Source: Pseudobdellovibrionaceae bacterium (GTDB lineage: Bacteria > Pseudomonadota > Alphaproteobacteria > Micavibrionales > Micavibrionaceae). From it: a DNA stretch of 64,000 nucleotides. A program made the position numbers and the translations under genes. The notes beneath the pieces are model-generated. The model saw only the letters and a list, made by a program, of their open reading frames with translations. It did not search any database and was not told the DNA's origin. Positions 1 through 64,000 of the stretch are shown piece after piece. Where the stretch lies: positions 36,690 to 100,689 of the forward strand of contig JAVEVE010000006.1 in NCBI GenBank assembly GCA_034005165.1. Reading direction: 5' to 3'. Within the stretch, counting starts at the first letter, position 1, and the number at the start of each line of letters is the position of its first letter.

Positions 1-835
1 CCAAAATTTTTGCGGTGATGCGTGTCCCGTTTGCTGCAATCAAGCAATCCTGTAACCATGCATCTGCCCCTTCCGTTTTCCCAAAAGAGAAAATTTTCTT
101 GATACCACACTTTTGAGCGGCATCTTTCAAAACAGCAAATTGAGAGTTATCCTGATTGAGAATAGCGATTCCATGTTCATCCATACCGTCGAAAATTTCG
201 GCTTTGGCTTTTGCGATTCCTGTTACCCCCTCAGGAAAGTGTTCAATATGAACAGGGGCTACGGTCGTAATAATCGCGACATGCGGTTTGACCATTTTCG
301 TCAGAGGTGTAATTTCATTTGCGTGGTTCATGCCCATTTCAAATACGGCAAAGTCAGACCCTGCATGCATTCTGCTTAGAGACAAAGGCACACCCCAATG
401 ATTGTTGAGACTTTTCTCGGAGAAATGAGTTTGACCAAGTGCAGAAAATGCACGACCTAGCATTTCTTTTGTCCCTGTCTTTCCAACGCTTCCGGTAATA
501 CCAATGATTTTAGCAGCTGTGCGGTTGCGTGCGGCAATACCTAGGTCCTGCATGGCTTTGAAAGTATCTGCAACTTTAAGAATCTTATCCGCAGGCACAC
601 CCTCGACATCCTGATCTATAACCACCGCAACCGCACCATTTTCAATAGCGGCGCGTGCATATTTATGTCCATCAGTGCTATCTCCGCGAATGGCAATAAA
701 CAAGTCTCCTTGCTTGACGCTGCGGCTATCAATGGCAACTCCTGTTGCTATCCAGTCACCTGAAGCTATTCCGTTTGTTGCAGCGGAAGCTTCTGTGGAT
801 GCCCAAAGAGTGTTCGAAGATAAATGTGCGGTCAT
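1..835 (-). CDS. murF: UDP-N-acetylmuramoyl-tripeptide--D-alanyl-D-alanine ligase MurF (5' part; runs off the window)
   Basis: Not in the ORF track because it is open at the window edge. Manual minus-strand translation from ATG at 835 gives MTAHLSSNTLWASTEASAATNGIASGDWIATGVAIDSRSVKQGDLFIAIRGDSTDGHKYA. Further downstream in the same frame is NNHWGVPLSLSRMHA (MurF NNxIGVPLTL-type motif). No stops in the stretches checked. Follows murE in canonical dcw order. Confidence 0.88.
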   Translation of the reverse strand, partial: MTAHLSSNTLWASTEASAATNGIASGDWIATGVAIDSRSVKQGDLFIAIRGDSTDGHKYARAAIENGAVAVVIDQDVEGVPADKILKVADTFKAMQDLGIAARNRTAAKIIGITGSVGKTGTKEMLGRAFSALGQTHFSEKSLNNHWGVPLSLSRMHAGSDFAVFEMGMNHANEITPLTKMVKPHVAIITTVAPVHIEHFPEGVTGIAKAKAEIFDGMDEHGIAILNQDNSQFAVLKDAAQKCGIKKIFSFGKTEGADAWLQDCLIAANGTRITAKIL

Positions 836-925
836 AATCAATGTACTTTCTGTTTGCGGCGTTGCACCGCGGTGGGATAGATAGGCTAGGAAATACGCAG
901 AGAAAGAGAGGTAAGAAGAGTTGAT

Positions 926-2374
926 TTAAGCAAAAACCTCCCCGAGAGCAGATTCAGCTTCTTCGACATCGTCGAAATGTTCAGTATGGGTTGCAAAGAT
1001 TTGCCCTTGCTCATGCCCTTTTCCTGCCAGAACGAGGATGTCGCCAGCCTGCAACATTCTTACAGCCTCGCGGATTGCCTCACGACGCCCTCCAATATTG
1101 ATGGCACCATCTCCCGCTCCATCCAAAATATCCTTGCGGATTTGACCCGGATCTTCAGAGCGTGGATTATCATCGGTTACAATTGTTATATCGGCCAAAC
1201 GTGTTGATATTTCGCCCATTTGAGGGCGTTTTCCTTTATCACGGTCTCCGCCGCATCCGAACAGGCAGATCAGACGATTTTGCGCATGCGGGCGCAAAGC
1301 ATTCAATATGTTTTCCAATGCGTCAGGTGTATGCGCATAATCAACATAAACTGCGCAACCTGTTGGGGCGCCTTTGACTAATTGCAGGCGTCCCGCTACT
1401 CCTGATATTTTTTCGACTGCAGAGAGGATTGCTGCGATTTTGAATTTGCCACCTACCATGGCAAGACCAATAGCGCATAGAATGTTCATTGCTTGGAATT
1501 CGCCAACCAGCGGTAGTTCAAGCATATGATTTTCACCGAAAATTTTTAAAGACAGTTTTTGCCCATGTGGTAAAATTTCCCGGGAAATCAACTTAATCTC
1601 ATCACCTTTTCTACCGTATCCCCAGCATGTAATTTTCCGCTTCTGACATTCCGCTTTAATTACACCAAAATACTCGGTATCCGCATTCAAAACAGCAGTC
1701 CCGTTTTCACATAGTAACGTCGTGAATAGTCTCAATTTCGCGGCAAAATATTTATCCATAGTTCCGTGATAATCCAGATGATCACGGGTAATATTTGTAA
1801 AGGCTGCGGCAGAAACTTTAACACCATCCAAACGATGTTGCTCGATCCCAATAGAAGATGCTTCCATTGCCAGATTTCCAATATTTCTATCTGCCAACTC
1901 CGATAGGCGAGCATGTAACCATACCGGGTCAGGAGTCGTCATACCGGAGTAGTCTTCAATATCAGGCCCCAATATACCAAGCGTTCCGAGGGAAGCTGCG
2001 CGTTCACCCAATTTTTCCCAGATCTGGCGAACAAAATTAACGGTTGATGTTTTGCCGTTTGTTCCCGTTACGCAGACAATATTTTTAGGCTGGGTCCTGT
2101 AAAAAACAGATGCAGCTTCCGCCAAAAATTGGCGTGGGTTTTTGACTTCGATAACTTGAGCATTGCCGATTGGCCCAACATTGCTCCCTACCCCAACCAC
2201 GATATATTTTGCACCCTTATCTACCGCAGCTTTAATGAAAGCCTTTCCATCATGATGCGCACCGGAAATGGCAACAAACATCGCGCCGTTTATAACCTGA
2301 CGACTATCACTGGTAATCATTGTTATATCGGGAAGACTATCAACCATGTTATTCACCTCCCTTTTCAGATACAA
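926..2374 (-). CDS. murE: UDP-N-acetylmuramoyl-L-alanyl-D-glutamate--2,6-diaminopimelate ligase MurE
   Basis: 482-aa ORF with DSRQV..GAMFVAISGAHHDGKAF N-terminus, GTNGKTS P-loop and DDNPRSEDP near the C-terminus. Sits between ftsI and murF. An alternative ATG at 2347 lies 1 nt after the ftsI stop. Confidence 0.93.
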   Translation of the reverse strand: MYLKREVNNMVDSLPDITMITSDSRQVINGAMFVAISGAHHDGKAFIKAAVDKGAKYIVVGVGSNVGPIGNAQVIEVKNPRQFLAEAASVFYRTQPKNIVCVTGTNGKTSTVNFVRQIWEKLGERAASLGTLGILGPDIEDYSGMTTPDPVWLHARLSELADRNIGNLAMEASSIGIEQHRLDGVKVSAAAFTNITRDHLDYHGTMDKYFAAKLRLFTTLLCENGTAVLNADTEYFGVIKAECQKRKITCWGYGRKGDEIKLISREILPHGQKLSLKIFGENHMLELPLVGEFQAMNILCAIGLAMVGGKFKIAAILSAVEKISGVAGRLQLVKGAPTGCAVYVDYAHTPDALENILNALRPHAQNRLICLFGCGGDRDKGKRPQMGEISTRLADITIVTDDNPRSEDPGQIRKDILDGAGDGAINIGGRREAIREAVRMLQAGDILVLAGKGHEQGQIFATHTEHFDDVEEAESALGEVFA

Positions 2375-4067
2375 ATTGCATTAAAGGATCGGATATATCT
2401 ACGGCATCCATATCCGGTTTCATTCCAAGAATTGAACCGACAGAGGAAACAATTTTACTAACTGCAGGCGCAGCCACCCATCCAGCAGTTGCATACCCAT
2501 AACTTTTTGAATTCGGATTTGGCTCATCCACCATCACAAGAATGGCGTATTTGGGATCATCAATCGGAAACGCGCCAACAAAGGTAGCAATACGCTTTCC
2601 GGCGTCGTAACGACCATGCACGTTCTTTTGGGCAGTTCCTGTTTTTCCACCAATTTCATATCCGTCTACATCAGCTTTTCTTGCTGTTCCGTGAGAGACA
2701 ACAAGTCGCATCAATTGACGCATTTTCAAAGATGTTTGCTGGGAAATAACTCGAGTGCTTGCGATAGGTTCGTTTTCTTGCTTTACAAAATGGGCATTAA
2801 CCTTAATTCCACCATTGACAATCGCACTCGTTGCTGTAACGAGCTGCATCGGCGACACGGCAATACCATGCCCATAAGATGCTGTCAGTGTATTGATCTC
2901 ACGCCATGGGCTAGGAATAATCGGACTTCCGACCTCATCAATATCCAATGTCATTTTGGACATCAACCCCAGATCATCATAGAATTTCTTCATGCTATCC
3001 GTTCCAAGATCCTGTGCCATATGAACAGTTCCGATATTTGATGACACCATAAAGATCTCAGGAATGGACAATGGCCGCTTTTCAGGATGGTAGTCATGAA
3101 TAGTATGCCCCGCCATTCTTACAGGCTCCGTTGTGTCATATTTTCGAGAGAGTGGAAAATTTTTCTTTTCCAACAAAGCTGCTGTTGTGAAAATCTTGAA
3201 CGTTGACCCAAGCTCATACATACCCAGTGTCAGGCGATTAAACATTTCCGGAGAACTTGCATCCGCGCTTGGCGTATGAGGATTAAAATCAGGCAGCGAT
3301 GTTGCTGCAAGAACTTCTCCCGTGTGCACATCCATCAAAATTCCCACTCCGGCCTTTGCCGTAAAGGATTTCATAGCTTCATAGACTTCGCGACGCAAAA
3401 TATGTTGTAACCGAATATCCAATGTCAGCTGCAATGGACGATCGGATGCCTTCAGCAGATTATCAAAGCTGCGCTCAATACCTGCCTGTCCTTTGCCATC
3501 AATATTCGAATAGCCAACCACATGAGATGCCAGATCCCCCTGTGGGTAGAAACGGCGGTAATCATAGTCAAAAACAAGACCTGGCTCCCCTATTTCAAGA
3601 ATTTTCTTTTGCTCACCAGGGGTCAGATTTCTTTTAATCCAGACGAAGCGTTTCTCGCTTTGCAGTTTCTTCAGCACTTCGCCATAGATCATATCCGGAA
3701 ATATCTTAACCAGTCCCTTGGCGGTATCAACAGGATTAAGAATTATTTTCGGATCCGCATGCAACGAGGCCGTTTTTAACGATGTCGCCAACAACACTCC
3801 ATTGCGATCAACAATATCTGCGCGAAATTTTGAGTCATGGTCACCCTCTCCGGCATCAGCCTGCGGTGCTCCAATATAACCCTCCGTCTCATCAAACAAT
3901 CCTTGAATAATTGTTGCATCGACAACACGCACCATCACAGCGCCGTAGAAGAACAGAAACATCATGACCAGCAATACAATTCGGCCACGAACCAAATCCA
4001 GGTTCCCGCTTTTTTCACCCATAATACGAATTGTTAATCTGGAGAATGGGGACTTTCTACTCATCAA
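2349..4067 (-). CDS. ftsI: Peptidoglycan D,D-transpeptidase FtsI (PBP3)
   Basis: 572 aa. N-terminal TM helix and class B PBP motifs STFK (LGSTFKIF), SSN (VSSNIG) and KTGT (GGKTGTAQ). dcw position between ftsL and murE. Confidence 0.92.
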   Translation of the reverse strand: MMSRKSPFSRLTIRIMGEKSGNLDLVRGRIVLLVMMFLFFYGAVMVRVVDATIIQGLFDETEGYIGAPQADAGEGDHDSKFRADIVDRNGVLLATSLKTASLHADPKIILNPVDTAKGLVKIFPDMIYGEVLKKLQSEKRFVWIKRNLTPGEQKKILEIGEPGLVFDYDYRRFYPQGDLASHVVGYSNIDGKGQAGIERSFDNLLKASDRPLQLTLDIRLQHILRREVYEAMKSFTAKAGVGILMDVHTGEVLAATSLPDFNPHTPSADASSPEMFNRLTLGMYELGSTFKIFTTAALLEKKNFPLSRKYDTTEPVRMAGHTIHDYHPEKRPLSIPEIFMVSSNIGTVHMAQDLGTDSMKKFYDDLGLMSKMTLDIDEVGSPIIPSPWREINTLTASYGHGIAVSPMQLVTATSAIVNGGIKVNAHFVKQENEPIASTRVISQQTSLKMRQLMRLVVSHGTARKADVDGYEIGGKTGTAQKNVHGRYDAGKRIATFVGAFPIDDPKYAILVMVDEPNPNSKSYGYATAGWVAAPAVSKIVSSVGSILGMKPDMDAVDISDPLMQFVSEKGGE

Positions 4068-4527
4068 CCCCTCCGATTTGGCTCAAGACAGATTGAAAGT
4101 CATTCGTAGAACCTGATGATTTTGCCTCAGAAATTTTAACTTCCGGCGTATCTCGCAAAACACGCTTTTGTGCAAGATTTTTTGGCTTGGAGACAGGATA
4201 TGCAGCGGGCACAATTCCCAATTCTTCATTGACTTGCCTTTCCGGCACAACATTTGCATTCTTCAAAATATCTTCCGGCTCGATCCGCTCCATAGAATGC
4301 AAATATCTCTTTGCCAGACGCTCAAGACGATCAGGCCTATTCAAATAATCCCACTCCGCTTCCAGAACACGGATACCCTCTTGCTCACTTACAACTTGCT
4401 GCTTGATTACACGCTGCTTGCGCTCGAGCATCTGGACCTGCTGAGATACCCAGAACAAAGAAACACCCGAAAGAACCGCCATTAAAATGGCTACCATTGT
4501 CGAAAGACGAAGAACAAATCTTTTCAT
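4057..4527 (-). CDS. ftsL: Cell division protein FtsL (alphaproteobacterial type)
   Basis: 156 aa. Single N-terminal TM (MVAILMAVLSGVSLFWV) followed by a coiled-coil-like segment. 4-nt overlap with the rsmH stop. Conserved slot between rsmH and ftsI. Confidence 0.65.
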   Translation of the reverse strand: MKRFVLRLSTMVAILMAVLSGVSLFWVSQQVQMLERKQRVIKQQVVSEQEGIRVLEAEWDYLNRPDRLERLAKRYLHSMERIEPEDILKNANVVPERQVNEELGIVPAAYPVSKPKNLAQKRVLRDTPEVKISEAKSSGSTNDFQSVLSQIGGVDE

Positions 4528-5477
4528 ACAGCCCTCCTTATTCCGACACGCATTTTTGCAGATCTGGACCGTGGATTGATTTGGAGCTCATGCTCGGACG
4601 GGAGTACAGGCTTTTTGGTAACCAGCGAGAAGCTGAGCCTGTGTTGCGATGATGAACCCGCCATATTCGGCAGGTGCCGCGAGGGAGACGGAGCAGGCTT
4701 CGCCCGCTCGTTGAGGAAATTTTTAACAATACGATCTTCCAAAGAATGGAAGGTCACAACAATCAGACGACCATTTTCACTCAAAACATCCTCGGACGCT
4801 TCAAGAACGGTTTCAAGCTCTTGAAGCTCCTCATTAACCGCAATTCGCAAAGCCTGGAATGTTCTGGTAGACGGATCAGATTTATCTTTTTTTGAAAACG
4901 GCAGAACAGCGCGCACAATTTCCGCCAACTGGAATGTGGTTTCTATTCTTTGCTCGGCACGCTTTCTAACGATAGCTGCGGCGATACGGCGAGAGTGACG
5001 CTCCTCCCCATAGAGATAAATAATATCGGCCAGATCTTTTTCGTCCATATGATTGACTAAATCAGCTGCCGTCTTACCGCCAGAGCGATCCATACGCATA
5101 TCCAGAGGCGCATCAAAACGGAACGAAAATCCACGATCTCCCTGATCGAACTGCATGGATGACACCCCAAGATCAAGAATAACCGCATCCACTTTAGCAA
5201 TACCGCGTATAGCCAGCTCCTCACGAAGATTGGAGAAACTATTTTTGACAAGAATCAGCCGATCCCCATACTTTTCAGACCATTCAGAAGCCATTAAATG
5301 GGCGGTCTCATCACGATCAAACCCAAGAACTTTACAAGCGGGCTCCACATCCAGAATGGCACGCGTGTATCCGCCAGCCCCCAGCGTACAATCCACATAG
5401 ACCTCACCAGCCTTCGGCTCGAGATACGCCATAACCTCCGGCAACATCACAGGGAAATGGGGGGACGATTTATCCAT
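4524..5477 (-). CDS. rsmH: 16S rRNA (cytosine1402-N4)-methyltransferase RsmH
   Basis: 317 aa. YVDCTLGAGGYTRAIL SAM-binding motif and ILDLGVSSMQFD motif. Located between mraZ and ftsL. Confidence 0.93.
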   Translation of the reverse strand: MDKSSPHFPVMLPEVMAYLEPKAGEVYVDCTLGAGGYTRAILDVEPACKVLGFDRDETAHLMASEWSEKYGDRLILVKNSFSNLREELAIRGIAKVDAVILDLGVSSMQFDQGDRGFSFRFDAPLDMRMDRSGGKTAADLVNHMDEKDLADIIYLYGEERHSRRIAAAIVRKRAEQRIETTFQLAEIVRAVLPFSKKDKSDPSTRTFQALRIAVNEELQELETVLEASEDVLSENGRLIVVTFHSLEDRIVKNFLNERAKPAPSPSRHLPNMAGSSSQHRLSFSLVTKKPVLPSEHELQINPRSRSAKMRVGIRRAV

Positions 5478-5938
5478 TACACATCCTCCTTCGACAAGCG
5501 CGGCAACGTCAGGTTTTCACGAATAACATTACCCCTCGCCTCTGCGCGGCGCGCCTCAAATAATCCCGCATCCCAAATCTGGAATTTCTTACCCAACCCA
5601 ACAAAAGCAGCCCCATCATGAATTTTCGCATAATCAAGCATCGATTGAGGCACATTTATACGACCCTCAGCATCAAACGCGCACTGGACAGACTCAGCAA
5701 AAATGGCCGTCGCAATATCATCCTGCTGATCAGAGAACATATCGAAGTGATCAAGACGCAAGGACATCTCCTCCATCGTTCCAAAATCAAAACCTTCGAT
5801 ACATGGGTGATTAGTCGCCTTAAAGAGAACGACACCCTGAAAATTCTGCCCCATCAATGTGGCACGAAACGGCGCCGGAACTGACATCCGACCCTTCTTG
5901 TCTACCTTGTTGACATATGTTGACAGAAATAATGGCAT
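5477..5938 (-). CDS. mraZ: Transcriptional regulator MraZ
   Basis: 153 aa with the two MraZ DxxGR repeats (VDKKGRMSVP and FDAEGRINVP). First gene of the dcw cluster; 1-nt overlap with rsmH. Confidence 0.92.
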   Translation of the reverse strand: MPLFLSTYVNKVDKKGRMSVPAPFRATLMGQNFQGVVLFKATNHPCIEGFDFGTMEEMSLRLDHFDMFSDQQDDIATAIFAESVQCAFDAEGRINVPQSMLDYAKIHDGAAFVGLGKKFQIWDAGLFEARRAEARGNVIRENLTLPRLSKEDV

Positions 5939-5960
5939 TTAGTGTGCTTCGCGCGCTGAC

Positions 5961-6007
5961 ATGGGATTTAACCCCTTCTTAATGGGATAGCATGGGAATT
6001 CATGGGA
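5961..6007. promoter_or_regulatory. Array of four (C)ATGGGA direct repeats upstream of mraZ; candidate MraZ operator
   Basis: ATGGGA occurs at 5961-5966, 5982-5987, 5992-5997 and 6002-6007. The last three are spaced exactly 10 bp apart (TGGGA + 5-nt spacer), the layout reported for the E. coli MraZ operator (TGGGN repeats). The array lies 23-69 bp upstream of the mraZ start. A TTGACT -35-like hexamer (minus strand, 6013-6008) abuts it. Confidence 0.55.
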
Positions 6008-6071
6008 AGTCAAACAAATCAGCGGTTTTTCCACCAAATAGCTGGGGAAAATCCTGTGGATAAATCTGTGC

Positions 6072-6090
6072 AAAAAGGCAGGACTGCCCC
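6072..6090 (-). terminator. Weak hairpin + T-run downstream of rnpB
   Basis: Minus strand reads GGGGCAGTCCTGCCTTTTT: a 4-bp stem GGCA/TGCC, a tetraloop, then T5. Confidence 0.3.
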
Positions 6091-6130
6091 GTGACAAACC
6101 TGCTAAAAGGAAAATTTTTTATGAAAATAT

Positions 6131-6499
6131 GCCAGCCGGTCTATAAGCCGGATTCTGTACTCCGAAGAGCGAGAACCATTCATCTGGGATTTGCGTTACC
6201 ACAAACCTCTAGCAACCTACCCGGGCAACGATCCGGAAACGGATCATTTGTCGCCCCTATTTGGTCTTGCTTCCGGTGGGGTTTGCCGTGCCTGTCCATC
6301 ACTGGACGAGCGGTGCGCTCTTACCACACCGTTTCACCCTTACCTGATCCTGTTATCCTTTTTCAAGGCAGGCCATCGGCGGTTTACTCTCTGTTGCACT
6401 TTCCGTCAGGTCACCCTGCCCGGTCGTTAACCGGCACCGTGTTTCCGTGAAGTCCGGACTTTCCTCCCGCATGTGCAGGCGGTCCTCCGACCAGCTGGC
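6131..6499 (-). ncRNA. rnpB: RNase P RNA, bacterial type A
   Basis: Minus strand carries GGAGGAAAGTCCGGAC (universal GAGGAAAGUCCGG core), GGTAAGGGTGAAACGGTG and the 3' ACAGAATCCGGCTTATAG motif. The P1 helix forms between 5' GCCAGCTGGTC and 3' GACCGGCTGGC (11 bp, one G-U). The overlapping + strand ORFs at 6091..6450 and 6191..6430 are spurious. Confidence 0.93.
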
Positions 6500-6561
6500 G
6501 GAGGGACTATAACCACTAATTCAGCTGCTCGTCAAATCGGAAACATTTAGACATTAGAAGT

Positions 6562-7293
6562 TTAAGGCGAACCACTTTCATCCACCTGCCCCAAAAGAGA
6601 CAACAGGGCCATACAGGTCTCCTCATCCAGCACCGGACAACCAAACGATTTCGGGACGTAATGACGGCGGAATTCTTGCAACAAGACATCCATTGGGACA
6701 TCGTCAGAATATCCGAATTTTATCATACCTTCATAGAATTTGGTGGGGTGGTCCAGAAAATCCTGCGGCGAGTACTCCTCGTTACAGGCAATTTGCGGCA
6801 TGAGTCCTATTCCGTTTATTTCCAGCTTTCTCCACGGGAATTTTTCTCCCGGGTCTTTTTTCCGGCCCGGAGCAATATCCGAATGCCCTAATATATTTCT
6901 ATCAGGGATAGCCCATCTGGTTCTGATATCAGCAATCAAGCCAATCAGCGTATCAATCTGCACCGGAAGAAATTCTTCAAAATTATATTCATGACCCGAA
7001 TTCCAAATTTCAATCCCTATAGATGCGGAGTTCATGTCACAAATATTCTTCCATCTTGACACGCCTGCATGCCATGCACGCTTATCCTCTTCGACAAATT
7101 TATAGATTTCCCCTTCCTCTCCAATCATATAATGCGGGGAAATACGCCCAACTCCATCTTGCGGGGCGACCTCGAGAAAGCGCTCCTTGGCATCTTCTGC
7201 GGTTTTTGTCCCTGTATAATGGATGATGATATATTCGACAGACATGCCGCTTTGCCGTTCATTCCAGTTCAATGATGGCACCTCAAAAATCAT
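6562..7293 (-). CDS. N-acetylmuramoyl-L-alanine amidase, amidase_2 (AmpD/PGRP-like) family
   Basis: Motifs IIIHYTGT, AWHAGVSRW, SIGIEI and GHSDIAPGRKKDPG. AAGGAG lies 8 nt upstream of the ATG at 7293; the ORF-track start at 7314 is less likely. The C-terminal ~70 aa may be a peptidoglycan-binding-like module. Confidence 0.85.
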   Translation of the reverse strand: MIFEVPSLNWNERQSGMSVEYIIIHYTGTKTAEDAKERFLEVAPQDGVGRISPHYMIGEEGEIYKFVEEDKRAWHAGVSRWKNICDMNSASIGIEIWNSGHEYNFEEFLPVQIDTLIGLIADIRTRWAIPDRNILGHSDIAPGRKKDPGEKFPWRKLEINGIGLMPQIACNEEYSPQDFLDHPTKFYEGMIKFGYSDDVPMDVLLQEFRRHYVPKSFGCPVLDEETCMALLSLLGQVDESGSP

Positions 7294-7320
7294 ACCCAAC
7301 TCCTTGCCTCCCATTTCGTT

Positions 7321-7336
7321 TTAACCTCTCGTTAAC
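7321..7336. promoter_or_regulatory. Perfect CtrA-type box TTAA-N7-TTAAC
   Basis: TTAACCTCTCGTTAAC sits in the divergent intergenic region between the amidase (start 7293) and the diguanylate cyclase (start 7447). With 9 fixed bases, roughly 0.5 chance hits are expected in this window on both strands, so it may be coincidental. Confidence 0.35.
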
Positions 7337-7446
7337 ACTCAGGGGCATTTTTTTCAGTTTATCGCATTCCAAACAAAGAACCTATCCTTAAGTAACCTGT
7401 TATTAAATAAAATGTTCTCTAATGAAGGTTGAACCCTGAGGAGATC

Positions 7447-8802
7447 ATGGATTCATTCAAGAATTTTTTTGCAGTTATATTCAAAGGGGATTCTAGCGAG
7501 AATTACCCGCTACTTCTGACGTTTGCATATGTCTTTGCATTGTCAATGATTGCTATTTTTACATTTGTTTCGCACTCCATTACAAACTATATCAGTGATA
7601 CACAGCTCGAGCGCGCAGAGATTACATACCAATTAAGGTCCCAAAGCATCCTCGTCATGGAAATCTCGAGATATGCCAGCGATTACTATAATGACTCTAT
7701 GAGGTATGATTACATCTTCATGAAACAATCTATCGAGAAACTTGAAAGCTCCTACGACGAAGTTGTTTCGTATATCAATACTCCTGACGGATTTGATGTT
7801 GGCTACGCCAAGGAAACACTGGGAAGGTATTATTTCAAAGAAGGTTTTTCGATTTCTGAAAAAATGTCTTTATACATTAAATTCTCGAAAGAATTTTCCA
7901 GCTTTAGCGAAACCAGCTCTTCTCATGAACGGCAACGCGTTCTTGCTCAACTTAATGGCGGTCAGGATCGCCTTCTTATAGAACTTTTGAATGCAGCGCA
8001 GGCTGATTTTCAAAAGGAGACGATTGATGAAATTCAGTCTATTATGAACATCCAGCTCTATATGTCCGGAGGAATTATCTTCGTCATTCTTCTTGAGGCC
8101 TTGTTTATTTTCCGCCCTATTATCAAGAAGCTTGATGAGTATCATGTCACAATCATTTCACAAGCTATGGAAGATACTTTGACGGGGCTGAATAACAGGC
8201 GAGCATTTTACAAGCAGTCAGAAGCCTTCTTTGAAAAGGCTCAGGCTGAAAATAAGCCTTTTACTGTTGTATTATGCGACCTTGATAAATTCAAATCCGT
8301 AAATGATACTTATGGGCATGAAGTCGGCGATGAGGTTTTGAAACATTTCGCAAAGACCCTAAAATCTGCCCTGCGCCCCTTTGATATTGTGGCTCGCCTT
8401 GGTGGAGAAGAGTTTGCAATTATTCTCGGAAACACATCCCCGAAAGCCGCATCACACATTCTGGATCGCTTGCTGGAAATTGTAAGAAACAATACCTGCT
8501 CTTATACGCTGAATGACGGCACACAAGGCTCTTTGAAGTACACAACGAGTGTCGGATATTTTGTTTGCCATCCTCAGAAGATGCTGGATCTCGACACATA
8601 TTTACGTTATGCGGATTTGGCGCTTTATGAAGCTAAAGAAGGCGGACGTGACAGGCATGTCCGCTACACCCCAACACCCAAGCATGACGAAAAAGATGGA
8701 TCAACAACAGAAGAAAACTGTACACCTGCAGACACATCAGGTGAGGAGAACAAAGTCCGTTTTTCTACGCGCGCAAGCGATCAGGCTAAACAGCCCGCCT
8801 AA
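7447..8802 (+). CDS. Membrane-bound diguanylate cyclase (GGDEF) with an uncharacterised periplasmic sensor region
   Basis: C-terminal GGDEF domain with LTGLNNRRAF, DLDKFKSVNDTYGH and active site RLGGEEF. Intact I-site RPFD lies 5 residues upstream. Two predicted TM helices flank a ~150-aa loop. GAGGAG precedes the ATG at 7447 (ORF-track TTG at 7429 is possible). Confidence 0.88.
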   Translation: MDSFKNFFAVIFKGDSSENYPLLLTFAYVFALSMIAIFTFVSHSITNYISDTQLERAEITYQLRSQSILVMEISRYASDYYNDSMRYDYIFMKQSIEKLESSYDEVVSYINTPDGFDVGYAKETLGRYYFKEGFSISEKMSLYIKFSKEFSSFSETSSSHERQRVLAQLNGGQDRLLIELLNAAQADFQKETIDEIQSIMNIQLYMSGGIIFVILLEALFIFRPIIKKLDEYHVTIISQAMEDTLTGLNNRRAFYKQSEAFFEKAQAENKPFTVVLCDLDKFKSVNDTYGHEVGDEVLKHFAKTLKSALRPFDIVARLGGEEFAIILGNTSPKAASHILDRLLEIVRNNTCSYTLNDGTQGSLKYTTSVGYFVCHPQKMLDLDTYLRYADLALYEAKEGGRDRHVRYTPTPKHDEKDGSTTEENCTPADTSGEENKVRFSTRASDQAKQPA

Positions 8803-8844
8803 AGCTACTCAAACACATGACTTCCAATATTTTTATAGGGAGGA

Positions 8845-9471
8845 CTAAGCAGCCCACTTAGGCGCAAATCCCATCATACCAATCCCCATAGCCATTTGTG
8901 GCGGCCGGATCTTATATGTAATGCCCGCATTGTGAAGCGGTGACTTGAATGGAGAAACCATCGCTCCAAACAACTCGTTTAGAACAGATGAACCACCCAC
9001 TTTTACAGATTTTGAATCATAATAATGAGGAATATTCGCAGCCGGACGCGTCATCATGGAGGCATCCAGTCTGAAGGCAGTTTTGGGCAAGTTATGCTGG
9101 TCCTGCCCCCAGCTCTGGTAGAGATTGCGGGTCTGTTCCAGACCCCACCTGCCTTGGCGACAAACAGAGTCTGCCGCATCGCGGAAAATTTTGTCTTTGC
9201 CGCCCATCGCCATCACAGACGGTATTTTCATTTGTGGGGCAGTATATTTCATTGCAGGCTTCGCCACTTCGATAGAATGCGTTGTAACGTCTTGGGCATT
9301 CTTAACTATAGCCAATGCAGATAGTCTTTTTGAAGAGAACAGCATATCATTTGCTACAACAGTGTTACGAGCGGTGACAAAGGAGCTTGCCAAAGCAGCA
9401 TCTGACGGTGCAGTTCCGGTCCAGACCGTTCGCAACTCAGGAAGATGTTTGTTTGGTTTCGACAGACTCAT
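8845..9471 (-). CDS. Hypothetical protein (208 aa, no recognisable domain)
   Basis: Long ORF with no competing ORF of similar length. No signal peptide or TM seen. Met/Gly-rich C-terminus (PPQMAMGIGMMGFAPKWAA). Function unknown. Confidence 0.5.
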   Translation of the reverse strand: MSLSKPNKHLPELRTVWTGTAPSDAALASSFVTARNTVVANDMLFSSKRLSALAIVKNAQDVTTHSIEVAKPAMKYTAPQMKIPSVMAMGGKDKIFRDAADSVCRQGRWGLEQTRNLYQSWGQDQHNLPKTAFRLDASMMTRPAANIPHYYDSKSVKVGGSSVLNELFGAMVSPFKSPLHNAGITYKIRPPQMAMGIGMMGFAPKWAA

Positions 9472-9521
9472 ATCTATTTCCTATCTAAAAAATATATATA
9501 CCTATATATCTCTATGCAAGT

Positions 9522-9549
9522 AAAAAAGGACGACCAATATAAATTGGCC
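9522..9549 (-). terminator. Rho-independent terminator after the 9604..9903 ORF
   Basis: Minus strand reads GGCCAATTTATATTGGTCGTCCTTTTTT: a 7-bp stem (one G-U), a 4-nt loop, then a T-run. Confidence 0.5.
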
Positions 9550-9603
9550 GCCCTAGCTTGCTCTCTTGAAGAAAAACTATAATATTCAATTTCTTACGGA
9601 TAT

Positions 9604-9903
9604 TTACCTTAATTCCGGTTTTGGTTGCGGAAGAGGTGCTCTCCGAACTCCAGCCATCATGGCAAACAAGGAGCTCAACCTTTTCCCTTTATAAGGGACT
9701 TTCATGACAGCCATCGCCGCCATCAGTTTATGAACCCATAACTTACACAGTGTCGCGCCGGAAAATGTACCCGCAATCACCCATTCCACCCCCCTAAAGG
9801 CAGATCTCAGGGATGGGGTTTGGGCATAGTGAGCGTTCCTAAACGCATTACCTGCGACAGTTTTTGGACCTAACTTTCTATATATTTTATTTGGTTTTTT
9901 CAT
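9604..9903 (-). CDS. Small basic hypothetical protein (~99 aa from MKKPNK)
   Basis: The ORF-track ORF is 9604..9969. The ATG at 9903 (MKKPNKIYRKLGPK...) is preferred. One hydrophobic segment (WVIAGTFSGATLCKLWV). No family recognised. Confidence 0.4.
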   Translation of the reverse strand: MKKPNKIYRKLGPKTVAGNAFRNAHYAQTPSLRSAFRGVEWVIAGTFSGATLCKLWVHKLMAAMAVMKVPYKGKRLSSLFAMMAGVRRAPLPQPKPELR

Positions 9904-10013
9904 ACTCGAATCATACCATTTCGAAGCCTGACTTTGCAAATTCCGAAACGGGAAAATCAGCACTATCAAACTGATTTTATTTAATAAAAAAATTTAAAAA
10001 CAATTCTTATAAT

Positions 10014-11489
10014 TTAATACCCACCCCTTAACACAGGCTGCCTCGCAGCCTTAACTTCATCTAATCTGCGCCTTGGGGTTGTTTTCGGATTCTGATGAAT
10101 TTCTTCTGCTTTTCCGCTGCGGCTGTCCTCAGCTATTCCCCTCATCACATCCACAAAGATATCAATCGCCTCTTTGCTTTCCGTCTCTGTCGGTTCAATC
10201 AGCATTGCTCCCTGAACAACAAGAGGAAAGTATACGGTCATAGGATGGATACCGTTTTCAACCAAAGTCTTTGCAATATCCAATGTGGTAACTCCCTGCT
10301 CTTTCTGGATTTTGTCCGTCAGAAGGCATTCATGCATACATGTTTTGTCCCCGAACGGGGCATGGTAGGAGCCTTTTAGCTTCGCCAGAATATAATTTGC
10401 GCTGAGAACAGCGTCTTCCGAGACTTGCTTTAGTCCGTTCTTACCATGGGACATCATATAAGTGAGAGCACGAACAAACATTCCGAACTGCCCCTGATAC
10501 CCTTTGAGACGTCCGAAGGATGATGGTCGATTTTCCGTTGTTTCCAGCCTATAGCCCTGCCCGTTTTTTACTACACATGGAACTGGCAAGTAGTCTTTTA
10601 AACTTTCCGCGACACATATCGGTCCCGACCCAGGGCCACCGCCCCCATGAGGTGTCGAGAATGTCTTGTGCAAATTGATATGCATGACATCAACTCCGAA
10701 ATCAGCAGGGCGCACTTTCCCGACCAGCGCGTTAAAATTAGCTCCGTCACAATAGAAATACCCACCAGCTTCGTGGAGCAGTTTGGCACATTCAGCAATT
10801 TCAGATTCAAACAACCCGCAAGTATTCGGATTGGTTACCATCATCCCTGCAACATCTTTTCCGTCCCCGAGGGCCTGCTTAAAATTCTCGACCGTGACAC
10901 ATCCTGTTTCCTTGGTGGGGATAACTCGCAACTCGTAGCCGCACATGGCTGCAGTCGCAGGGTTTGTCCCGTGTGCAGAGTCAGGGCAGAGAATAATTTT
11001 TCTATGGGATTGACCGTTCAATTCGTGAGCGCGACGGATTGTCATTAACCCCGCCAGCTCACCATGAGCTCCCGCAGCAGGCGAGAGACATACACCGCGT
11101 AAACCTGTAAGTTCGCCTAACCAATTTTGTAATTCATACATCAACTCCAATGCCCCTTGGGCTGTTTCAGCAGGCTGCATCGGATGAATATTCGCAAATC
11201 CGTTAAGACGTGCGGTCTTTTCATTCAAACGTGGGTTATGCTTCATCGTACAACTGCCCAGAGGGAAGAAACCGTGATCTATAGAGAAATTCTTGGTCGA
11301 CAGGCGAACAAAATGCTTGACGATTTGAGGCTCTTTCAATTTTGGCCATCCAATTTCGGCCCTGACAGGAATCCCCGTCTTTGTACCAAGTCCTTTTAAA
11401 GACGAAAGATCAACGCCACATCCGTCTGATGCGCGATGCTCCCACAAAAGAGGCTCTTCGTAATCGAGGGCATAAGATTTATTTGTCAT
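10014..11489 (-). CDS. gcvPB: Glycine dehydrogenase (aminomethyl-transferring) subunit 2, GcvPB
   Basis: 491 aa. Typical GcvPB sequence (SCTMKHNP, NLHKTFSTPHGGGGPG with the PLP lysine). Confidence 0.93.
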   Translation of the reverse strand: MTNKSYALDYEEPLLWEHRASDGCGVDLSSLKGLGTKTGIPVRAEIGWPKLKEPQIVKHFVRLSTKNFSIDHGFFPLGSCTMKHNPRLNEKTARLNGFANIHPMQPAETAQGALELMYELQNWLGELTGLRGVCLSPAAGAHGELAGLMTIRRAHELNGQSHRKIILCPDSAHGTNPATAAMCGYELRVIPTKETGCVTVENFKQALGDGKDVAGMMVTNPNTCGLFESEIAECAKLLHEAGGYFYCDGANFNALVGKVRPADFGVDVMHINLHKTFSTPHGGGGPGSGPICVAESLKDYLPVPCVVKNGQGYRLETTENRPSSFGRLKGYQGQFGMFVRALTYMMSHGKNGLKQVSEDAVLSANYILAKLKGSYHAPFGDKTCMHECLLTDKIQKEQGVTTLDIAKTLVENGIHPMTVYFPLVVQGAMLIEPTETESKEAIDIFVDVMRGIAEDSRSGKAEEIHQNPKTTPRRRLDEVKAARQPVLRGGY

Positions 11490-12268
11490 GGGTTACTTCC
11501 TTTTCCGTTTCCAACGCATTGCGCGAAAAATTCGTCCATAAATTTTTTAAATTCATCCGGCTCCAGTACCGCTTTATTTTTTCTCTGGCTTGCGACAATA
11601 GAGTTAAAACATTTCTGATACGTGTAACTATTAACCCATTCACTCTCTTCCGTTGACATATCAGCCAATTCAACAGAAACAAGGGCATCATCCTTCTCGG
11701 TAACTTTTGCTACACAGCTTGAAGCAGATCCCTCCAAGTCCCTATAGGGCTCTATGCCCCTATCTTCTCCGTAGGCAATGTAAGGAAAATCGGAAGGCGT
11801 TGCCCATCTCGTCGCCAGCGCTTTTCCATCATCATCCAGTTTTAGAGATATCAATCCCCCGTTACAGCGGTCTCCACCAGGAATGCGTTCTTTTACCTTC
11901 AATATGCCCTCATCCGTTGTGACAAGCATTCCTGAAGAAAAGTGCCCGGCCCCTCCGCCATTCCAGATATAAGTCACCAGGTAGTCATTTCCCTTTACAT
12001 CATTTATAGCATAGAGATCGTAACCACCTTCAGCATATTCGATTGCGAAGCGGTGGTTATCTTCTTTCTTGATATTCTCTACGTTTGCCGAACACTCACT
12101 TAGATTTATTTCTGAAGGGCCGTTTCCTTCAGCAGGATCAAGAGCAGAGAAGCATGCAGGAGAAACCGGCATCCCGTTCCAGAGCATCTCAAGACCTAAA
12201 GTTTTTGCGTGAGATGAAAATGAAACAAATGCCAGACATGTTGAAAGGTATAAAAATCTCATATTCAA
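11486..12268 (-). CDS. Secreted hypothetical protein (260 aa) inserted between gcvPA and gcvPB
   Basis: N-terminal signal peptide (MRFLYLSTCLAFVSFSSHA/KT) and several Cys. No family recognised. ATGA overlaps with both neighbours (12265-12268 and 11486-11489). Confidence 0.6.
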   Translation of the reverse strand: MNMRFLYLSTCLAFVSFSSHAKTLGLEMLWNGMPVSPACFSALDPAEGNGPSEINLSECSANVENIKKEDNHRFAIEYAEGGYDLYAINDVKGNDYLVTYIWNGGGAGHFSSGMLVTTDEGILKVKERIPGGDRCNGGLISLKLDDDGKALATRWATPSDFPYIAYGEDRGIEPYRDLEGSASSCVAKVTEKDDALVSVELADMSTEESEWVNSYTYQKCFNSIVASQRKNKAVLEPDEFKKFMDEFFAQCVGNGKGSNP

Positions 12269-13038
12269 ACCCTTTCAAACCACGCATATGTTTTTTGAAC
12301 TAGATCGTGTGCTGTTTTCCCGCGACTAAAAATATGATCTGCCCCCTTAATTCTGACTTTCCCTTTTTCACATGTCAGATCATCGAAAAGTAGGTTCGGA
12401 TCTTCCCCCAACCAACTATCTTCCGCGACAACAACAAGTGAGGGAGCTGTAATTTTCTCGGCCATTTCTTTTGCCGCTTCCCGGGTAAGTTTTTTGACTT
12501 CTTCAATTGCATCAATTCCAACTGCAAATTTAAAACGACCTGTGCGCTCATAATGACGTCCATCATGGGATAATTGTGCATTTATTACCCAGCGGCGGCC
12601 AGGCTGATAAGATGGATCCCAGAAGCACAACGCATTGGCTTGCGGGTTGGCAAAAACCATCGTTAATCCGCCGTGAGAATGACCAATAACAAAGACCTTC
12701 TCATGACTGCCTCGCACATGACCCAAGACCGTATTTAAGTCTTTTGCATGAATATCCAGTGTTGTTTCATGCAGTCGACGATACCCCGTATCGTCATGGT
12801 AATATGCCAGCCTGTACACATCGTATCCGCGATCATTAAAGTAATCACGCGCGATTTGATGCAAGGCTTCCTCGGGCCTCCCCGTTAATCCATGGCCAAT
12901 CACGACTGCCTTTTTCGATGGTTTGTTTCCGGATTTATTGAGCCTGACAAAAATTTTCTTTCCATCAAATGCCGGAATATCAAAATCACTTTCACGCTCG
13001 AGACTTGCATCAATATCTTCGCGAGATATATCTTCCAT
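12265..13038 (-). CDS. Alpha/beta-fold hydrolase (257 aa)
   Basis: Nucleophile elbow VIGHSHGG (GxSxG) and C-terminal GADHIF (catalytic His candidate). Length and order fit a small serine hydrolase. TAATG overlap with the gcvPA stop. Confidence 0.7.
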   Translation of the reverse strand: MEDISREDIDASLERESDFDIPAFDGKKIFVRLNKSGNKPSKKAVVIGHGLTGRPEEALHQIARDYFNDRGYDVYRLAYYHDDTGYRRLHETTLDIHAKDLNTVLGHVRGSHEKVFVIGHSHGGLTMVFANPQANALCFWDPSYQPGRRWVINAQLSHDGRHYERTGRFKFAVGIDAIEEVKKLTREAAKEMAEKITAPSLVVVAEDSWLGEDPNLLFDDLTCEKGKVRIKGADHIFSRGKTAHDLVQKTYAWFERV

Positions 13039-14291
13039 TACACGACCTCCTCCAAAGCCATGACAAGCGACTTGATATCCGCATCGGTTGTCATTTCGGT
13101 CGCGGTTACCAGCATTCTGTTCCCGTTCAGCGGAAGACCTGGGATAATATTTTTATCCAGCAAATTTTTATGAATGCCCGATACAGGCCCAGAAAGCTCG
13201 ATGACAAACTCATTAAAGAATGTATCATTTTCAATCCGCACCCCTTCTACTGCACCTAAAGCCATAGCCAGAGCACAGGCCCGTTCATGATTGAGAAGAG
13301 CAAGTTGCTTTAACCCCTCCTCACCCAACAATGCGGCATGGACTGTAAAGGCCAACGCGCAGAGACCTTGATTGGTACAGATATTTGATGTCGCCTTTTC
13401 ACGGCGAATATGCTGCTCACGCGTTGACAGGGTTAAGACAAACCCTCGCTTACCTTCTGCATCTGTGGTTGCACCGCACATTCGTCCGGGCATCTGACGT
13501 AAATATTCCTGTTTGCAAGCGAAAAACCCGAGATGCGGCCCGCCGTAGGACATCGGAATGCCAATACTTTGCGCTTCACCACATACAATATCCGCCTCCA
13601 TTGGTGCAGGCAGCATACCAAGAGAAACAATCTCAGTTACCACGACGACCAGTTTTGCTCCAATTGCATCACATTTTTTCTTCCACTCTGCGTAGGCGTG
13701 CGGCTTACCAAAGAAGTCAGGAGACTGGATGATAATTGCTGCAACGGCCGTGTCTTTCTGCTTGGTAATGTTTTCTTTTCCGATATAGCTCTCCAAAACC
13801 TCGCGATAATGCGGATGGAGTTCATTTCCTACAATAATCTTTTCCCTGCCCGTCAGGCGCATAGCCATAAGGGCCGCTTCTGCGCAGGACGTCGCCCCGT
13901 CATACATAGATGCGTTTGCAACATCCATTCCAGTGAGTGTGGCTATGAATGTCTGGAACTCGAAAATGACCTGCAATGTTCCTTGCGCCATTTCCGGCTG
14001 GTACGGCGTATAAGAAGTCAAGAATTCGGATCTTTGAATAATATAATCCACAGCTGAGGGGATATGATGGCGATATACGCCTGCCCCTAGAAAAAAAGGC
14101 CCGTCATTGGCTGCTCTGTTTTTAGCTGCTAGGGCCGACATAAAGCGCTCGACTTCCATTTCGCCTTGATGATCTGGTAGATCATAGTCATTTCCGGTCG
14201 GCAGTTGCTTGAAAAGCGTATCGACGCTTTGCGCGCCGATTTCTTTTAGCATGTCCTTGCGGTCGTCGTGGGTAAGGGGCAAGTAACGCAT
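13038..14291 (-). CDS. gcvPA: Glycine dehydrogenase (aminomethyl-transferring) subunit 1, GcvPA
   Basis: 417 aa. Typical GcvPA N-terminus MRYLPLTHDDRKDMLKEIG and SYTPYQPE motif. Confidence 0.93.
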   Translation of the reverse strand: MRYLPLTHDDRKDMLKEIGAQSVDTLFKQLPTGNDYDLPDHQGEMEVERFMSALAAKNRAANDGPFFLGAGVYRHHIPSAVDYIIQRSEFLTSYTPYQPEMAQGTLQVIFEFQTFIATLTGMDVANASMYDGATSCAEAALMAMRLTGREKIIVGNELHPHYREVLESYIGKENITKQKDTAVAAIIIQSPDFFGKPHAYAEWKKKCDAIGAKLVVVVTEIVSLGMLPAPMEADIVCGEAQSIGIPMSYGGPHLGFFACKQEYLRQMPGRMCGATTDAEGKRGFVLTLSTREQHIRREKATSNICTNQGLCALAFTVHAALLGEEGLKQLALLNHERACALAMALGAVEGVRIENDTFFNEFVIELSGPVSGIHKNLLDKNIIPGLPLNGNRMLVTATEMTTDADIKSLVMALEEVV

Positions 14292-14299
14292 CGTTTTTT

Positions 14300-14671
14300 T
14301 TAATCCACTGTTTTGAGGTAATCTTGGTAGGCAGCTTCATCCATCAGGGAGGCTAATTCATCCGCATTGGTCATTTTAAACTTTGCGATCCATCCGTCCG
14401 CTCCGGACTTCAAATGATCAAAATCGTTCTCCAATGCATCATTTACACGAATTACTTCCCCTGTGACGGGAGTATAAACCTCCGCCGCTGTTTTAACGGA
14501 CTCAACAACTGCAAAATTCGATCCTTTTATGTATGTAGCCCCCAATTTAGGCAGCTCGATATAGACAAGATCCCCCAGCGCATGTTGTGCATATTCTGTA
14601 ATCCCGATAACGGCGACATCATCACCTTCCAGTTTGATCCATTCGTGATCTTTCGTGTATTTTGTTGTCAT
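14300..14671 (-). CDS. gcvH: Glycine cleavage system H protein
   Basis: 123 aa with the lipoyl-lysine motif ESVKTAAEVY and YTKDHEW at the N-terminus. Confidence 0.95.
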   Translation of the reverse strand: MTTKYTKDHEWIKLEGDDVAVIGITEYAQHALGDLVYIELPKLGATYIKGSNFAVVESVKTAAEVYTPVTGEVIRVNDALENDFDHLKSGADGWIAKFKMTNADELASLMDEAAYQDYLKTVD

Positions 14672-14700
14672 GTTTACGTCCTTTATTATTTATGAATGAT

Positions 14701-15756
14701 CTATTTTGTTGGTGCTTTTGTTCGCGGCCTCAAGAATGGCATGGTGACGACTTTAGCAGAGATTAGCCTTCCTCTGACGTCAATATTTACTTCAGTATTC
14801 GGAGTTGCATATTCCATCGGCAGATAGGCTTGCCCGATGGAACATTGTAATGTCGGAGAAAATCCTCCACTAGTCAGAGTGCCGATTTCATCTCCTTCAA
14901 AGGATTTTACTACTGCCCCCTCACGAGCAACCCCTTTATCCGTCAGCATAATTCCAACACGTTTCTTGGTCGGCGCCGGCATTGACTCTTTTGCATCTTT
15001 GCGCATCACCCATCCGAGATCCGCTTCAAGGGGGGGGGTTGTTGCGTCAATATCATGACCATAAAGGCAATAGCCCATTTCAAGGCGCAGAGAGTCTCTT
15101 GCTGCCAACCCTATCGGTTTCACGCGATCATCAGAAAGAAGTTTATTCCATAGGACTTCAGCAGAGTCATTCGGAACCGAGATTTCAAATCCGTCTTCTC
15201 CTGTATAGCCAAGGCGCGAGATAAACATCGTGTAATCCCGATACCATACGCCCATATACGGAACATCAGACAGATCAATCCCCAAAGCATCGCGTAAGAC
15301 TGCCTCAGATTGCGGGCCTTGTAGTGCCAATAACGCCCAGTCTTCAAAATGGATAAATTCCAACCCATCTGTCAGATTGGATTTGATCCATGCAATGTCC
15401 TTCTCCTTACATCCCGCATTTATCACCATATGGAAATCATCTTCTCCAGCCTTGGCGACCATCAAATCATCAATAATCCCGTTTTGCCCGTTGAGCAGGA
15501 CCGTGTATTTGGTACGCTGCACACCGAGCTTTTCAAAGGAGGATGGTGTTAGCCTTTCAAGAAGATCTTGCGCGCCTTTTCCTTTCACGCATATTTGCCC
15601 CATATGCGATACATCGAACAGACCTGCATGGTCACGTACCCATTCATGTTCTTTCAGAACACCCAGATCATAGTAAAGCGGCATATCATAGCCAGCGAAC
15701 TCTCCCATCTTGGCATTTAGCTTCATATGGGCGCCGTGGAGCGGTGTTTGTTTCAT
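14701..15756 (-). CDS. gcvT: Aminomethyltransferase, glycine cleavage system T protein
   Basis: Full-length GcvT similarity (TPLHGAH..MGEFAGYDMPLYY, LFDVSHMG). The ATG at 15756 (MKQTPLH) is preferred; the ORF-track TTG at 15786 would overlap the purS stop. Confidence 0.93.
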   Translation of the reverse strand: MKQTPLHGAHMKLNAKMGEFAGYDMPLYYDLGVLKEHEWVRDHAGLFDVSHMGQICVKGKGAQDLLERLTPSSFEKLGVQRTKYTVLLNGQNGIIDDLMVAKAGEDDFHMVINAGCKEKDIAWIKSNLTDGLEFIHFEDWALLALQGPQSEAVLRDALGIDLSDVPYMGVWYRDYTMFISRLGYTGEDGFEISVPNDSAEVLWNKLLSDDRVKPIGLAARDSLRLEMGYCLYGHDIDATTPPLEADLGWVMRKDAKESMPAPTKKRVGIMLTDKGVAREGAVVKSFEGDEIGTLTSGGFSPTLQCSIGQAYLPMEYATPNTEVNIDVRGRLISAKVVTMPFLRPRTKAPTK

Positions 15757-15778
15757 GTCTTCCCCATCAACAAGTTTA

Positions 15779-16012
15779 CTATGCAACTAGATTTACTTCA
15801 AAATCTTCTGTCACAGGGTTAGCCAGCAGCTTCTGGCACATTTCCCTCACGCGCGCCTCTGATGTTCCTTCCGGAACTTCGATCTCAATAAACTTTCCTT
15901 GATGTACATTTGCGACTTCAGAAAAACCCATATTATGAAGTGCACTTTCAATCGCTTTTCCTTGTGGATCAAGAACGCCTTTTCTCAAGGTCACTTTAAC
16001 GATAGCTTTCAT
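15779..16012 (-). CDS. purS: Phosphoribosylformylglycinamidine synthase subunit PurS
   Basis: 77 aa, MKAIVKVTLRKGVLDPQGKAIESAL: the classic PurS sequence. Confidence 0.92.
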   Translation of the reverse strand: MKAIVKVTLRKGVLDPQGKAIESALHNMGFSEVANVHQGKFIEIEVPEGTSEARVREMCQKLLANPVTEDFEVNLVA

Positions 16013-16044
16013 TTAATTTCCTTCTCTCTTAAAATTTGTTCCTG

Positions 16045-16923
16045 CTACTTCCAGGGTTTGGAAGGTGGCACTTTATTGATCGAACGCAATTTGCGTTCGC
16101 GGGCAATTTCGTTTTCAATTTCACCCAAAGATGCTGCAATTTGTTCATCCACACTTCCGCCCATGATAATGCCACTGTCAGGAATTAAACCAAATCTTTT
16201 TGCAATATCCTGATAGGCTTCAATCACGCCTCCCATATCCTGACGGAAACGATCCTTGTCCATTTTCTCGTTGGTTTTCTCATCCCACAGACGGCAATTG
16301 TCCGGAGAGATTTCATCAGCCAGAAGAATATAAACTTCATCATATTCTCCATAGAGACGACCGAATTCTAATTTAAAATCAACAAGCTTCACACCGATGC
16401 CGGAGAACAGGCCAGAGAGATAATCGTTGATACGCCAAGCTTGCGAGACAATCTCTTCCAGCTCATAAGGGTCAGCCCATCCCATATTCAGAATGTGATT
16501 TTCGCCAACCATCGGGTATCCCAATTGCTCATTCTTGTAATAAAATTCTATCAGCGGAAAATTGAGAGGAGCGCCCTCTTTGAGCCCCAGCTTTTGAACA
16601 AGAGAGCCTGCTGCGACATTTCGTATCACGATCTGAAACGGAAACATCTCCACCTGGCGGATCAGTTGTTCGCGCATATTTAACGACTTCAGAAAGTGGG
16701 TTGGAATCCCCATTGCTTCCAGCTTAGTCATGATGTGGGCTGAAATTCTGTTATTTAACACCCCCTTACCAGCAATCAATTCTTTTTTTCCGCCGTTTCT
16801 GGAACTGGCGTCATCCTTAAAATACTGGATATAGGTCCCCGGCTCAGGTCCTTCGAACAGAGTTTTATCTTTTCCGTCATAAATAACCTTGCGACGGGAT
16901 AAGTTGATACCGGAAAAAAGCAT
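16045..16923 (-). CDS. purC: Phosphoribosylaminoimidazole-succinocarboxamide synthase PurC (with a ~40-aa C-terminal extension)
   Basis: RRKVIYDGKDKTLFEGPEPGTYIQYFKDD matches the alphaproteobacterial PurC N-terminus, and LADEISPDNCRLWD is also present. At 292 aa it is longer than the PurC length I recall (~250 aa). Confidence 0.9.
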   Translation of the reverse strand: MLFSGINLSRRKVIYDGKDKTLFEGPEPGTYIQYFKDDASSRNGGKKELIAGKGVLNNRISAHIMTKLEAMGIPTHFLKSLNMREQLIRQVEMFPFQIVIRNVAAGSLVQKLGLKEGAPLNFPLIEFYYKNEQLGYPMVGENHILNMGWADPYELEEIVSQAWRINDYLSGLFSGIGVKLVDFKLEFGRLYGEYDEVYILLADEISPDNCRLWDEKTNEKMDKDRFRQDMGGVIEAYQDIAKRFGLIPDSGIIMGGSVDEQIAASLGEIENEIARERKLRSINKVPPSKPWK

Positions 16924-17064
16924 GCGTTTTTTGTCCTTTTGTGAGGCCTTTTTTTCAACCCCGTTAAGTCTTTAGTTAGAGTTACTTGGTATAACAGAAG
17001 ATGTGTTCCACGCAAACCATATCTAGGCCTGAGAGCCGATTTTAGAACAGGAGACAAAACACAA

Positions 17065-17394
17065 ATGCATAATATTATGTCTATGCAAGACCTTGGGAAA
17101 GCCATAGAAACAAAATTCGCCCATGATCAAGAGCTGCACTTCAAAATCGAACGTCAAACAGAAGTCCTTGTCGCAGAATGGGCAGCAGAGCGTATTGGTC
17201 TTGATCCCGACAGTTCAAAGAAATTCGTGATTGATCTTGGCGACTGGAGTCTTCAGCCTTCCGGCAATAGAGATTTTAAAGCCCGAATTATGGCTGACTT
17301 TTCAGCAAACGGCGTGGAAATTTCCGAAAATGCCCTAGAGCGCTTAATCGAGCTCAAACGACAGCAGGTTCGCCGCAAATATATGGCTTCCTGA
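17065..17394 (+). CDS. DUF1476 / F1-ATPase inhibitor zeta-subunit family protein, copy 1
   Basis: KFAHDQELHFKIERQTEVLVAEWAAERIG resembles the Paracoccus zeta-subunit N-terminus (KFAHDAELNFKAEARRNRLLGEWAA). AGGAGA lies upstream of the start. Confidence 0.8.
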   Translation: MHNIMSMQDLGKAIETKFAHDQELHFKIERQTEVLVAEWAAERIGLDPDSSKKFVIDLGDWSLQPSGNRDFKARIMADFSANGVEISENALERLIELKRQQVRRKYMAS

Positions 17395-17439
17395 TTGGTT
17401 TGTTCAGGGAAAAAGCTGAAAATTATTGCTGAAACAGTG

Positions 17440-17467
17440 GGGAGGTTTTATAAACCTCCCTTTTTTT
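17440..17467 (+). terminator. Rho-independent terminator
   Basis: GGGAGGTTT-TAT-AAACCTCCC followed by T7. Confidence 0.8.
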
Positions 17468-17548
17468 GTTGGCCCGTCCCCGTAACGTCTATATATTAGC
17501 TAAAAATCAGGATTCACACATATATAGCTGTAACTTAAAGGACGAAAC

Positions 17549-17872
17549 ATGGCTTTTGACGAACGTAAAGATGCTGCCGAAAAGAAATTCGAGCTGGACC
17601 AGCAAACTCTCTTCAAGATCGAGGCGCGTGCCAGTAAGTTAATCGGTATTTGGGCTGGAGAGAAAATGGGCATGTCCGGCGCGGAACTGGAAGCTTATGC
17701 AAAAGAGGTTGTTGTCGCCAATCTGGATGAGCCCGGTTATGATGATGTAAAGCGTAAACTGGTTGCAGACTTCTCGGAAGCCGAAGTGTCTTTTACAGAA
17801 AACGAAATTGATCACATCATTCTTAAATCTGTTGATACGGCAACCCATCAGATTGCCCAAGAAGCTAAATAA
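17549..17872 (+). CDS. DUF1476 / F1-ATPase inhibitor zeta-subunit family protein, copy 2
   Basis: MAFDERKDAAEKKFELDQQTLFKIEARASKLIGIWAGEKMG...DEPGYDDVKRKLVADF aligns along its length with the Paracoccus zeta subunit as I recall it. Confidence 0.85.
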   Translation: MAFDERKDAAEKKFELDQQTLFKIEARASKLIGIWAGEKMGMSGAELEAYAKEVVVANLDEPGYDDVKRKLVADFSEAEVSFTENEIDHIILKSVDTATHQIAQEAK

Positions 17873-17913
17873 GCCCTGTTGCTTTTGCTTCTGAATTTCA
17901 AACAATAAAAAAA

Positions 17914-17935
17914 GCCCGAAATCGGGCCTTTTTTT
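17914..17935 (+). terminator. Rho-independent terminator (A-run/T-run flanked, potentially bidirectional)
   Basis: AAAAAAA-GCCCG-AAAT-CGGGC-CTTTTTTT. Confidence 0.8.
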
Positions 17936-18210
17936 ATTTCTGCTACTTTCTGATTTTTCCCTGAATCAACCCGCTGCGGCATATCCATGCCCTACCGGTT
18001 TTTTTTATAATCAGATTATCTAATCTTCATATGTCATTTCGTAGCCTATTTATTTTCAGTTGCGCAATAAAAAAATACCTCCCATGCCAAAAAAAGATGT
18101 TTATTTCCGTAATTTTCAATTTTCCTTACGAATCAGGCTTTTAATGTTGCCAGAATTGCAGTAAAATCCAATAACCTAATCCATAATATATATATTTTTC
18201 AGGTTCTCAG

Positions 18211-18900
18211 ATGAAATCAGCGATTATCGTCTTTCCGGGTACAAACCGCGAGAAGGACATGCAAATGGCCATTGAACATGTCTCGGGGCATACACCGACC
18301 TTAGTATGGCACAAAGATACCACCCTTCCCGATTGCGATTTAATGGTTTTACCGGGCGGATTCTCTTATGGTGATTACTTGCGCTGTGGGGCTATGGCCG
18401 CGCACTCTCCGATTATGAAAGAAGTAATTGCCAGAGCTCAAAAAGGCACCAGATTGCTGGCTGTGTGTAACGGTTTCCAGATTCTGGTTGAAACCGGACT
18501 TGTTCCCGGAGCATTACTTCACAACCGTTCACTCAAATTTATCTGCAAACAAGTTCATTTGCGCGCAGAGAACACATCAACGGAATTCACGCGCAGTTTT
18601 TCCCCTTCCCAGATTTTCCAAGTTCCGATTGCACATGGTGAGGGAAACTATTTCGTAGATGCTGATGGTCTTAAAGCTATGAAAGATAACGACCAGATTG
18701 CATTTCGTTATTGCACATCTGACGGTCAAATTACTGAGGACGCCAACCCGAACGGATCGCTCGAGAACATTGCTGGCGTCTTTAACAAGGAAAAAACCAT
18801 TCTCGGAATGATGCCGCATCCTGAAGACTCTGTTGTCCCGCATGCCAACAGACATGAAGGTATCCCTTTGTTTAAAAGCATTGTCGAGGCTTTGGCGTAG
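18211..18900 (+). CDS. purQ: Phosphoribosylformylglycinamidine synthase, glutamine amidotransferase subunit PurQ
   Basis: 229 aa. VFPGTN, GGFSYGDYLRCGA, nucleophile in VCNGFQIL and MPHPE at the C-terminus. Confidence 0.93.
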   Translation: MKSAIIVFPGTNREKDMQMAIEHVSGHTPTLVWHKDTTLPDCDLMVLPGGFSYGDYLRCGAMAAHSPIMKEVIARAQKGTRLLAVCNGFQILVETGLVPGALLHNRSLKFICKQVHLRAENTSTEFTRSFSPSQIFQVPIAHGEGNYFVDADGLKAMKDNDQIAFRYCTSDGQITEDANPNGSLENIAGVFNKEKTILGMMPHPEDSVVPHANRHEGIPLFKSIVEALA

Positions 18901-19152
18901 ATGCATACGTTAGAGACATACAAGCATTATAAAGGCGGGTTGTATGTGAAACTTCATGAAGCCCTGCATACAGAAACCAATGAAGAATTGGTGGTTTATG
19001 CCTGTGCTGTCCGCGGTGAAGTTTTCGCCCGCCCCAAGAGCCAGTTTTATGTGGATATTGAAGAAGACGGGTATTCCGGTCCGCGTTTTCAATTGATTGA
19101 TCGGGGTATGAGTAAAGATGATGCCCGCAATTTTCTAAAAGAAGAATTTTAA
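18901..19152 (+). CDS. DUF1653 domain protein
   Basis: 83 aa. [27 protein letters not shown]...FARP matches the DUF1653 signature. The ATG immediately follows the purQ TAG. Confidence 0.75.
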
Positions 19153-19168
19153 TTTAAGAGAGCCGACT

Positions 19169-21409
19169 ATGACAGCACTTGCCAAACAAAAACCAGCCAT
19201 TCAAGAACCTGCTATCACGCTGGAACTAGCCAAATCATTTGGTTTATCTGAGAGTGAATTTAATCTGGTCAACGATATTCTCGGACGCACGCCGACCTAT
19301 ACCGAGCTTGGTATTTTCTCTGTCATGTGGTCAGAGCATTGCTCTTATAAGTCTTCGCGCCTTCATTTGAAGAAACTTCCGACGGAGGGCAAATGCGTTA
19401 TTCAAGGGCCGGGCGAGAATGCCGGTGTGATCGATATCGGTGACGGGCAAGCCGCCGTTTTTAAAATGGAATCCCATAACCATCCATCTTATATTGAGCC
19501 TTATCAAGGGGCAGCAACAGGTGTAGGCGGCATTATGCGTGATGTGTTCACAATGGGTGCGCGTCCTATTGCCAACCTCAATGCGCTTCGTTTCGGTGAG
19601 CCTTCTCACCCCAAAACACGTACTCTCGTTAAAGGTGTTGTAGCCGGAATTTCCGGGTACGGGAATTGCGTTGGCGTGCCAACAGTCGGAGGGGAAACCA
19701 ACTTCCACAAATCATACAACGGTAACAATCTGGTCAACGCGATGACAGTCGGGATTGCAGATCAGGATAAGATTTACTACGCGCGAGGTGCAGGTATTGG
19801 TCAGCCGATTGTTTATGTCGGATCAAAAACAGGACGTGACGGTATTCATGGGGCGACGATGGCCTCTGCAGAGTTTGGAGATGGCAACGAAGAGAACCGT
19901 CCGACTGTTCAGGTCGGTGATCCGTTCACTGAAAAACTATTGATCGAAGCCTGTCTTGAATTGATGCAATCGGATGCAATTATTTCCATTCAGGATATGG
20001 GCGCAGCTGGACTTACCTCTTCTGCTGTCGAGATTGCATCCAAGGGTGAGATCGGTGTTGTTCTTGACCTTGATCATGTGCCTCAACGCGAACTCGACAT
20101 GGTTCCTTACGAGATTATGCTTTCAGAATCTCAAGAACGTATGTTGATGATTTTGAAACCGGGTTCTGAGACAGAGGCACGGGCGATTATCGAGAAATGG
20201 GATTTGGATTTTGCAGTCATCGGATACACAACCGATGACCAACGTTTAAGACTGAATATGTACGGCGAGTGCTGGTGCGATATTCCTGTCCCTCCGTTGG
20301 TCGATCAATCACCGCTTTATGATCGCCCATCTGTTGTGCCTAAGAAACCTTCTGCACTTGACGATGCAGGCTATCCTCTTTCCTCTGCTGGATTGCTTGG
20401 AGATCTTAAAACATTGATGGGATGCCCTGATATCGCGTCCAAACGCTGGATTTGGGAGCAGTATGACTCTCTCGTGATGGGGGAAACTATTTTCTCTCCG
20501 GGGATTGCTCATACTCAAGCGCTCAAATCAGGAGATGCGGCACTTGTTAAAATTCCGAACAAGGACAAGGCATTGGCGATGTCTTCTGATGTGACGCCAC
20601 GCTATGTTGAGGCGGACCCTTATGAGGGAGGAAAGCAAGCTGTTGCCGAGAGCTACCGTAATATCACTGCAACGGGGGCTACTCCCTTGGCTGTGACCAA
20701 CAACCTCAATTTCGGCAATCCTGAAAAGCCCGAGATTATGGGCCAGATCGTAGCCGCTCTTGAAGGGATGGGCGAAGCTTGTCGCGCGCTTGATTATCCA
20801 ATCGTTTCTGGGAACGTATCCCTTTATAACGAGACTTCAGGTCGTGCTATTCAACCGACTCCAACCATTGGCGGTGTCGGGCTGATTGCTGACTATAAGA
20901 AATCTGCACCGATTGCATTTGCTGCTGAGGGTCTTTCAGTTTTGGTGATTGGCAAAACGAAAGGTCATTTAGGACAGTCCTTATTCTTGCGTGAAATTCA
21001 TAACCTTGAACAAGGTGAAGCTCCCGTTGTTGATTTGGCTGCCGAAAAGAAAAATGGTGATTTTGTTCGTAGCCTAATCCTGGACGGTCTGGTCAGCTCC
21101 TGCCATGATGTGAGTGATGGCGGACTGCTGATCACTGTTGCCGAGATGGCCATTGCAAGCGGGATCGGATGCGCCCTTTCCGAAGAAACAGACACAGCGC
21201 CATTCTGGTTTGGCGAAGATCAGGCACGCTATGTCGTCGCAACAAGCCAAGCAGATGAAATTATCGTGAGAGCGAAATCTGCAGGCGTTGAAGTTTCAAT
21301 CGTCGGACAAACCCTAGGAGATTACATCACACATAAGAACCTATCGGTTTCAATTTCGGATCTTCTGGCCATCAATGAAGCCTGGTTGCCTAATTATATG
21401 AAAGGTTAA
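19169..21409 (+). CDS. purL: Phosphoribosylformylglycinamidine synthase subunit PurL
   Basis: 746 aa with [16 protein letters not shown] and [14 protein letters not shown] motifs. Confidence 0.95.
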
Positions 21410-21468
21410 TATCTTCATAGGAAACTGTATGATAAACTGAGATTGATTGAACATCTCGGGGGACGGTA

Positions 21469-22479
21469 TTGGACAGTTTTTTTGACTTATTCGGAGAAAT
21501 CCCTCCCCCTTTCAATATTCTTCTGGATCACGGTGCTCAAACTTATTGGGTCACCTACATAGGTAGCGCCGTATTCGCCGGGCTGGTTTATATTTTCAGA
21601 CGCCGAGAAAAGCAGGTGCGTCTTCGGGCTATGCTTCGCTATATTTTTCCAAAAAAACTTTTTAAGCATCCCTCTACACGCATTGATATAAAACTTTATC
21701 TCGCAGCCAGTGCGTTTATCTTCTTCCAGACAGGAATATTGGCCATTTTTTCTGAATTCTGGGTTGATATTTATCTGAATCTTTTGAAAGCATTTCAGGT
21801 CTCAACACCAACTGTTACCCCCTTTACTGTCAAACTGATTATTCCGCTTGCCTTGCTTCTTATGCTCGAACTGGGATATTGGGTGGGACATTTTCTTTTG
21901 CACAAAGTTCCTTGGCTATGGGAGTTTCATAAAGTCCATCATAGTGCGGAAATCATGACCCCAGTCACTGAATTACGTCAACACCCTGTTGAATTATTTC
22001 TTGTGCCGTTTGTCACAGTTCCGTTCATGGCCCTTGTTTATGCAGTCATTTTTCTGGGATATGGACGTGATGCAGAAGCCTATACGATCTGGAGTCTGAG
22101 CAGCTTTATTGCTATTTTTTATTTTACTTACGGTCATTTTCGCCATAGCCATGTCAATGTCACTACATCCGGTATTTGGTCATATATATTTCAAAGCCCT
22201 CTGCATCATCAAATACACCACTCTACAGACCCTAAACATTTTGACACCAATCTGGGGTTTTGCCTATCCATATGGGATTGGACTTTCGGGACACTTTGTA
22301 TCCCGCATAAAGGGCAAAAAATAACTTTTGGCATACAAGATGACCTAAAACATTCCACTTCATTCATAGACCATTGGGTTCAGCCTGCTGTGCAATCCTA
22401 TCGCGTTCTGACGGGCCGAAAAAAGCCGTTTTCTCCATCAAGATTCCTTCAACGAGAAAAAAATACACCAGAGAATTGA
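21469..22479 (+). CDS. Fatty acid hydroxylase / sterol desaturase superfamily membrane protein
   Basis: 336 aa, polytopic, with His boxes HFLLH..HKVHH, HFRHSH and HHQIHH. TTG start with GGGGGA upstream. Confidence 0.75.
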   Translation: MDSFFDLFGEIPPPFNILLDHGAQTYWVTYIGSAVFAGLVYIFRRREKQVRLRAMLRYIFPKKLFKHPSTRIDIKLYLAASAFIFFQTGILAIFSEFWVDIYLNLLKAFQVSTPTVTPFTVKLIIPLALLLMLELGYWVGHFLLHKVPWLWEFHKVHHSAEIMTPVTELRQHPVELFLVPFVTVPFMALVYAVIFLGYGRDAEAYTIWSLSSFIAIFYFTYGHFRHSHVNVTTSGIWSYIFQSPLHHQIHHSTDPKHFDTNLGFCLSIWDWTFGTLCIPHKGQKITFGIQDDLKHSTSFIDHWVQPAVQSYRVLTGRKKPFSPSRFLQREKNTPEN

Positions 22480-22538
22480 TTTCTATATAAAATAAAACTA
22501 ATATTGTCCTGTTTACACAGAACAGGATCGTTTACCTT

Positions 22539-22769
22539 ATGGCTATGTCATCTGACGAGATTATTGCTCTAATTACATCGGGCCTTCCCGATGCGACTGT
22601 CACGATTACCGATTTGGCAGGAGATGGGAATCATTATCGGGCTGATATTGTTTCTCCGTCTTTCTCGGGCAAGAATCGTATACAACAGCACCAGATGGTC
22701 TACGATGCTTTGGGAACGAAGATGGGAAACGAGCTACATGCTCTGTCCATCAGAACTTCCGATAAATAA
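22539..22769 (+). CDS. BolA family protein
   Basis: 76 aa. DLAGDGNHYRADIVSPSFSGKNRIQQHQMVYDAL...LHALSIRT fits the BolA fold signature. Located next to grxD. Confidence 0.85.
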   Translation: MAMSSDEIIALITSGLPDATVTITDLAGDGNHYRADIVSPSFSGKNRIQQHQMVYDALGTKMGNELHALSIRTSDK

Positions 22770-22817
22770 AGACTAATAATTTAAAAAGTACAACTCTCTC
22801 GACTACGCAGGAATAAA

Positions 22818-23159
22818 ATGACACAAGAGCAAGTTTTTGAACGGATCAAGCAAGACATCAAGGACAATGATATTGTCTTGTATATGAAAGGGACAAAGAT
22901 TTTCCCCCAGTGCGGATTTTCTGCGCTGGTTGCAAATGTCCTTAATACGCTTGAAGTTGACTATATTAGTGTCAATGTTCTGGAAGATGATGATATCCGT
23001 CAGGGCATCAAAGACTTCTCGAACTGGCCTACAATTCCCCAACTTTATATCAAGGGGGAGTTTATCGGTGGATGCGATATCGTTAAGGAGCTGTTTGAAA
23101 GCGGCGAGTTGCAAGATATTTTGAATGACAAGGGCATAGCTTACAGGGCTGCATCTTGA
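22818..23159 (+). CDS. grxD: Monothiol glutaredoxin Grx4 family
   Basis: 113 aa with the CGFS active site (PQCGFS) and WPTIPQLYIKGEFIGGCDI. Confidence 0.93.
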   Translation: MTQEQVFERIKQDIKDNDIVLYMKGTKIFPQCGFSALVANVLNTLEVDYISVNVLEDDDIRQGIKDFSNWPTIPQLYIKGEFIGGCDIVKELFESGELQDILNDKGIAYRAAS

Positions 23160-24364
23160 GCCGCTTTGACACAATCATTATAGGAGCTGGTGCAGCCGGA
23201 CTGATGGCAGCTGCCCGCTTGGGTCAAGGTGGAAAATCAGTTCTTATTCTGGACCATAGCGAGAATATCGGTGAAAAAATCCGTATCTCGGGTGGAGGCC
23301 GGTGTAATTTTACCAACATAAATACCAAACCTGCCAACTTTCTATCTTCAAATCCGCATTTTTGTAAATCCGCTCTGGCTCGTTATACCCCACGTGATTT
23401 TATTTGCCTCGTCGAAAAATATGGCATTGCCTATCATGATAAAGGCAGCGGACAATTATTCTGTGACGGAAAATCCCAGCAGATCATTGATATGCTGGTT
23501 GCAGAATGCGAAAAAGGATCTGTCCGAATATCTCCTGGCACGATCATTGAGACTATTTCCCGTATGGATACTGGAGAGTTTATTTGCGCAACATCACGCG
23601 GAGATTTTATCACGCATAATCTGGTTATTGCCTGCGGAGGTCTTTCCATCCCGAAAATAGGAGCGAGCCCTTTCGGATACCGAATTGCAGAGCAATTCGG
23701 GTTGAGCGTCGTTCCTACGCGAGCGGCCTTGGTTCCCTTTATGTTTTCCGATGATTTTCTGGACCTTGCAAAAGACTTGTCCGGTGTATCGGTTGATCCC
23801 TGTATTGTTAAAGTCGGCAAAACTGTCTTTGAAGAAGCTGTTCTATTTACCCATCGCGGGTTAAGCGGCCCCGCAATTTTACAGGTATCGTCCTATTGGA
23901 AAGATGGCGATGAAGTCCATATCAATCTTTTGCCACGTAAGGACGCCTCGGAAATTCTCAAGAAAGCCCGTACCGAAAGCTCCAAGAAAATGTTGCGTAC
24001 TGTTCTGGAAACACTTTTGCCCGAACGGTTGGCACATGGTCTGGCTAGACTCAGTGGTGTGGACGAGCAAATGGGAAATTTATCGGATAAGAAAATTGCC
24101 GTGATTTCAGGCCTCATCCACGATTGGACTGTAAAACCTTGCGGCACTGAAGGCTACAGAACCGCCGAGGTAACTCTTGGTGGTGTCGATACAGAGGGGC
24201 TCTCCTCCAAGACCCTCGAGGCAAAGACCGTCGAAGGACTTTATTTTATCGGTGAAGTCGTTGACGTTACCGGTCATTTGGGAGGATTTAACTTCCAATG
24301 GGCATGGAGCTCGGCAGTGTGCTGTGCGGATGCTATTCTGGCTAAATCCACGCAAGCTGCCTAG
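23156..24364 (+). CDS. NAD(P)/FAD-dependent oxidoreductase, HI0933/BaiN-like family
   Basis: 402 aa with DTIIIGAGAAGLMAA, ISGGGRCNFTN and FTHRGLSGPAILQ. TTG start overlaps the grxD stop. Confidence 0.85.
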   Translation: MSRFDTIIIGAGAAGLMAAARLGQGGKSVLILDHSENIGEKIRISGGGRCNFTNINTKPANFLSSNPHFCKSALARYTPRDFICLVEKYGIAYHDKGSGQLFCDGKSQQIIDMLVAECEKGSVRISPGTIIETISRMDTGEFICATSRGDFITHNLVIACGGLSIPKIGASPFGYRIAEQFGLSVVPTRAALVPFMFSDDFLDLAKDLSGVSVDPCIVKVGKTVFEEAVLFTHRGLSGPAILQVSSYWKDGDEVHINLLPRKDASEILKKARTESSKKMLRTVLETLLPERLAHGLARLSGVDEQMGNLSDKKIAVISGLIHDWTVKPCGTEGYRTAEVTLGGVDTEGLSSKTLEAKTVEGLYFIGEVVDVTGHLGGFNFQWAWSSAVCCADAILAKSTQAA

Positions 24365-24367
24365 CAT

Positions 24368-25507
24368 CTAAAACCCTCTAGGCAGTCTTGAATCCCGGTG
24401 AATATTGCAACACTGGATGAGACCGAATGCCATCATGACTGTTAGCATGGCAGTTCCTCCATAAGACATGAGCGGCAGCGGTATCCCTACTACCGGTAGC
24501 AACCCCATAACCATGCCGATATTCACAATGGCATAAACAGAGAAATTGACCGTTAGACCAAACGCCAACAAACGGGTAAAATGGTTACGGCATCGGAATG
24601 CAATCCAGTATCCATAGAGAATAATCATTCCGATCAGTAAGAGTAGCCCTACGCCTCCCAGAAATCCCCACTCCTCGGCCCAGAGCGTAAAGATAAAGTC
24701 GGTGTGTTTTTCAGGCAAGAAGTTCAAGTGCGTTTGTGTTCCTTCCAGAAACCCTTTTCCTGTAAACCCCCCGGATCCTAATGCGATTTTTGATTGAGTG
24801 ATGTGGAACCCTGCGCCAAGAGGATCTGATTCTGGATTGAGGAAAGTTAGTACGCGGTTTTTCTGGTACTCCCTCAGGAATTGCCATGCTATCGGAACGG
24901 CAGCCACAGCGCTACAAATCCCCAGAATAAAGAGCCAGAACGGAACGCCTGCTACGAATAACATAGCGGTTCCTGCGAATATAATTGCCATCCCCGTTCC
25001 AAGATCAGGCTGGGTAACCACCAGAGCCACAGGGGCAAGCATAATCAATCCGGGAATAAGAAGGTTTTTAATTTTTCTGATATCCGCAAGTTCTTTGCCG
25101 TGATAGTAGCGCGCCAATGCCATAACGGTCGTAACTTTTGCTAGTTCCGACGGTTGGAGTTTGATAATCCCCAAATCTAGCCAGCGCTGCGCCCCCATGC
25201 CAACATGCCCAAGAAGATCAACAAGGATCAACAAGAATAATGTCCCACCGTAAAGTAACCAGACAGATCTGAAAATCCATTTGATATCAATAAGGGCAAT
25301 ACCGAAAAGCAATCCCAGCGAAAACAGAAAGCGCATGATCTGGGCAGACGCATATGGCTCAAGACTTCCGCCGGATGCGGAATACAAACACAAGAACCCG
25401 ATGCAGGCTAATGCGCAAATCAGGACAACCTGTCCCCAGGCAATTTGTTTAATTCTGCCTATAAAGGACATATCGTCGGAGTGAATGCGGGAATGAGTAA
25501 TCAGCAT
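24368..25507 (-). CDS. rodA: Peptidoglycan glycosyltransferase RodA (SEDS family)
   Basis: 379 aa, polytopic, with the FtsW/RodA/SpoVE signature (QPSELAK, LPEKHTDFIF, PLPLMSYGG). Directly follows mrdA. Confidence 0.92.
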   Translation of the reverse strand: MLITHSRIHSDDMSFIGRIKQIAWGQVVLICALACIGFLCLYSASGGSLEPYASAQIMRFLFSLGLLFGIALIDIKWIFRSVWLLYGGTLFLLILVDLLGHVGMGAQRWLDLGIIKLQPSELAKVTTVMALARYYHGKELADIRKIKNLLIPGLIMLAPVALVVTQPDLGTGMAIIFAGTAMLFVAGVPFWLFILGICSAVAAVPIAWQFLREYQKNRVLTFLNPESDPLGAGFHITQSKIALGSGGFTGKGFLEGTQTHLNFLPEKHTDFIFTLWAEEWGFLGGVGLLLLIGMIILYGYWIAFRCRNHFTRLLAFGLTVNFSVYAIVNIGMVMGLLPVVGIPLPLMSYGGTAMLTVMMAFGLIQCCNIHRDSRLPRGF

Positions 25508-27358
25508 TTATCCTGTACCCTCCAGTTTTTTTGATTTCGGATCACGCTTTTGGACTTCCAGCATAATATCTTTGGCTATCGGAGCGGCAGCAGCCGATCC
25601 TCCGATCCCATGGTCAACAACGACACAACAAGCATATTTTGGATTTTCAGTCGGGGCATATCCGACAAATAGAGCGTGGTGACGCAAGTGCCACGGCAAA
25701 TCTTCCTGACGCGTCACACCACGAGCCCGTTCGGCCATTGTAATCCTCTTAACCTGAGATGTTCCGGTTTTTCCGCCCATAGACATTCCCGGTTCGGAAA
25801 TACGAGACCCATAGGCTGTTCCCCCTTGTTGCAGCACAGCTTCCATTCCCTGCCGCACGATATCAAGATTTCGTTTTGAAATACCGATTTCAGGGAAAGT
25901 TCCGGTCAAAGAGATCGACAATGGTTTGTCATTGGCAAATCCTGCCAGCCATGGCTTCACCTCTTTTCCACCATTCACAACACGCGAGAGCATCGTGGCC
26001 AATTGCAACGGCGTAGACAAAACGGCCCCCTGCCCAATTGCGCTCACGAGACTTTCCCCTGTATGCCATACTTCGCCTTTGACTTCTCTTTTCCACTTGG
26101 TATCAGGAATCAACCCTGCTTTTTCTTCGGGCAAGTCAAAGTCAAATAATTGACCTACCCCGAGACGTCTGGCCATTTGGGCAATTTTATCAAATCCAAT
26201 TTGATGAGCCATTTTATAAAAGAATGTATCACATGAATGAGCCAGAGCATCGACGACATTTACTGTTCCGTGCCCCCCCGCTTTCCAGCAGTGAAATCTG
26301 GTTTTGCCCAGATCATAATGTCCCGGGCAGAAGACACTCCAATTCCTGTTGATATCGCCTGATTCCAGCCCCGCAAGTGCCGTCACAATTTTAAAGGTTG
26401 ATCCGGGAGGATAGACACCACTGATTGCTTTGTTGTTCAGCGGATGGGTTGGATCATCTCGCAATTGTTCCCAATCCATTGTGGAAATTCCGCCAGAAAA
26501 CGAGTTCGGATCGAAGGCGGGATGAGACACACACGCATAAACTTCTCCCGTTTCGACATCCATGACGACGGCAGAGGCGCTCCGTTCCGTCGAGAGGCGT
26601 TGTTGAACAAAGCGCTGGAACTCGGCATCAATCGACAAGACCAATCGTGCTCCTTGTATTGCCGGATCTATTCCCAACTGCCTGACAGGGCGTCCGTGGA
26701 CATTGACTTCCATCTCGGCGCGTCCGGCCTTGCCCCGCAAATCGAGATCATATTTCTTTTCGACTGCACTTTTTCCGACCTGAAACCCAGGAAGAGAAAG
26801 TAATTTGTCGTTCATTTTGTCGACATCACTGACCCGACCGACATAGCCAACCAGGTGCGCCGTTGCATCTTTATACGGGTAACTTCTCAATTCTCCGGCT
26901 TGCACAGTCACACCCGGCAAATGCGGTAAATTTAATTCTATTTTAGAAACATCTTCCCAAGCCAGATTGTCCCGTACTTCAACAGGAACATAAGAAGGAT
27001 TACGTTTTATAAGTTTCAGGGCTTTCTGGATATCTGCCTCATCAACAGTAATGACGGATTGCAAATCTCTCAGTGTTTTTTCGGAATCTTCTGTTTGTTC
27101 TTGTGTTACCAACACCTGAAAATTCTGGAGGTTGGTTGCTAACGGGACGCCATACCGATCGACAATTTGCCCACGGGAAGGGGGAATTATTCGGACGTTA
27201 ATACGGTTATTTTCCGCCAATGTCGTATAGCGCTCTCCTTCAACCAGCTGAAGCCAAGACAATCGCCACCCCAAAACGGATAAGCCGAATCCTTGCAAGC
27301 CGCCCACAATAAAGGCCCGCCGCGTAAAGCTATCGATTTTTTCCTGATCGCGATCCAT
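25508..27358 (-). CDS. mrdA: Penicillin-binding protein 2 (elongasome transpeptidase)
   Basis: 616 aa with class B PBP motifs STFK (PGSTFKIV), SCD (AHSCDTF) and KTGT (GGKTGTSQ). Located upstream of rodA. Confidence 0.92.
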   Translation of the reverse strand: MDRDQEKIDSFTRRAFIVGGLQGFGLSVLGWRLSWLQLVEGERYTTLAENNRINVRIIPPSRGQIVDRYGVPLATNLQNFQVLVTQEQTEDSEKTLRDLQSVITVDEADIQKALKLIKRNPSYVPVEVRDNLAWEDVSKIELNLPHLPGVTVQAGELRSYPYKDATAHLVGYVGRVSDVDKMNDKLLSLPGFQVGKSAVEKKYDLDLRGKAGRAEMEVNVHGRPVRQLGIDPAIQGARLVLSIDAEFQRFVQQRLSTERSASAVVMDVETGEVYACVSHPAFDPNSFSGGISTMDWEQLRDDPTHPLNNKAISGVYPPGSTFKIVTALAGLESGDINRNWSVFCPGHYDLGKTRFHCWKAGGHGTVNVVDALAHSCDTFFYKMAHQIGFDKIAQMARRLGVGQLFDFDLPEEKAGLIPDTKWKREVKGEVWHTGESLVSAIGQGAVLSTPLQLATMLSRVVNGGKEVKPWLAGFANDKPLSISLTGTFPEIGISKRNLDIVRQGMEAVLQQGGTAYGSRISEPGMSMGGKTGTSQVKRITMAERARGVTRQEDLPWHLRHHALFVGYAPTENPKYACCVVVDHGIGGSAAAAPIAKDIMLEVQKRDPKSKKLEGTG

Positions 27359-27470
27359 GATTGGAGTTATAGCAAGTTTTGGCTAATTGGCTATGACCTT
27401 TCGGAATTTGACAGGCTTTATCCAAACTTTTATATCTTATGTCATATAAAGAAAATGACAGGGATTTTAC

Positions 27471-28088
27471 ATGCATTTAAGTACCGAATTTGTCCGACAA
27501 AAATTTGTTGATCTGAGGTGTACAGCCTCTGATCTTGTCCGTGCTCTGAATTTGCCGGATACCCCGCTAATGAGCCGCGTTATGCAGCATAAGATTACAG
27601 AATTTTCGACAGAAAGTGCTTCAGAACGCGAACAGCATTTTGATCTTTTGCAGGATATTGCCATGACCTATCTTGACCAATACGGGCGTGATTATTTCCA
27701 TGTTTCAAACTCCAGAGATATTCCGGACAAGGTTGCCGCCCTGATTCTATGGTTATCGCCTATAGACCGGTCCCTTCCTGAACATGTCTTTGATGCAGAA
27801 GATCGTGCATTTGCATCCCGTCTGGTTGGTAAAATCGGGGCACCCCACTTGATGAATCCTGATGAACGTTATGTCGATCTGGTCGAAACACATTTCGAAT
27901 ATTCCAGATGTGCTGAAATGGTTATCTCTTTATCCAAGATGTTTTCCAGCAACCCTATTCATAGCATTGAATGCATTCGCAACGGATGCAGCGGAGGCTC
28001 CCGCTTGGAACAAGACACAAGAAGTTTATTGAATGACGTGATGCGGACGCATTTCTCGCTCACTGACAGGAAACCTTTTATTCACTAG
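27471..28088 (+). CDS. Hypothetical protein (205 aa), possible N-terminal HTH
   Basis: Only long ORF in this gap, on the strand opposite the flanking mre/mrd genes. TASDLVRALNLPDTPLMSRVMQHK looks HTH-like. No family recognised. Confidence 0.45.
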   Translation: MHLSTEFVRQKFVDLRCTASDLVRALNLPDTPLMSRVMQHKITEFSTESASEREQHFDLLQDIAMTYLDQYGRDYFHVSNSRDIPDKVAALILWLSPIDRSLPEHVFDAEDRAFASRLVGKIGAPHLMNPDERYVDLVETHFEYSRCAEMVISLSKMFSSNPIHSIECIRNGCSGGSRLEQDTRSLLNDVMRTHFSLTDRKPFIH

Positions 28089-28093
28089 CCTTC

Positions 28094-28615
28094 TTATGAC
28101 TCGGACAAATATCTATTATAGGCCATAAAAATCGGGTGGAAGAGCGGATAGAGCAATCCGGCCAATACAATATTAACCGTAAGATGCTTGAGGTCGGGGA
28201 GATGTGACGACGGAATGGCATAAGCCAGCGCCTGAAATGTCTGGGTCAATGCCACGGCAAGGAAGAAGCCGGCCCAGACCATTTGCCATGATTGCCCTAA
28301 CAAAAAGCGCCGCTGCCCACGGACTATAATTGCCAAAACCATAAAGCAGAATGCATGAAGACCAATGAGCCCACCTGAAATCAGATCCATGACCATACCG
28401 AACAAGAAAACTACGAAGTACGGCAGAAGATTTGGGCGATAAGTGGTCCAGAAATACAGTCCGATCAAGAAAAATCCCTGACGGATTTCCCCTGACTGCA
28501 AGACAGGAATATTCACGAGAGATAGCAACAACAAAAACGCCAGCATGACATAAACAGCGCCGTATTTTGAAGCCTGCATCAGGGAGAATGAAACCGAGTT
28601 AAGAAGTCCGGGCAT
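28094..28615 (-). CDS. mreD: Rod shape-determining protein MreD
   Basis: 173 aa, five or so hydrophobic helices. Immediately downstream of mreC. Confidence 0.8.
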   Translation of the reverse strand: MPGLLNSVSFSLMQASKYGAVYVMLAFLLLLSLVNIPVLQSGEIRQGFFLIGLYFWTTYRPNLLPYFVVFLFGMVMDLISGGLIGLHAFCFMVLAIIVRGQRRFLLGQSWQMVWAGFFLAVALTQTFQALAYAIPSSHLPDLKHLTVNIVLAGLLYPLFHPIFMAYNRYLSES

Positions 28616-28630
28616 TGGATATTCTCTTCC

Positions 28631-29539
28631 CTATTTGCTTCTTATGTTCTGGGATGGTCCGGAAATCAATGAATCTAGACTCTTTCTGACATCCGGATTT
28701 ATTGGCTTCTCGACGATCTGGACATACCCTGCACTAGACGGATCAGAGAATAATCTTACCCTAATATGTCCACCTGATACGGAAGTTATTTCTCCGATAG
28801 GAAGCCCTGCCGGAAACTGTCCACCTGTTCCGGATGTTGTGATGCGCAGCCCTTTGCTTACAAGTACATCAGGAGGCAAATGAACCAATGTCAGTGTATC
28901 ATCGTTATTGCCTGTCAGAATTGCACGTTGGTTAATTCCTTCAATTACGACAGGGATATGAGAGTTAATGTCTGTCAGGAGCAATACACGAGATGCTTTG
29001 TTTCCGACTTCAATCACACGCCCGATCATACCCTTCCCACCCATTACGGCTTGACCTTCCTGAACACCATCTGCTGTTCCGGCCTGAAGCAATAATGTAC
29101 GCACATAAGATGAGGCTGAATCACTGATTACGCGGGTTGTGATATAGCTTTGCTCAGGCTCGGGCAGCACGTTCAACAAGTCTTTCAAAGACTGATTTTC
29201 TGCGCGCAATAGCATGGCTGTTTGATACCATTCTTTTAATTGATCGTTTTCCGCCTTTAGCCTGGCATTTTCTGTACGGATTTGACTAAGCCCTGTTAGC
29301 TCGCCAACCGTGTCTCCGATAAAGCGGAACGGCGCTCCAACAATAGAAACTACCGGAGAGAACGCATCAGATGCGGCCGTACGCGGATTTTTCCAAACGT
29401 CAGGATTAAACATAGAGATCAGAAGTAGCAGGCCCGCCAAAGATGTCAGCACGACTGGAGAATATCTAGACAGCCGAATAGCAATCGAGGCTGCGCGAAG
29501 GGCGCGGCGTCTGCTCATTCTTCTGTTATATGAAACCAT
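28631..29539 (-). CDS. mreC: Rod shape-determining protein MreC
   Basis: 302 aa. N-terminal TM, a coiled coil (ENARLKAENDQLKEW) and beta-barrel domains with G.VIGRV..V and the LLTD motif. Confidence 0.9.
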   Translation of the reverse strand: MVSYNRRMSRRRALRAASIAIRLSRYSPVVLTSLAGLLLLISMFNPDVWKNPRTAASDAFSPVVSIVGAPFRFIGDTVGELTGLSQIRTENARLKAENDQLKEWYQTAMLLRAENQSLKDLLNVLPEPEQSYITTRVISDSASSYVRTLLLQAGTADGVQEGQAVMGGKGMIGRVIEVGNKASRVLLLTDINSHIPVVIEGINQRAILTGNNDDTLTLVHLPPDVLVSKGLRITTSGTGGQFPAGLPIGEITSVSGGHIRVRLFSDPSSAGYVQIVEKPINPDVRKSLDSLISGPSQNIRSK

Positions 29540-29712
29540 CTCTTATTGCTTCCAAGGGCTGTAATTCGACATAATACGCACTATTTCCTCCTCAATGAGG
29601 GGCAAGAACAGCGCTTATCATGATGATAATATACTATATGACTTATCGAATTGTTACCGCCAACTCAATACAGTCCTTGGCTTTATTCAACCTAAATTGC
29701 AATCAGGCGCGC

Positions 29713-31032
29713 TTACTCTTTAATATGTATATTGGAAAGCTCACGACTAATAGCAATAAAGGCGTTAATCAAGTCTGCCTGCTCCGGTGCATCATAGTAG
29801 TTCCCCGGGTTTGAGGCACAGTTCCTGAAATAATCCTTGGTGGAATTATTGATGCCAGAAGTAAATGTTACCGTATATATGGTAATACCCTCCTCCTTCA
29901 TATTTTCACATGTCTGAGCCAATTTTTCGTCCAGATCATGGTCTGTCAGGCGAAGCGTTGTCCATGGACCATACCCGCTATAGCTGCTGCTGCCACCACC
30001 GATATTGTTATCTCCGTCCGTCATCAATAGAGCAACTTTTCTGACCTTCTTATCACTCCAACTGGCGCCTTCACGGAATGGTGCTTCCGGAGAGAGAACA
30101 CGGTAGCCCCAAACCATACCCAAATTGCTAAGCGTGTTACCTGATGCATAGAGCGTATCAATCTTATTGGATATGTCCCAGTAAGAACTCGTCAGTGGCA
30201 AAATATAGGATTTATTACATCCTGAGTTTTTATTGCTGTTATAAGGGTTACGGTACATATCCCATTTCCAGCCAGTCTCATAATTTTCAGTGTCTTGCGG
30301 AGTAGTTCGAGCCAAAACGCATCCCCACCATTTCGTGCTTTTTGATTGATCAAAACTTGTTCCGTACGAATTATTTACAAAAGCAGTATCATAGGTCGTT
30401 CCATCAGGGTTCTTTCCCAAACCATATGGGCCGACATTCACGGCAGCAGAGAAAGGAACAATCCCGATTTTGACCAGACTGGAGCAGTACTCGTCTTTAC
30501 ACAATGTATCCAGAAAAGCTCTTGATGCCGTTTTCAATGTTCCTATATTATTATTGGTCGACATGGATCCCGTGACATCCACGACCAGTGCCACTTCTAA
30601 ACCAAGGATCTCCCGAGTGACGCGTGTGTTGGCGGCAACTGTCATTTGGTCGACCCCCAGTAACCTCGAAAATGAAGTGTCGTAATCTGCCTTTGCACTC
30701 ACCAGAATATCTTCCCCGACGATCTGAATATTCAGATCATAAGTCGCTCCGATTTTCTGTGATGGGTAATTCTGATAAAAAAACTGGTTCACTTTTGCGT
30801 AGACATCATCATCTGTTTTTGCTGCTGCAGCAGCCGCCAAAGCCGCGGCATCCAGAGCATGTGACAACCGTTTCTGAACCATATAGGCCATCGACATATC
30901 AACAGCCATCCCTGCACTTCCGACAACAACAGGAACAATCATTGCGAATGCTACTGCAGTCGCTGCTGCATTCTCTCTTATGAAGGACTTCAGTATCTGC
31001 TTCAAATTTGTGCATTCTTCCAAAATGTTCAT
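29713..31032 (-). CDS. TadG-like pseudopilin with von Willebrand factor A domain
   Basis: 439 aa. The N-terminus ENAAATAVAFAMIVPVVVGSAGMAVDMSMAY matches the Flp pilus-assembly TadE/G-like signature. A vWA domain follows, with MIDAS-like VVDVTGSMS and LLMTDGDNN. Confidence 0.78.
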   Translation of the reverse strand: MNILEECTNLKQILKSFIRENAAATAVAFAMIVPVVVGSAGMAVDMSMAYMVQKRLSHALDAAALAAAAAAKTDDDVYAKVNQFFYQNYPSQKIGATYDLNIQIVGEDILVSAKADYDTSFSRLLGVDQMTVAANTRVTREILGLEVALVVDVTGSMSTNNNIGTLKTASRAFLDTLCKDEYCSSLVKIGIVPFSAAVNVGPYGLGKNPDGTTYDTAFVNNSYGTSFDQSKSTKWWGCVLARTTPQDTENYETGWKWDMYRNPYNSNKNSGCNKSYILPLTSSYWDISNKIDTLYASGNTLSNLGMVWGYRVLSPEAPFREGASWSDKKVRKVALLMTDGDNNIGGGSSSYSGYGPWTTLRLTDHDLDEKLAQTCENMKEEGITIYTVTFTSGINNSTKDYFRNCASNPGNYYDAPEQADLINAFIAISRELSNIHIKE

Positions 31033-31035
31033 TTC

Positions 31036-31563
31036 TTATCCTCCCCATGTTACGGTTGGACTTCTACGACCTCTGGCGAACGCCACTTCGCTAAAATCAA
31101 TATCGTCAGTAAAGTATTTCGAAAACATAGGCTCGTAACCATATTGAACGGTTACTATAATAATTCCCTCACCCTCAGGCGCAAGGCCTGCAACGCTTGC
31201 TACGGCAGCATCATTCTGTGGCATATTCCGTGTTTCTCTCCACAGGACTTCCGGATTTTGGTCCTCATCAAATCTGATGCTTACAATATCTATTCCGAAT
31301 GATGAGGTTCCGTATGGCTCGAATGCCAATTTTGCGCCTTCAATCAAGTCATTCAATTCTGTAGGATCAATCGATCTGTTCCTTGAGACAAGATCTGCAG
31401 CTATTTGTGAAGATGTGATTGTTTTAGCAGATAACGTAATTCCGTTTCCTAAATCAAATACTCCCATCAACAAGACAAGCATAACAGGGAACAGCATTGC
31501 GGCTTCCAGAACAGCAACACCGTCCTCGTTACGTATCCAGTTGTGGAATAGAGTTTTCATCAT
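31036..31563 (-). CDS. TadE-like pseudopilin
   Basis: 175 aa with N-terminal EDGVAVLEAAMLFPVMLVLLMGVFDLG (TadE N-terminal domain pattern). 4-nt overlap with the upstream tadE-like gene. Confidence 0.72.
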   Translation of the reverse strand: MMKTLFHNWIRNEDGVAVLEAAMLFPVMLVLLMGVFDLGNGITLSAKTITSSQIAADLVSRNRSIDPTELNDLIEGAKLAFEPYGTSSFGIDIVSIRFDEDQNPEVLWRETRNMPQNDAAVASVAGLAPEGEGIIIVTVQYGYEPMFSKYFTDDIDFSEVAFARGRRSPTVTWGG

Positions 31564-32111
31564 AGTTCGTCAACCACCAGCTCTACGTCATATGGTTCTG
31601 TTTCAAGAACGATTGTTGAGATAAATCTTTTTGAGTTTCCCTCGCCATCCGACATGAATTCAGCAATCAACGGGGTCATCAATTCATATTGATAAGCTGC
31701 ACGAATAAGGACAACATCATTAACCGATCCTGCATCAAATCCTTCGGAGTCCAGATTCCCATCCTCATCATAGCTGGCTGCATGATTTGAAAAGTCCGAG
31801 AATCCATTCAAATGGACAACTTCATACTGGATTTTTGAGCACTCCAGAAAAACACGCGCAGAGTCACATAATGCATCCTTGAACATTTGTTCAGGATCAC
31901 CTTTTGTCTGTTGAACCTGTCCTGTCTTTATCAGACGAGCGGCTTCACTGGTTGCATGGTCCAGCGTGCTCATACCTACAAACATCATGGACATCTCGAT
32001 GATCCCAAGAAGCAAATAAACAACAGGCATAGCTACCATAGCAAATTCTACGGCTGTTGCGCCTCTGTCATCTTTGACCCATGTCTTGCGTATAGAAAAA
32101 CCCATTCCCAA
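31560..32111 (-). CDS. TadE-like pseudopilin
   Basis: 183 aa. DDRG/ATAVEFAMVAMPVVYLLLGIIE fits the Tad prepilin-like G/xxxxEF processing motif plus a hydrophobic helix. The ATG at 32105 is a likely alternative to the TTG at 32111. Confidence 0.75.
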   Translation of the reverse strand: MGMGFSIRKTWVKDDRGATAVEFAMVAMPVVYLLLGIIEMSMMFVGMSTLDHATSEAARLIKTGQVQQTKGDPEQMFKDALCDSARVFLECSKIQYEVVHLNGFSDFSNHAASYDEDGNLDSEGFDAGSVNDVVLIRAAYQYELMTPLIAEFMSDGEGNSKRFISTIVLETEPYDVELVVDEL

Positions 32112-32169
32112 ATCCCAAGCGACAGAAACATTTTAATTAAAAATTTTTCTAAATTCTGCCCATAAAAAA

Positions 32170-32187
32170 ACATGCAACATGCATGTT
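32170..32187. promoter_or_regulatory. ACATGCA direct repeat ending in a 12-bp perfect palindrome AACATGCATGTT
   Basis: Located in the 143-bp gap between the 163-aa membrane protein gene and the first tadE-like gene. Could be an operator or a weak hairpin. Confidence 0.25.
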
Positions 32188-32254
32188 CTTCTTTATTATA
32201 CTAGCTATCGGGAATAAAAAATTTGCTAAACTATGCTTTCATTCATCTAAAATT

Positions 32255-32746
32255 TTATGTTTCTTCTTTGCGTTTTTCAGGGAACCCATACCGATCGAGT
32301 GGGAGTTCTCCTGTGACCTCCTCACCCCATCTGACAATCAGCTCTTGTTGCATTTTTGCTATTTGTTTCAATCTGCTATACCCTTTTTGGACCATCATGG
32401 TAGCGATAATACCCGACAATCCCCAATCAATCAGGTATCCGACCAACGCTCCGGAGTACATAATTACAATATTTAAAGGGTCAGTTAGAATTTCCAGTGT
32501 GTGCGCCAGGTCATGATCTTTTTGTACCAACTGATACCAGAATGGAAAAACTGCAGCCAAATTCATGAATGTGATCGTGAGTGTCCTAGTTTTCTGGGCG
32601 GACCTATCTACAAATCGAGCAATAATAGAGGGCAGCATCCCAATAAAGAACAAAACCGTTGTCGCGAGAATAGCAACAGATGTCATGAAAGCTGCGGCCA
32701 ACAAAACTCTATACTTGAATGAATTTTTCTTTTTTTTTGCTGCCAT
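32255..32746 (-). CDS. Small polytopic membrane protein (163 aa), unknown family
   Basis: Lys-rich N-terminus, 3-4 hydrophobic helices and an acidic/basic C-terminal tail. Starts 8 nt after the stop of the kinase-like gene. Confidence 0.6.
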   Translation of the reverse strand: MAAKKKKNSFKYRVLLAAAFMTSVAILATTVLFFIGMLPSIIARFVDRSAQKTRTLTITFMNLAAVFPFWYQLVQKDHDLAHTLEILTDPLNIVIMYSGALVGYLIDWGLSGIIATMMVQKGYSRLKQIAKMQQELIVRWGEEVTGELPLDRYGFPEKRKEET

Positions 32747-32754
32747 ATTTCCCT

Positions 32755-34800
32755 CTATACTGCGATCATGAAGAACAGATAGATCAAAATAACCAGACCG
32801 GCGATTCCGCCGGAGACCATTGTTGATATTTGCTGGCCTGTACTTTTACCGTATGACTTGTTTGTTTCCAGCTCTTTGCTAAGACGCGCATGTTCATTTC
32901 TCAATCTCTGGAACTGATCCATTGCTATGGCAAATAATTTTGTGTCATCCTGAATTTGTTTTGCATTGTTGAATATCTCGGCTAGAAGAGTTAAATCACC
33001 TTTTGCCTTCACTCTATCCACTTCTGCCTTTGTAGATTTTCTTCGTTCACGGTCGTGATAACGATTAGTCAACACATCAAGGTGCTCTCCTATCCACAAT
33101 GATAGGTTAGGCAGGGCATGAATTTTTTCCCTTTGCTGAACTTTAGAGAAAATCTTTATGGCTGCCGATATCTGGCGATGCCGTTCATCAGACATTAAAT
33201 CCGCAGAAAATGCTTCGATTGCCTGTCTGTCATGCATAAAGAGATAGGCCACAATATGGCGATCAAAAAACCACGCGGGCTTTGATTTTTCTGCCCCTAT
33301 TCCATTTAAGGCAATCAATAAATCCTTTGATGATCTGACATAGTATTGTTTCAGTTTATCACTTAGGCATCTGGCCGACGGCGATAGAAAATACGCACAG
33401 CGCTCCAATCCAAATCCTGCTGATTTCTGAAGAAGATACATACGGCAGCTTTCGAATTTTCCAGGCTCTTCACCTAAAGGGAAGCCGGCATTATATCGAC
33501 CCGATGCCCAATGTGGAACAATTTCTCCCTGAATAATTTCGACAAAGACATTCAAATCTTTTTCACTGACTATAGCATCCACTAATAAATGTCCGAAATG
33601 CTCAGGAAAAAACACATGTCCCTTATAAAAAACAGGAAAGCTAGGCGCTAAAGCCATTGTCAAATAGCAGACAAGACGCTCTGCATAGTTTGCACCGGAG
33701 GAGTTTCTTTTGGCGAGCTCAACGGCATTTTCGTATCTTTCCTCATATTCTTTAACCTGAATTGCTCTATTCAGCCAAAGATAAAGTTCTCCAGTTTCAA
33801 CCATTTCAACTGTGGCAGACGGGTCTTTATAGAGCTGCATCGCCAGAACGTCAGGACGAAAATATTTCTTTTTCTTAAATTCTATGGGGCGCGTGGATTT
33901 CGGCACAGGACGGCTTCCTTGCTTGGCAGTAACACGACGACCATCAAGCCATTCTTTAATATCCCAGATTGTCCAGCGTGTTGCGATGTCATCGCTTAGA
34001 AGGCCACGAAGCACTTCGATAATCTGCCCAGGGAAGCGATCACGACTTGTAACCAGATTGAATGTCCCATGCTCAAGCTTATGCAGAATAATTTCTTCGC
34101 GGTTCATGCCTTCCGAGAAATCATGCGGGGCAATCATCAAAGCCAGAGAAACTCCCAACGCATAGATATCATCCGCATTGGTAGCTTCCCCCTTCACATG
34201 CGGGTTCGCAAGAGATCTTTCAATGGTCTCGTACAGCGCAGACTGGGCGAATCCGCTTGGCACAGAAAGACATTCGCCTAATTGCACATTCTCGAAGTTT
34301 TTGGATTCTCCATCGAGAATATTTTCCAGACAGATATTTCCGTGTGCCACTCCACGATCATGCAAAGCGGCAATAGCATCAACCAAATTCAGGAAAATAG
34401 AGTTCAAAACCAAATCAAGTTTTAATCCCAAAGATTTGATTTCTTTCATGGAAGAAAGTGGCTTACCCGGAAATCCTTCATATATAAAGACGTATTTCTC
34501 TTTTCTTTCCGGTGTCCATTCTACAACTCCGGAGGCAGCTATCTTTTGAAGCGAACTTGACATTGCGTTCATATATTTATGAACAATGTTGAGACGTGGC
34601 ACCAAATTATCAGGACATACAAGCGCATAGCCCTTGCCGCCGTTTTTTGTTTCGGCTTCATAAGCCTTCGCCGTTCCTCTGTCAAGGAACGGCAGTGGTT
34701 TTCCGGGAAAGATTTTGATGTCACCTTTTAGGGTAACTTCAGCAACAGTCGATGTCGTTGCTTTCTCTTTTTCTTTTGGTTTATCGTCTTGCTGGGCCAT
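32755..34800 (-). CDS. Tail-anchored protein-kinase-like protein, predicted catalytically inactive (pseudokinase), 681 aa
   Basis: Residues ~40-300 follow the Hanks kinase layout, but LHDRGVAHGNICLENIL replaces HRDLKPEN, VQLGECLS replaces DFG, and YALVC replaces VAIK. The ADDIYALGVSLALMI (DxWSxG-like) motif is retained. A long helical region and a coiled coil follow, then a single C-terminal TM (MVSGGIAGLVILIYLFFMIAV). Confidence 0.6.
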   Translation of the reverse strand: MAQQDDKPKEKEKATTSTVAEVTLKGDIKIFPGKPLPFLDRGTAKAYEAETKNGGKGYALVCPDNLVPRLNIVHKYMNAMSSSLQKIAASGVVEWTPERKEKYVFIYEGFPGKPLSSMKEIKSLGLKLDLVLNSIFLNLVDAIAALHDRGVAHGNICLENILDGESKNFENVQLGECLSVPSGFAQSALYETIERSLANPHVKGEATNADDIYALGVSLALMIAPHDFSEGMNREEIILHKLEHGTFNLVTSRDRFPGQIIEVLRGLLSDDIATRWTIWDIKEWLDGRRVTAKQGSRPVPKSTRPIEFKKKKYFRPDVLAMQLYKDPSATVEMVETGELYLWLNRAIQVKEYEERYENAVELAKRNSSGANYAERLVCYLTMALAPSFPVFYKGHVFFPEHFGHLLVDAIVSEKDLNVFVEIIQGEIVPHWASGRYNAGFPLGEEPGKFESCRMYLLQKSAGFGLERCAYFLSPSARCLSDKLKQYYVRSSKDLLIALNGIGAEKSKPAWFFDRHIVAYLFMHDRQAIEAFSADLMSDERHRQISAAIKIFSKVQQREKIHALPNLSLWIGEHLDVLTNRYHDRERRKSTKAEVDRVKAKGDLTLLAEIFNNAKQIQDDTKLFAIAMDQFQRLRNEHARLSKELETNKSYGKSTGQQISTMVSGGIAGLVILIYLFFMIAV

Positions 34801-34822
34801 GATTATATGAAAAACTATTTGC

Positions 34823-34841
34823 TTCGCGGCGATACCGCGAA
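34823..34841 (-). terminator. Perfect 7-bp hairpin between purA and the kinase-like gene (attenuator/terminator candidate)
   Basis: TTCGCGG-CGATA-CCGCGAA. On the minus strand it is followed only by a delayed T-run (GCAAATAGTTTTT). Confidence 0.3.
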
Positions 34842-34890
34842 CCTAGGATATAGAGAATCATACAGCTTGGAGCAGAAAATGTAAATTCCG

Positions 34891-37559
<2,669 letters not shown>

Positions 37560-37657
37560 AGGGGCGTTTTAGCGGTTTAACGACCTGAATACAAAAGATT
37601 TTTGGTAAAAATCCCCTGATAGAATGTCAATCAAATGCCAGCAGAATAGCCAATGGT

Positions 37658-39130
37658 CTATTTTACAAGGAAATCTGTCAGGGCCGAGCCCCCCAATTCA
37701 ATCATTTTTATGGAATTATGATTTGTATCTGTCACAAAAACCTGACCTTTTACAACTTTAACATCTCCTGGCTCTGCCAAATCCCTGCTTTTTGTCAGGG
37801 TTGATAGATGTCCTGTTGCCGTATCATAAATCCTGACTGCGTTATTATAGGTATCGGCCAAATAGATTTTGCCGTTCGCATAATCCAGCCCCTGCGCATG
37901 TTGGAGCATAGCCCCCGGATATACTCCATCTGTTAAACCATAGTCGAATAATCCTGTTCCAACCAACGTCCTAATCTGCCCGCCTTTAAGCATTCTGAGA
38001 GACGAGCTTTCAGCATCTACAAAGTATAGAGCATCTCCGTCTGTCGTAAATCCACTTGGCTGCGCGAGCTTGGCATTGAGGGCGACTCCGTCTTCGATAT
38101 CCTCATAACCGCTACCCGCCAATACAGAAATTTTTCCTGACGGAATGTCATAGACATGAAGCTGATGAAGACCTGCCGTTGCTATAGCCAATTTGTTTTC
38201 GTCAGAATGCGGCATGATTTCTATATCCCACGGGGACGCCAACGATACAGATGTTCCTCTGTCATTTTTAATAGAATGGTTATAGCCGCGCTTACCATTC
38301 CCGGCGAGAGTTCTTACGGTTTGCTTTGTAGTATCAATCACGCGCAAAGCATGATTTCCAGTATCTGCGATATAAATTTTATCTCCAACCGCTTTTAGCC
38401 CTCGCGGATTATTAAAAGAAGCGATTTCATATGATCCATCCTTCAAGGACTTCTTCCCGTTTCCTATACGGGTTAGAATTTTTCCCCAATTATCCGTGAT
38501 AACAATTTGATTATGCCCTGCATCGGCGATGACGAATCCGTTACCGAATATTTCGAGTCTTGCAGGAAATGACAAAGACGTGTCGGTTCTATGATCCAGA
38601 ACAAGAGCTTCATTTGAGGACGTATTTGTCGCGCTAGAGATATGTCTTCCTATATCGCGGTCGAGTTCGGTCCTGTGACCTTCGCCTGAATATCGGCTTA
38701 TCTCTTGTCCGTTTGCGCCCAGAACTATCAAGGTTGGCCACGCGTTAACTCCGAATGATTTCCAGATTGCGTAATCGTAATCATTGGCAATCGGGTGGTT
38801 TAATCCGAAGCGTTTTGCAGCAGAGAGAATGCGGTCATTATCCTGCTCACCCTTATATTTTGCGGAGTGGACCCCAATTACGAGGAGTTTATCGCCGTAT
38901 TTATGTTCTAGAAATTCCAGATCCGGGACAATTTGCATACAGTTCACGCAGCCGTAAGTCCAGAAATCGAGCAATAGGATTTTTCCGTCCATATCCTTTT
39001 GCGTCAAAGGGCGCTCAACATTCAGCCAACCTCCTGCACCTCCTTTGGAAAGTGTATCTGTCAGCGTGCTGGCATTTGCTGAACCAATGATTCCCCAAAT
39101 AGCGAGCAAGAATATGAAGGCCTGTTTCAT
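37658..39130 (-). CDS. Periplasmic thioredoxin-fold protein fused to an NHL-repeat beta-propeller
   Basis: 490 aa. Signal peptide, redoxin-like LLDFWTYGCVNCMQ (CxxC), then repeated NHL-type units (P.G...DG..LY.AD..N..IR). Confidence 0.75.
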   Translation of the reverse strand: MKQAFIFLLAIWGIIGSANASTLTDTLSKGGAGGWLNVERPLTQKDMDGKILLLDFWTYGCVNCMQIVPDLEFLEHKYGDKLLVIGVHSAKYKGEQDNDRILSAAKRFGLNHPIANDYDYAIWKSFGVNAWPTLIVLGANGQEISRYSGEGHRTELDRDIGRHISSATNTSSNEALVLDHRTDTSLSFPARLEIFGNGFVIADAGHNQIVITDNWGKILTRIGNGKKSLKDGSYEIASFNNPRGLKAVGDKIYIADTGNHALRVIDTTKQTVRTLAGNGKRGYNHSIKNDRGTSVSLASPWDIEIMPHSDENKLAIATAGLHQLHVYDIPSGKISVLAGSGYEDIEDGVALNAKLAQPSGFTTDGDALYFVDAESSSLRMLKGGQIRTLVGTGLFDYGLTDGVYPGAMLQHAQGLDYANGKIYLADTYNNAVRIYDTATGHLSTLTKSRDLAEPGDVKVVKGQVFVTDTNHNSIKMIELGGSALTDFLVK

Positions 39131-39266
39131 AAAAAAATCTCCACCAACTCTCAGCCAAATATTGTTTGGTGTGTTGTTCGTTTAGAGTGATATATGAGAT
39201 GGTTTCGGATGAACTGGGACAGAAGTTACTTTTTCGCCGCAAAATTGTAGAAAAAATATAAAAACC

Positions 39267-39638
39267 TCAGCTGCCCGTTATACCATGCTGCAAAAGCGGC
39301 GCTGCCTTAGCGAATAAGCGCTCCTGATAATAGCGTAATTTAGTGTAGACAATGGGATGCTGAAGAGCGGCCCAAGCAAGCTTCATGTTCGCCATAAAAG
39401 GATCTGGTTCATCGGCAGCTTTACCGATTTCAACCCTTAAATCCTTGCCTTCTGAGGATTTTCCCAATTTGGACAAAGAGTCAAACAATTCCCTGTAGCC
39501 TGTGTCCCGCCCTAACAAGGCATAATGAGTATTGAGGGCCATTGCGGCGGCTCTGGTTGCAACCAGGCTTACCCCTCCAAGCGCAGCATCAGCAACGACT
39601 GTATCAAAAGCCTCTTTTATCTTGAAATTCGGCAACAT
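39267..39638 (-). CDS. Hypothetical protein (123 aa)
   Basis: ORF only; no motif recognised. Confidence 0.4.
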   Translation of the reverse strand: MLPNFKIKEAFDTVVADAALGGVSLVATRAAAMALNTHYALLGRDTGYRELFDSLSKLGKSSEGKDLRVEIGKAADEPDPFMANMKLAWAALQHPIVYTKLRYYQERLFAKAAPLLQHGITGS

Positions 39639-39702
39639 CCCTAAATCTTGTCTTTTTTATAATTGTTCTATCAGGATAGTCTTCTCCATAAAAAAAATGC
39701 AA

Positions 39703-39727
39703 CAAAAAAGCGCCTTACGGCGCTTTT
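39703..39727 (-). terminator. Rho-independent terminator after ftsH
   Basis: Minus strand reads AAAGCGCC-GTAA-GGCGCTTTTTTGTTGCATTTTTTTT. Confidence 0.8.
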
Positions 39728-39760
39728 AATCTGTCTGGTTACTTTTGGTTAAGCCCCTCT

Positions 39761-41668
39761 TTAGGCTCCCTGTGGCAAGGTTCCAAACCCGCCACCTTTC
39801 GGAACAGATGATTTCGGAGTGCTGGCCTCGTCATCATCATTATCACGAAGGATCGGCTCGCCCCTCAAAAGTGCCTTGATCTCATCTCCAGAGAGCAGCT
39901 CATACTCCAGCAAAGCCTTTGCTAATGTATGCAGGTCATCCATCTTGTCATTCAAAATTTCCGTTGCACGGGCGTAGGCTTCTTCTACGATGCGTCGTAT
40001 TTCACTGTCTACAGTATGAGCGGTTTCATCCGACATGTTTTTGGTTTGCGCTACGGAGTGACCAAGAAAGACTTCTTCCTGATCGCCGGCATAACGAAGC
40101 GGTCCGAGTTTTTCACTCATCCCCCATTCCGTCACCATACGGCGTGCAATATCTGTTGCCATTTTGATATCGCTGGATGCGCCTGTGGTTACTTTCTGTG
40201 TGCCGAAAATCAGTTCTTCAGCAATCCGCCCCCCCATAGCGACAGCCAAGTCGGCTTCAAGTTTGGCTTTGGACATTGAAATGCGGTCACCTTCCGGCAA
40301 ACGCATAACCATCCCCAACGCCCGACCTCTAGGGACAATTGTTGCCTTGTGGATAGGATCGGATTCAGGCTCGTTCAAAGCCACAATGGCATGGCCAGCT
40401 TCGTGATAGGCCGTTAGTTTTTTCTCGTTATCCGTCATCACCATGGATCTGCGCTCAGCACCCATCATGACTTTATCCTTAGCGGATTCAAAATCATCCA
40501 TCCCGACGACACGCTTGTTCTTGCGTGCAGCCAGAAGAGCTGCTTCATTTACAAGGTTTGCCAAATCAGCCCCGGAGAATCCTGGTGTTCCGCGTGCAAT
40601 AACCATTGAATCAACGTTACTTGCCATTGGCACTTTCTTCATATGAACTTTCAGGATTTTCTCGCGCCCTTTAACATCAGGGTTCGGGATCATAACCTGA
40701 CGGTCGAAGCGGCCCGGGCGCAGCAGTGCCGGATCAAGAACATCAGGACGGTTGGTTGCCGCGATGATAATAACACCTTCGTTGGCCTCAAACCCGTCCA
40801 TTTCAACCAGCAATTGGTTGAGAGTTTGCTCGCGCTCATCGTTCCCACCGCCAAGACCTGCCCCACGGTGACGACCGACAGCATCAATTTCGTCAATGAA
40901 GATGATACACGGCGCATTCTTTTTGCCTTGTTCAAACATATCGCGAACGCGGGACGCACCAACACCAACAAACATTTCAACAAAGTCCGAACCGGAAATA
41001 GTGAAAAACGGCACGTTGGCTTCACCGGCGACTGCACGGGCAATCAAGGTTTTACCTGTCCCTGGAGGGCCAACCAGCAATGCGCCTTTCGGGATTTTCC
41101 CGCCCAAGCGCTGAAATTTTTGAGGATCTTTCAGGAATTCCACAACTTCACTTAATTCTTCTTTGGCTTCGTCAATACCGGCAACGTCTTCAAATGTCAC
41201 GCGGCCCTGTTTTTCGGTCAGCATCCGCGCACGTGATTTTCCGAAGCCCATGGCACCGCCGCCGCCTTTACCTTGCATCTGGCGCATGAAGAAGATCCAG
41301 ACCCCAATCAAAAGCAACATCGGGAACCATGATAAAAGCACACCGAGAAGGGAAAATTTCTCAGCTTCTTCAGCTTCGGCTTTAATTCGGACCGATGTCC
41401 CTTGAAGACGGTCGACAATATTTTCGCCGTTTGGTACCAGCGTATGAAATACAGTCTGGTCGCCCGAATAATGTCCACGCACATCCTGGCCTTGAATAAC
41501 AACATCTGAAATCTTGCCGGATTTGGCATCTTCCATGAAGTCACTATAGGCGAGCGTTTTCGATCTGGTGTCTTGCACGCCTTTAGAGCTTTGGAATACA
41601 TTGAACAAAAAGATCAATGCCAGTCCTATAGCCAGCCAAAAGAGCAAGTTACGATTCATTCCCTGCAC
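39761..41668 (-). CDS. ftsH: ATP-dependent zinc metalloprotease FtsH
   Basis: 635 aa. Two N-terminal TMs, AAA+ Walker A GPPGTGKT, Walker [12 protein letters not shown], and zinc site HEAGHA. Confidence 0.97.
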
Positions 41669-41852
41669 GATATAAATCCTTTGGGTTGAAATTTAAAATT
41701 TCGGTTGCCGTTTCCAGTCAACATCACGTCAACATAAAGTCAGCCCGGTCAGGTTTCAATACCTTACCCCGGGTTATACAATACTATTATATATAATTTT
41801 TTCGGATTGCGCCAAGATATCGACCACAAAAGATCATGGAAAGTTTTTAGCG

Positions 41853-42866
41853 TTATTTTCCCGATTCACGAAGGCACTGCAAAATACCATCTTTTTTTCT
41901 TGGTCGAAAAATGACCCCGCCCAAGGTAGCGCCCTTGAAAGGGTCCCCCTCTTTAATACGCCCCGCCAGACGCTCGATATCCTCCAACCTAGCTGGAAAA
42001 TCCTTTTCAGGGCGCAAGCCAGATATAATTTTTTGGATAATCCGCACAATCACTTCCTCATGACATTCTGATAGGTCAGGCCATCTCAGGTCTATCCTGT
42101 CCGCACCATTTACAATGGTTAATAAATCCGCTTTCTCGCCAATCAAAGCATCGACCATTTCTTTATTTCTTTGCAGGCGGTCGACAAGGGATGAAATTCT
42201 TTTGGAAGACAGCCCTTCCCGTTCCAGAACTTCCTTGGATCCGCGCATCCGTCCCCGCATATATTTATCACTGGTATTGCTCGGGTCTTCTGCCCAAGTA
42301 ATTCTCTCAGAACGGCAAAAATCAATCAATTCTTCGTGCGTGAAGTCCAACAACGGCCGCAGTAAGGTCAGATGATCGTCATATAGCTGAACTTTGCGCA
42401 TGCAGGCCAATCCGTCAGGACCACTCCCTTTAGCAAGACGAAACAGGAACGTCTCAAACTGGTCATCCGCATGGTGTGCCACTGCAAGGTATTTGATTTT
42501 GTTTTTACGGCAATATTGCGCCATCATTTCATAGCGTGCGGCGCGTGCATTTTCTTGAATCGATTTATCAGACTTCTCCCCAATCCATTTGAATTTTTTA
42601 CATTTAACCCCAATCAACTTAGCAAAGCGCTCGACCATTTTAATTTCATCTGCCGACTCTTTGCGCAGATCATGATCGACCGTGAGAATATGCAGACTTG
42701 AGTCATTTCCAGCCCATTTACGCATCATATATGCAAGAGCCATAGAATCAGCCCCGCCTGAAACCGCGATTGCGATTGATGGGACGGGGCTGTTATCGGG
42801 TTCAGGCAGACCTAAATCTGCCATTTTTTGCTTAAAATCCGAAGCTGTCAGGATTTTACGGGACAC
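41853..42866 (-). CDS. tilS: tRNA(Ile)-lysidine synthase
   Basis: 337 aa with the PP-loop AVSGGADSMAL. GTG start 1 nt after the cpoB stop. Confidence 0.88.
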   Translation of the reverse strand: MSRKILTASDFKQKMADLGLPEPDNSPVPSIAIAVSGGADSMALAYMMRKWAGNDSSLHILTVDHDLRKESADEIKMVERFAKLIGVKCKKFKWIGEKSDKSIQENARAARYEMMAQYCRKNKIKYLAVAHHADDQFETFLFRLAKGSGPDGLACMRKVQLYDDHLTLLRPLLDFTHEELIDFCRSERITWAEDPSNTSDKYMRGRMRGSKEVLEREGLSSKRISSLVDRLQRNKEMVDALIGEKADLLTIVNGADRIDLRWPDLSECHEEVIVRIIQKIISGLRPEKDFPARLEDIERLAGRIKEGDPFKGATLGGVIFRPRKKDGILQCLRESGK

Positions 42867-42867
42867 A

Positions 42868-43872
42868 TTACTCCCCGCAACCCAGCTTCGTCATTTCCTG
42901 TGATGCCGTACGCAACAACGAAGCGTTGCCTGAAGGAAATTCTTTTCCAAGCTGCTTTAAAGTAATGCAAGCCTGCTGGGTTTTTCCAGATTTACCGAGA
43001 GACATTCCAAGTTTCAGTAAACTATCCGCTGTTTTCGGACCTTTCGGATATTTCTTGTAGCTTTCAGCAAAGACGCGCGTAGCTTTATCATACTGGCCTT
43101 CAGCATAATAATTCTCGCCCAACCAATACATAGCATTTGGAGACAGCGGGTGGTCAGGATATTGTTTCAGGAACTCGTCAAAGCCGTTACGTGATGCGGC
43201 ATAATTTCCGCTTTTCAGAAGAGAGAATGCCATCTCATACTGCCCTGCCGGATCATTTCCTGCCTGAGGGATGGACGCCCCACCCGGAGCCTGTGTCAAA
43301 GTTCCGAGATTTTGCTGTGTCGGAGAATCCTGGGGAGCTGGCGCATCATAATCCGTATCCGATGAAGCCGCACCCGTCAAAACAGGCCCCCCCATATCAC
43401 TAGCTCCCAATGTTCCTGACTGGGTATTGACATTGGAGGATGATGTCGCATCTATAGTTGCCCCTATCTGGCTCCCCATAGGCTGTGATATTTGCCCCCC
43501 AGAAGAGAGTCGAAGCTCGATATCAGCCATTAGACGATCCATACGATCCTTCATCTGATTGACATCAAACGTCTGCTGCTCAACTTTTCCAGTCAAATCA
43601 CGAATTTGACGCTCCATGTCAGACAGGCGCACTTCAACATTCGCCTGATATGCTCCACCCGAAGAAGACGAAGAGACCGCTTCAGGGACCTTACCTTTGT
43701 AAACGGCCTGATTGAGTGTGTCGATATCCCGTTCTATCCTGTTCAGGCGTGTCGTGACATCATCGGCGTAAGCGACATTCATCATACATGTCGACCCTAC
43801 CAAGACAGCACAGGCCGCTACCGCGGCCTGAAATGTCGTGAGGGATTTTGATCTTTTTAAAAAAGCTGCCAT
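42868..43872 (-). CDS. cpoB: Tol-Pal system protein CpoB/YbgF
   Basis: Signal peptide, N-terminal coiled coil, low-complexity linker, then C-terminal TPR (YPDHPLSPNAMYWLGENYY, KYPKGPKTADSLLKLG). Downstream of pal. The ATG at 43872 is preceded by GAGGTG. Confidence 0.88.
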   Translation of the reverse strand: MAAFLKRSKSLTTFQAAVAACAVLVGSTCMMNVAYADDVTTRLNRIERDIDTLNQAVYKGKVPEAVSSSSSGGAYQANVEVRLSDMERQIRDLTGKVEQQTFDVNQMKDRMDRLMADIELRLSSGGQISQPMGSQIGATIDATSSSNVNTQSGTLGASDMGGPVLTGAASSDTDYDAPAPQDSPTQQNLGTLTQAPGGASIPQAGNDPAGQYEMAFSLLKSGNYAASRNGFDEFLKQYPDHPLSPNAMYWLGENYYAEGQYDKATRVFAESYKKYPKGPKTADSLLKLGMSLGKSGKTQQACITLKQLGKEFPSGNASLLRTASQEMTKLGCGE

Positions 43873-43898
43873 AGGCACCTCACAAGTTTGCAATCAGA

Positions 43899-44417
43899 TT
43901 AGTTTACGACTGTTACGCCGCGACGGTTTTGTGACCATGCAGCAGCAGTTGATTCAGGCACAGCAGGGCGCTCTTTACCATAACTGATAGTGTTGACGCG
44001 GTTGGAGTCAACGCCCAAGGACATCAGGTAAGAACGAACAGAAGCGGCACGACGCTCGCCGAGAGCCAAGTTGTACTCACGTGTTCCACGCTCATCAGCG
44101 TGACCTTCGATGGTTACTGTTACTGATGGATATTGCTTCATCCATGTTGCCTGACGCTCGAGAGTGGTGCGCGCTTCATAAGACAGATCGGATTGATCGT
44201 AGCCGAAGAATACACGGTCACCAACATTCACAACAAGATCTTGCTGGGTGCCCGGCATAACACCGTTCACCGGAGCCATTCCCATTTCAGAACCGGACAG
44301 TTCAGAACCTTGCATACCGGACATGGATGTATCCATTCCATTTTCGTCCTCAGAACTTCCGCAAGCGGTTAAAGAAACAAGGGCGACAGACATTAAAAGA
44401 AAATTGCGGATAGACAT
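43899..44417 (-). CDS. pal: Peptidoglycan-associated lipoprotein Pal (OmpA family)
   Basis: 172 aa with lipobox LTAC and the OmpA-like domain (VFFGYDQSDL, IEGHADERGTREYNLALGERRA). Confidence 0.93.
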   Translation of the reverse strand: MSIRNFLLMSVALVSLTACGSSEDENGMDTSMSGMQGSELSGSEMGMAPVNGVMPGTQQDLVVNVGDRVFFGYDQSDLSYEARTTLERQATWMKQYPSVTVTIEGHADERGTREYNLALGERRAASVRSYLMSLGVDSNRVNTISYGKERPAVPESTAAAWSQNRRGVTVVN

Positions 44418-44603
44418 ACTGGGGACTCCTGTAATGGGGCGTTAGGATAATTTTTGTTGATCGGGAGATTCGCATCCCCCTTGTGAAACCTCTTACTAAA
44501 TAGACCTTACACACGGGATTCGCAAGGGGGGCATCCCTGTTTTTTTGCAGCTCCCCCTTTATCTCTTTCATTCAACCTCACGCCCACTCACATCGGCTGT
44601 TTT

Positions 44604-45446
44604 TTACTCCAAACCAATTTCCAGAGTCCTAAGCAAAAGCTCGGCATCATATCTATCTTTCGGATCTGTTACCGCCCCGAGATATTGGCGAACAAGCTCA
44701 ATTGCCGAGGCTAAATTACCCAACCGTGCATTCAGAACACTTTCATCAAGTAACAAGCGGTGCTCTTGAGGAGCAAAGGACTTCATCATTGTGACCGTAT
44801 CGAGGGCATCCTGATATTCCTCTTTTTCGATTTGACGGAATTTGATGTTATTTTGGAGACGCAAAAGAATTTCCCGATTACTGGCCTCGATATACAAATT
44901 TGCAGAAAGTTCAGCATCTTCTCCCAGAACAGCTTTCAGCAACTGACGTAAATCCGATGCCTGCAATATTCTGAATTGATGAAACGGGTCGCAAATCACA
45001 CGCTTTCCACCTTGATCAAACCGCAGAAGGAAGTGTCCGGGGAAGTTTAATCCGCTAATTCCCCACCCTTGCGCCCTTCCTGCTTCGATTGCCAGAATTG
45101 AGAGCGCAATCGGCAATCCCTTGCGGCGATCAATCACCTCGATAAGGTCCGCATTTCTTAAATCGTTGTAAGTATCTTCATCACCCGTATAGCCATATTG
45201 ATCGCAAATGACGTGCTTGAGTGCTGCAATTTTTGTTTCAGGATTATCTTCCGCGCCAGCGGCAATCAAATCTACATATCTTACAGCTACTTGCTCCCCG
45301 ATCTTTTTGATGTGGGTTAAGTATGGCCCAAGACTACGACCGGGATGATTTTCCAGCGCCAGATAGAGTGCCGTATCAATCAGAGGTATCTGATCATCTG
45401 CAAATCCACCAAAGCTTTGCAACTCTTTTTTTGTATCCGTTGCCAA
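44604..45446 (-). CDS. SirB1/YchA-like transglutaminase-like + TPR protein
   Basis: 280 aa. RRKGLPIALSILAIEAGRAQGWGISGLNFPGHFLLRF resembles the SirB1 N-terminal domain. The C-terminus is TPR-like. Confidence 0.7.
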   Translation of the reverse strand: MATDTKKELQSFGGFADDQIPLIDTALYLALENHPGRSLGPYLTHIKKIGEQVAVRYVDLIAAGAEDNPETKIAALKHVICDQYGYTGDEDTYNDLRNADLIEVIDRRKGLPIALSILAIEAGRAQGWGISGLNFPGHFLLRFDQGGKRVICDPFHQFRILQASDLRQLLKAVLGEDAELSANLYIEASNREILLRLQNNIKFRQIEKEEYQDALDTVTMMKSFAPQEHRLLLDESVLNARLGNLASAIELVRQYLGAVTDPKDRYDAELLLRTLEIGLE

Positions 45447-45490
45447 AAGACAATCTTCCCTTCACTTTTTATTCTGTATTCTAATCGCTG

Positions 45491-46282
45491 CTATGGAGGA
45501 AGTACCTCGGATTGAATCGAAGAGCCTGACGAATAAGAATACGGAACAGATTCAGGAGATTGCGCACCGCCATATGAGTCATTTCCGTCCATGCTCGAAG
45601 CAAGAGGCGTTGGTGCATTCTGATACTCCTGTCCGGACTCATACCTCTCAACTGTTGCCCCCTGCACCGCGTTCCCCGATACAGGATCGGCTCCCCCCAC
45701 CGGATTCCCCAAAAACTTCACGTAGGAAATAACCTCTTTGACGCCGCTGATCCTCCGGGCAATTTCAACAACACGATCCAGCTCTTCCTGACTTTGCGCA
45801 ACCCCCATAAGGTAGACAGAACCGTGAACAGTTTCAATGGAGTAGTTAATAGACTGAATGTATTTATCGAAAGTTATTTGTGTTCTCAACTGACCAGAAA
45901 TCCACGTATCTTTTGCGTAGCTTGCGATAGTAGAGCTATCACCAACCCTGATTTCATTGATGACCTGCTTGACACCGGTCGGTTGCCACGCCAAACGAAT
46001 TGCTTCTACGCGATCTTCTGGGTTTTGAACAACACCTGTCACCAGCACGCGTCCCTGATTCACATTTAAATTCAGCTTTCTAAACATGTCAACGTCACGG
46101 CGGAACCACAAATCACTGATTTCCAGACGGATGGACTCATCTGTTACCGTGCCACGTATCCCCCCCTCCTTGGCGGCAGACACCCCGACAGCAGCCCCGA
46201 CACCCGTCGCCAATCCGACAGCCCCACACCCTGCAAGAAGCACCGAAGAAGCCATGAGAGTCAAAACCAGAGACGTCTTCAT
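45491..46282 (-). CDS. BON-domain lipoprotein (DolP/OsmY-like) with a low-complexity C-terminal tail
   Basis: From ATG 46282: MKTSLVLTLMASSVLLAGC lipobox, then two BON-like units (VNQGRVLVTGVV; VHGSVYLMGVA). The ORF-track start at 46402 overlaps yraN and is unlikely. Confidence 0.75.
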   Translation of the reverse strand: MKTSLVLTLMASSVLLAGCGAVGLATGVGAAVGVSAAKEGGIRGTVTDESIRLEISDLWFRRDVDMFRKLNLNVNQGRVLVTGVVQNPEDRVEAIRLAWQPTGVKQVINEIRVGDSSTIASYAKDTWISGQLRTQITFDKYIQSINYSIETVHGSVYLMGVAQSQEELDRVVEIARRISGVKEVISYVKFLGNPVGGADPVSGNAVQGATVERYESGQEYQNAPTPLASSMDGNDSYGGAQSPESVPYSYSSGSSIQSEVLPP

Positions 46283-46395
46283 TGTAAAAACCTTTCCATT
46301 TTCAAATGGGTTACTTGTTTCAAAAAGTCCGCAAAGACATTTACGCGGCGAATCGAAAGAATTTTCAGACTTACTATGACCTATTATGGCCCTTG

Positions 46396-46749
46396 TTACC
46401 ACGCGTTGTCCAGATGCCAGACACGAAAACCTGAAACAACGACAACATCAAAACGCAGATCTGCGATTTCTCCCCCCGCATTCCCGGCCATATAATACTG
46501 CGCAGCTCTAGCTATGCGCGATTGCATTTTTTGTGTGACACACGACACTCCTTCATCTCTGGACGGACGACACTTCACCTCAACAAAGATAATAGTATTT
46601 CCTGAGCGCATGACCAGATCAATTTCACCAACAGGCGTCTTATAACGCCACGACCGCATCCTGAAATTTTTCAAAAAAACCAGATAGAACGCTGCATAAA
46701 TCTCTGCCAATATCCCTTTCTGATAAGTTCCTAAAAATTTACTTTTCAC
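46396..46749 (-). CDS. yraN: YraN family (UPF0102) endonuclease-like protein
   Basis: 117 aa with GEIDLVMRSGNTIIFVEVK, typical of YraN. Confidence 0.85.
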   Translation of the reverse strand: MKSKFLGTYQKGILAEIYAAFYLVFLKNFRMRSWRYKTPVGEIDLVMRSGNTIIFVEVKCRPSRDEGVSCVTQKMQSRIARAAQYYMAGNAGGEIADLRFDVVVVSGFRVWHLDNAW

Positions 46750-46772
46750 AATAAGTTACAATCTTTTTTTAT

Positions 46773-47696
46773 TTATTTTTTTAATTCAAGTGCACGATTA
46801 TAAATCTGCTTCTTCGGCACGCCCGTTTTCTCAACTAAAAATTCAACAGTTTCTTTTAGCGATCTGAGCTCAAGAGAATTTACAATCAATTGATCGAGAT
46901 CAATCTCCTCCACTTGATCCTCCCCGCGATCAATCACGAGAACAAACTCACCCTTTGGCGCCCCCTCCCTTTCCAGACGTCCCAAAACTTCAGATATATT
47001 GCCGCGCCAAACCTCTTCAAATTTTTTAGTTAACTCTCTTGTCAGAGCCATCTGACGATCACCCAACATTTCAAACATGTCCCGGCATGTGGCCTCGAGA
47101 CGCGGACCAGCCTCAAACAGGATCAGTGTCGACTGCACGCTTTTCCATTTATTTAATATATCCCTCTTTGCTTTTGATTTTGTTGGCAAAAAACCAAGAA
47201 AAGAAAAATGGTCACTCGGCAGGGCGGAGAGCTGCAATGCGGTAAGGGGAGCATTTGCTCCCGGCAAACTTGTGACGTATAAATTTTGGTCGGCACAATC
47301 GCGCACCAGCTTGTATCCAGGATCGGAAATCAATGGCATTCCGGCATCAGACACCAGAGCAACAACCTGCCCTGCCTTTATTTTTTCTAATATGACGGGG
47401 CGTTGTGTATCGGCATTATGATCGTGATATGGCAATAATTTTTGCTTGATCCCGAGTAACGAGAGGAGCTTTCCCGTCATCCTTGTATCCTCGCAAGCGA
47501 TACAATCAGCCGTCTTCAAAACATCAAGGGCTCGTATCGTTATGTCTCTCAAGTTTCCGATAGGGGTTGCGACGAGATAAAGGCCTGCTCTCAATACTAC
47601 CTTGCCCACTGTTATGTCATATTCACCTTCAACAAAAGGGGCTTTAATCTCTTGCAGGTTTTGTGTAGGGTCATGATCTTCGAATTTTTTATTCAT
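46773..47696 (-). CDS. rsmI: 16S rRNA (cytidine1402-2'-O)-methyltransferase RsmI
   Basis: LYLVATPIGNLRDIT..CEDTR..SDAGMPLISDPG motifs. The ATG at 47696 (MNKKFED) is preferred; the ORF-track start at 47933 would overlap the divergent gene by more than 200 nt. Confidence 0.88.
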   Translation of the reverse strand: MNKKFEDHDPTQNLQEIKAPFVEGEYDITVGKVVLRAGLYLVATPIGNLRDITIRALDVLKTADCIACEDTRMTGKLLSLLGIKQKLLPYHDHNADTQRPVILEKIKAGQVVALVSDAGMPLISDPGYKLVRDCADQNLYVTSLPGANAPLTALQLSALPSDHFSFLGFLPTKSKAKRDILNKWKSVQSTLILFEAGPRLEATCRDMFEMLGDRQMALTRELTKKFEEVWRGNISEVLGRLEREGAPKGEFVLVIDRGEDQVEEIDLDQLIVNSLELRSLKETVEFLVEKTGVPKKQIYNRALELKK

Positions 47697-47718
47697 ATAC
47701 AAAGATGTACGGGAGCTT

Positions 47719-48921
47719 TTGATGCTGCGCAATCTGCTTTTTGTAATTTCTACGATGATTCTGTGCGCGGGCTTATTGTCAGCTTGCGTTAGCACCAGCG
47801 GGACACCTTGGAAAACAAGCTCTGCAACTCGAACCTCCCAAACCCAGCAAGGCAACGCGCCCCAATCTACGCAAAATGAGAACATGGCTCTCAATGGCCA
47901 CCCTCTGATCGAGGTCAAGTCAAAAGTTGCCATGCTATTGCCCCTTAGCGGTCGCGGCAGCGATACGGGAACAGCAATGCTGAATGCTGCGCTTTTGGCG
48001 ATGAATGATCTCGGAGCTTCTGACTTATTTGAACTTGTTCCGAAAGATACGGGTCAGGGTGCTGCGGCGGCAGCCCAAGAAGCCATGTCCGAAGGAGCTG
48101 GTTTAATTCTGGGGCCAGTTTTTTCCGATGACACCAAGGCGGTTGCACCTATCGCAGTCCAGCGTGGCGTTGGGGTTGTGTCATTTTCAACAGATACAAC
48201 AGCGGCGATGGGCACAACCTACCTGATGGGATTTGTTCCTCAAACGCAAGTCGAGCAAATCATTGATTTTGCTGGAAAAAGAGGATTAAGGCAGATTGCA
48301 TTGGTCGCCCCGCGGAATGCGTATGGAGACGCAGTGGCAGCAACCTATTATTCCCAAATGCAATTGCGCGGACTGCAAAATACCGGACTAATCCGCTATT
48401 CTGGTCAATTACCAACCTCAACTGATCTGTCCCCTTTAACTCAAAACCAGCCCCAAGCCATTCTTATTGCAACGCCATCTTCTGTAGCTGCCCAGATCTC
48501 TGCCCAGCTCAATAGCTTGGGACTGATCCAAACGCAGATCAAACGCTTGGGAACCGGATTATGGGATGACTCAGATTCCCCTAAATTCAGCGAACTTCAA
48601 GGTGCTTGGTACGCAGCCTCATCTCCTGATTTGCGAGTCCGTTTCGAGCGCCGTTACCGCGAAATGTACGGGGAACACCCACCTCGTCTTGCATCTTTGG
48701 CCTATGATGCTACAGCACTGGCTGTTGTTTTATCCAAAACAGGGAAAGGGTACGGGCGTCAGGCTCTTACAAATCCTAACGGATTTGCGGGCATTGATGG
48801 TATCTTCCGCTTCCGCATGGACGGATTGGCAGATCGCGGGCTTGGAATTTTAGAAATATCTAATGGACGAGCTGTGCAAATTCAAAACGCTCCCGCCAGT
48901 TTCGCTACATCAAACCGTTAG
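47719..48921 (+). CDS. LpoA/LppC-like periplasmic-binding-fold lipoprotein (penicillin-binding protein activator family)
   Basis: 400 aa. Lipobox LLSAC and a type I periplasmic binding protein-like body. Divergent from rsmI, as lpoA is in E. coli. Confidence 0.55.
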   Translation: MMLRNLLFVISTMILCAGLLSACVSTSGTPWKTSSATRTSQTQQGNAPQSTQNENMALNGHPLIEVKSKVAMLLPLSGRGSDTGTAMLNAALLAMNDLGASDLFELVPKDTGQGAAAAAQEAMSEGAGLILGPVFSDDTKAVAPIAVQRGVGVVSFSTDTTAAMGTTYLMGFVPQTQVEQIIDFAGKRGLRQIALVAPRNAYGDAVAATYYSQMQLRGLQNTGLIRYSGQLPTSTDLSPLTQNQPQAILIATPSSVAAQISAQLNSLGLIQTQIKRLGTGLWDDSDSPKFSELQGAWYAASSPDLRVRFERRYREMYGEHPPRLASLAYDATALAVVLSKTGKGYGRQALTNPNGFAGIDGIFRFRMDGLADRGLGILEISNGRAVQIQNAPASFATSNR

Positions 48922-49043
48922 CAAACGCAAAAAATATCAGGAAAACTCATTTTTTTAGTTAGTTTTGCTTGCGCTTTTCCTTCATTTGGGGGTAAAACTC
49001 CACGCTTCAAATACTGCTAGACCAGACCGAAAGAGGAAAAACC

Positions 49044-49712
49044 ATGGCCGCATCCGCCGCTCCGAAAGAGCGTTCCGACGCTCCTGAATTTGATCTGCCG
49101 ACACCAGAAGGGCAAGATCAAGGCGGAATGACCTCCGTATCGAGCAAAGCCTCCGGACGCCCACGTTCAGAAAAATCCCGTAACGCGATTCTTGATGCCA
49201 CCAACAAACTGTTACTGCACATGTCCGTGCGCGAAGTGTCAATTGAAGCCGTTGCCAAAAAGGCCGGTGTCGGAAAGACAACCATATACAGGTGGTGGCC
49301 CAATAAAGTCGGCTTGATTTTGGATGCAATCTCCGGCCCCATGGGCGTACTCCCCGCTCCCGTTGACGGCGCAGATGTCAAAGATTCTCTAACCAAGCAG
49401 CTCGAGCGCTTTACCCGCATTTGCCGCGGAAGAGGCGGCAAAATTATTGCTGAAATTTATGCAGAAGCTCAAGGAGATCCAGAACTCCAAGCTCTATTCT
49501 TTGAAAAATTCATGCTTCAACATGAAGAAATTCTAGCCAGTATTATCCAGTCAGGAAAGGACAAAGGTGTCTTTGAAGCCGGAATGGATACCGGTTTGGC
49601 AGTTGATATGATCTACGGATCTGTTTTCTATCACCTGATGAGCAATCCTGAGCCTTTGGATCAGAGTTTCTCGAATACCTTAATTATGCAAGCGTTGCGT
49701 ATTCTGAAGTAA
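49044..49712 (+). CDS. TetR family transcriptional regulator with a ~40-aa disordered N-terminal extension
   Basis: HTH region [44 protein letters not shown]. Confidence 0.88.
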
Positions 49713-50437
49713 TGAGTGATCTATTCGATTATAACGAGTCTGAAATCAAGTCGGACGAAGCGGAAGGAGTCCAAACTTCATCCTCTCCCGATTGCGGCCT
49801 CTATATTATTATACCCTCCTCCGATGACCATGAGAAGCAAGCCTTCTTGTTGGCGCAGGCCCTTCATGCGGCCAATCGCTTTTCCTCTTACGCCATGAAC
49901 CGGCATGTGGTTGAATTTCGCCCTGAAACCGTCACAGATGCTGATAAGCTCAAGGATATTGCAAAAGCCTACTGTGACGTTGCACAGCGCAACGGTTTCA
50001 TTTATCTCATTTATGACAACCCTATTCTCGCGCGAGAGATCGGTGCGGACGGTGTTTTGTGTTCTTCTTTAAAGAAATGCTCTGACGCACGTAAATTGCT
50101 TGATGAAACAGCGATTATCGGCCTCCGGGCGTCCAACAAAGAATCCGCGCAATCCGCCGTTTCTCTGGAACTTGATTATGTGTGCTTCCACACGCAGAAA
50201 AGCGGCGAACCCCTTATTGATCTTTTGCATTGGTGGACAACAACAACAGATATGCCTGTCGCCATTGAACATGAGTTCGATCAGGAAAACTGTGCTCCAT
50301 TTGTTTCAGGTGGAGCGACTTTTATTGACGCGTCCCATCATATTTGGACACACCCTTCAGGTAATCCAATGCAAGGAACAGTCAATATGCTGGATGCGAT
50401 TGAACGTCACGCGTCAAAGCCACAAGCTCTCAACTAA
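49712..50437 (+). CDS. Thiamine-phosphate synthase (ThiE/TenI)-like TIM-barrel protein, divergent
   Basis: 241 aa. LYIIIP.., FIYLIYDNPILAREIGADGVL and LDYVCFH follow the ThiE layout, but the HLGQxD-type segment reads VLCSS. TAATG overlap with the TetR stop. Confidence 0.5.
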   Translation: MSDLFDYNESEIKSDEAEGVQTSSSPDCGLYIIIPSSDDHEKQAFLLAQALHAANRFSSYAMNRHVVEFRPETVTDADKLKDIAKAYCDVAQRNGFIYLIYDNPILAREIGADGVLCSSLKKCSDARKLLDETAIIGLRASNKESAQSAVSLELDYVCFHTQKSGEPLIDLLHWWTTTTDMPVAIEHEFDQENCAPFVSGGATFIDASHHIWTHPSGNPMQGTVNMLDAIERHASKPQALN

Positions 50438-50444
50438 TAAAAAA

Positions 50445-50463
50445 GCCCCCGATTGGGGGCTTT
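50445..50463. terminator. Bidirectional rho-independent terminator between convergent genes
   Basis: AAAAA-GCCCCC-GATT-GGGGGC-TTT. Confidence 0.75.
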
Positions 50464-50483
50464 AAACTTCTTTATCACATTAA

Positions 50484-51041
50484 CTAGGCGGCCTGAGCCA
50501 GTGTGCTTTGAGTGTATTTTGCAGATTCGATAGCTGCTGCTGCTGCATTGATTGTTGCAGCGATACGCAGAGCGCATTGAATTTGCTCGGTGCTCATTCC
50601 AGCTTTAGCAACTTGAGCTTCGTGTGCGTCAAGGCACATGCCACATCCGTTGATTGCAGAAACTGCCATTGACCAGAGCTCAAAGTCTATCTTATCTACG
50701 CCGTGGCTCGCGATGAAAGTCATACGCAGTTTTGCCGGCATATTTTGATATTCTTTGTTGCTCATCAAGTGAACGCTGCGATAATAGACATTATTCATGG
50801 CCATAATCGTTGCTGCTCCACAGGCTGCATTGCGTGCTTCGGAACTCAAATGCCCCGAGGCTTCAGCGTCAATTGCAGAGATCACATCAGCCTGACGGGT
50901 TGCCATGGCGCAAGCCAAGTAGCAGCCCCAGAGCTGTTGCTCATTAAGCGTTTCTTCACCAGCCAGATTGGAAAGATTGAGTTTAATATCTTTCGCATAT
51001 TCCGGCAGAGCATTACGCAGATCTTCCAATGAATTCATCAT
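50484..51041 (-). CDS. ahpD: Alkyl hydroperoxide reductase AhpD (carboxymuconolactone decarboxylase family)
   Basis: LRNALPEYAKDIKLNLSN and FELWSMAVSAINGCGMCLDAHE closely match M. tuberculosis AhpD as I recall it. MM start at 51041/51038, just after the ahpC stop. Confidence 0.92.
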   Translation of the reverse strand: MMNSLEDLRNALPEYAKDIKLNLSNLAGEETLNEQQLWGCYLACAMATRQADVISAIDAEASGHLSSEARNAACGAATIMAMNNVYYRSVHLMSNKEYQNMPAKLRMTFIASHGVDKIDFELWSMAVSAINGCGMCLDAHEAQVAKAGMSTEQIQCALRIAATINAAAAAIESAKYTQSTLAQAA

Positions 51042-51043
51042 TG

Positions 51044-51607
51044 TTAAGCTGCCTTGCTCAGGTCGATGTTGTCGCCGCCAACCGGACGGTTGCAAGGGCA
51101 GAGTTCATCTGTTTGAAGAGCATCAAGAATACGCAATACTTCTTTAGGGTTACGCCCAACATTCAGGTTGTTCACAGATACGTGTTGGATCACGTTATGC
51201 GGGTCAACGATGTAAGTTGCGCGGTAAGCAACACCGGAATCCTCACGGATACCCAGACCGTCAATCAAAGAGCCGTTTGTATCGGCAAATTGCCATTGTG
51301 GCAATTGAGCGAGGTCTTTGTGTTCACGGCGCCAAGCCAACTTGCAGAATTCGTTGTCACAGCTTCCGCCAAGAACAACTGCATCACGATCAGCAAATTC
51401 GGAATCGAGTTTAGCGAATTCAACGATTTCAGTCGGGCAAACAAATGTGAAGTCTTTCGGGTAGAAGTAGAAGACCTTCCATTTACCAGCAAAACTTTCT
51501 TCGGTAATGGTTTCAAAAGCGGCTTCGCCGTTTTCTTCGTGCTTCATAAATTTCGGTTTTACACCAACAATTTCAAATTCAGGCATATGATCGCCAACAC
51601 CAAGCAT
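51044..51607 (-). CDS. ahpC: Peroxiredoxin AhpC (AhpC/TSA family)
   Basis: 187 aa with the peroxidatic Cys motif DFTFVCPTEI. Confidence 0.93.
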   Translation of the reverse strand: MLGVGDHMPEFEIVGVKPKFMKHEENGEAAFETITEESFAGKWKVFYFYPKDFTFVCPTEIVEFAKLDSEFADRDAVVLGGSCDNEFCKLAWRREHKDLAQLPQWQFADTNGSLIDGLGIREDSGVAYRATYIVDPHNVIQHVSVNNLNVGRNPKEVLRILDALQTDELCPCNRPVGGDNIDLSKAA

Positions 51608-51680
51608 GGTTATCTCCTTACGTAGGGTTAAAATTTATTCTTATGGGAGACAACATGGCCTTTTTTCAACTAAAAATCCA

Positions 51681-51721
51681 ATAGATAATTTCTTGACATC
51701 TATCGAATTTTTGAATAAATA
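51681..51721 (+). promoter_or_regulatory. Candidate OxyR site overlapping a sigma70-like oxyR promoter
   Basis: ATAG-N15-CTAT inverted element at 51681-51703 contains TTGACA (51693-51698). TAAATA follows after 17 nt (51716-51721), 35 nt upstream of the oxyR ATG. Lies in the ahpC-oxyR divergent region. Confidence 0.35.
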
Positions 51722-51755
51722 ATCATTTGTTTTATATAATAAATTATATTTCATT

Positions 51756-52670
51756 ATGAAACTCCCAAGCGCACGACAATTACAATATTTTCTGGCGGTT
51801 GCCGATCACCTCTCCTTTTCCAAGGCAGCGGAGAGCTGCCATATCACTCAATCAACCCTCAGCAACGGGTTGAGCGAGCTAGAAGATATTCTGGGCAAAA
51901 AGCTCTTTATTCGGGATACACGCAAGGTCGCACTGACTCCTGCCGGAGAAGATCTTATTGCCCCTGTCCATGCTATTCTCGAGCAATTAACCAACCTCAT
52001 TCACTTATCAAGACGATCTCGCGAACCTCTGACGAGCCATCTGGTACTGGGTATTATTCCAACGATTGCTCCCTATTTGCTGCCCCTTCTATTGCCCTTT
52101 CAGCAAAAAGAATATCCTAACCTTGATCTACAATTGCGCGAAGACTTGACATCTCGCCAGCTTGAGTACCTTGAAAAAGGCCGGGTTGATGCTGTCCTCA
52201 TGGCTTTTCCGTATAACATCCCACTCACAGAGCATTTGATTTTATGGAGTGAACCGTTTTATCTGGCATGCACAGATAATCAGGCAAAAAAGCGCAAAAG
52301 TCTCAAAATACAGGATTTATCCGATGAGACTATTCTTCTGCTTGAGGACGGGCATTGCCTTCGGGATCATGTTATTTCAGCCTGTCAACTTTCCCTAAAA
52401 CGATCAGGGTCGGGAATTGGTCATGCTTTGGGGGCGACCAGCCTCCAGACGCTTATACAAATGGTCCAGCACGGATACGGTGCTACACTCCTGCCTCAAA
52501 TGGCCGTGCGGCCCGAGCTGTTACCCGCGGGAATCAAGGCCATTCCCTTCTCTTCCCCTAAACCGTCCAGGCAAATCGGGTTGGTTTGGAGAAAAAATGA
52601 CCCTAGAGCGGAGGAATTTCGCCTTTTGGGTCGTTTAATCAAGAAGGCCTGTTCGCCTTTAATCAGTTGA
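51756..52670 (+). CDS. oxyR: LysR-family hydrogen peroxide-inducible regulator OxyR
   Basis: 304 aa. LRQLQYFLAVADHLSFSKAAESCHITQSTLS HTH, and redox Cys in LLEDGHCLRDH and ISAC. Divergent from ahpCD. Confidence 0.85.
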   Translation: MKLPSARQLQYFLAVADHLSFSKAAESCHITQSTLSNGLSELEDILGKKLFIRDTRKVALTPAGEDLIAPVHAILEQLTNLIHLSRRSREPLTSHLVLGIIPTIAPYLLPLLLPFQQKEYPNLDLQLREDLTSRQLEYLEKGRVDAVLMAFPYNIPLTEHLILWSEPFYLACTDNQAKKRKSLKIQDLSDETILLLEDGHCLRDHVISACQLSLKRSGSGIGHALGATSLQTLIQMVQHGYGATLLPQMAVRPELLPAGIKAIPFSSPKPSRQIGLVWRKNDPRAEEFRLLGRLIKKACSPLIS

Positions 52671-52730
52671 TTTCTTATACTTATGATCTAAACTCTGTCG
52701 CGAGAGTTACCGTTTTTTTTGAGGCCCCAT

Positions 52731-54422
52731 ATGAAAAGCATTCTTCCCCTATCGCTCACTGCCCTTCTTCTTTCATCCTGCTCTTTTATTCCCGGCTATT
52801 CCCAGCCGGATGTTGAAGTCCCCCAAAGATGGAAGCATGAGGTTGACACAGAAAGTCAAGTTCGAATCCCCGAGAAATGGTGGACGCTTTATCAGGACGA
52901 GACGCTAAATATGTTGGCGGAAGATGCACTGACCCAAAATCTTGATTTGCGCGCAGGTTTCGAACGCATCAATCAGGCTCGATCTTCTTTACGTGCAGCA
53001 GGAGCCAGCATGCTTCCTTCAGCAAGTGCCTCTATGGGGGCCGAACGCGCGCGAACCAATCCAGCATCAGGATCGTCTTCAACGGATAATAATTTCTCGG
53101 CAGGACTTGCCATTTCCTATGATCTCGACCTGTTCGGCGCAAACCGCGCTGGAATTGAGGCTGCACGCGCGGCACTGCATTCCCAGCAATATCAACAAGA
53201 AGCTCTCAAGCTCGTTACAATGGGCGATCTGACGGAAGCATACTTTAATCTGCTTTCGACCCGCGAGCGCGTGCGTATTGCGGAAGACAATCTGAAGAAC
53301 TCTCGCGAAGTTTTGCGTATTATTCAAGTGCGTGTTGATACAGGACTTGATTCCGATCTGGAGCTCTCGCAACAGCGTGTTGCAGTATCGTCCAGTGAAG
53401 CTGCCCTTGCCACTCTGAAGCAGCAAGAGTCTGTCTACGAAAATGCTCTCGCTCTGTTGCTCGGACGTGCGCCGCAGACATTCGACTTGATGAGCACCAA
53501 AACAATTGCGGAACTCCCTGTACCAAACATCGCGTTGGAGCAACCATCTTCCCTTCTGGAACGCCGTCCTGATATTCATGTGGCCGAACAGAACCTGATT
53601 GCTGCAAATGCCAATATTGGTGTTGCCCGTGCAGCATTCTTCCCGTCTCTCAATTTGGGAGGAACTGGATCTGCTGCGGTTGCGTCTTTAGGTGATCCTG
53701 CAACAACTTTGCTTGCAGCAACAGCATCTCTGGCTGCTCCCCTTTTCACGGGAGGAAGGCTTGAGGGCAATCTGGATCAAGCTACATCGCAACAACGCGA
53801 GCTGGTTGAAACCTATCGGAAAACAGTGCTGACTGCCTTTAAAGAAGTCGAGGATGCGCTCGCCGCTACCAAGGCTGCCGCAGAGCGTGAAGTCGCGTTA
53901 CGCACAGCTATGAATAATGCGCGCCGCGCCTATGATATTTCCCGCAAGCGTTATGAAGTCGGAACAATCGACTTCCAGACCTTGCTAGATACACAGGCGG
54001 GGCTGCTCAGCGCTGAGGATACCTATGCACAAGCTTTAGATGCCAAATTGTCGGCCTCTGTCGATCTGGTTAAAGCTTTAGGTGGCGGATGGACAAATCC
54101 TGATACGCTGACAACTCCCCAACCTGATGTGGCAGAAATATCTACTTCTGAAACTCCGGTTTCGGAAACTCAAATTGTGGGAGCAGCTTCCTCAGAGACG
54201 CCAGCCCCCCAAGCCATGGTTGCGCAGCCTGACATGGCAATCGCTGTTGAACCAGCAGCTGGTGTAACCGAAGCTGCGGTCCAACCCGTTGAGGCTGCTC
54301 AGGGTACAATTACCGAGACAGTTATTTCTGCTCGTCCGACGGCAGCTCCTTCCAATGAAGGATACGAGCATATGAATGAAGCTCAAAAGCTTGAAGCGCA
54401 AGAGATTTCCGTATCTCCATAA
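52731..54422 (+). CDS. Efflux outer membrane factor lipoprotein, NodT family, with a ~110-aa low-complexity C-terminal tail
   Basis: Lipobox LLLSSC, WW..Y.D..L motif (EKWWTLYQDETLN), two OEP repeats, and LGGGW at the end of the barrel domain. An Ala/Pro/Glu/Thr-rich tail follows. Confidence 0.88.
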   Translation: MKSILPLSLTALLLSSCSFIPGYSQPDVEVPQRWKHEVDTESQVRIPEKWWTLYQDETLNMLAEDALTQNLDLRAGFERINQARSSLRAAGASMLPSASASMGAERARTNPASGSSSTDNNFSAGLAISYDLDLFGANRAGIEAARAALHSQQYQQEALKLVTMGDLTEAYFNLLSTRERVRIAEDNLKNSREVLRIIQVRVDTGLDSDLELSQQRVAVSSSEAALATLKQQESVYENALALLLGRAPQTFDLMSTKTIAELPVPNIALEQPSSLLERRPDIHVAEQNLIAANANIGVARAAFFPSLNLGGTGSAAVASLGDPATTLLAATASLAAPLFTGGRLEGNLDQATSQQRELVETYRKTVLTAFKEVEDALAATKAAAEREVALRTAMNNARRAYDISRKRYEVGTIDFQTLLDTQAGLLSAEDTYAQALDAKLSASVDLVKALGGGWTNPDTLTTPQPDVAEISTSETPVSETQIVGAASSETPAPQAMVAQPDMAIAVEPAAGVTEAAVQPVEAAQGTITETVISARPTAAPSNEGYEHMNEAQKLEAQEISVSP

Positions 54423-54429
54423 ATCAGCG

Positions 54430-54458
54430 TCCCTGACCTCAGGGAATATTTGCTTTTT
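54430..54458 (+). terminator. Hairpin + T-rich tract after the OMF gene
   Basis: TCCCTG-ACCT-CAGGGA followed by ATATTTGCTTTTT. Confidence 0.5.
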
Positions 54459-54484
54459 CTTATAAAATCTCTTAAAAGAGCGGC

Positions 54485-55363
54485 ATGACTTACAAAGTTG
54501 CCGCTCTTTATCGTTTTGTTCCTGTTGCCGACGTGGATAACCATGTCGCAGCCCTTAAGAACCTGTCCGATACATATGATATTTGTGGGACATTGCTGAT
54601 CGCTCCTGAGGGGATTAACGGCACGATTGCCAGTTCCAACGGCGGATGCGATGCGGCTCTTGATTATCTTGAAAGACATTTTGAAATCTTCAAAGGGGAA
54701 GTCAAATTCTCTGAAGCCAGCGAACAACCGTTCCTACGCTACAAAGTTCGTCCCAAAAAAGAGATCGTTACGCTTCGTCAGCCCCAAGCCGATCCAACCA
54801 AACAAGTCGGAACCTATGTTGATCCGAAAGACTGGAATGCGCTGATTGCAGACCCTGATGTCCTGCTCATTGATACGCGCAATGATTACGAAACAAAGAT
54901 CGGTATTTTTGACGGCGCCGTTGACCCCAAGATCAAAGTCTTTACCGAATTTGTCGATTATGTTCGTCAAAATCTCGATCCGGAGAAACACAAAAAAGTT
55001 GCGATGTTTTGTACAGGCGGTATCCGCTGTGAAAAGGCATCAAGCTTTATGCTCGCAGAAGGATTTGGAGAAGTTTATCATCTTAAAGGCGGTATTCTGA
55101 AGTATCTGGAAGATGTACCTGTTGACGAGAGCAAATGGAAAGGCGAATGTTTTGTCTTCGATCGTCGGGTTGGCGTTGCACACGGCCTTGAAGAAGGTCA
55201 TGCCCGTATTTGTCATGGATGCCGAGCAACACTCATGTCCAATGATCTTATGAGCGAAAAATACGAATATGGTGTTTCCTGCCCGCATTGTTATGACGGG
55301 TTGGATGAAAAAGAAATTGCCGCACGACGTATGCGACATTCCCAAATAGTCAAAACAGCCTAA
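54485..55363 (+). CDS. trhO: Rhodanese-related tRNA uridine(34) hydroxylase TrhO (YceA/UPF0176)
   Basis: 292 aa with an N-terminal YRF..V signature, rhodanese active site CTGGIRCEKAS and C-terminal Cys pairs. Confidence 0.88.
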   Translation: MTYKVAALYRFVPVADVDNHVAALKNLSDTYDICGTLLIAPEGINGTIASSNGGCDAALDYLERHFEIFKGEVKFSEASEQPFLRYKVRPKKEIVTLRQPQADPTKQVGTYVDPKDWNALIADPDVLLIDTRNDYETKIGIFDGAVDPKIKVFTEFVDYVRQNLDPEKHKKVAMFCTGGIRCEKASSFMLAEGFGEVYHLKGGILKYLEDVPVDESKWKGECFVFDRRVGVAHGLEEGHARICHGCRATLMSNDLMSEKYEYGVSCPHCYDGLDEKEIAARRMRHSQIVKTA

Positions 55364-55368
55364 TCAGA

Positions 55369-56142
55369 TTATTTGGACGGAACGACATCCAGATAGATGC
55401 GGTGCCCGTATGCACCAGACGGATTTAAGCGGGCAGTGGTCAAAACCTTTGCCGTCATCTTCAACTGAATAACAAGGTGAGAGCCTGTTTCGTCGGAACT
55501 AGCAGAAAAAGACTTCACCATCGGAGAAGACTTTAAGTCCATACTCTTGGTTGCGACCCACTTGTTTCCAGGCAATTCTACCATCAAAATATGCTCGCCG
55601 TTATCAAGATCAAATTTCATCTCAGCCGGCTTTGTCGTATCCAGAACAATGCGTGTGACATCATTTTTCTGTTCCCCAATACGAATAGAAGTTACTGCGG
55701 CTTCTTTGGGGCTTACAGCAACAGCCTTTTCTTGTTGTTCCGGTTTTTGCACAGGCTTGGGAGCTAACATAGGTGGCACAGGTTTGGGTGCTACCGGCTG
55801 TTGAGCTATAGGCTTCGGAACTTGTTGTGCATCTGCCGTCACGTTATAACTGGCCTCGATCCGGTCCAACTCAAGTGATAAAGCTCGAAAATGGCTTTGC
55901 ATCACATCCATTTTTTGCAAAGTCGGCTTTGCCCTTGCAACATCCCCCTCCAATCGGGACACTCGGGCCTCGATCATAGACAGTCTTTCGCCATCCAGTG
56001 TCTCTTTACTGACTTCAGGAACAGGGTTTTGGGGCATTACTGTGTCGTCTGGAGCTTTTTGAGGCTGTTGGACAGGTGCTGCCTGGCAGGCAGCCAAAGC
56101 GAGCGTCGAAAGTAATAAAAGGGATAAATGGTTCTTGCGCAT
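55369..56142 (-). CDS. Lipoprotein with coiled coil, Pro-rich linker and C-terminal AMIN-like domain
   Basis: From ATG 56142: lipobox LALAAC, a coiled-coil segment, PKPIAQQPVAPKPVPPMLAPKPVQKP, then VTSIRIGEQKNDVTRIVLDTTKPAEMKFDL...LMVELPG (AMIN-like). Confidence 0.55.
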   Translation of the reverse strand: MRKNHLSLLLLSTLALAACQAAPVQQPQKAPDDTVMPQNPVPEVSKETLDGERLSMIEARVSRLEGDVARAKPTLQKMDVMQSHFRALSLELDRIEASYNVTADAQQVPKPIAQQPVAPKPVPPMLAPKPVQKPEQQEKAVAVSPKEAAVTSIRIGEQKNDVTRIVLDTTKPAEMKFDLDNGEHILMVELPGNKWVATKSMDLKSSPMVKSFSASSDETGSHLVIQLKMTAKVLTTARLNPSGAYGHRIYLDVVPSK

Positions 56143-56226
56143 GGGTCCTAAAGTGTCGGGAGAATCGGTAATCGTCAATTCCTCCCCTATTTCCGCACAG
56201 AATTATCCACAAACCTTCTTGCTGTT

Positions 56227-57324
56227 TTATTTCGATATTACACGTTCATAAACAGAGAGTGTTCTTTGAGCCATTGTGGAAAAAGTAAATTCTTGTTCAT
56301 AGCGCTTTCGTCCGGCTTGCCCCATATCCAAAAGTGACAGTCTATCCGACAGGATTTTTCTAAGCTCCTTAAGCAAAAACTCGTCGGATCCGGGAGGTAC
56401 AAGAATGCCCGTCTTACGGTGGTCAATAAGCTCGGAAACACCCCCCACGTCACTGGCTATGACGGGAATACCCGCTCGCATCGCTTCGATAATTGTCAAA
56501 GGCAACCCTTCCCAATTGCTAATGAGCGCAAAAAGGTCAGCCTGTTGCATCAGTTGCGGTACGTCCAACCGCTCTCCAAGGAAATTGATACGATCATCCA
56601 TTTCCATGTGTTTGACCATCTGGCGCAATTCCATATCATCTCCGCCACCGATAAAATCCAATTCCCAATCCAGATCTGTGCACCCCCAAAGAGCGCGGAC
56701 CAATCTGGCATGATCTTTTTGCAGGCCTACGCGCGCCACCATCAAAATTTTGATTGGTCCGGACGCAACCTGATTATGCGGCTCAGAAACCAGAAACGGC
56801 ATGCCATTACGAACAGTACTGATCTTTGATGGCTCGATGATCCGGTTTTTGAGAGCCAGCTGCCGATCATACTCGCTAACAGTGATAATATGATTTGAGA
56901 ACAGGGCTGCAATTTTTTCAAGTACTTTATAAACCAGTTTACCGAATGTCGGCACACCATCGGTAAATGCCCAACCATGGGCCGTAAAAATCACAGGAAT
57001 ACCAAGAGATCTTGCAGCAAGACGGCCCAGTAACCCTGCTTTTGACGAATGGCATGTAACAATGTCAGGCTTGATATCTTTTAAAACAGATCTAATTTGG
57101 CGAAACGCTTTCCAATCCTTTACGGGATGGATGCTCCGCTGCAGATCTTCGATCTCATAGTATGGAATTCCTTGATTCTCAACAATATCAGAGACTTTTC
57201 CCGACCAACCGGAAAGCAGGGAAACATCATGCCCTTGACCATGCATGAACAAACACAGATCGCGCACATGGACCTGTGCCCCGCCAAATTCGTCCATACG
57301 TGTGATTAAATAGGCTATTTTCAT
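56227..57324 (-). CDS. Glycosyltransferase family 4 (GT-B)
   Basis: 365 aa. GG at the N-terminus (DEFGGAQVHV) and EGLPLTIIEAMRAGIPVIASDVGG (E-x7-E region). Confidence 0.85.
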   Translation of the reverse strand: MKIAYLITRMDEFGGAQVHVRDLCLFMHGQGHDVSLLSGWSGKVSDIVENQGIPYYEIEDLQRSIHPVKDWKAFRQIRSVLKDIKPDIVTCHSSKAGLLGRLAARSLGIPVIFTAHGWAFTDGVPTFGKLVYKVLEKIAALFSNHIITVSEYDRQLALKNRIIEPSKISTVRNGMPFLVSEPHNQVASGPIKILMVARVGLQKDHARLVRALWGCTDLDWELDFIGGGDDMELRQMVKHMEMDDRINFLGERLDVPQLMQQADLFALISNWEGLPLTIIEAMRAGIPVIASDVGGVSELIDHRKTGILVPPGSDEFLLKELRKILSDRLSLLDMGQAGRKRYEQEFTFSTMAQRTLSVYERVISK

Positions 57325-57404
57325 GTTTTTAGGTTCGACATATTCGCTTTCAATTTAGTATATAGTCATATCAGCAGAATGAGACCAGAAGAAAGATATA
57401 GATA

Positions 57405-58394
57405 ATGACTTCTCACCACAAAATTGCATTGATCGGCGGTAGCGGTTTTATCGGGACACGCCTTATGGCAGATTTACTGGCTGATGGCCATGAGGTGCGC
57501 ATTGGCGATATAGAACCTTCTCTCGCCTATCCCGAGAATCGTGTGGATGCAGATGTTCGTGACTATGAGACTTTGCTCGCGGCTTGTATGGAATGCGATA
57601 CGATTATCAATCTGGCGGCAACCCACCGCGACAATGTGCGTCCTGTCTCATTGTATTATGATACAAATGTAACCGGCGCCCGTACGACTGTTGCCGTTGC
57701 CGAACAACTTGGCATCACCAGAATTATCTTTACCAGCTCTGTTGCCGTATATGGGCACCAGCATGGAGAGCCAGATGAAAGCTTTCCGCACCAACCGATT
57801 AATGCTTATGGTGAAACAAAATCACAAGCCGAAGATGTGTTTAACGAATGGGTTGCTAAAGACCCGGCTCTACGCACGCTAGTTGTTGTGCGCCCTGCTG
57901 TTGTCTTTGGCCCTACAAACCGAGGGAATGTGCATACGTTGATGGACCAGATTGTCCGTGGTCGTTTTATTATGGTCGGTAACGGAGAAAACAGAAAGTC
58001 CATGGCCTATGTAGGGAATGTTGCCGCATTCCTGAAATACAGCCTTGGCATGAGTACCGGACATCATGTTTTTAACTATGCCGATAAGCCGGATATGAGC
58101 ATGAACCGCTTGGTTGACCTGATTTGCGCACGGATTGGATTACCCAAAGTTACAGGTCTGCGTATGCCCAAAATTCTTGGCCTTGGTGCTGGTATGGTTT
58201 TTGATGTGATTGCCCGTGTGACAGGAAAAACTCTTCCGATTAGCCGCATTCGTGTCGAGAAATTCTGTGCAACGACAGCTTTTAAAGCCGACCGTGTTCG
58301 TGAGAGTGGTTTTGTTCCACCTTATAAACTCGAGGAAGCCTTGATCGAGACCATTGATGCCGAGTTTAAGAAGTCCGGCAACCGCGCAGCTTAG
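57405..58394 (+). CDS. NAD-dependent sugar epimerase/dehydratase (SDR extended family)
   Basis: 329 aa with IGGSGFIGTRL Rossmann motif and YGETK (YxxxK). Confidence 0.85.
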   Translation: MTSHHKIALIGGSGFIGTRLMADLLADGHEVRIGDIEPSLAYPENRVDADVRDYETLLAACMECDTIINLAATHRDNVRPVSLYYDTNVTGARTTVAVAEQLGITRIIFTSSVAVYGHQHGEPDESFPHQPINAYGETKSQAEDVFNEWVAKDPALRTLVVVRPAVVFGPTNRGNVHTLMDQIVRGRFIMVGNGENRKSMAYVGNVAAFLKYSLGMSTGHHVFNYADKPDMSMNRLVDLICARIGLPKVTGLRMPKILGLGAGMVFDVIARVTGKTLPISRIRVEKFCATTAFKADRVRESGFVPPYKLEEALIETIDAEFKKSGNRAA

Positions 58395-59481
58395 CAAGAA
58401 GCAATATAAATTTCTCGTGATGGATTGTCATAGCAGCATGTAACAGCCAAAGAACAATCCATGACCATCCCAAAATACCTTGCGGGATGCCGACCATCGT
58501 CCCTACAAATCCTGTTGCTCCCAGAATAAATGACCAAGCAAGAATGGTGTAGACAGCAGGACCAACAGAAAACCCTGCATTGATAAAATGATGATGGAAG
58601 TGACGACGATCTGGTGCGAAAGGCGGTTTTTTATCTTTTAATCTGGCAACTAATAATCCAAAAGCATCAATAATAGGTAACGCAATGATCCATGCCACAG
58701 AGACAGGCTCGATCAAGGCATTGTGGTTCTGTGACAGGGTGATGGCATACCATGCAATCATAATTCCTAGCCCCATACTTCCAGCATCTCCGAGAAATAT
58801 TTTGGCGTGTTTATTCCATGGGAGACGTGCGTTAAAGATCAAAAACCCGATCAGGCACGCACAAAAAATTATGATTTCCATCAGGGGCTTGGACATGTCT
58901 CCTAAAAAAGCAGCTAAGCCAAACCAGATAAAAATAATAAGGGTATTTCCTGCTGCTAGCCCGTCTAATCCATCCATCATGTTGACGGCGTTGATAATGT
59001 ACACTACGCAGGCAATCGAAAACGGAATTGCCATCCATCCCAATCCCATACCTCCCATTCCCAAGAGATCTCCCAGCGTATGGATTTGCGCCTCTCCACC
59101 AATGACTAATATTCCAGCAACCAGGAAATGGACTGCAAATTTTATGCGGGCATCAACCTCACGAATATCGTCAATCACACCAACAATAAGCGTAATTGCA
59201 AGGGCTGTCAGAAGCGCGGACGGGAATGAAATTCCGTAAAGGCTGCCTACGGCGGCAAAACATGTAAGAAGAACAGTAAAAATGGCAAGCCCACCGACCG
59301 GAGGGACAGGTTCGTCATGTTTCTTTCGTCCACCGGGGATATCAACAACGCCCCATTTTAAAGCCAATTTTCTGGCGAGAAGTACGGCAAGAACCGTCAG
59401 ACCAAGCGAGAAACCAAATACGCATACAAGCGTGAAAAACGTCTCGATATTCGAGAAATCGGTTGCTATAGATTGTGTCAT
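58366..59481 (-). CDS. Polyprenyl-phosphate N-acetylhexosamine-1-phosphate transferase (WecA/WbpL/MraY family)
   Basis: 371 aa, polytopic, with VGVIDD, NAVNMMDGLDGLA and FLGDAGSMGLG motifs. Confidence 0.85.
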   Translation of the reverse strand: MTQSIATDFSNIETFFTLVCVFGFSLGLTVLAVLLARKLALKWGVVDIPGGRKKHDEPVPPVGGLAIFTVLLTCFAAVGSLYGISFPSALLTALAITLIVGVIDDIREVDARIKFAVHFLVAGILVIGGEAQIHTLGDLLGMGGMGLGWMAIPFSIACVVYIINAVNMMDGLDGLAAGNTLIIFIWFGLAAFLGDMSKPLMEIIIFCACLIGFLIFNARLPWNKHAKIFLGDAGSMGLGIMIAWYAITLSQNHNALIEPVSVAWIIALPIIDAFGLLVARLKDKKPPFAPDRRHFHHHFINAGFSVGPAVYTILAWSFILGATGFVGTMVGIPQGILGWSWIVLWLLHAAMTIHHEKFILLLAKLRGCRTS

Positions 59482-59499
59482 AAAGCGCGTATCTTGTGA

Positions 59500-60543
59500 T
59501 TATTTCTTACCGCGGACACGCAAACGTCCGTCTTTCTCGATACCCGGCAAAACTTCTGCCTGGATACTCAACACTTTCGTTCCTTTTTGACCACTTCCTC
59601 CACCGAGATCAGCTGCATAAGCAGGAGGAACAAGGGCTTCCCATTCTATTTTTCCTTTTGCGACTTCAAAGCGAACCAGTGTCCCGTCAATCTTTGTCAG
59701 GTCATCTAAAAGCTGCTGGACACGAAACGTATATTTCATGACCTCGTTGTTGGATAACTCGTAGGCATCTGTAAGCAGCTTTGTGCTTGCAGCATCGGTT
59801 TGTTGCTTCACCTGATCGAGATTTCTGTTCAAGAAATTGATCATAATATATTGCGCCGCAATAAAGGCCATCAGCACTACACTGACGCAAACACCTGCAA
59901 TCAACAAAATTCTTGCCGTAGCACGGGAGAGTTGTTCTGTTCTTAATTGGCGGTTGCGCCACGGGATAATATCTGCGAGCTGGTCGTTAATTGTAATGAA
60001 GTTTGCATCCATGCTCTGGATACGCGGCAGAATGGTTCGAGCTGCTCCCAAAAAGATTTGCATACGACCGGTTTCCTGATCCCAGCGCAAAGCACCGGCA
60101 GCTCCGTCCTTTTCGTATATGTAGACTGTATCTTTATCCCAGAAGTCGCTGTTCCCCGGAAGAGCTGCCGCCAAAGGGCACCAGCTGTCAGGGTGTGAAA
60201 CCATAACTGTCGATGGGCACGCCAGATACCAAACACGATCCCCTTCGATAGAATAGACATAGTGAACTTTTTCTGTCGCACAGGCTTGAGATGCAGCATT
60301 CCAAACTGCTTCATCTTCCATCCCCGGGACACACGGGATTGATCCCCCAACCAATTCGGACGGCAAGTACGGATTCAGGTCACGGATAAAATATTTTGCC
60401 TCGCCAGCAAGCTTCGTTCCTACTGTTGGCTGTGGTTTTTGCTGAATGCGCTCTTCACCCGAGACATTCGCATTTTCGCTGCCGGATACAAAGACTGGAG
60501 GATTCTCATTCTTATCTTTTTTAGGGCCTAATCCAAATGCCAT
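59500..60543 (-). CDS. Bitopic membrane protein, possible GspL/PilM-PilN-like assembly component of the adjacent type IV filament-like module
   Basis: 347 aa. ~205-aa cytoplasmic N-domain, one TM (ILLIAGVCVSVVLMAFIAAQYIMI), then a coiled-coil plus a small C-terminal domain. 1-nt overlap with the platform gene stop. The topological analogy is the only evidence. Confidence 0.4.
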   Translation of the reverse strand: MAFGLGPKKDKNENPPVFVSGSENANVSGEERIQQKPQPTVGTKLAGEAKYFIRDLNPYLPSELVGGSIPCVPGMEDEAVWNAASQACATEKVHYVYSIEGDRVWYLACPSTVMVSHPDSWCPLAAALPGNSDFWDKDTVYIYEKDGAAGALRWDQETGRMQIFLGAARTILPRIQSMDANFITINDQLADIIPWRNRQLRTEQLSRATARILLIAGVCVSVVLMAFIAAQYIMINFLNRNLDQVKQQTDAASTKLLTDAYELSNNEVMKYTFRVQQLLDDLTKIDGTLVRFEVAKGKIEWEALVPPAYAADLGGGSGQKGTKVLSIQAEVLPGIEKDGRLRVRGKK

Positions 60544-61763
60544 TACATTTTTCCTTCCATTAAACCACCCATCATACTGTCCATGCTCATATTCATAACA
60601 GTCAGGGCGTAGATCGCGCTTCCGAAACCAATCGCCAAATAGACACCTGTAAATAAAAAGGCCAGCCAGACAATTAGTTTATGCTTCAAACGAGCTGCCT
60701 GAGCGCGAAGCTCAGCAATTGATTCCATGATTGTAGCAACCTGAGATAAATCAGACAAGGTGGCCAGTTCCAGCCTTTCCGAACGGCTTAAAGGCTCTCT
60801 GTCGAGAGCAGTTCCCAATCCTACCCCACGCGAGAGCTGTTCGTTTGCAGCGTCCCAATATGCCGCAACTTCCGGAGAGTTAGATGCCTCGGACGATTGC
60901 TGGAGTGTATCGTTAATAGGCACGTTGGAGCGCAGCATTCTGGACGCTGCTGACATCGAGTCAGCAAAACTCAGATCCCTCATATAGCCGCCAATCAAAG
61001 GGATTTTTCTGACAATACGTTGTGTCGGCCAATCCCGTTTTCCGCGGTTGATAAAGAAAGAGAAAACGCACCAGCCCATAAACCCTGCAAATCCGAATGC
61101 TATCCAGATGAGAATATCCCATGTAAGTTCAAGGTTATGAGTTACGCGCACATATTTTTCCAGATCAGGTCCTTCTTTCGGGGCGTTGTCCTTAAACCAG
61201 TTCAGAACCGTTCCTTTTCCCCAAAACAGGGATTGCACAATTGTGACCACATCAAAGGCCAACCAGCCCATCGTGCCCATAATCGCACCCTTATTCTTAC
61301 GCTTCTGGGTAATCGCGTTAATGGCATAGGGAATACCTTCGGTCAGTTTCCCTGCACGCTCGCTGGCGGCAATAATAGCCAAGGTTGAACGATCAAAAAT
61401 CTGAAGTGCTTTCAAAGCATCCATCAAACCCAAACCTCTAGCCAAGGCCTCTCTGGCAGGTGCCAGAATATTCTGGCGGGTTGGGTTGGTTTCGGCTTCA
61501 ATAATTTTCCACAAAGCTACACCAGGCGATGTCGACGTTGCACGGAACATAATCCCGCGAAGCAACTGAACTTGCCACCAGCTGGAACGGGCCAGCAATC
61601 TCTCAAGAGGGGTACGGGAGTGCGCACGAATGGTTAGAACGTGACCGCCTTTTTTCCTGACAGCATCCCGAACATCACTTTCAGTCGGAAGATACATGGT
61701 CTCGGTCGCAGTCCGCGGACCTGAACGACTTTCATATGCGATCTGGACAATCCATTGTTGCAT
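60543..61763 (-). CDS. GspF/PilC-family inner-membrane platform protein
   Basis: 406 aa. N-terminal small domain pattern (..Y.....G......ESDVRDAVRKKGGHVLTI), two T2SSF-like repeats (ALARGLGLMDALK; QLSRGVGLGTALD) and three TM segments. Confidence 0.75.
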   Translation of the reverse strand: MQQWIVQIAYESRSGPRTATETMYLPTESDVRDAVRKKGGHVLTIRAHSRTPLERLLARSSWWQVQLLRGIMFRATSTSPGVALWKIIEAETNPTRQNILAPAREALARGLGLMDALKALQIFDRSTLAIIAASERAGKLTEGIPYAINAITQKRKNKGAIMGTMGWLAFDVVTIVQSLFWGKGTVLNWFKDNAPKEGPDLEKYVRVTHNLELTWDILIWIAFGFAGFMGWCVFSFFINRGKRDWPTQRIVRKIPLIGGYMRDLSFADSMSAASRMLRSNVPINDTLQQSSEASNSPEVAAYWDAANEQLSRGVGLGTALDREPLSRSERLELATLSDLSQVATIMESIAELRAQAARLKHKLIVWLAFLFTGVYLAIGFGSAIYALTVMNMSMDSMMGGLMEGKM

Positions 61764-61769
61764 CTATTT

Positions 61770-63599
61770 TTACGACTCCAGATAATTGAGCGCAGATTTC
61801 GGGTCAACAAACCCACTAATAACCAAATCAATCAGTCCGTTTTTCCGTGTATGAACGATAACACCTTCTTCGTGAACGATGTCGTTTACGTTTTGCATCA
61901 AAGCACGATACACTCTGTCACGGTCTGCCGGTCCCAAGGTAATCAGCAACGCATCCAGCAACAATGTCCGTCCAGAAATACCTGTCCGGTTACACAGATC
62001 GCACCCGCTCATGTTCCGGCGACGAACAATGGCAGCCGGTTCGATTCCGAGCATATATATCTCGTCTTGGTCAAGATAATCTCCTGCGCGCCCCTGATTT
62101 GCACAACCCTGGCACAACGTCTTTACCAAGCGCTGGTTAATAATTGCGCGAACCTGTTGCGCCAAGGTAAATGTCGACGCGCGTTCACGCTCTGATGGCA
62201 TAAGAGATTTTAAACGCTCGAAGGTCTGGAGAGCTGTGTCCGCGTGAACCGTTGATATCACTGTGTGACCCGATTCAGCAGCTTTCAAAGCTGTTTCCAC
62301 AGTATCACTATCACGCAATTCCCCGATAACAATATAATCCGGATCGTGACGCATTGCTGCGCGGATCAAATCGGAGAATTCTCCGCCGGGCATTCCGGGA
62401 CGAACCTGCCATTGCGTTGCGTATCTCAATTCATATTCGATCGGATCTTCAATAGTCAGAACATGTTTTCTGCGGCGGTCGATATACTGGATACAGGCAT
62501 AAAGTGTTGTTGTTTTACCGGAACCTGTCGGCCCGGAGAGCATCACCAGACCTCCCCCCCCTTTAATTTCAGGAGATAGAGACTGGGCCAGATAATTTCC
62601 GACATCTTCGTGACGTTTAAAAAGCTCATCGAAGCCTTTCAAGGACGCACGGTCCAACAAACGCAAGGTCAGCTTTTCACCATCCTGCGCCTGAGGTCCT
62701 GCGGCGACACGAACATCGATTACACGACCTTGCCATGTAAAACTGAAGCGTCCGTCTTTCGGCGCTATCCTGTCGCCGAAGTTCATCCCGGCATCCCGCT
62801 TAATCAGCGTAGTGAGACGGGCCATGGCGTCAGAAGGCATGATGTGAATTGGAACCAAGTCACCGTCAATACGGTATCTGATCCAGTTCGGGTTGGTTAT
62901 GTTGTTGTCTTGCAGAATGTGAATATCGGATACACGCATCTGCAAAGCTTCTGCGAGCATGTCACGCATAAACTGGTTTAACAACAAACCGTTATCGGTG
63001 TCGTTTAACCATGAAGCCAATGTCTTTTCGCATCGGTCAGCCGACAAATCATGAACTGCACGCATTGTCTGTAATAACTCTGCGCGATCCCACACTTCCG
63101 CTTCGATACGTTCAACCATCAGACCAGAACGATTAGCTGTGGAGATAAGGGCATCAGTCTGCCGCGTGTTCAGTTCGTTCAACGGCGCAATTTTCAATAC
63201 GCCATCGTGGAGACCAATCAAGTGAATACTAAGCGGCAACCATGACTGAACCGGTAAGATGGAGCGCAATTGGTCACCATTAGCATGGTCTCGAATTCCA
63301 ACCACTTCAGTTTCATCATCAGAAGAAACTGGCGTTCCGGCCATATCCATCAGCTGATCAATAGAACGCGAAATTCCTTGCTCCATAAGGATAACACGTT
63401 CACGCTGGACCATGTCCAGATAGCGTTCACGACCTTCCTTGGCTTTAGCTTTACGGCGATCACTGTACTGGCGGCGCTCGACACCGTCCGGAGGAACATG
63501 TTTGTCTTGACGACGATCTGCACCAGAGCGAATTTCTTCGCTTTCCGGTATCACCGCATCATCACGTTTAAACTCTTCTTTTCCGGATTCGTTATCCAT
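61770..63599 (-). CDS. GspE/PilB-family type II secretion / type IV pilus assembly ATPase with a charged N-terminal extension
   Basis: 609 aa. Walker A LSGPTGSGKTTT, VLTIEDPIEYEL, Walker B/Asp box HDPDYIVIGELRD, His box GHTVISTVHA, and tetracysteine CQGC...CDLC. A T2SSE_N-like segment is preceded by ~90 Arg/Asp/Glu-rich residues. Confidence 0.88.
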   Translation of the reverse strand: MDNESGKEEFKRDDAVIPESEEIRSGADRRQDKHVPPDGVERRQYSDRRKAKAKEGRERYLDMVQRERVILMEQGISRSIDQLMDMAGTPVSSDDETEVVGIRDHANGDQLRSILPVQSWLPLSIHLIGLHDGVLKIAPLNELNTRQTDALISTANRSGLMVERIEAEVWDRAELLQTMRAVHDLSADRCEKTLASWLNDTDNGLLLNQFMRDMLAEALQMRVSDIHILQDNNITNPNWIRYRIDGDLVPIHIMPSDAMARLTTLIKRDAGMNFGDRIAPKDGRFSFTWQGRVIDVRVAAGPQAQDGEKLTLRLLDRASLKGFDELFKRHEDVGNYLAQSLSPEIKGGGGLVMLSGPTGSGKTTTLYACIQYIDRRRKHVLTIEDPIEYELRYATQWQVRPGMPGGEFSDLIRAAMRHDPDYIVIGELRDSDTVETALKAAESGHTVISTVHADTALQTFERLKSLMPSERERASTFTLAQQVRAIINQRLVKTLCQGCANQGRAGDYLDQDEIYMLGIEPAAIVRRRNMSGCDLCNRTGISGRTLLLDALLITLGPADRDRVYRALMQNVNDIVHEEGVIVHTRKNGLIDLVISGFVDPKSALNYLES

Positions 63600-63610
63600 T
63601 CACAATACCA

Positions 63611-64000
63611 TTAGTTAGTAGTTGTCGCTGTTGAAGTTGATCCGGTTGTCGAAGAGCTTGACGAAGAAGAGCTGCTCGAAGAGCCGGAGGAACTGCTGGA
63701 TGTTCTGCTTGAGGAGGACAGAGAGCGGTCGAAGAGCAAACGGACACGATCGTTTCCGCTTAGGAATTCAATACCATTTTCAACAATATCTACATTCCAT
63801 TCAACTCCGCCCAGTACGATACTTTGCTTATTGGAGATAACACGACTTCCCCCCGGTCCATTGATAATGGCTTTTTGCGGAGAATGCGAAGTAATCACGA
63901 AACCTTCGAGAGCTTGACGCTTATCAGCAGGTTTGACTTCAACAGGTGCACCAGCCTGAGATACAACAACGGCTTTTGTATCGCGGTTGATTGCACTTTT
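63611..64000 (-). CDS. Partial ORF (3' end) of unknown protein ending in a poly-Ser/Thr tail
   Basis: The ORF track starts it at GTG 63898, but the frame stays open to the window edge (upstream reads KSAINRDTKAVVVSQAGAPVEVKPADKRQALEGF). The C-terminus is SLSSSSRTSSSSSGSSSSSSSSSSSTTGSTSTATTTN. Stop lies 11 nt before the ATPase ATG. Confidence 0.6.
   Translation of the reverse strand, partial: KSAINRDTKAVVVSQAGAPVEVKPADKRQALEGFVITSHSPQKAIINGPGGSRVISNKQSIVLGGVEWNVDIVENGIEFLSGNDRVRLLFDRSLSSSSRTSSSSSGSSSSSSSSSSSTTGSTSTATTTN

Follow-up and report, generated by a model that had tools for sequence, protein, structure and literature searches.

A predicted pseudokinase and membrane protein gene pair beside a Tad minor-pilin trio in a Micavibrio-like predatory bacterium

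In the window, a 64-kb stretch of DNA from a Micavibrio-like predatory bacterium, five minus-strand genes between purA and mreC most probably (a chance of about two in three) represent two adjacent, separate units, namely a pair encoding a predicted tail-anchored pseudokinase (KIN) and a small hydrophobic membrane protein (SML), and a trio of Tad minor-pilin genes, TadE-TadE-TadG. The pair would serve a lineage-wide, low-abundance envelope function of the growth phase rather than being a dedicated pilus part, and the trio would provide a Tad (type IVc) pilus with its "tip/priming" set of minor pilins and would have its own regulatory region. The KIN-SML family is the undescribed part of the locus: it comprises 1,222 clusters at 50% identity (E <= 1e-30), no published description of any member was found, and SML has no family in Pfam, NCBIfam or PADLOC.

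The five genes and the minor-pilin trio

The five ORFs at 29713-34800 (Table 1) were confirmed in the window sequence as real, maintained genes, and the ORFs, coordinates, spacings and domain calls of an earlier sequence-only reading were all borne out by an ORF check and Pfam. KIN and SML are separated by an 8-nt gap, TadE1 and TadE2 overlap by 4 nt, and a 3-nt gap lies between TadE2 and TadG; a 143-bp region stands between SML and TadE1. TadE1 is 183 aa long from a TTG, or 181 aa from an ATG at 32105, the start matching the orthologue in a 90%-identical relative (L007), and the names of the flanking genes purA and mreC come from Pfam matches to the L007 orthologues. Against L007, dN/dS computed at saturated synonymous sites is 0.015-0.034 across the five genes (KIN 0.018, SML 0.029, TadE1 0.034, TadE2 0.025 and TadG 0.015), indicating strong purifying selection, and equals that of purA, mreC and PBP2.

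Table 1. Positions of the genes and intergenic elements in the window.
Feature	Coordinates	Strand	Description
purA	34891-36213		flanking gene
KIN	32755-34800	(-)	681 aa; tail-anchored pseudokinase (predicted)
SML	32255-32746	(-)	163 aa; small hydrophobic membrane protein
SML/TadE1 intergenic regulatory region	32112-32254	(-)	143 bp
-10-like box	32200-32195		TATAAT
Hairpin, 5' arm	32186-32180
Hairpin, loop	32179-32177
Hairpin, 3' arm	32176-32170
13-mer	32173-32161		ATGTTTTTTTATG
TadE1	31560-32111	(-)	TadE-like minor pilin; PF07811
TadE2	31036-31563	(-)	175 aa; TadE/TadF-like minor pilin; PF07811
TadG	29713-31032	(-)	439 aa; TadG/CpaL-like large minor pilin with vWA; PF13400 + PF00092
mreC	28631-29539		flanking gene

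TadE1 and TadE2 match PF07811 with 47.6 and 28.0 bits (cut-off 22.9), and each has the N-terminal hydrophobic helix with a G/xxxxE motif that characterizes TadE/TadF minor pilins, the putative prepilin-peptidase-type cleavage motifs read from the translations being G/ATAVEF in TadE1 and G/VAVLEAA in TadE2. TadG combines an N-terminal Tad domain (29.0 bits, cut-off 22.3) with a C-terminal VWA domain (27.0 bits, cut-off 23.8), as in large minor pilins of the TadG/CpaL type, so that all three pilin calls of the earlier reading lie above the Pfam cut-offs. As well, the MIDAS motif of TadG is intact (D152-x-T154-x-S156, T300 and D339), and its residues are kept in 35-36 of 36 orthologues. If they behave as in published models, among them the tip model for Myxococcus, these pilins may assemble via their N-terminal helices into a cap, on which the vWA domain of TadG with its MIDAS would be exposed and available for adhesion, probably to prey.

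No complete Tad locus is present in the 64 kb: HMMs built from related loci for Flp, CpaA, RcpC/CpaB, secretin and CpaD found nothing else in the window, and neither a Flp remnant in the gaps nor a Flp-type motif elsewhere in the window was detected, which agrees with the earlier statement that the window holds no Flp or core Tad gene. This absence, together with the loss of the trio from the site at least three times within the window's clade according to the KIN tree (L016; L017/L030; L020/L001/L027), would fit a decaying remnant of a lost Tad locus. Such decay is extremely improbable, however, since every one of the 11 related loci in the window's class has intact trio ORFs, their dN/dS is that of the housekeeping neighbors, and the MIDAS and prepilin motifs are preserved. 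Moreover, the amino-acid identity of the trio to L007 is 91-93% with synonymous sites saturated. Since the trio remains under strong purifying selection, its assembly machinery presumably lies at another site in the genome.

A non-Tad GspE/PilB-like ATPase and a GspF/PilC-like platform protein are encoded at 60543-63599. Their existence raises the alternative that a different type IV filament or T2SS-like machine, such as this one, has recruited the trio. We know of no precedent for TadE/TadG working with a non-Tad platform; furthermore, the leader motifs of the trio are of the Flp/Tad type, the two loci lie 27 kb apart and unlinked, and the ATPase scores far under every equivalog cut-off, all of which make a takeover very unlikely. 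The M. aeruginosavorus genome paper does note dispersed pil genes and an incomplete T2SS possibly borrowing pilus proteins, in line with such a takeover.

The predicted pseudokinase and its small partner

KIN consists of a kinase fold (residues ~20-295), a helical domain (~296-610), a long helix (613-646) and a C-terminal TM anchor (652-680). Its AlphaFold model is confident (pLDDT 89.5, pTM 0.82), and Foldseek against the PDB recovered the bilobal kinase fold of PknA, Stk1 and PknB with E of about 1e-7 and target-normalized TM of 0.70-0.77 (PknA 4x3f, E=3.8e-8, TM 0.74). The sequence-only description of a kinase-like, tail-anchored 681-aa protein is thereby upheld, by a confident Hanks-kinase fold lacking its catalytic residues and by helix 652-680 in the model. 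The C-terminal part modeled alone reached a pLDDT of 90.8, and a search with this separate model found no PDB relative of the ~350-aa helical domain (best PDB match E=0.39).

In alignment to Stk1, the catalytic motifs of KIN are altered from HRD to HGN and from DFG to QLG, and the equivalent positions are non-acidic in 38 of 38 aligned members. The predicted beta3 strand carries Cys62 and no Lys in the family alignment, in which N160, E191, D211, G216 and R275 are invariant; the structural residues kept in KIN include the catalytic-loop Asn, the APE Glu, the subdomain IX Asp and the XI Arg. Judged by its sequence, KIN is a pseudokinase, with the fold and structural residues kept and the catalytic triad missing, and its Pkinase (PF00069) score of 27.8 bits is slightly below the gathering score of 31.7.

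That KIN might instead be catalytically active as an atypical Ser/Thr kinase, or belong to an anti-phage kinase system, could be argued from the confident fold, from the catalytic-loop Asn, which is retained, from an acidic residue conserved behind the DFG-equivalent Gly, and from weak domain-level matches to the MADS6, MkoA and PD-T4-6 kinases. Yet the beta3 Lys, HRD Asp and DFG Asp of active Hanks-type kinases are missing family-wide, the defense matches are confined to the kinase domain at 14-47 bits versus equivalog cut-offs of at least 460 where defined, and the genes sit in stable housekeeping synteny and not in a defense island, so that this explanation appears quite improbable. Identity with a defense kinase (MADS6, Mokosh MkoA or PD-T4-6) was rejected on 25.7 bits against a cut-off of 460, on PADLOC scores of 14-47 bits, and on neighbors that are housekeeping and Tad genes.

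The conserved motifs of SML include GMLPT..A..DR, MN.AGCFPF and a C-terminal tail, RWG.EV.G..PLD..GFP. It adjoins KIN in all 58 informative related loci, with gaps mostly of -7 to +20 nt. KIN, as a catalytically dead Hanks-kinase fold with a helical domain, would be anchored by its C terminus to the cytoplasmic face of the inner membrane and made together with SML from the tightly abutting genes. The two proteins may join in a complex at the inner membrane, where KIN would serve as a scaffold or conformational switch and not as a phosphotransferase.

Linkage and expression of the two units

Synteny was counted in genomes that all belong to one lineage, with 46 informative species-level loci downstream of the pair and 47 upstream. 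The common order is purA-KIN-SML-TadE-TadE-TadG-Flp-CpaA-CpaB-CpaC-CpaD, and the run through CpaD was seen in 21 of the 46 loci. L059 has no trio and is the one locus that was read beyond CpaD; there, KIN-SML is followed by Flp, CpaA, RcpC, secretin, CpaD, a ParA-like CpaE, a T2SSE CpaF and two T2SSF proteins (TadB and TadC). The usual place of the pair in the lineage is at the head of a complete Tad locus, which does not support reading the five genes as a single module whose separation from Tad machinery is by design. The window's layout is derived and arose by rearrangement within a single clade: in a crude KIN tree, the loci with full-Tad adjacency are paraphyletic, and those of the window's class make up one derived clade with nested trio losses, in which TadG is followed by mreCD-PBP2 (rodA too). 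A rearrangement in the ancestor of this clade probably placed mreCD-PBP2-rodA after TadG.

A Tad gene comes directly after KIN-SML in 35 of the 46 species-level loci (76%), at KIN identities of 30-90%; this adjacency could reflect a functional tie and weighs against the two-unit reading. However, purA, which has no plausible functional link to KIN, precedes it in 39 of 47 loci (83%), about as often, and 11 species-level loci, the deepest KIN branches among them, have KIN-SML intact but lack any Tad gene within 10 kb. The gene-neighborhood test proposed with the earlier reading gave a partly positive outcome. Neither the KIN-SML pair nor the trio is ever split, and the purA|KIN, SML|TadE and TadG|Flp junctions have each been broken several times independently, which favors two units.

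These counts bear on the suggestion that KIN-SML is a dedicated Tad tip or pilus adaptor, i.e., a cytoplasmic-membrane pseudokinase acting as scaffold or signaling switch for assembly, placement or prey-contact signaling, which would constitute one functional module with the trio even if transcribed separately. Besides the 76% adjacency, it is favored by three loci (L033, L035 and L059) in which Flp lies straight after SML despite the missing trio, and by the five-gene arrangement without core Tad genes, which arose in several lineages, at least three times (the window clade; L022-24; L051), which shows a tendency of the trio to remain beside KIN-SML once flp-cpa has gone. Membrane pseudokinases can also be structural parts of envelope machines, as EssB/YukC is in T7SSb, and the abundance of FHA proteins in the predatory Kil Tad-like system suggests phospho-type signaling around Tad machines. 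On the other hand, a non-systematic look at the loci revealed no FHA protein, phosphatase or active kinase partner, purA adjacency is at least as well kept, and 11 loci have no Tad gene nearby; together with the expression pattern described below, this makes a dedicated adaptor rather unlikely.

In the 2011 RNA-seq dataset of M. aeruginosavorus ARL-13, a cultured relative whose nearest sampled KIN (MAG L034) is about 41% identical to that of the window, a ~100-fold step lies between GMV_526 and GMV_527, i.e., at the SML|TadE boundary (PMC3189940). The attack-phase expression index is 0.8 for KIN and 0.3 for SML, identified as GMV_525 and GMV_526 by synteny and size only, versus 86.9 and 50.1 for the two TadE genes and 77 for TadG (PMC3189940, Additional file 4). 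The expressed 5' segment was assigned to GMV_527 only, and the flp pilin is among the top-expressed attack-phase genes of M. aeruginosavorus (PMC3189940). Transcription of the five genes as a single unit is not seen in this relative, where the pair and the trio are expressed separately, an outcome which the sequence-only reading itself had named as telling against it. The 100-fold step and the opposite phase bias argue against an adaptor and for two units, although low expression, uncoupled from that of the targets, is common among regulators.

The intergenic region before TadE1 holds an A-tract, a hairpin and a 13-mer, ATGTTTTTTTATG, with a -10-like TATAAT and a degenerate TTAA-N7-TTAA-like box upstream of the latter two. 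The region gives a terminator-like match, and its conserved hairpin plus T-run favors two units; the hairpin recurs in related loci and its inner stem pairs covary, while Rfam has no family for the element. The 13-mer is invariant in 16 aligned loci, is present in 22 of 38 loci with TadE after SML versus 0 of 20 loci without, and is otherwise absent from about 1.1 Mb of loci, save a few one-mismatch matches. A tentative and on the whole unlikely proposal is that KIN-SML is a lineage-specific inner-membrane pseudokinase module physically coupled to the Tad pilus of predatory Micavibrio-like bacteria, which might serve to place or gate that machine or to pass on prey contact detected by the vWA tip; in that case, the hairpin/T-run element would belong to a control region dedicated to the attack phase.

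Relation to known systems

Like EssB/YukC, KIN has an N-terminal cytoplasmic pseudokinase domain and a single membrane helix, and its gene lies beside envelope-apparatus genes. Unlike EssB, which has a sizeable extracytoplasmic C-terminal domain, KIN ends a few residues past the TM helix and carries a 350-aa cytoplasmic helical domain without a PDB match, and no sequence relationship between KIN and EssB was detected. PknA, PknB and Stk1, the best structural matches to residues ~20-295, are likewise membrane-anchored with a cytoplasmic kinase domain, and PpkA of the T6SS is a kinase with a periplasmic vWA domain; in contrast to these, KIN has no beta3 Lys, HRD Asp or DFG Asp and no extracytoplasmic sensor domain such as PASTA or vWA. 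A full-text literature search found no paper pairing a pseudokinase with a proteobacterial Tad locus, and only a T7SS paper matched. KIN-SML heads the Tad locus in most genomes, and KIN contains a confidently predicted domain without PDB relative. A Tad-linked pair would be a new class of accessory factor for type IV filaments; if it is physically coupled to the pilus, no earlier pseudokinase component of such a filament system would precede it, and its counterpart in T7SSb would be EssB. If not linked to Tad, KIN-SML would still be a conserved envelope protein pair in the predator lineage.

Micavibrio-like bacteria, which prey epibiotically and have drawn interest as a "living antibiotic", attach to and recognize their prey in ways that are poorly understood. 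The trio is conserved across related loci, 35 of the 46 informative ones having a Tad gene after SML, is strongly selected in the window's clade and attack-phase-induced in ARL-13, and it is therefore a concrete candidate for a prey-binding tip bearing a MIDAS/vWA domain, parallel to the Kil tips of Myxococcus. TadE/TadF/TadG-type trios away from the pilus machinery have already been described in Myxococcus as "Tip" clusters, three of four being encoded apart from the machinery (PMC12075869). Similar to TadE/TadF/TadG of Aggregatibacter, CpaJ/CpaK/CpaL of Caulobacter and KilL/KilM/KilN of Myxococcus, the window's trio comprises two small TadE-type pilins and one large TadG-type pilin, tightly packed in the same order, and the variable C-terminal domain of its TadG is a vWA/MIDAS domain as in CpaL. 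Its sequence relatives, however, are confined to the Micavibrio lineage, and in most relatives it is the first block of the Tad locus, not the last. Compared with the Caulobacter cpa and Aggregatibacter tad loci, the related loci have flp, prepilin peptidase, CpaB/RcpC, secretin and CpaD in canonical order, with CpaE/TadZ, CpaF/TadA, TadB and TadC as well in L059, whereas the Micavibrio relatives put the minor pilins before flp and KIN-SML at the head.

KIN and SML proteins

Between purA and mreC the window carries five minus-strand ORFs, namely KIN (a kinase-like protein), SML (a small membrane protein) and a trio of minor-pilin genes, TadE1, TadE2 and TadG, and the ORF check reproduced exactly the coordinates and spacings of an earlier sequence-only reading, together with its domain calls. 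That reading had taken the five genes as one module detached from Tad machinery, an interpretation that is partly supported here. The best explanation, to which we assign a probability of about 65%, is that KIN-SML, whose role is probably scaffold-type, lies beside an independently regulated, rearranged Tad tip set. A horizontal-transfer island was ruled out, as GC content and skew pass smoothly into the flanks and synteny is stable lineage-wide.

Features of the five-gene region and of the far-end machinery pair (window coordinates)
Feature	Position	Strand	Remarks
KIN	32755-34800	-	ORF, 681 aa
SML	32255-32746	-	ORF, 163 aa; 8-nt gap from KIN
cis-element 5' of TadE1	32112-32254	-	hairpin, then ATGTTTTTTTATG; conserved
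TadE1	31560-32111	-	ORF; 143-bp gap after SML; TadE domain above Pfam threshold
TadE2	31036-31563	-	ORF; 4-nt overlap with TadE1; TadE domain above Pfam threshold
TadG	29713-31032	-	ORF, 439 aa; 3-nt gap; Tad and VWA domains above Pfam threshold
GspE/PilB-like T2SSE ATPase	61770-63599	-	609 aa; far below all equivalog cut-offs
GspF/PilC-like T2SSF platform protein	60543-61763	-	406 aa

Residues 98-282 of KIN match the Pfam Pkinase family with 27.8 bits, just under the gathering score, and NCBIfam returned weak kinase-domain matches only. The AlphaFold model, with a 38-sequence alignment as input, is confident (pLDDT 89.5, pTM 0.82), and its residues ~20-295 resemble the Hanks kinases PknA, Stk1 and PknB (E ~1e-7, TM 0.70-0.77 on target), which bears out the kinase fold proposed earlier. 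In alignment with Stk1 of S. aureus, HGN stands at HRD and QLG at DFG. Throughout the family alignment no acidic residue occupies the HRD/DFG-equivalent positions, and in the predicted beta3 strand Lys is lacking and a Cys is near-invariant. Residues that do not vary are N160 (the Asn of the catalytic loop), E191 (APE-like Glu), D211 and G216 (Asp and Gly of subdomain IX) and R275 (Arg of subdomain XI). Missing catalytic residues together with invariant structural ones constitute a pseudokinase signature, and KIN is, as had been proposed, a predicted pseudokinase. Residues 296-681, modelled alone (pLDDT 90.8), have no structural relative in the PDB (best E 0.39, TM <= 0.23), and, beyond the kinase region, a sequence comparison with the PDB found no match to the C-terminal domain either. 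A long helix (613-646) is followed by a terminal hydrophobic helix (652-680) that closes the protein, so the model predicts KIN to be tail-anchored, in agreement with the earlier claim, with essentially its whole mass in the cytoplasm. SML is small and hydrophobic, with well-conserved motifs and a charged, conserved C-terminal tail, and matched no Pfam, NCBIfam or PADLOC family.

A word-index search recovered 41 full-length KIN homologues (25-90% identity), nearly all unnamed metagenomic proteins, and only nine homologues of SML. A pattern scan of species-representative genomes, which used a 20-sequence subset, the full 38-sequence alignment being too divergent, and is thus biased to closer relatives, yielded 49 KIN loci, nearly all from MAGs labelled Micavibrio sp., Pseudobdellovibrionaceae or Alphaproteobacteria bacterium. 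Micavibrio is placed under Pseudobdellovibrionaceae by NCBI and is described as an alphaproteobacterium in its genome paper. An exhaustive search by profile yielded 1,222 cluster representatives (clusters at 50% identity, E <= 1e-30); the top 150 measure 614-788 aa, except one 532-aa fragment, and none of ten representatives looked up bore an informative name. The KIN family is large and apparently undescribed. No description of KIN-SML was found, and a full-text search on 'pseudokinase' and 'Tad pilus' gave only a T7SS paper. EssB/YukC, the membrane pseudokinase of T7SSb, is the nearest concept to KIN, but the topology of KIN differs and no sequence relationship is detectable.

Tad tip set and Tad machinery

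HMMs built from related loci detected no Flp, prepilin peptidase, RcpC/CpaB, secretin or CpaD in the 64 kb, nor did proteins of L059, a related locus from another genome, used as queries, detect CpaE, CpaF, TadB or TadC. Neither an Flp remnant nor an Flp motif occurs in the gaps or elsewhere in the window, so that the sequence-only reading was right to report no Tad core gene in the window and no Flp-sized ORF in the flanking gaps. The sole related machinery is the non-Tad ATPase and platform pair at the far end of the window. The region of this non-Tad type IV filament or T2SS-like pair spans 59500-63599 (-) and also 55369-56178; a 347-aa ORF without family comes after the pair, an AMIN-domain protein lies 4 kb from the cluster, past glycosyltransferase genes, and the cluster may extend beyond the window end. 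A Micavibrio-type CpaF query gave 7,999 matches at E <= 1e-100 with generic names, none of them tied to a genome of the window's clade.

Compared with the 90%-identical relative L007, and with synonymous sites saturated (pS 0.65-0.74), dN/dS was 0.018 for KIN, 0.029 for SML, 0.034 for TadE1, 0.025 for TadE2 and 0.015 for TadG, and 0.023 and 0.007 for the flanking purA and mreC, respectively. TadE1 and TadE2 keep their prepilin-type motifs and TadG its MIDAS residues, the latter being conserved in 35-36 of 36 orthologues. The low dN/dS and these intact motifs speak against a decaying trio. Judged by its sequence, the trio appears to be maintained in the window's clade, and therefore a peptidase and assembly machine are presumably encoded elsewhere in the genome.

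In the Kil Tad pilus of Myxococcus, TadE/TadF/TadG-like minor pilins were predicted to form heterotrimeric 'Tips', with three of four tip clusters encoded apart from those of the machinery; models of TadE/F/G from other bacteria gave comparable tips, in which TadG is the backbone (Herrou et al. 2025, PMC12075869). FHA proteins were reported there, and no kinase. A review notes a function in surface sensing for CpaL/TadG, the vWA/MIDAS minor pilin of Caulobacter. Since detached tips are published for Myxococcus, the detached TadE-TadE-TadG-vWA set belongs to a described kind. What is new is the KIN-SML family and the conserved element 5' of TadE, and the five-gene 'module' is not.

Neighbourhoods across related loci

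For each of the 59 fetched loci, ORFs were called and then labelled by iterated HMMs seeded with the window's genes and the Tad genes of L003. Because the HMMs of Flp, TadE and TadG, once iterated, picked up one another's members via a common N-terminal helix, gene labels were set by best score and length; presence/absence calls are unaffected. KIN and SML are adjacent in 58 of 58 informative loci, with gaps usually of -7 to +20 nt, and purA lies directly 5' of KIN in 39/47 informative loci. Among 46 informative species-level loci, 18 show the order KIN-SML-TadE-TadE-TadG-Flp-CpaA-RcpC-secretin-CpaD, three run from KIN-SML into Flp-CpaA onward without the trio, seven have the window's order (mreC-mreD-PBP2 after TadG), seven carry the trio ahead of other genes or a contig end, and in eleven no Tad gene lies within 10 kb of KIN-SML. 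In L033, L035 and L059 Flp-CpaA and the following genes stand directly after SML and the trio is missing, a mirror image of the window layout. The L059 run goes on with ParA-like CpaE, T2SSE CpaF and two T2SSF proteins and is therefore a complete Tad locus. The trio is followed by an unrelated LepA in L023, and by unrelated BON, methylase, binding protein and CoxB/CoxA genes in L051. In L043 (12684-14880) the trio has the order TadG-TadE-TadE, and in L046 (9673-19206) KIN, SML, glmM and secretin are each in two or three ORFs, through frameshifts or poor assembly.

An NJ tree of KIN, crude and midpoint-rooted, shows full-Tad adjacency to be widespread and paraphyletic. In the same crude tree purA-KIN-SML stands without Tad genes on the deepest branches, and the window's class forms a single derived clade, within which the trio was lost from the site at least three times. 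KIN|SML and TadE|TadE|TadG behave as indivisible blocks, and the purA|KIN, SML|TadE and TadG|Flp junctions are broken at broadly similar rates, so that adjacency alone cannot separate a functional Tad tie from inherited synteny. A dedicated functional link between KIN-SML and Tad is possible, but we consider it unlikely. In the preferred reading, KIN-SML would be a conserved inner-membrane pseudokinase pair, probably of scaffold type, the adjoining tip set would be regulated independently, and a clade-specific rearrangement would have split the tip set from flp-cpa.

Expression, the SML-TadE1 gap and other window features

In M. aeruginosavorus ARL-13 the gene order is the same, and genes were assigned to those of the window by synteny and size (compare L034). 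According to the attack/attachment expression indices in Additional file 4 of PMC3189940, the KIN and SML counterparts GMV_525 (2148 bp; 0.8/1.6) and GMV_526 (522 bp; 0.3/2.0) contrast with the tadE-like GMV_527 (86.9/9.8), GMV_528 (50.1/4.7) and the TadG counterpart GMV_529 (1347 bp; 77/9.5). The five genes, previously read as one unit, are in ARL-13 two separate transcription units, KIN-SML and the trio, with opposite phase bias, an outcome that the sequence-only reading had itself named as refuting it. In the same data purA has 0/6.2, flp 705/385, the prepilin peptidase 19.9/2.2, CpaB 3/10.1 and CpaF 8.8/2.9, and an expressed 23-nt intergenic segment is given to GMV_527 alone (PMC3189940).

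The element in the SML-TadE1 gap comprises a hairpin whose 5-bp base (ACATG/CATGT) is near-invariant, whose inner pairs covary and whose loops differ between loci, with an A-rich stretch on its 5' side and an invariant TTTTTTTATG on its 3' side. Where TadE comes after SML, 22 of 38 loci have the 13-mer ATGTTTTTTTATG (<=1 mismatch) 58-97 nt past the end of SML; none of the 20 loci without TadE there has it, and the window contains no other copy. The element was seen at the same position in L007, L008, L011-L014, L021-L026, L028, L029, L034, L037, L044, L046, L048, L055 and L056. It matched no Rfam family at gathering, nor at E <= 1 on the gene strand. It may serve as a KIN-SML terminator, as a TadE promoter or leader, or as both. 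On the 5' side of the hairpin there are also a TAnnAT element and a box resembling TTAA-N7-TTA(A/G); the box has a mean of 1.2 mismatches vs 2.2 in shuffles, the window copy being weak (2 mismatches), and its likeness to a CtrA box is only suggestive.

An ORF of 205 aa (27471-28088, +) lies between mreD and PBP2 on the opposite strand and matched nothing in Pfam, NCBIfam or PADLOC; its position is kept in L007 and L008, where it measures 205 and 216 aa, respectively, and it is absent in L009, L010 and L011. No tRNA gene was found in the whole 64 kb, and a bacterial RNase P RNA of class A (310 bits) is located at 6128-6498 (-).

Follow-up and report, generated by a model that had tools for sequence, protein, structure and literature searches.

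The four minus-strand genes that end the window (the whole 64-kb stretch of DNA analysed here) probably represent the central block of a ten-gene, vertically inherited machine of the type IV filament (T4F) superfamily, which is split in this lineage and most likely makes a type IVb-like fibre for prey contact; we put the probability of this reading at roughly 0.6. The machine is composed of an A24 prepilin peptidase, a CheY-like regulator (RR), a lipoprotein secretin, a protein of 519 residues (p519), an ATPase, a platform protein, a bitopic protein of 347 residues (p347), and three proteins designated fam3, fam6 and fam7. The locus looked minimal because the window ends inside the p519 gene and because a rearrangement in the sub-clade to which this genome belongs has displaced the last three genes. 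Thus, the missing parts have two separate causes, the window edge and the rearrangement, and the preliminary description of the four genes as a minimal module has to be abandoned, as they are the middle of a ten-gene machine.

Gene layout of the locus

The order of the four genes, their gaps of 11 nt and 6 nt and their 1-nt overlap were recomputed and found to be exact (Table 1). The partial open reading frame at the window edge, noted before for its Ser/Thr tail, has no in-frame stop as far as base 64000 and is the end of p519. The descriptions of its three neighbours were also confirmed: the secretion ATPase matches Pfam T2SSE and has both CxxC pairs of the zinc motif, the platform protein matches Pfam T2SSF, and p347 is bitopic, with one hydrophobic segment and an AlphaFold model containing one long helix. 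Downstream of p347, as had been stated, the operon runs on into glycan genes, encoding a WecA-like GT4, an epimerase and a GT1 (Pfam/NCBIfam). The Tad-type genes are indeed the sole pilin-like genes of the window, and its 64 kb contain neither another ATPase or platform gene nor any gene of a secretin or A24 peptidase.

Table 1. Location of the genes and gene clusters considered in this study.
Feature	Location	Strand	Content
p519, C-terminal 129 codons	window, 63611..64000	minus	open to the window edge; Ser/Thr-rich tail
ATPase	window, 61770..63599	minus	609 aa; Pfam T2SSE
Platform protein	window, 60543..61763	minus	406 aa; Pfam T2SSF
p347 (L-prime)	window, 59500..60543	minus	347 aa; bitopic, one hydrophobic segment
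TadE, TadE, TadG+VWA	window, 29713..32111		Tad-type genes
p519, full gene	contig L001, 8430..9989		519 aa; Ig-like domains (Pfam/NCBIfam)
ARL-13 cluster, first part	within GMV_1930-GMV_1939		peptidase 507 bp, RR, secretin 1785 bp, hypothetical 1632 bp, ATPase 1842 bp
ARL-13 cluster, last five genes	within GMV_1930-GMV_1939		all hypothetical; 1221, 996, 531, 738 and 774 bp
Rhodoferax ferrireducens T118 plasmid cluster	NC_007901.1, ~159-172 kb		unnamed
Methylibium petroleiphilum PM1 megaplasmid cluster	NC_008826.1, ~362-370 kb		unnamed

The ATPase and the platform protein

By its sequence, the ATPase is assigned to the GspE/PilB class. It matches T2SSE (PF00437) with an E-value of 1.5e-77, its Walker A motif is at residue 356, and its tetracysteine motif consists of CQGC at residue 496 and CDLC at residue 533. 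A conserved N-terminal segment precedes the core, and no T2SSE_N or MshEN domain was matched in Pfam. With the NCBIfam models it scored 232 bits for GspE (cut-off 630), 229 bits for PilB (cut-off 676) and 61 bits for TadA (cut-off 373), and among PDB sequences the order was GspE (180 bits), PilF (164), PilB (149), BfpD (99) and CpaF (45). Its orthologues are 67-91% identical to it. In a small NJ tree, built like our other NJ trees with few reference sequences, the ATPase grouped with those of the Rhodoferax and Methylibium plasmids and apart from a T4b PilQ, to which it is 25% identical.

The platform protein matches T2SSF (PF00482) in two stretches (E = 7e-13, 49 bits, cut-off 25) and reached 40.7 bits with NCBIfam GspF (cut-off 424); no PDB sequence was matched. 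It is 14-18% identical to E. coli GspF, E. coli HofC and T4b PilR, and 67-96% identical to its orthologues in Micavibrio-like bacteria, where that of Micavibrio aeruginosavorus ARL-13 is annotated as hypothetical. These comparisons place it among the predicted inner-membrane proteins of the GspF/PilC superfamily, highly divergent from GspF, HofC and PilR.

Genes beyond the window edge

Contig L001, which equals the window at 100% identity over the shared 9772 bases, extends the locus past base 64000 and adds the remainder of p519, the lipoprotein secretin, the CheY-like regulator and, transcribed divergently from the operon, the A24 prepilin peptidase. Since the secretin and peptidase genes lie at most 4.2 kb beyond base 64000, their apparent absence is a window-edge effect. 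The earlier observation that no secretin, peptidase or pilin was in sight is thus correct within the window, but the first two stand just past its edge. Similarly, the proposal that the rest of the machine lies upstream was right for the secretin, the peptidase, p519 and the regulator, but not for fam3, fam6 and fam7, which normally follow p347. The upstream genes differ from those of an ordinary T2SS, MSHA or type IVb operon, of which the four genes might have been the tail end.

The p519 protein has a signal peptide and Ig-like domains of the ASH, DUF1573 and "choice-of-anchor D" types, and is predicted to be secreted and periplasmic (Pfam E-values of 2.8e-11 for ASH, 2.2e-10 for HYDIN-Ig and 2.8e-6 for DUF1573; 50 bits with NCBIfam choice_anch_D, cut-off 45). 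Its conserved beta-rich C-terminal domain has the terminal motif LLLFDRSLSS, after which comes a Ser/Thr/Gly-rich tail; p519 is conserved in 60 loci, and the tail is found family-wide. The p519 gene lies between the secretin and ATPase genes, where PilP or GspC would be encoded, and this position is the one feature that suggests a PilP-like role. Comparisons of p519 by hhalign with PilP and with the Methylibium protein X were not significant.

The secretin matches PF00263 with 58 bits and has no Secretin_N repeats in Pfam. A lipobox Cys is present in 54 of the 59 family members. BfpB was the sole PDB sequence match (E = 1.6e-11), and the NCBIfam models rank MshL (106 bits, cut-off 250) and PilN-IVB (87 bits, cut-off 288) above GspD, which is the lowest (48 bits, cut-off 351). 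The matches of this secretin on plasmids are PilN-type IVB secretins. The peptidase, of ~170 aa, contains Peptidase_A24 only (Pfam, 68.6 bits), without a methyltransferase domain.

The bitopic and pilin-like proteins

At E <= 1e-3, p347 has 1232 relatives, and it is encoded in 212 species genomes, which indicates that these are real genes. Neither p347 nor 58 diverse members of its family gave any Pfam, NCBIfam or PDB sequence match; the gene after the platform gene is, as described before, unlike a known pilin or secreted factor, and p347 matches no known family. In the AlphaFold2 model of p347, which is confident (pLDDT 86.5), the N-terminus is disordered, residues ~60-185 form a cytoplasmic alpha/beta domain, a long helix (198-264) contains a hydrophobic membrane segment (~205-239), and a predicted periplasmic alpha-beta-beta-alpha-beta-beta domain (267-346) makes up the C-terminus. 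BfpC has the same topology. Foldseek returned weak hints (E > 0.01) to the actin-like fold of 3hrg, to EpsM and to PilO, and for the C-terminal domains of the GspL-like and GspM-like bitopic proteins, weak hints to EpsM and PulM; hhalign of these proteins against E. coli GspL, E. coli GspM and T4b PilO2 gave nothing. Topology and weak fold hints agree with the GspL/PilMN-like character that had been attributed to p347; the family searches and hhalign against GspL do not. The p347 gene always follows the platform gene, and we propose p347 as a functional counterpart of GspL, PilM-PilN or BfpC. The GspL-like and GspM-like assignments are tentative and draw on the topology of the proteins, the place of their genes and the weak hints from Foldseek.

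In most of the ~80 Micavibrio-like genomes, the p347 gene is directly followed by the genes of a small GspM-like bitopic protein, fam3, which has no Pfam or NCBIfam match, and of the pilin-like proteins fam6 and fam7. The latter two have a short basic leader of 8-30 residues, then Gly and an almost invariant hydrophobic helix, in which position +1 is not Phe and position +5 is Leu or Tyr, so that Glu5 is missing; the predicted mature proteins are of ~220 aa. In fam6, 23 consecutive N-terminal positions are invariant in 29 sequences that are ~50% identical overall. The N-terminal ~70 residues are shared by fam6 and fam7 (hhalign 96%), and cysteines are conserved in both, fam7 being Cys-rich. 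In ARL-13, the fam6 orthologue GMV_1931 has the highest expression of all genes in the cluster and goes up from 9.9 to 53.8 when the cells are attached to prey (PMC3189940 supplement). No N-methyl pilin model of Pfam or NCBIfam matched either of them, and the N-terminus of fam7 matched NCBIfam GspK weakly (1.4e-4; 21 bits, cut-off 130). They could instead be signal-anchored periplasmic proteins. Having no Pfam, NCBIfam or PDB match, several parts of the machine (the L-like, M-like and pilin-like proteins) appear to be undescribed protein families.

Comparison with named type IV filament systems

Following the definition of the type IV filament superfamily by Denise et al. 2019 (PMC6668835), we found its T2SSE ATPase and T2SSF platform in the window and its A24 peptidase and secretin on L001. 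As to subunits with class III signal peptides, the window encodes TadE/TadG only, and the relatives encode fam6 and fam7, with the arrangement of leader, Gly and helix, without Glu5, and with the weak GspK match. Judged by its predicted proteins, the machine conforms to none of the ordinary T2SS, T4aP, T4bP, MSH and Tad systems.

A resemblance to type IVb systems (BFP, TCP/Cof, R64/PilL-V), read previously from the gene order, is partly confirmed and extends to the compact operon in which secretin, periplasmic protein, ATPase and platform genes follow each other, to the lipoprotein secretin with BfpB as its only PDB match, to one major and one minor pilin-like gene with products of ~220 aa, their leaders of 8-30 residues and non-Phe +1, and to the occurrence of relatives on conjugative plasmids; as in TCP, a retraction ATPase is absent from the cluster. 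However, the ATPase is farther from BfpD (99 bits) than from GspE (180 bits) and PilB (149 bits), the secretin reaches 87 bits against the PilN-IVB cut-off of 288, the pilin-like proteins have neither Glu5 nor an N-methyl motif, and the peptidase has no methyltransferase domain. Additionally, no PilO2, PilP, TcpQ or lytic transglycosylase homologue is present, and the L-like and M-like genes are located after the platform gene, whereas in type IVb systems they precede the ATPase gene.

From this gene content we infer how a type IVb-like prey-contact fibre might be made. The peptidase would cut fam6 and fam7 after Gly, the ATPase hexamer would dock on the platform as well as on p347, at its cytoplasmic domain, the periplasmic domains of p347 and fam3 would pair, and p519 would form a bridge to the secretin. 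The fibre passing through the secretin would have fam6 as its major subunit and the Cys-rich fam7 as a minor or tip subunit. The same machine may export proteins as well.

Less probable, but the strongest of the alternatives, is a T2SS-like machine in which fam6 and fam7 would build a short pseudopilus in the periplasm and so drive folded hydrolases or toxins out by way of the secretin during prey attachment, with p347 and fam3 as GspL and GspM, and p519 as a GspC-like substrate or secretin adaptor. In support of that, the best solved and named relatives of the tetracysteine ATPase are GspE proteins, the platform belongs to the GspF superfamily, the bitopic proteins have GspL-like and GspM-like topology, the E-F-...-L-like-M-like order echoes that of T2SS, and there is no retraction ATPase in the cluster. 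The N-terminus of the Glu5-less fam7 resembles that of GspK, which is a Glu5-less tip pseudopilin. Moreover, a Tad locus and a T4aP-like set that includes PilT already equip ARL-13 for pili, so that the present machine is its third system. In the genome paper on ARL-13, the "T2SS" was reported to be incomplete, without GspC, G, H and K, and secretion genes to be up-regulated during the attached phase (PMC3189940). According to the supplement data of that paper, the genes of the present cluster are up 1-5 fold in the attached phase (PMC3189940). For an ATPase nearer to GspE than to BfpD, and for a rise of the cluster together with secretion genes in attached cells, a T2SS-like role is no worse an explanation than a pilus.

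Several features do not agree with a T2SS-like machine. Its secretin would be a BfpB/PilN/MshL-like lipoprotein without Secretin_N that scores lowest with GspD (48 against 351 bits), and the peptidase, lacking the methyltransferase domain, is not bifunctional. Two pilin-like genes are found in place of the five pseudopilins GspG to GspK, with GspG to GspJ absent, and the mature pilin-like proteins have the size of T4b pilins. There is no GspC (HR+PDZ), none of p347, fam3 and p519 matches GspL, GspM or GspC in Pfam or NCBIfam, and the GspE and GspF scores (232 against 630 and 41 against 424 bits) are far under the equivalog cut-offs. Furthermore, the relatives are carried by conjugative plasmids, whose usual cargo of this kind is pili.

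Tad (type IVc) systems differ from the machine by the low scores of its ATPase with CpaF (45 bits) and with the TadA model (61 against 373), by its tetracysteine motif, and by its single 406-aa platform in place of paired TadB/TadC; the Tad locus of ARL-13 is separate and complete. Type IVa and MSHA systems differ from it in that PilM, PilN, PilO and PilP are not matched, PilT is absent from the cluster, PilB and MshL scores (229 against 676 and 106 against 250) stay below the cut-offs, and T2SSE_N/MshEN is missing.

Separation of fam3, fam6 and fam7 from the operon

In the sub-clade of the window, wecA and other glycan genes stand in the place of fam3, fam6 and fam7 after p347. Searches by tblastn with the three families gave 0 matches in the 64-kb window, and none of the 11 wecA-sub-clade loci with at least ~5 kb of downstream flank has any of the families in the ~10 kb that follow p347. 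The sister genome CG1_02_46_17, of the same sub-clade, has the ATPase block on contig MNUG01000021 (L003) and the trio on contig MNUG01000029, beside its usual neighbours, asd and a hybrid kinase. In another lineage, a lone fam3+fam6 pair is found away from the operon. The rearrangement in the sub-clade has probably moved the three genes elsewhere in the genome, and in the sister genome their location is seen.

It is improbable that fam3, fam6 and fam7 were lost in this lineage, leaving a core that is fibreless or borrows the TadE/TadG proteins encoded 27 kb away. Such a loss would fit the absence of the three families from the window and from the 11 loci, the TadE-TadE-TadG(VWA) genes with no Tad machinery alongside, and the real reduction at the same site in the related lineages L089 and L090. 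Against it, the sister genome keeps the trio with its ancestral neighbours, another lineage keeps fam3 and fam6 elsewhere, the ATPase, platform and p347 of the window are intact and 84-96% identical to those of the nearest relative, and the TadE/TadG trio has its orthologues, alike in size and order, in GMV_527-529, which belong to the complete Tad locus of ARL-13. The apparatus, supposed before, as one of two alternatives, to be reduced and non-canonical, is non-canonical but probably not reduced, as the wider family adds fam3 and two pilin-like genes. In decayed loci, the ATPase N-domain and the L-like protein are left alone in some lineages and the secretin side alone in others. As for Tad pseudopilins serving the present machine, nothing supports it and it is not needed as an explanation.

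Conservation in Micavibrio-like bacteria

In essentially all of the ~60 loci with enough flank, the peptidase gene is divergent from an operon with the order RR-secretin-p519-ATPase-platform-p347, and in nearly all loci the order topA-dprA-plsY-pyrB-peptidase next to the divergent operon is conserved as well. The genes GMV_1930-GMV_1939 of ARL-13 are the same ten genes in the same order, beside pyrB, dprA and topA. In ARL-13 the last three are still in the operon, whereas in the sub-clade of the window they are detached, with wecA and glycan genes instead. Despite this constant proximity of dprA, and although some T4F systems take up DNA (PMC6668835), a competence-type DNA-uptake filament is very unlikely: loci with a decayed machine (L089, L090) still have the topA-dprA-plsY-pyrB block, so that the adjacency looks like housekeeping synteny, the cluster contains no ComEA, ComEC or other competence gene, and the plasmid relatives are not beside dprA.

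With the present machine, Tad and T4aP are joined by a third filament system, which is conserved in every lineage examined and combines a GspE-like motor, a pilus-type lipoprotein secretin and Glu5-less subunits. Its L, M and pilin positions are filled by families new to T4F systems. About five of the ten cluster genes are annotated as hypothetical in the type genome, and the machine is a candidate for prey attachment or enzyme delivery. The split of the operon and the partial loci are natural dissections that can inform which parts cooperate. Caution is due with parts that seem to be missing near a window edge, or where genes have been rearranged locally: they do not show that a system is minimal.

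Possible role and relatives on plasmids

Micavibrio-like bacteria feed attached to the outside of other Gram-negative cells. We tentatively suggest that the machine may be the chromosomal, vertically inherited form of an unrecognised T4F subfamily that also occurs on betaproteobacterial plasmids, and an organelle that builds or services the predator-prey junction. Such a subfamily would be marked by L-like, M-like and Glu5-less pilin families of its own, by a peptidase that does not methylate, and by a secretin that is a lipoprotein, together with a CheY-like regulator dedicated to the machine. Being universal in Micavibrio-like epibiotic predators, with its main subunit induced on prey, the machine would be an organelle of that junction.

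The clusters on the plasmids of R. ferrireducens and M. petroleiphilum have the same order of genes: (RR), secretin, small periplasmic protein, ATPase, platform, p347 homologue, small bitopic protein and pilin-like genes. By hhalign, homologues were recognised for p347 (99.9% and 99.85%), fam6 (98.2%) and fam7 (95.9%). The best plasmid matches are 39% identical for the ATPase and 26-27% identical for the secretin, and the plasmid and Micavibrio-like proteins group together in NJ trees with few references. In contrast to the chromosomal and syntenic operon of the Micavibrio-like bacteria, the plasmid clusters adjoin integrase or PRTRC genes, and their protein encoded before the ATPase, of ~220-235 aa, is without the Ig-domain array of p519. 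The Rhodoferax cluster differs further by two secretin genes, a PPIase and three pilin-like genes. In the plasmid clusters, every accessory gene is annotated as hypothetical.

A gene block for a type IV filament-like machine at the window edge

Four tightly packed ORFs close the window, with gaps of 11 nt and 6 nt and one overlap of 1 nt, exactly as the preliminary description had read them (ORF coordinates are given in the table). The 609-aa product is indeed a zinc-motif secretion ATPase, as follows from its T2SSE match together with CQGC at residue 496 and CDLC at residue 533 (Walker A is at residue 356), and the T2SSF stretches of the 406-aa product identify it as the platform protein. The 347-aa protein (p347) had no match in Pfam or NCBIfam. 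The operon then runs into glycan genes, as had been noticed: the genes after p347 encode, in this order, a GT4 resembling WecA, a divergent epimerase, a GT1 and a lipoprotein with an AMIN domain. A promoter and terminator scan of 55-64 kb gave no excess over shuffles, and the 18-nt gap between p347 and wecA was empty. Pilin-like genes of the window are limited to those for TadE, TadE and TadG+VWA, in agreement with the first reading, and the 64-kb window contains no second ATPase, platform protein, secretin or A24 peptidase.

Features of the window and of related loci
Feature	Sequence	Coordinates	Strand	Remarks
p519 (Ig-domain protein), partial ORF	window	63611..64000	-	open to window end; no stop codon up to base 64000
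609-aa ATPase	window	61770..63599	-	Pfam T2SSE, E = 1.5e-77
406-aa platform protein	window	60543..61763	-	two T2SSF stretches (Pfam)
p347	window	59500..60543	-	ORF; one hydrophobic segment, ~205-239
269-aa AMIN-domain lipoprotein	window	55369..56178	-	Pfam, 6e-6
567-aa lipoprotein	window	52719..54422	+	outer-membrane efflux type, judged from sequence
681-aa protein	window	32755..34800	-	weak protein-kinase-domain match under Pfam cut-off; C-terminal membrane segment
TadE (183 aa), TadE (175 aa), TadG+VWA (439 aa)	window	29713..32111	-	directly upstream of mreC, mreD
Two unannotated ORFs (96 + 92 aa)	L083 (CG1_02_46_17)	6640..7243		precede relocated fam3-fam6-fam7 genes
Reduced locus	L089 (Logan ERR10123318, GC 39 %)	8601..11331		four system ORFs left
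Reduced locus	L090 (ENA ERZ17092890, GC 46 %)	7242..11687		four system genes
Plasmid module	L091 (NC_007901.1, Rhodoferax conjugative plasmid)	2398..15195		adjoins PRTRC-system genes
Plasmid module	L092 (NC_008826.1, Methylibium conjugative plasmid)	5303..13108		adjoins integrase and H-NS genes

The first ~55 residues of the ATPase are Arg-rich and poorly conserved; residues ~56-88 form a segment, GRERYLDMVQRERVILMEQGISRSIDQLMDMAG, that is nearly invariant in 69 orthologues and matched no family. This segment might serve in regulator docking or nucleotide binding. A by-eye likeness of the N-terminal segment to the MshEN-like c-di-GMP motif was dropped, since no T2SSE_N/MshEN Pfam match was obtained.

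Secretin and prepilin peptidase lie beyond the window

An exact-match look-up of the ATPase in Logan contigs retrieved a contig, L001, that is identical to the window across all 9772 shared bases and extends the operon upstream. There, p519 is complete at 519 aa and carries, besides a signal peptide, Ig-like domains of the ASH/HYDIN/DUF1573 kind and one of the 'choice-of-anchor D' kind; it is preceded by a 619-aa secretin (PF00263), and the secretin by a 125-aa CheY-like receiver (RR, response regulator). A divergently transcribed gene encodes an A24 prepilin peptidase of ~170 aa from its likely start codon, which consists of the Peptidase_A24 domain alone, without the methyltransferase domain, and beyond it lie pyrB, plsY, dprA, topA and a flagellin gene. 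The lipobox-type Cys of the secretin is kept in 54 of 59 family members. As secretin and peptidase are both on L001, their apparent absence is a window-edge effect: it holds within the window and fails for the operon as a whole. Likewise, the earlier guess that the rest of the machine lies upstream was right for the secretin, RR and peptidase, and wrong for three further genes, which in most lineages follow p347.

Comparisons of p519 with PilP and with Methylibium protein X by hhalign were not significant, and its profile found nothing useful among PDB sequences. We rejected a tie between the p519 Ser/Thr tail and the adjacent glycan genes: the tail is family-wide, independent of wecA adjacency.

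The operon is conserved, and its pilin-like genes are probably relocated in one sub-clade

The relatives of p347 number 1232, every one annotated as 'hypothetical', from Micavibrio or alphaproteobacterial MAGs. A scan with one genome per species detected p347 in 212 genomes, and the best 80 loci were retained. By tblastn, the block peptidase / RR-secretin-p519-ATPase-platform-p347 was present in essentially every locus with enough flank, with identities to the window proteins of 67-91 % for the ATPase, 67-96 % for the platform protein, 53-84 % for p347, 45-73 % for the secretin and 41-84 % for p519. Clustering of neighbouring ORFs placed three families directly 3' of p347 in most lineages: fam3, a GspM-like bitopic family, and fam6 and fam7, two pilin-like families (together, the trio). 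No member of the trio is in the window. In the window's sub-clade (L001-L011 and L013), wecA and the epimerase, GT1 and AMIN genes replace the trio after p347. In one genome, CG1_02_46_17, the two parts are on separate contigs: the ATPase block on MNUG01000021 (L003), the trio on MNUG01000029, where it adjoins asd and a hybrid histidine kinase gene, which are its neighbours in other lineages too. In another lineage, a lone fam3+fam6 pair sits between an MCP gene and cutA. The trio was not located in the window's own sample, the closest Logan fam6 match examined coming from other samples; we infer that it was not lost in the wecA sub-clade and is present in the window's own genome. The 'minimal' appearance of the system did not survive: it reflects mostly the window edge, as the genes on L001 show, and a local rearrangement, as in CG1_02_46_17. 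The evidence fits best with a filament machine that is complete and non-canonical, its operon being split in the window's lineage.

An unannotated 305-aa ORF follows the relocated trio in CG1_02_46_17. The AMIN-domain lipoprotein gene lies three genes downstream of the operon; it holds this position in 8 loci, all of which belong to the wecA sub-clade. AMIN domains serve T4aP secretins as peptidoglycan anchors, and a link of this lipoprotein to the AMIN-less secretin is possible.

Two pilin-like families and a bitopic protein

At the N-terminus of the fam6 and fam7 proteins, ~245 aa each, a leader that is short and basic is followed by a Gly and a hydrophobic helix (G/NVLFLILIAVALFAALSYAVTQS in fam6, G/SALVYILIAIALLAALT..FMEPSSQQ in fam7). 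A run of 23 N-terminal positions does not vary among 29 fam6 sequences whose identity elsewhere is ~50 %; the mean majority frequency is 0.98 over the N-terminal stretch and 0.54 over the remainder. The two families are homologous across their first ~70 residues (hhalign 96 %), each has conserved cysteines, and the fam7 N-terminus weakly matched the NCBIfam GspK model (E = 1.4e-4). GspK is a tip pseudopilin without Glu5; neither fam6 nor fam7 has Glu at +5 or a Pfam match. Together, these features point to fam6 and fam7 as pilin-like. Lack of Glu5 also explains why regex searches for prepilins overlooked them: with the G-[FM..]-T-L-x-E and Flp patterns, applied to 80 related loci as well as to the window and L001, the sole yield was one TadE in the window and chance matches elsewhere. 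The ~183-aa fam3 spans the membrane once, with a short N-terminal part in the cytoplasm and ~130 aa in a periplasmic domain. By hhalign, neither fam6 with GspG nor fam3 with GspM or with the p347 family gave a significant match, and the fam3 and fam6 profiles found nothing useful among PDB sequences.

p347 is bitopic and matches no well-known family

AlphaFold modelling of p347 from 37 close homologues was poor (pLDDT 60.5) and Foldseek with it uninformative. With 58 diverse members (17-50 % identity), the model was confident (pLDDT 86.5); an exhaustive profile search had yielded 184 cluster representatives only. The model predicts a cytoplasmic alpha/beta domain (~60-185) closing in a beta-beta-beta-alpha-beta unit, a single helix (198-264) holding the membrane segment, and a C-terminal alpha-beta-beta-alpha-beta-beta domain. 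GspL, a PilM-PilN fusion and BfpC have this type of architecture. The model thus bears out the GspL/PilMN-like topology that had been proposed, homology aside. None of the 58 members had a Pfam domain, the profile had no match among PDB sequences, hhalign against E. coli GspL and T4b PilO2 was empty, and whole-chain Foldseek against PDB had no match at E < 1e-3, its weak hints being actin-like-fold 3hrg (prob 0.72), EpsM and PilO. That p347 matches no well-known family therefore stands against Pfam, NCBIfam, PDB, GspL and PilO2 alike, and its homology to GspL, PilM-PilN or BfpC, which the model might suggest, is not demonstrated.

The reduced locus L089 bears on this indirectly. This locus has lost the secretin, the platform protein, p519 and the catalytic half of the ATPase, and a 225-aa ORF corresponding to ATPase residues 102-308 (N-terminal domains only) adjoins a 297-aa p347 homologue. 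GspL of T2SS binds the N-domain of GspE through its cytoplasmic domain; by analogy, this pair would back a GspL-like p347. L089 retains the site topA-dprA-plsY-pyrB...asd, its other two system ORFs being an A24 peptidase and a 149-aa ORF, and its protein occurs on many contigs, which marks the organism as common. L089 could be a remnant in decay, or else an ATPase-N/L-like sub-complex that has been kept. A different reduction occurs at the same syntenic site in L090, with secretin-like (465 aa), p519-like (444 aa), p347-like (371 aa) and fam3-like (189 aa) genes, and no ATPase, platform, peptidase or RR gene between pyrB and asd.

Comparison with known machines

The machine is clearly a member of the type IV filament superfamily. 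When T2SS, T4aP, MSH, T4bP and Tad are considered singly, each has defining features that it fails. Against solved structures, the ATPase scored 180 bits with GspE, 164 with PilF, 149 with PilB, 122 with PilT, 99 with BfpD and 45 with CpaF; in NCBIfam, GspE (232) and PilB (229 bits) were level and far under their cut-offs. The sole match of the secretin among PDB sequences was BfpB, a T4b lipoprotein secretin (1.6e-11); its NCBIfam scores (MshL 106, PilN-IVB 87, GspD 48 bits) were all under cut-off, and it has no Secretin_N repeats. On the proposed type IVb likeness, the secretin speaks in favour and the ATPase against. The platform protein was 14-18 % identical to GspF, HofC and T4b PilR, and as a single sequence found nothing useful among PDB sequences.

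The best plasmid matches, for ATPase and secretin alike, were on the Rhodoferax ferrireducens T118 plasmid and the Methylibium petroleiphilum PM1 megaplasmid, in the order (RR)-secretin-small periplasmic protein-ATPase-platform-~310-aa hypothetical-~155-aa hypothetical-pilin-like hypotheticals. The ~310-aa proteins are clear p347 homologues (hhalign 99.9 %, E = 6e-34; 99.85 %), and a Rhodoferax protein and a Methylibium protein are homologues of fam6 (98.2 %) and fam7 (95.9 %), respectively. In small NJ trees (few references, no support values), the Micavibrio-like ATPase and platform proteins grouped with these plasmid proteins, apart from GspE/HofB and T4b PilQ/PilR. Both betaproteobacterial modules are annotated nearly throughout as 'hypothetical'; that of Rhodoferax has two secretin genes, a PPIase gene and three pilin-like genes.

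What emerges is a variant within the type IV filament superfamily that is both conserved and uncharacterised, several of its component families being undescribed. Denise et al. have 884 'generic' systems without an assignment (PMC6668835), and a system whose pilins escape profiles would be placed among these.

Orthologues in Micavibrio aeruginosavorus ARL-13 and the likely role

The ARL-13 genome paper describes an incomplete 'T2SS' without GspC, G, H and K, and dispersed pil genes (PMC3189940); a 2025 review states just that Micavibrio 'possess T4P genes' (PMC12428579). In the expression table of the former, which covers genes up to ~GMV_2004, GMV_1939 to GMV_1930 are a peptidase, RR, secretin, hypothetical, ATPase and five hypotheticals. 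The hypotheticals match the sizes of p519, the platform protein, p347, fam3, fam6 and fam7, and the cluster adjoins pyrB, dprA and topA. The fam6 orthologue, GMV_1931, had the top expression in the cluster, with a rise from 9.9 (attack phase) to 53.8 (attached phase; column order was set by matching GMV_107 and GMV_530 to the paper's text). As ARL-13 also has a complete Tad locus with its own peptidase (GMV_527-539) and a T4aP-like set with two PilT-type genes and full-length PilD (GMV_1530-1544), the cluster is a third system.

We favour a T4b-like surface fibre, because the secretin is a pilus-type lipoprotein, because there is one major and one minor subunit of T4b-like size, and because relatives sit on conjugative plasmids. 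In such a fibre, fam6 would be the major subunit, the Cys-rich, GspK-like fam7 a minor or tip subunit, and the fibre would serve in contact with prey. Secretion of a T2SS-like kind competes seriously with this reading, though it is less likely: the ATPase is GspE-like, there is an L-like and M-like pair, a retraction ATPase is absent, induction falls in the attached phase, and ARL-13 has other pili already. A truly pilin-less machine in the window's lineage is unlikely, the trio lying elsewhere in the genome of CG1_02_46_17, and so is a role in DNA uptake.

Other features of the window

No Flp pilin, A24 peptidase, CpaB-F or TadBC gene was found anywhere in the window. In ARL-13, the same TadE-TadE-TadG genes (GMV_527-529) lead straight into flp, a peptidase gene and the whole of the Tad machinery; in the window's organism, this locus appears to be split or truncated too. 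The gene for the 681-aa protein adjoins the TadE genes. The 567-aa lipoprotein carries a C-terminal extension of ~110 residues that is of low complexity and rich in Pro, Ala, Glu and Thr.
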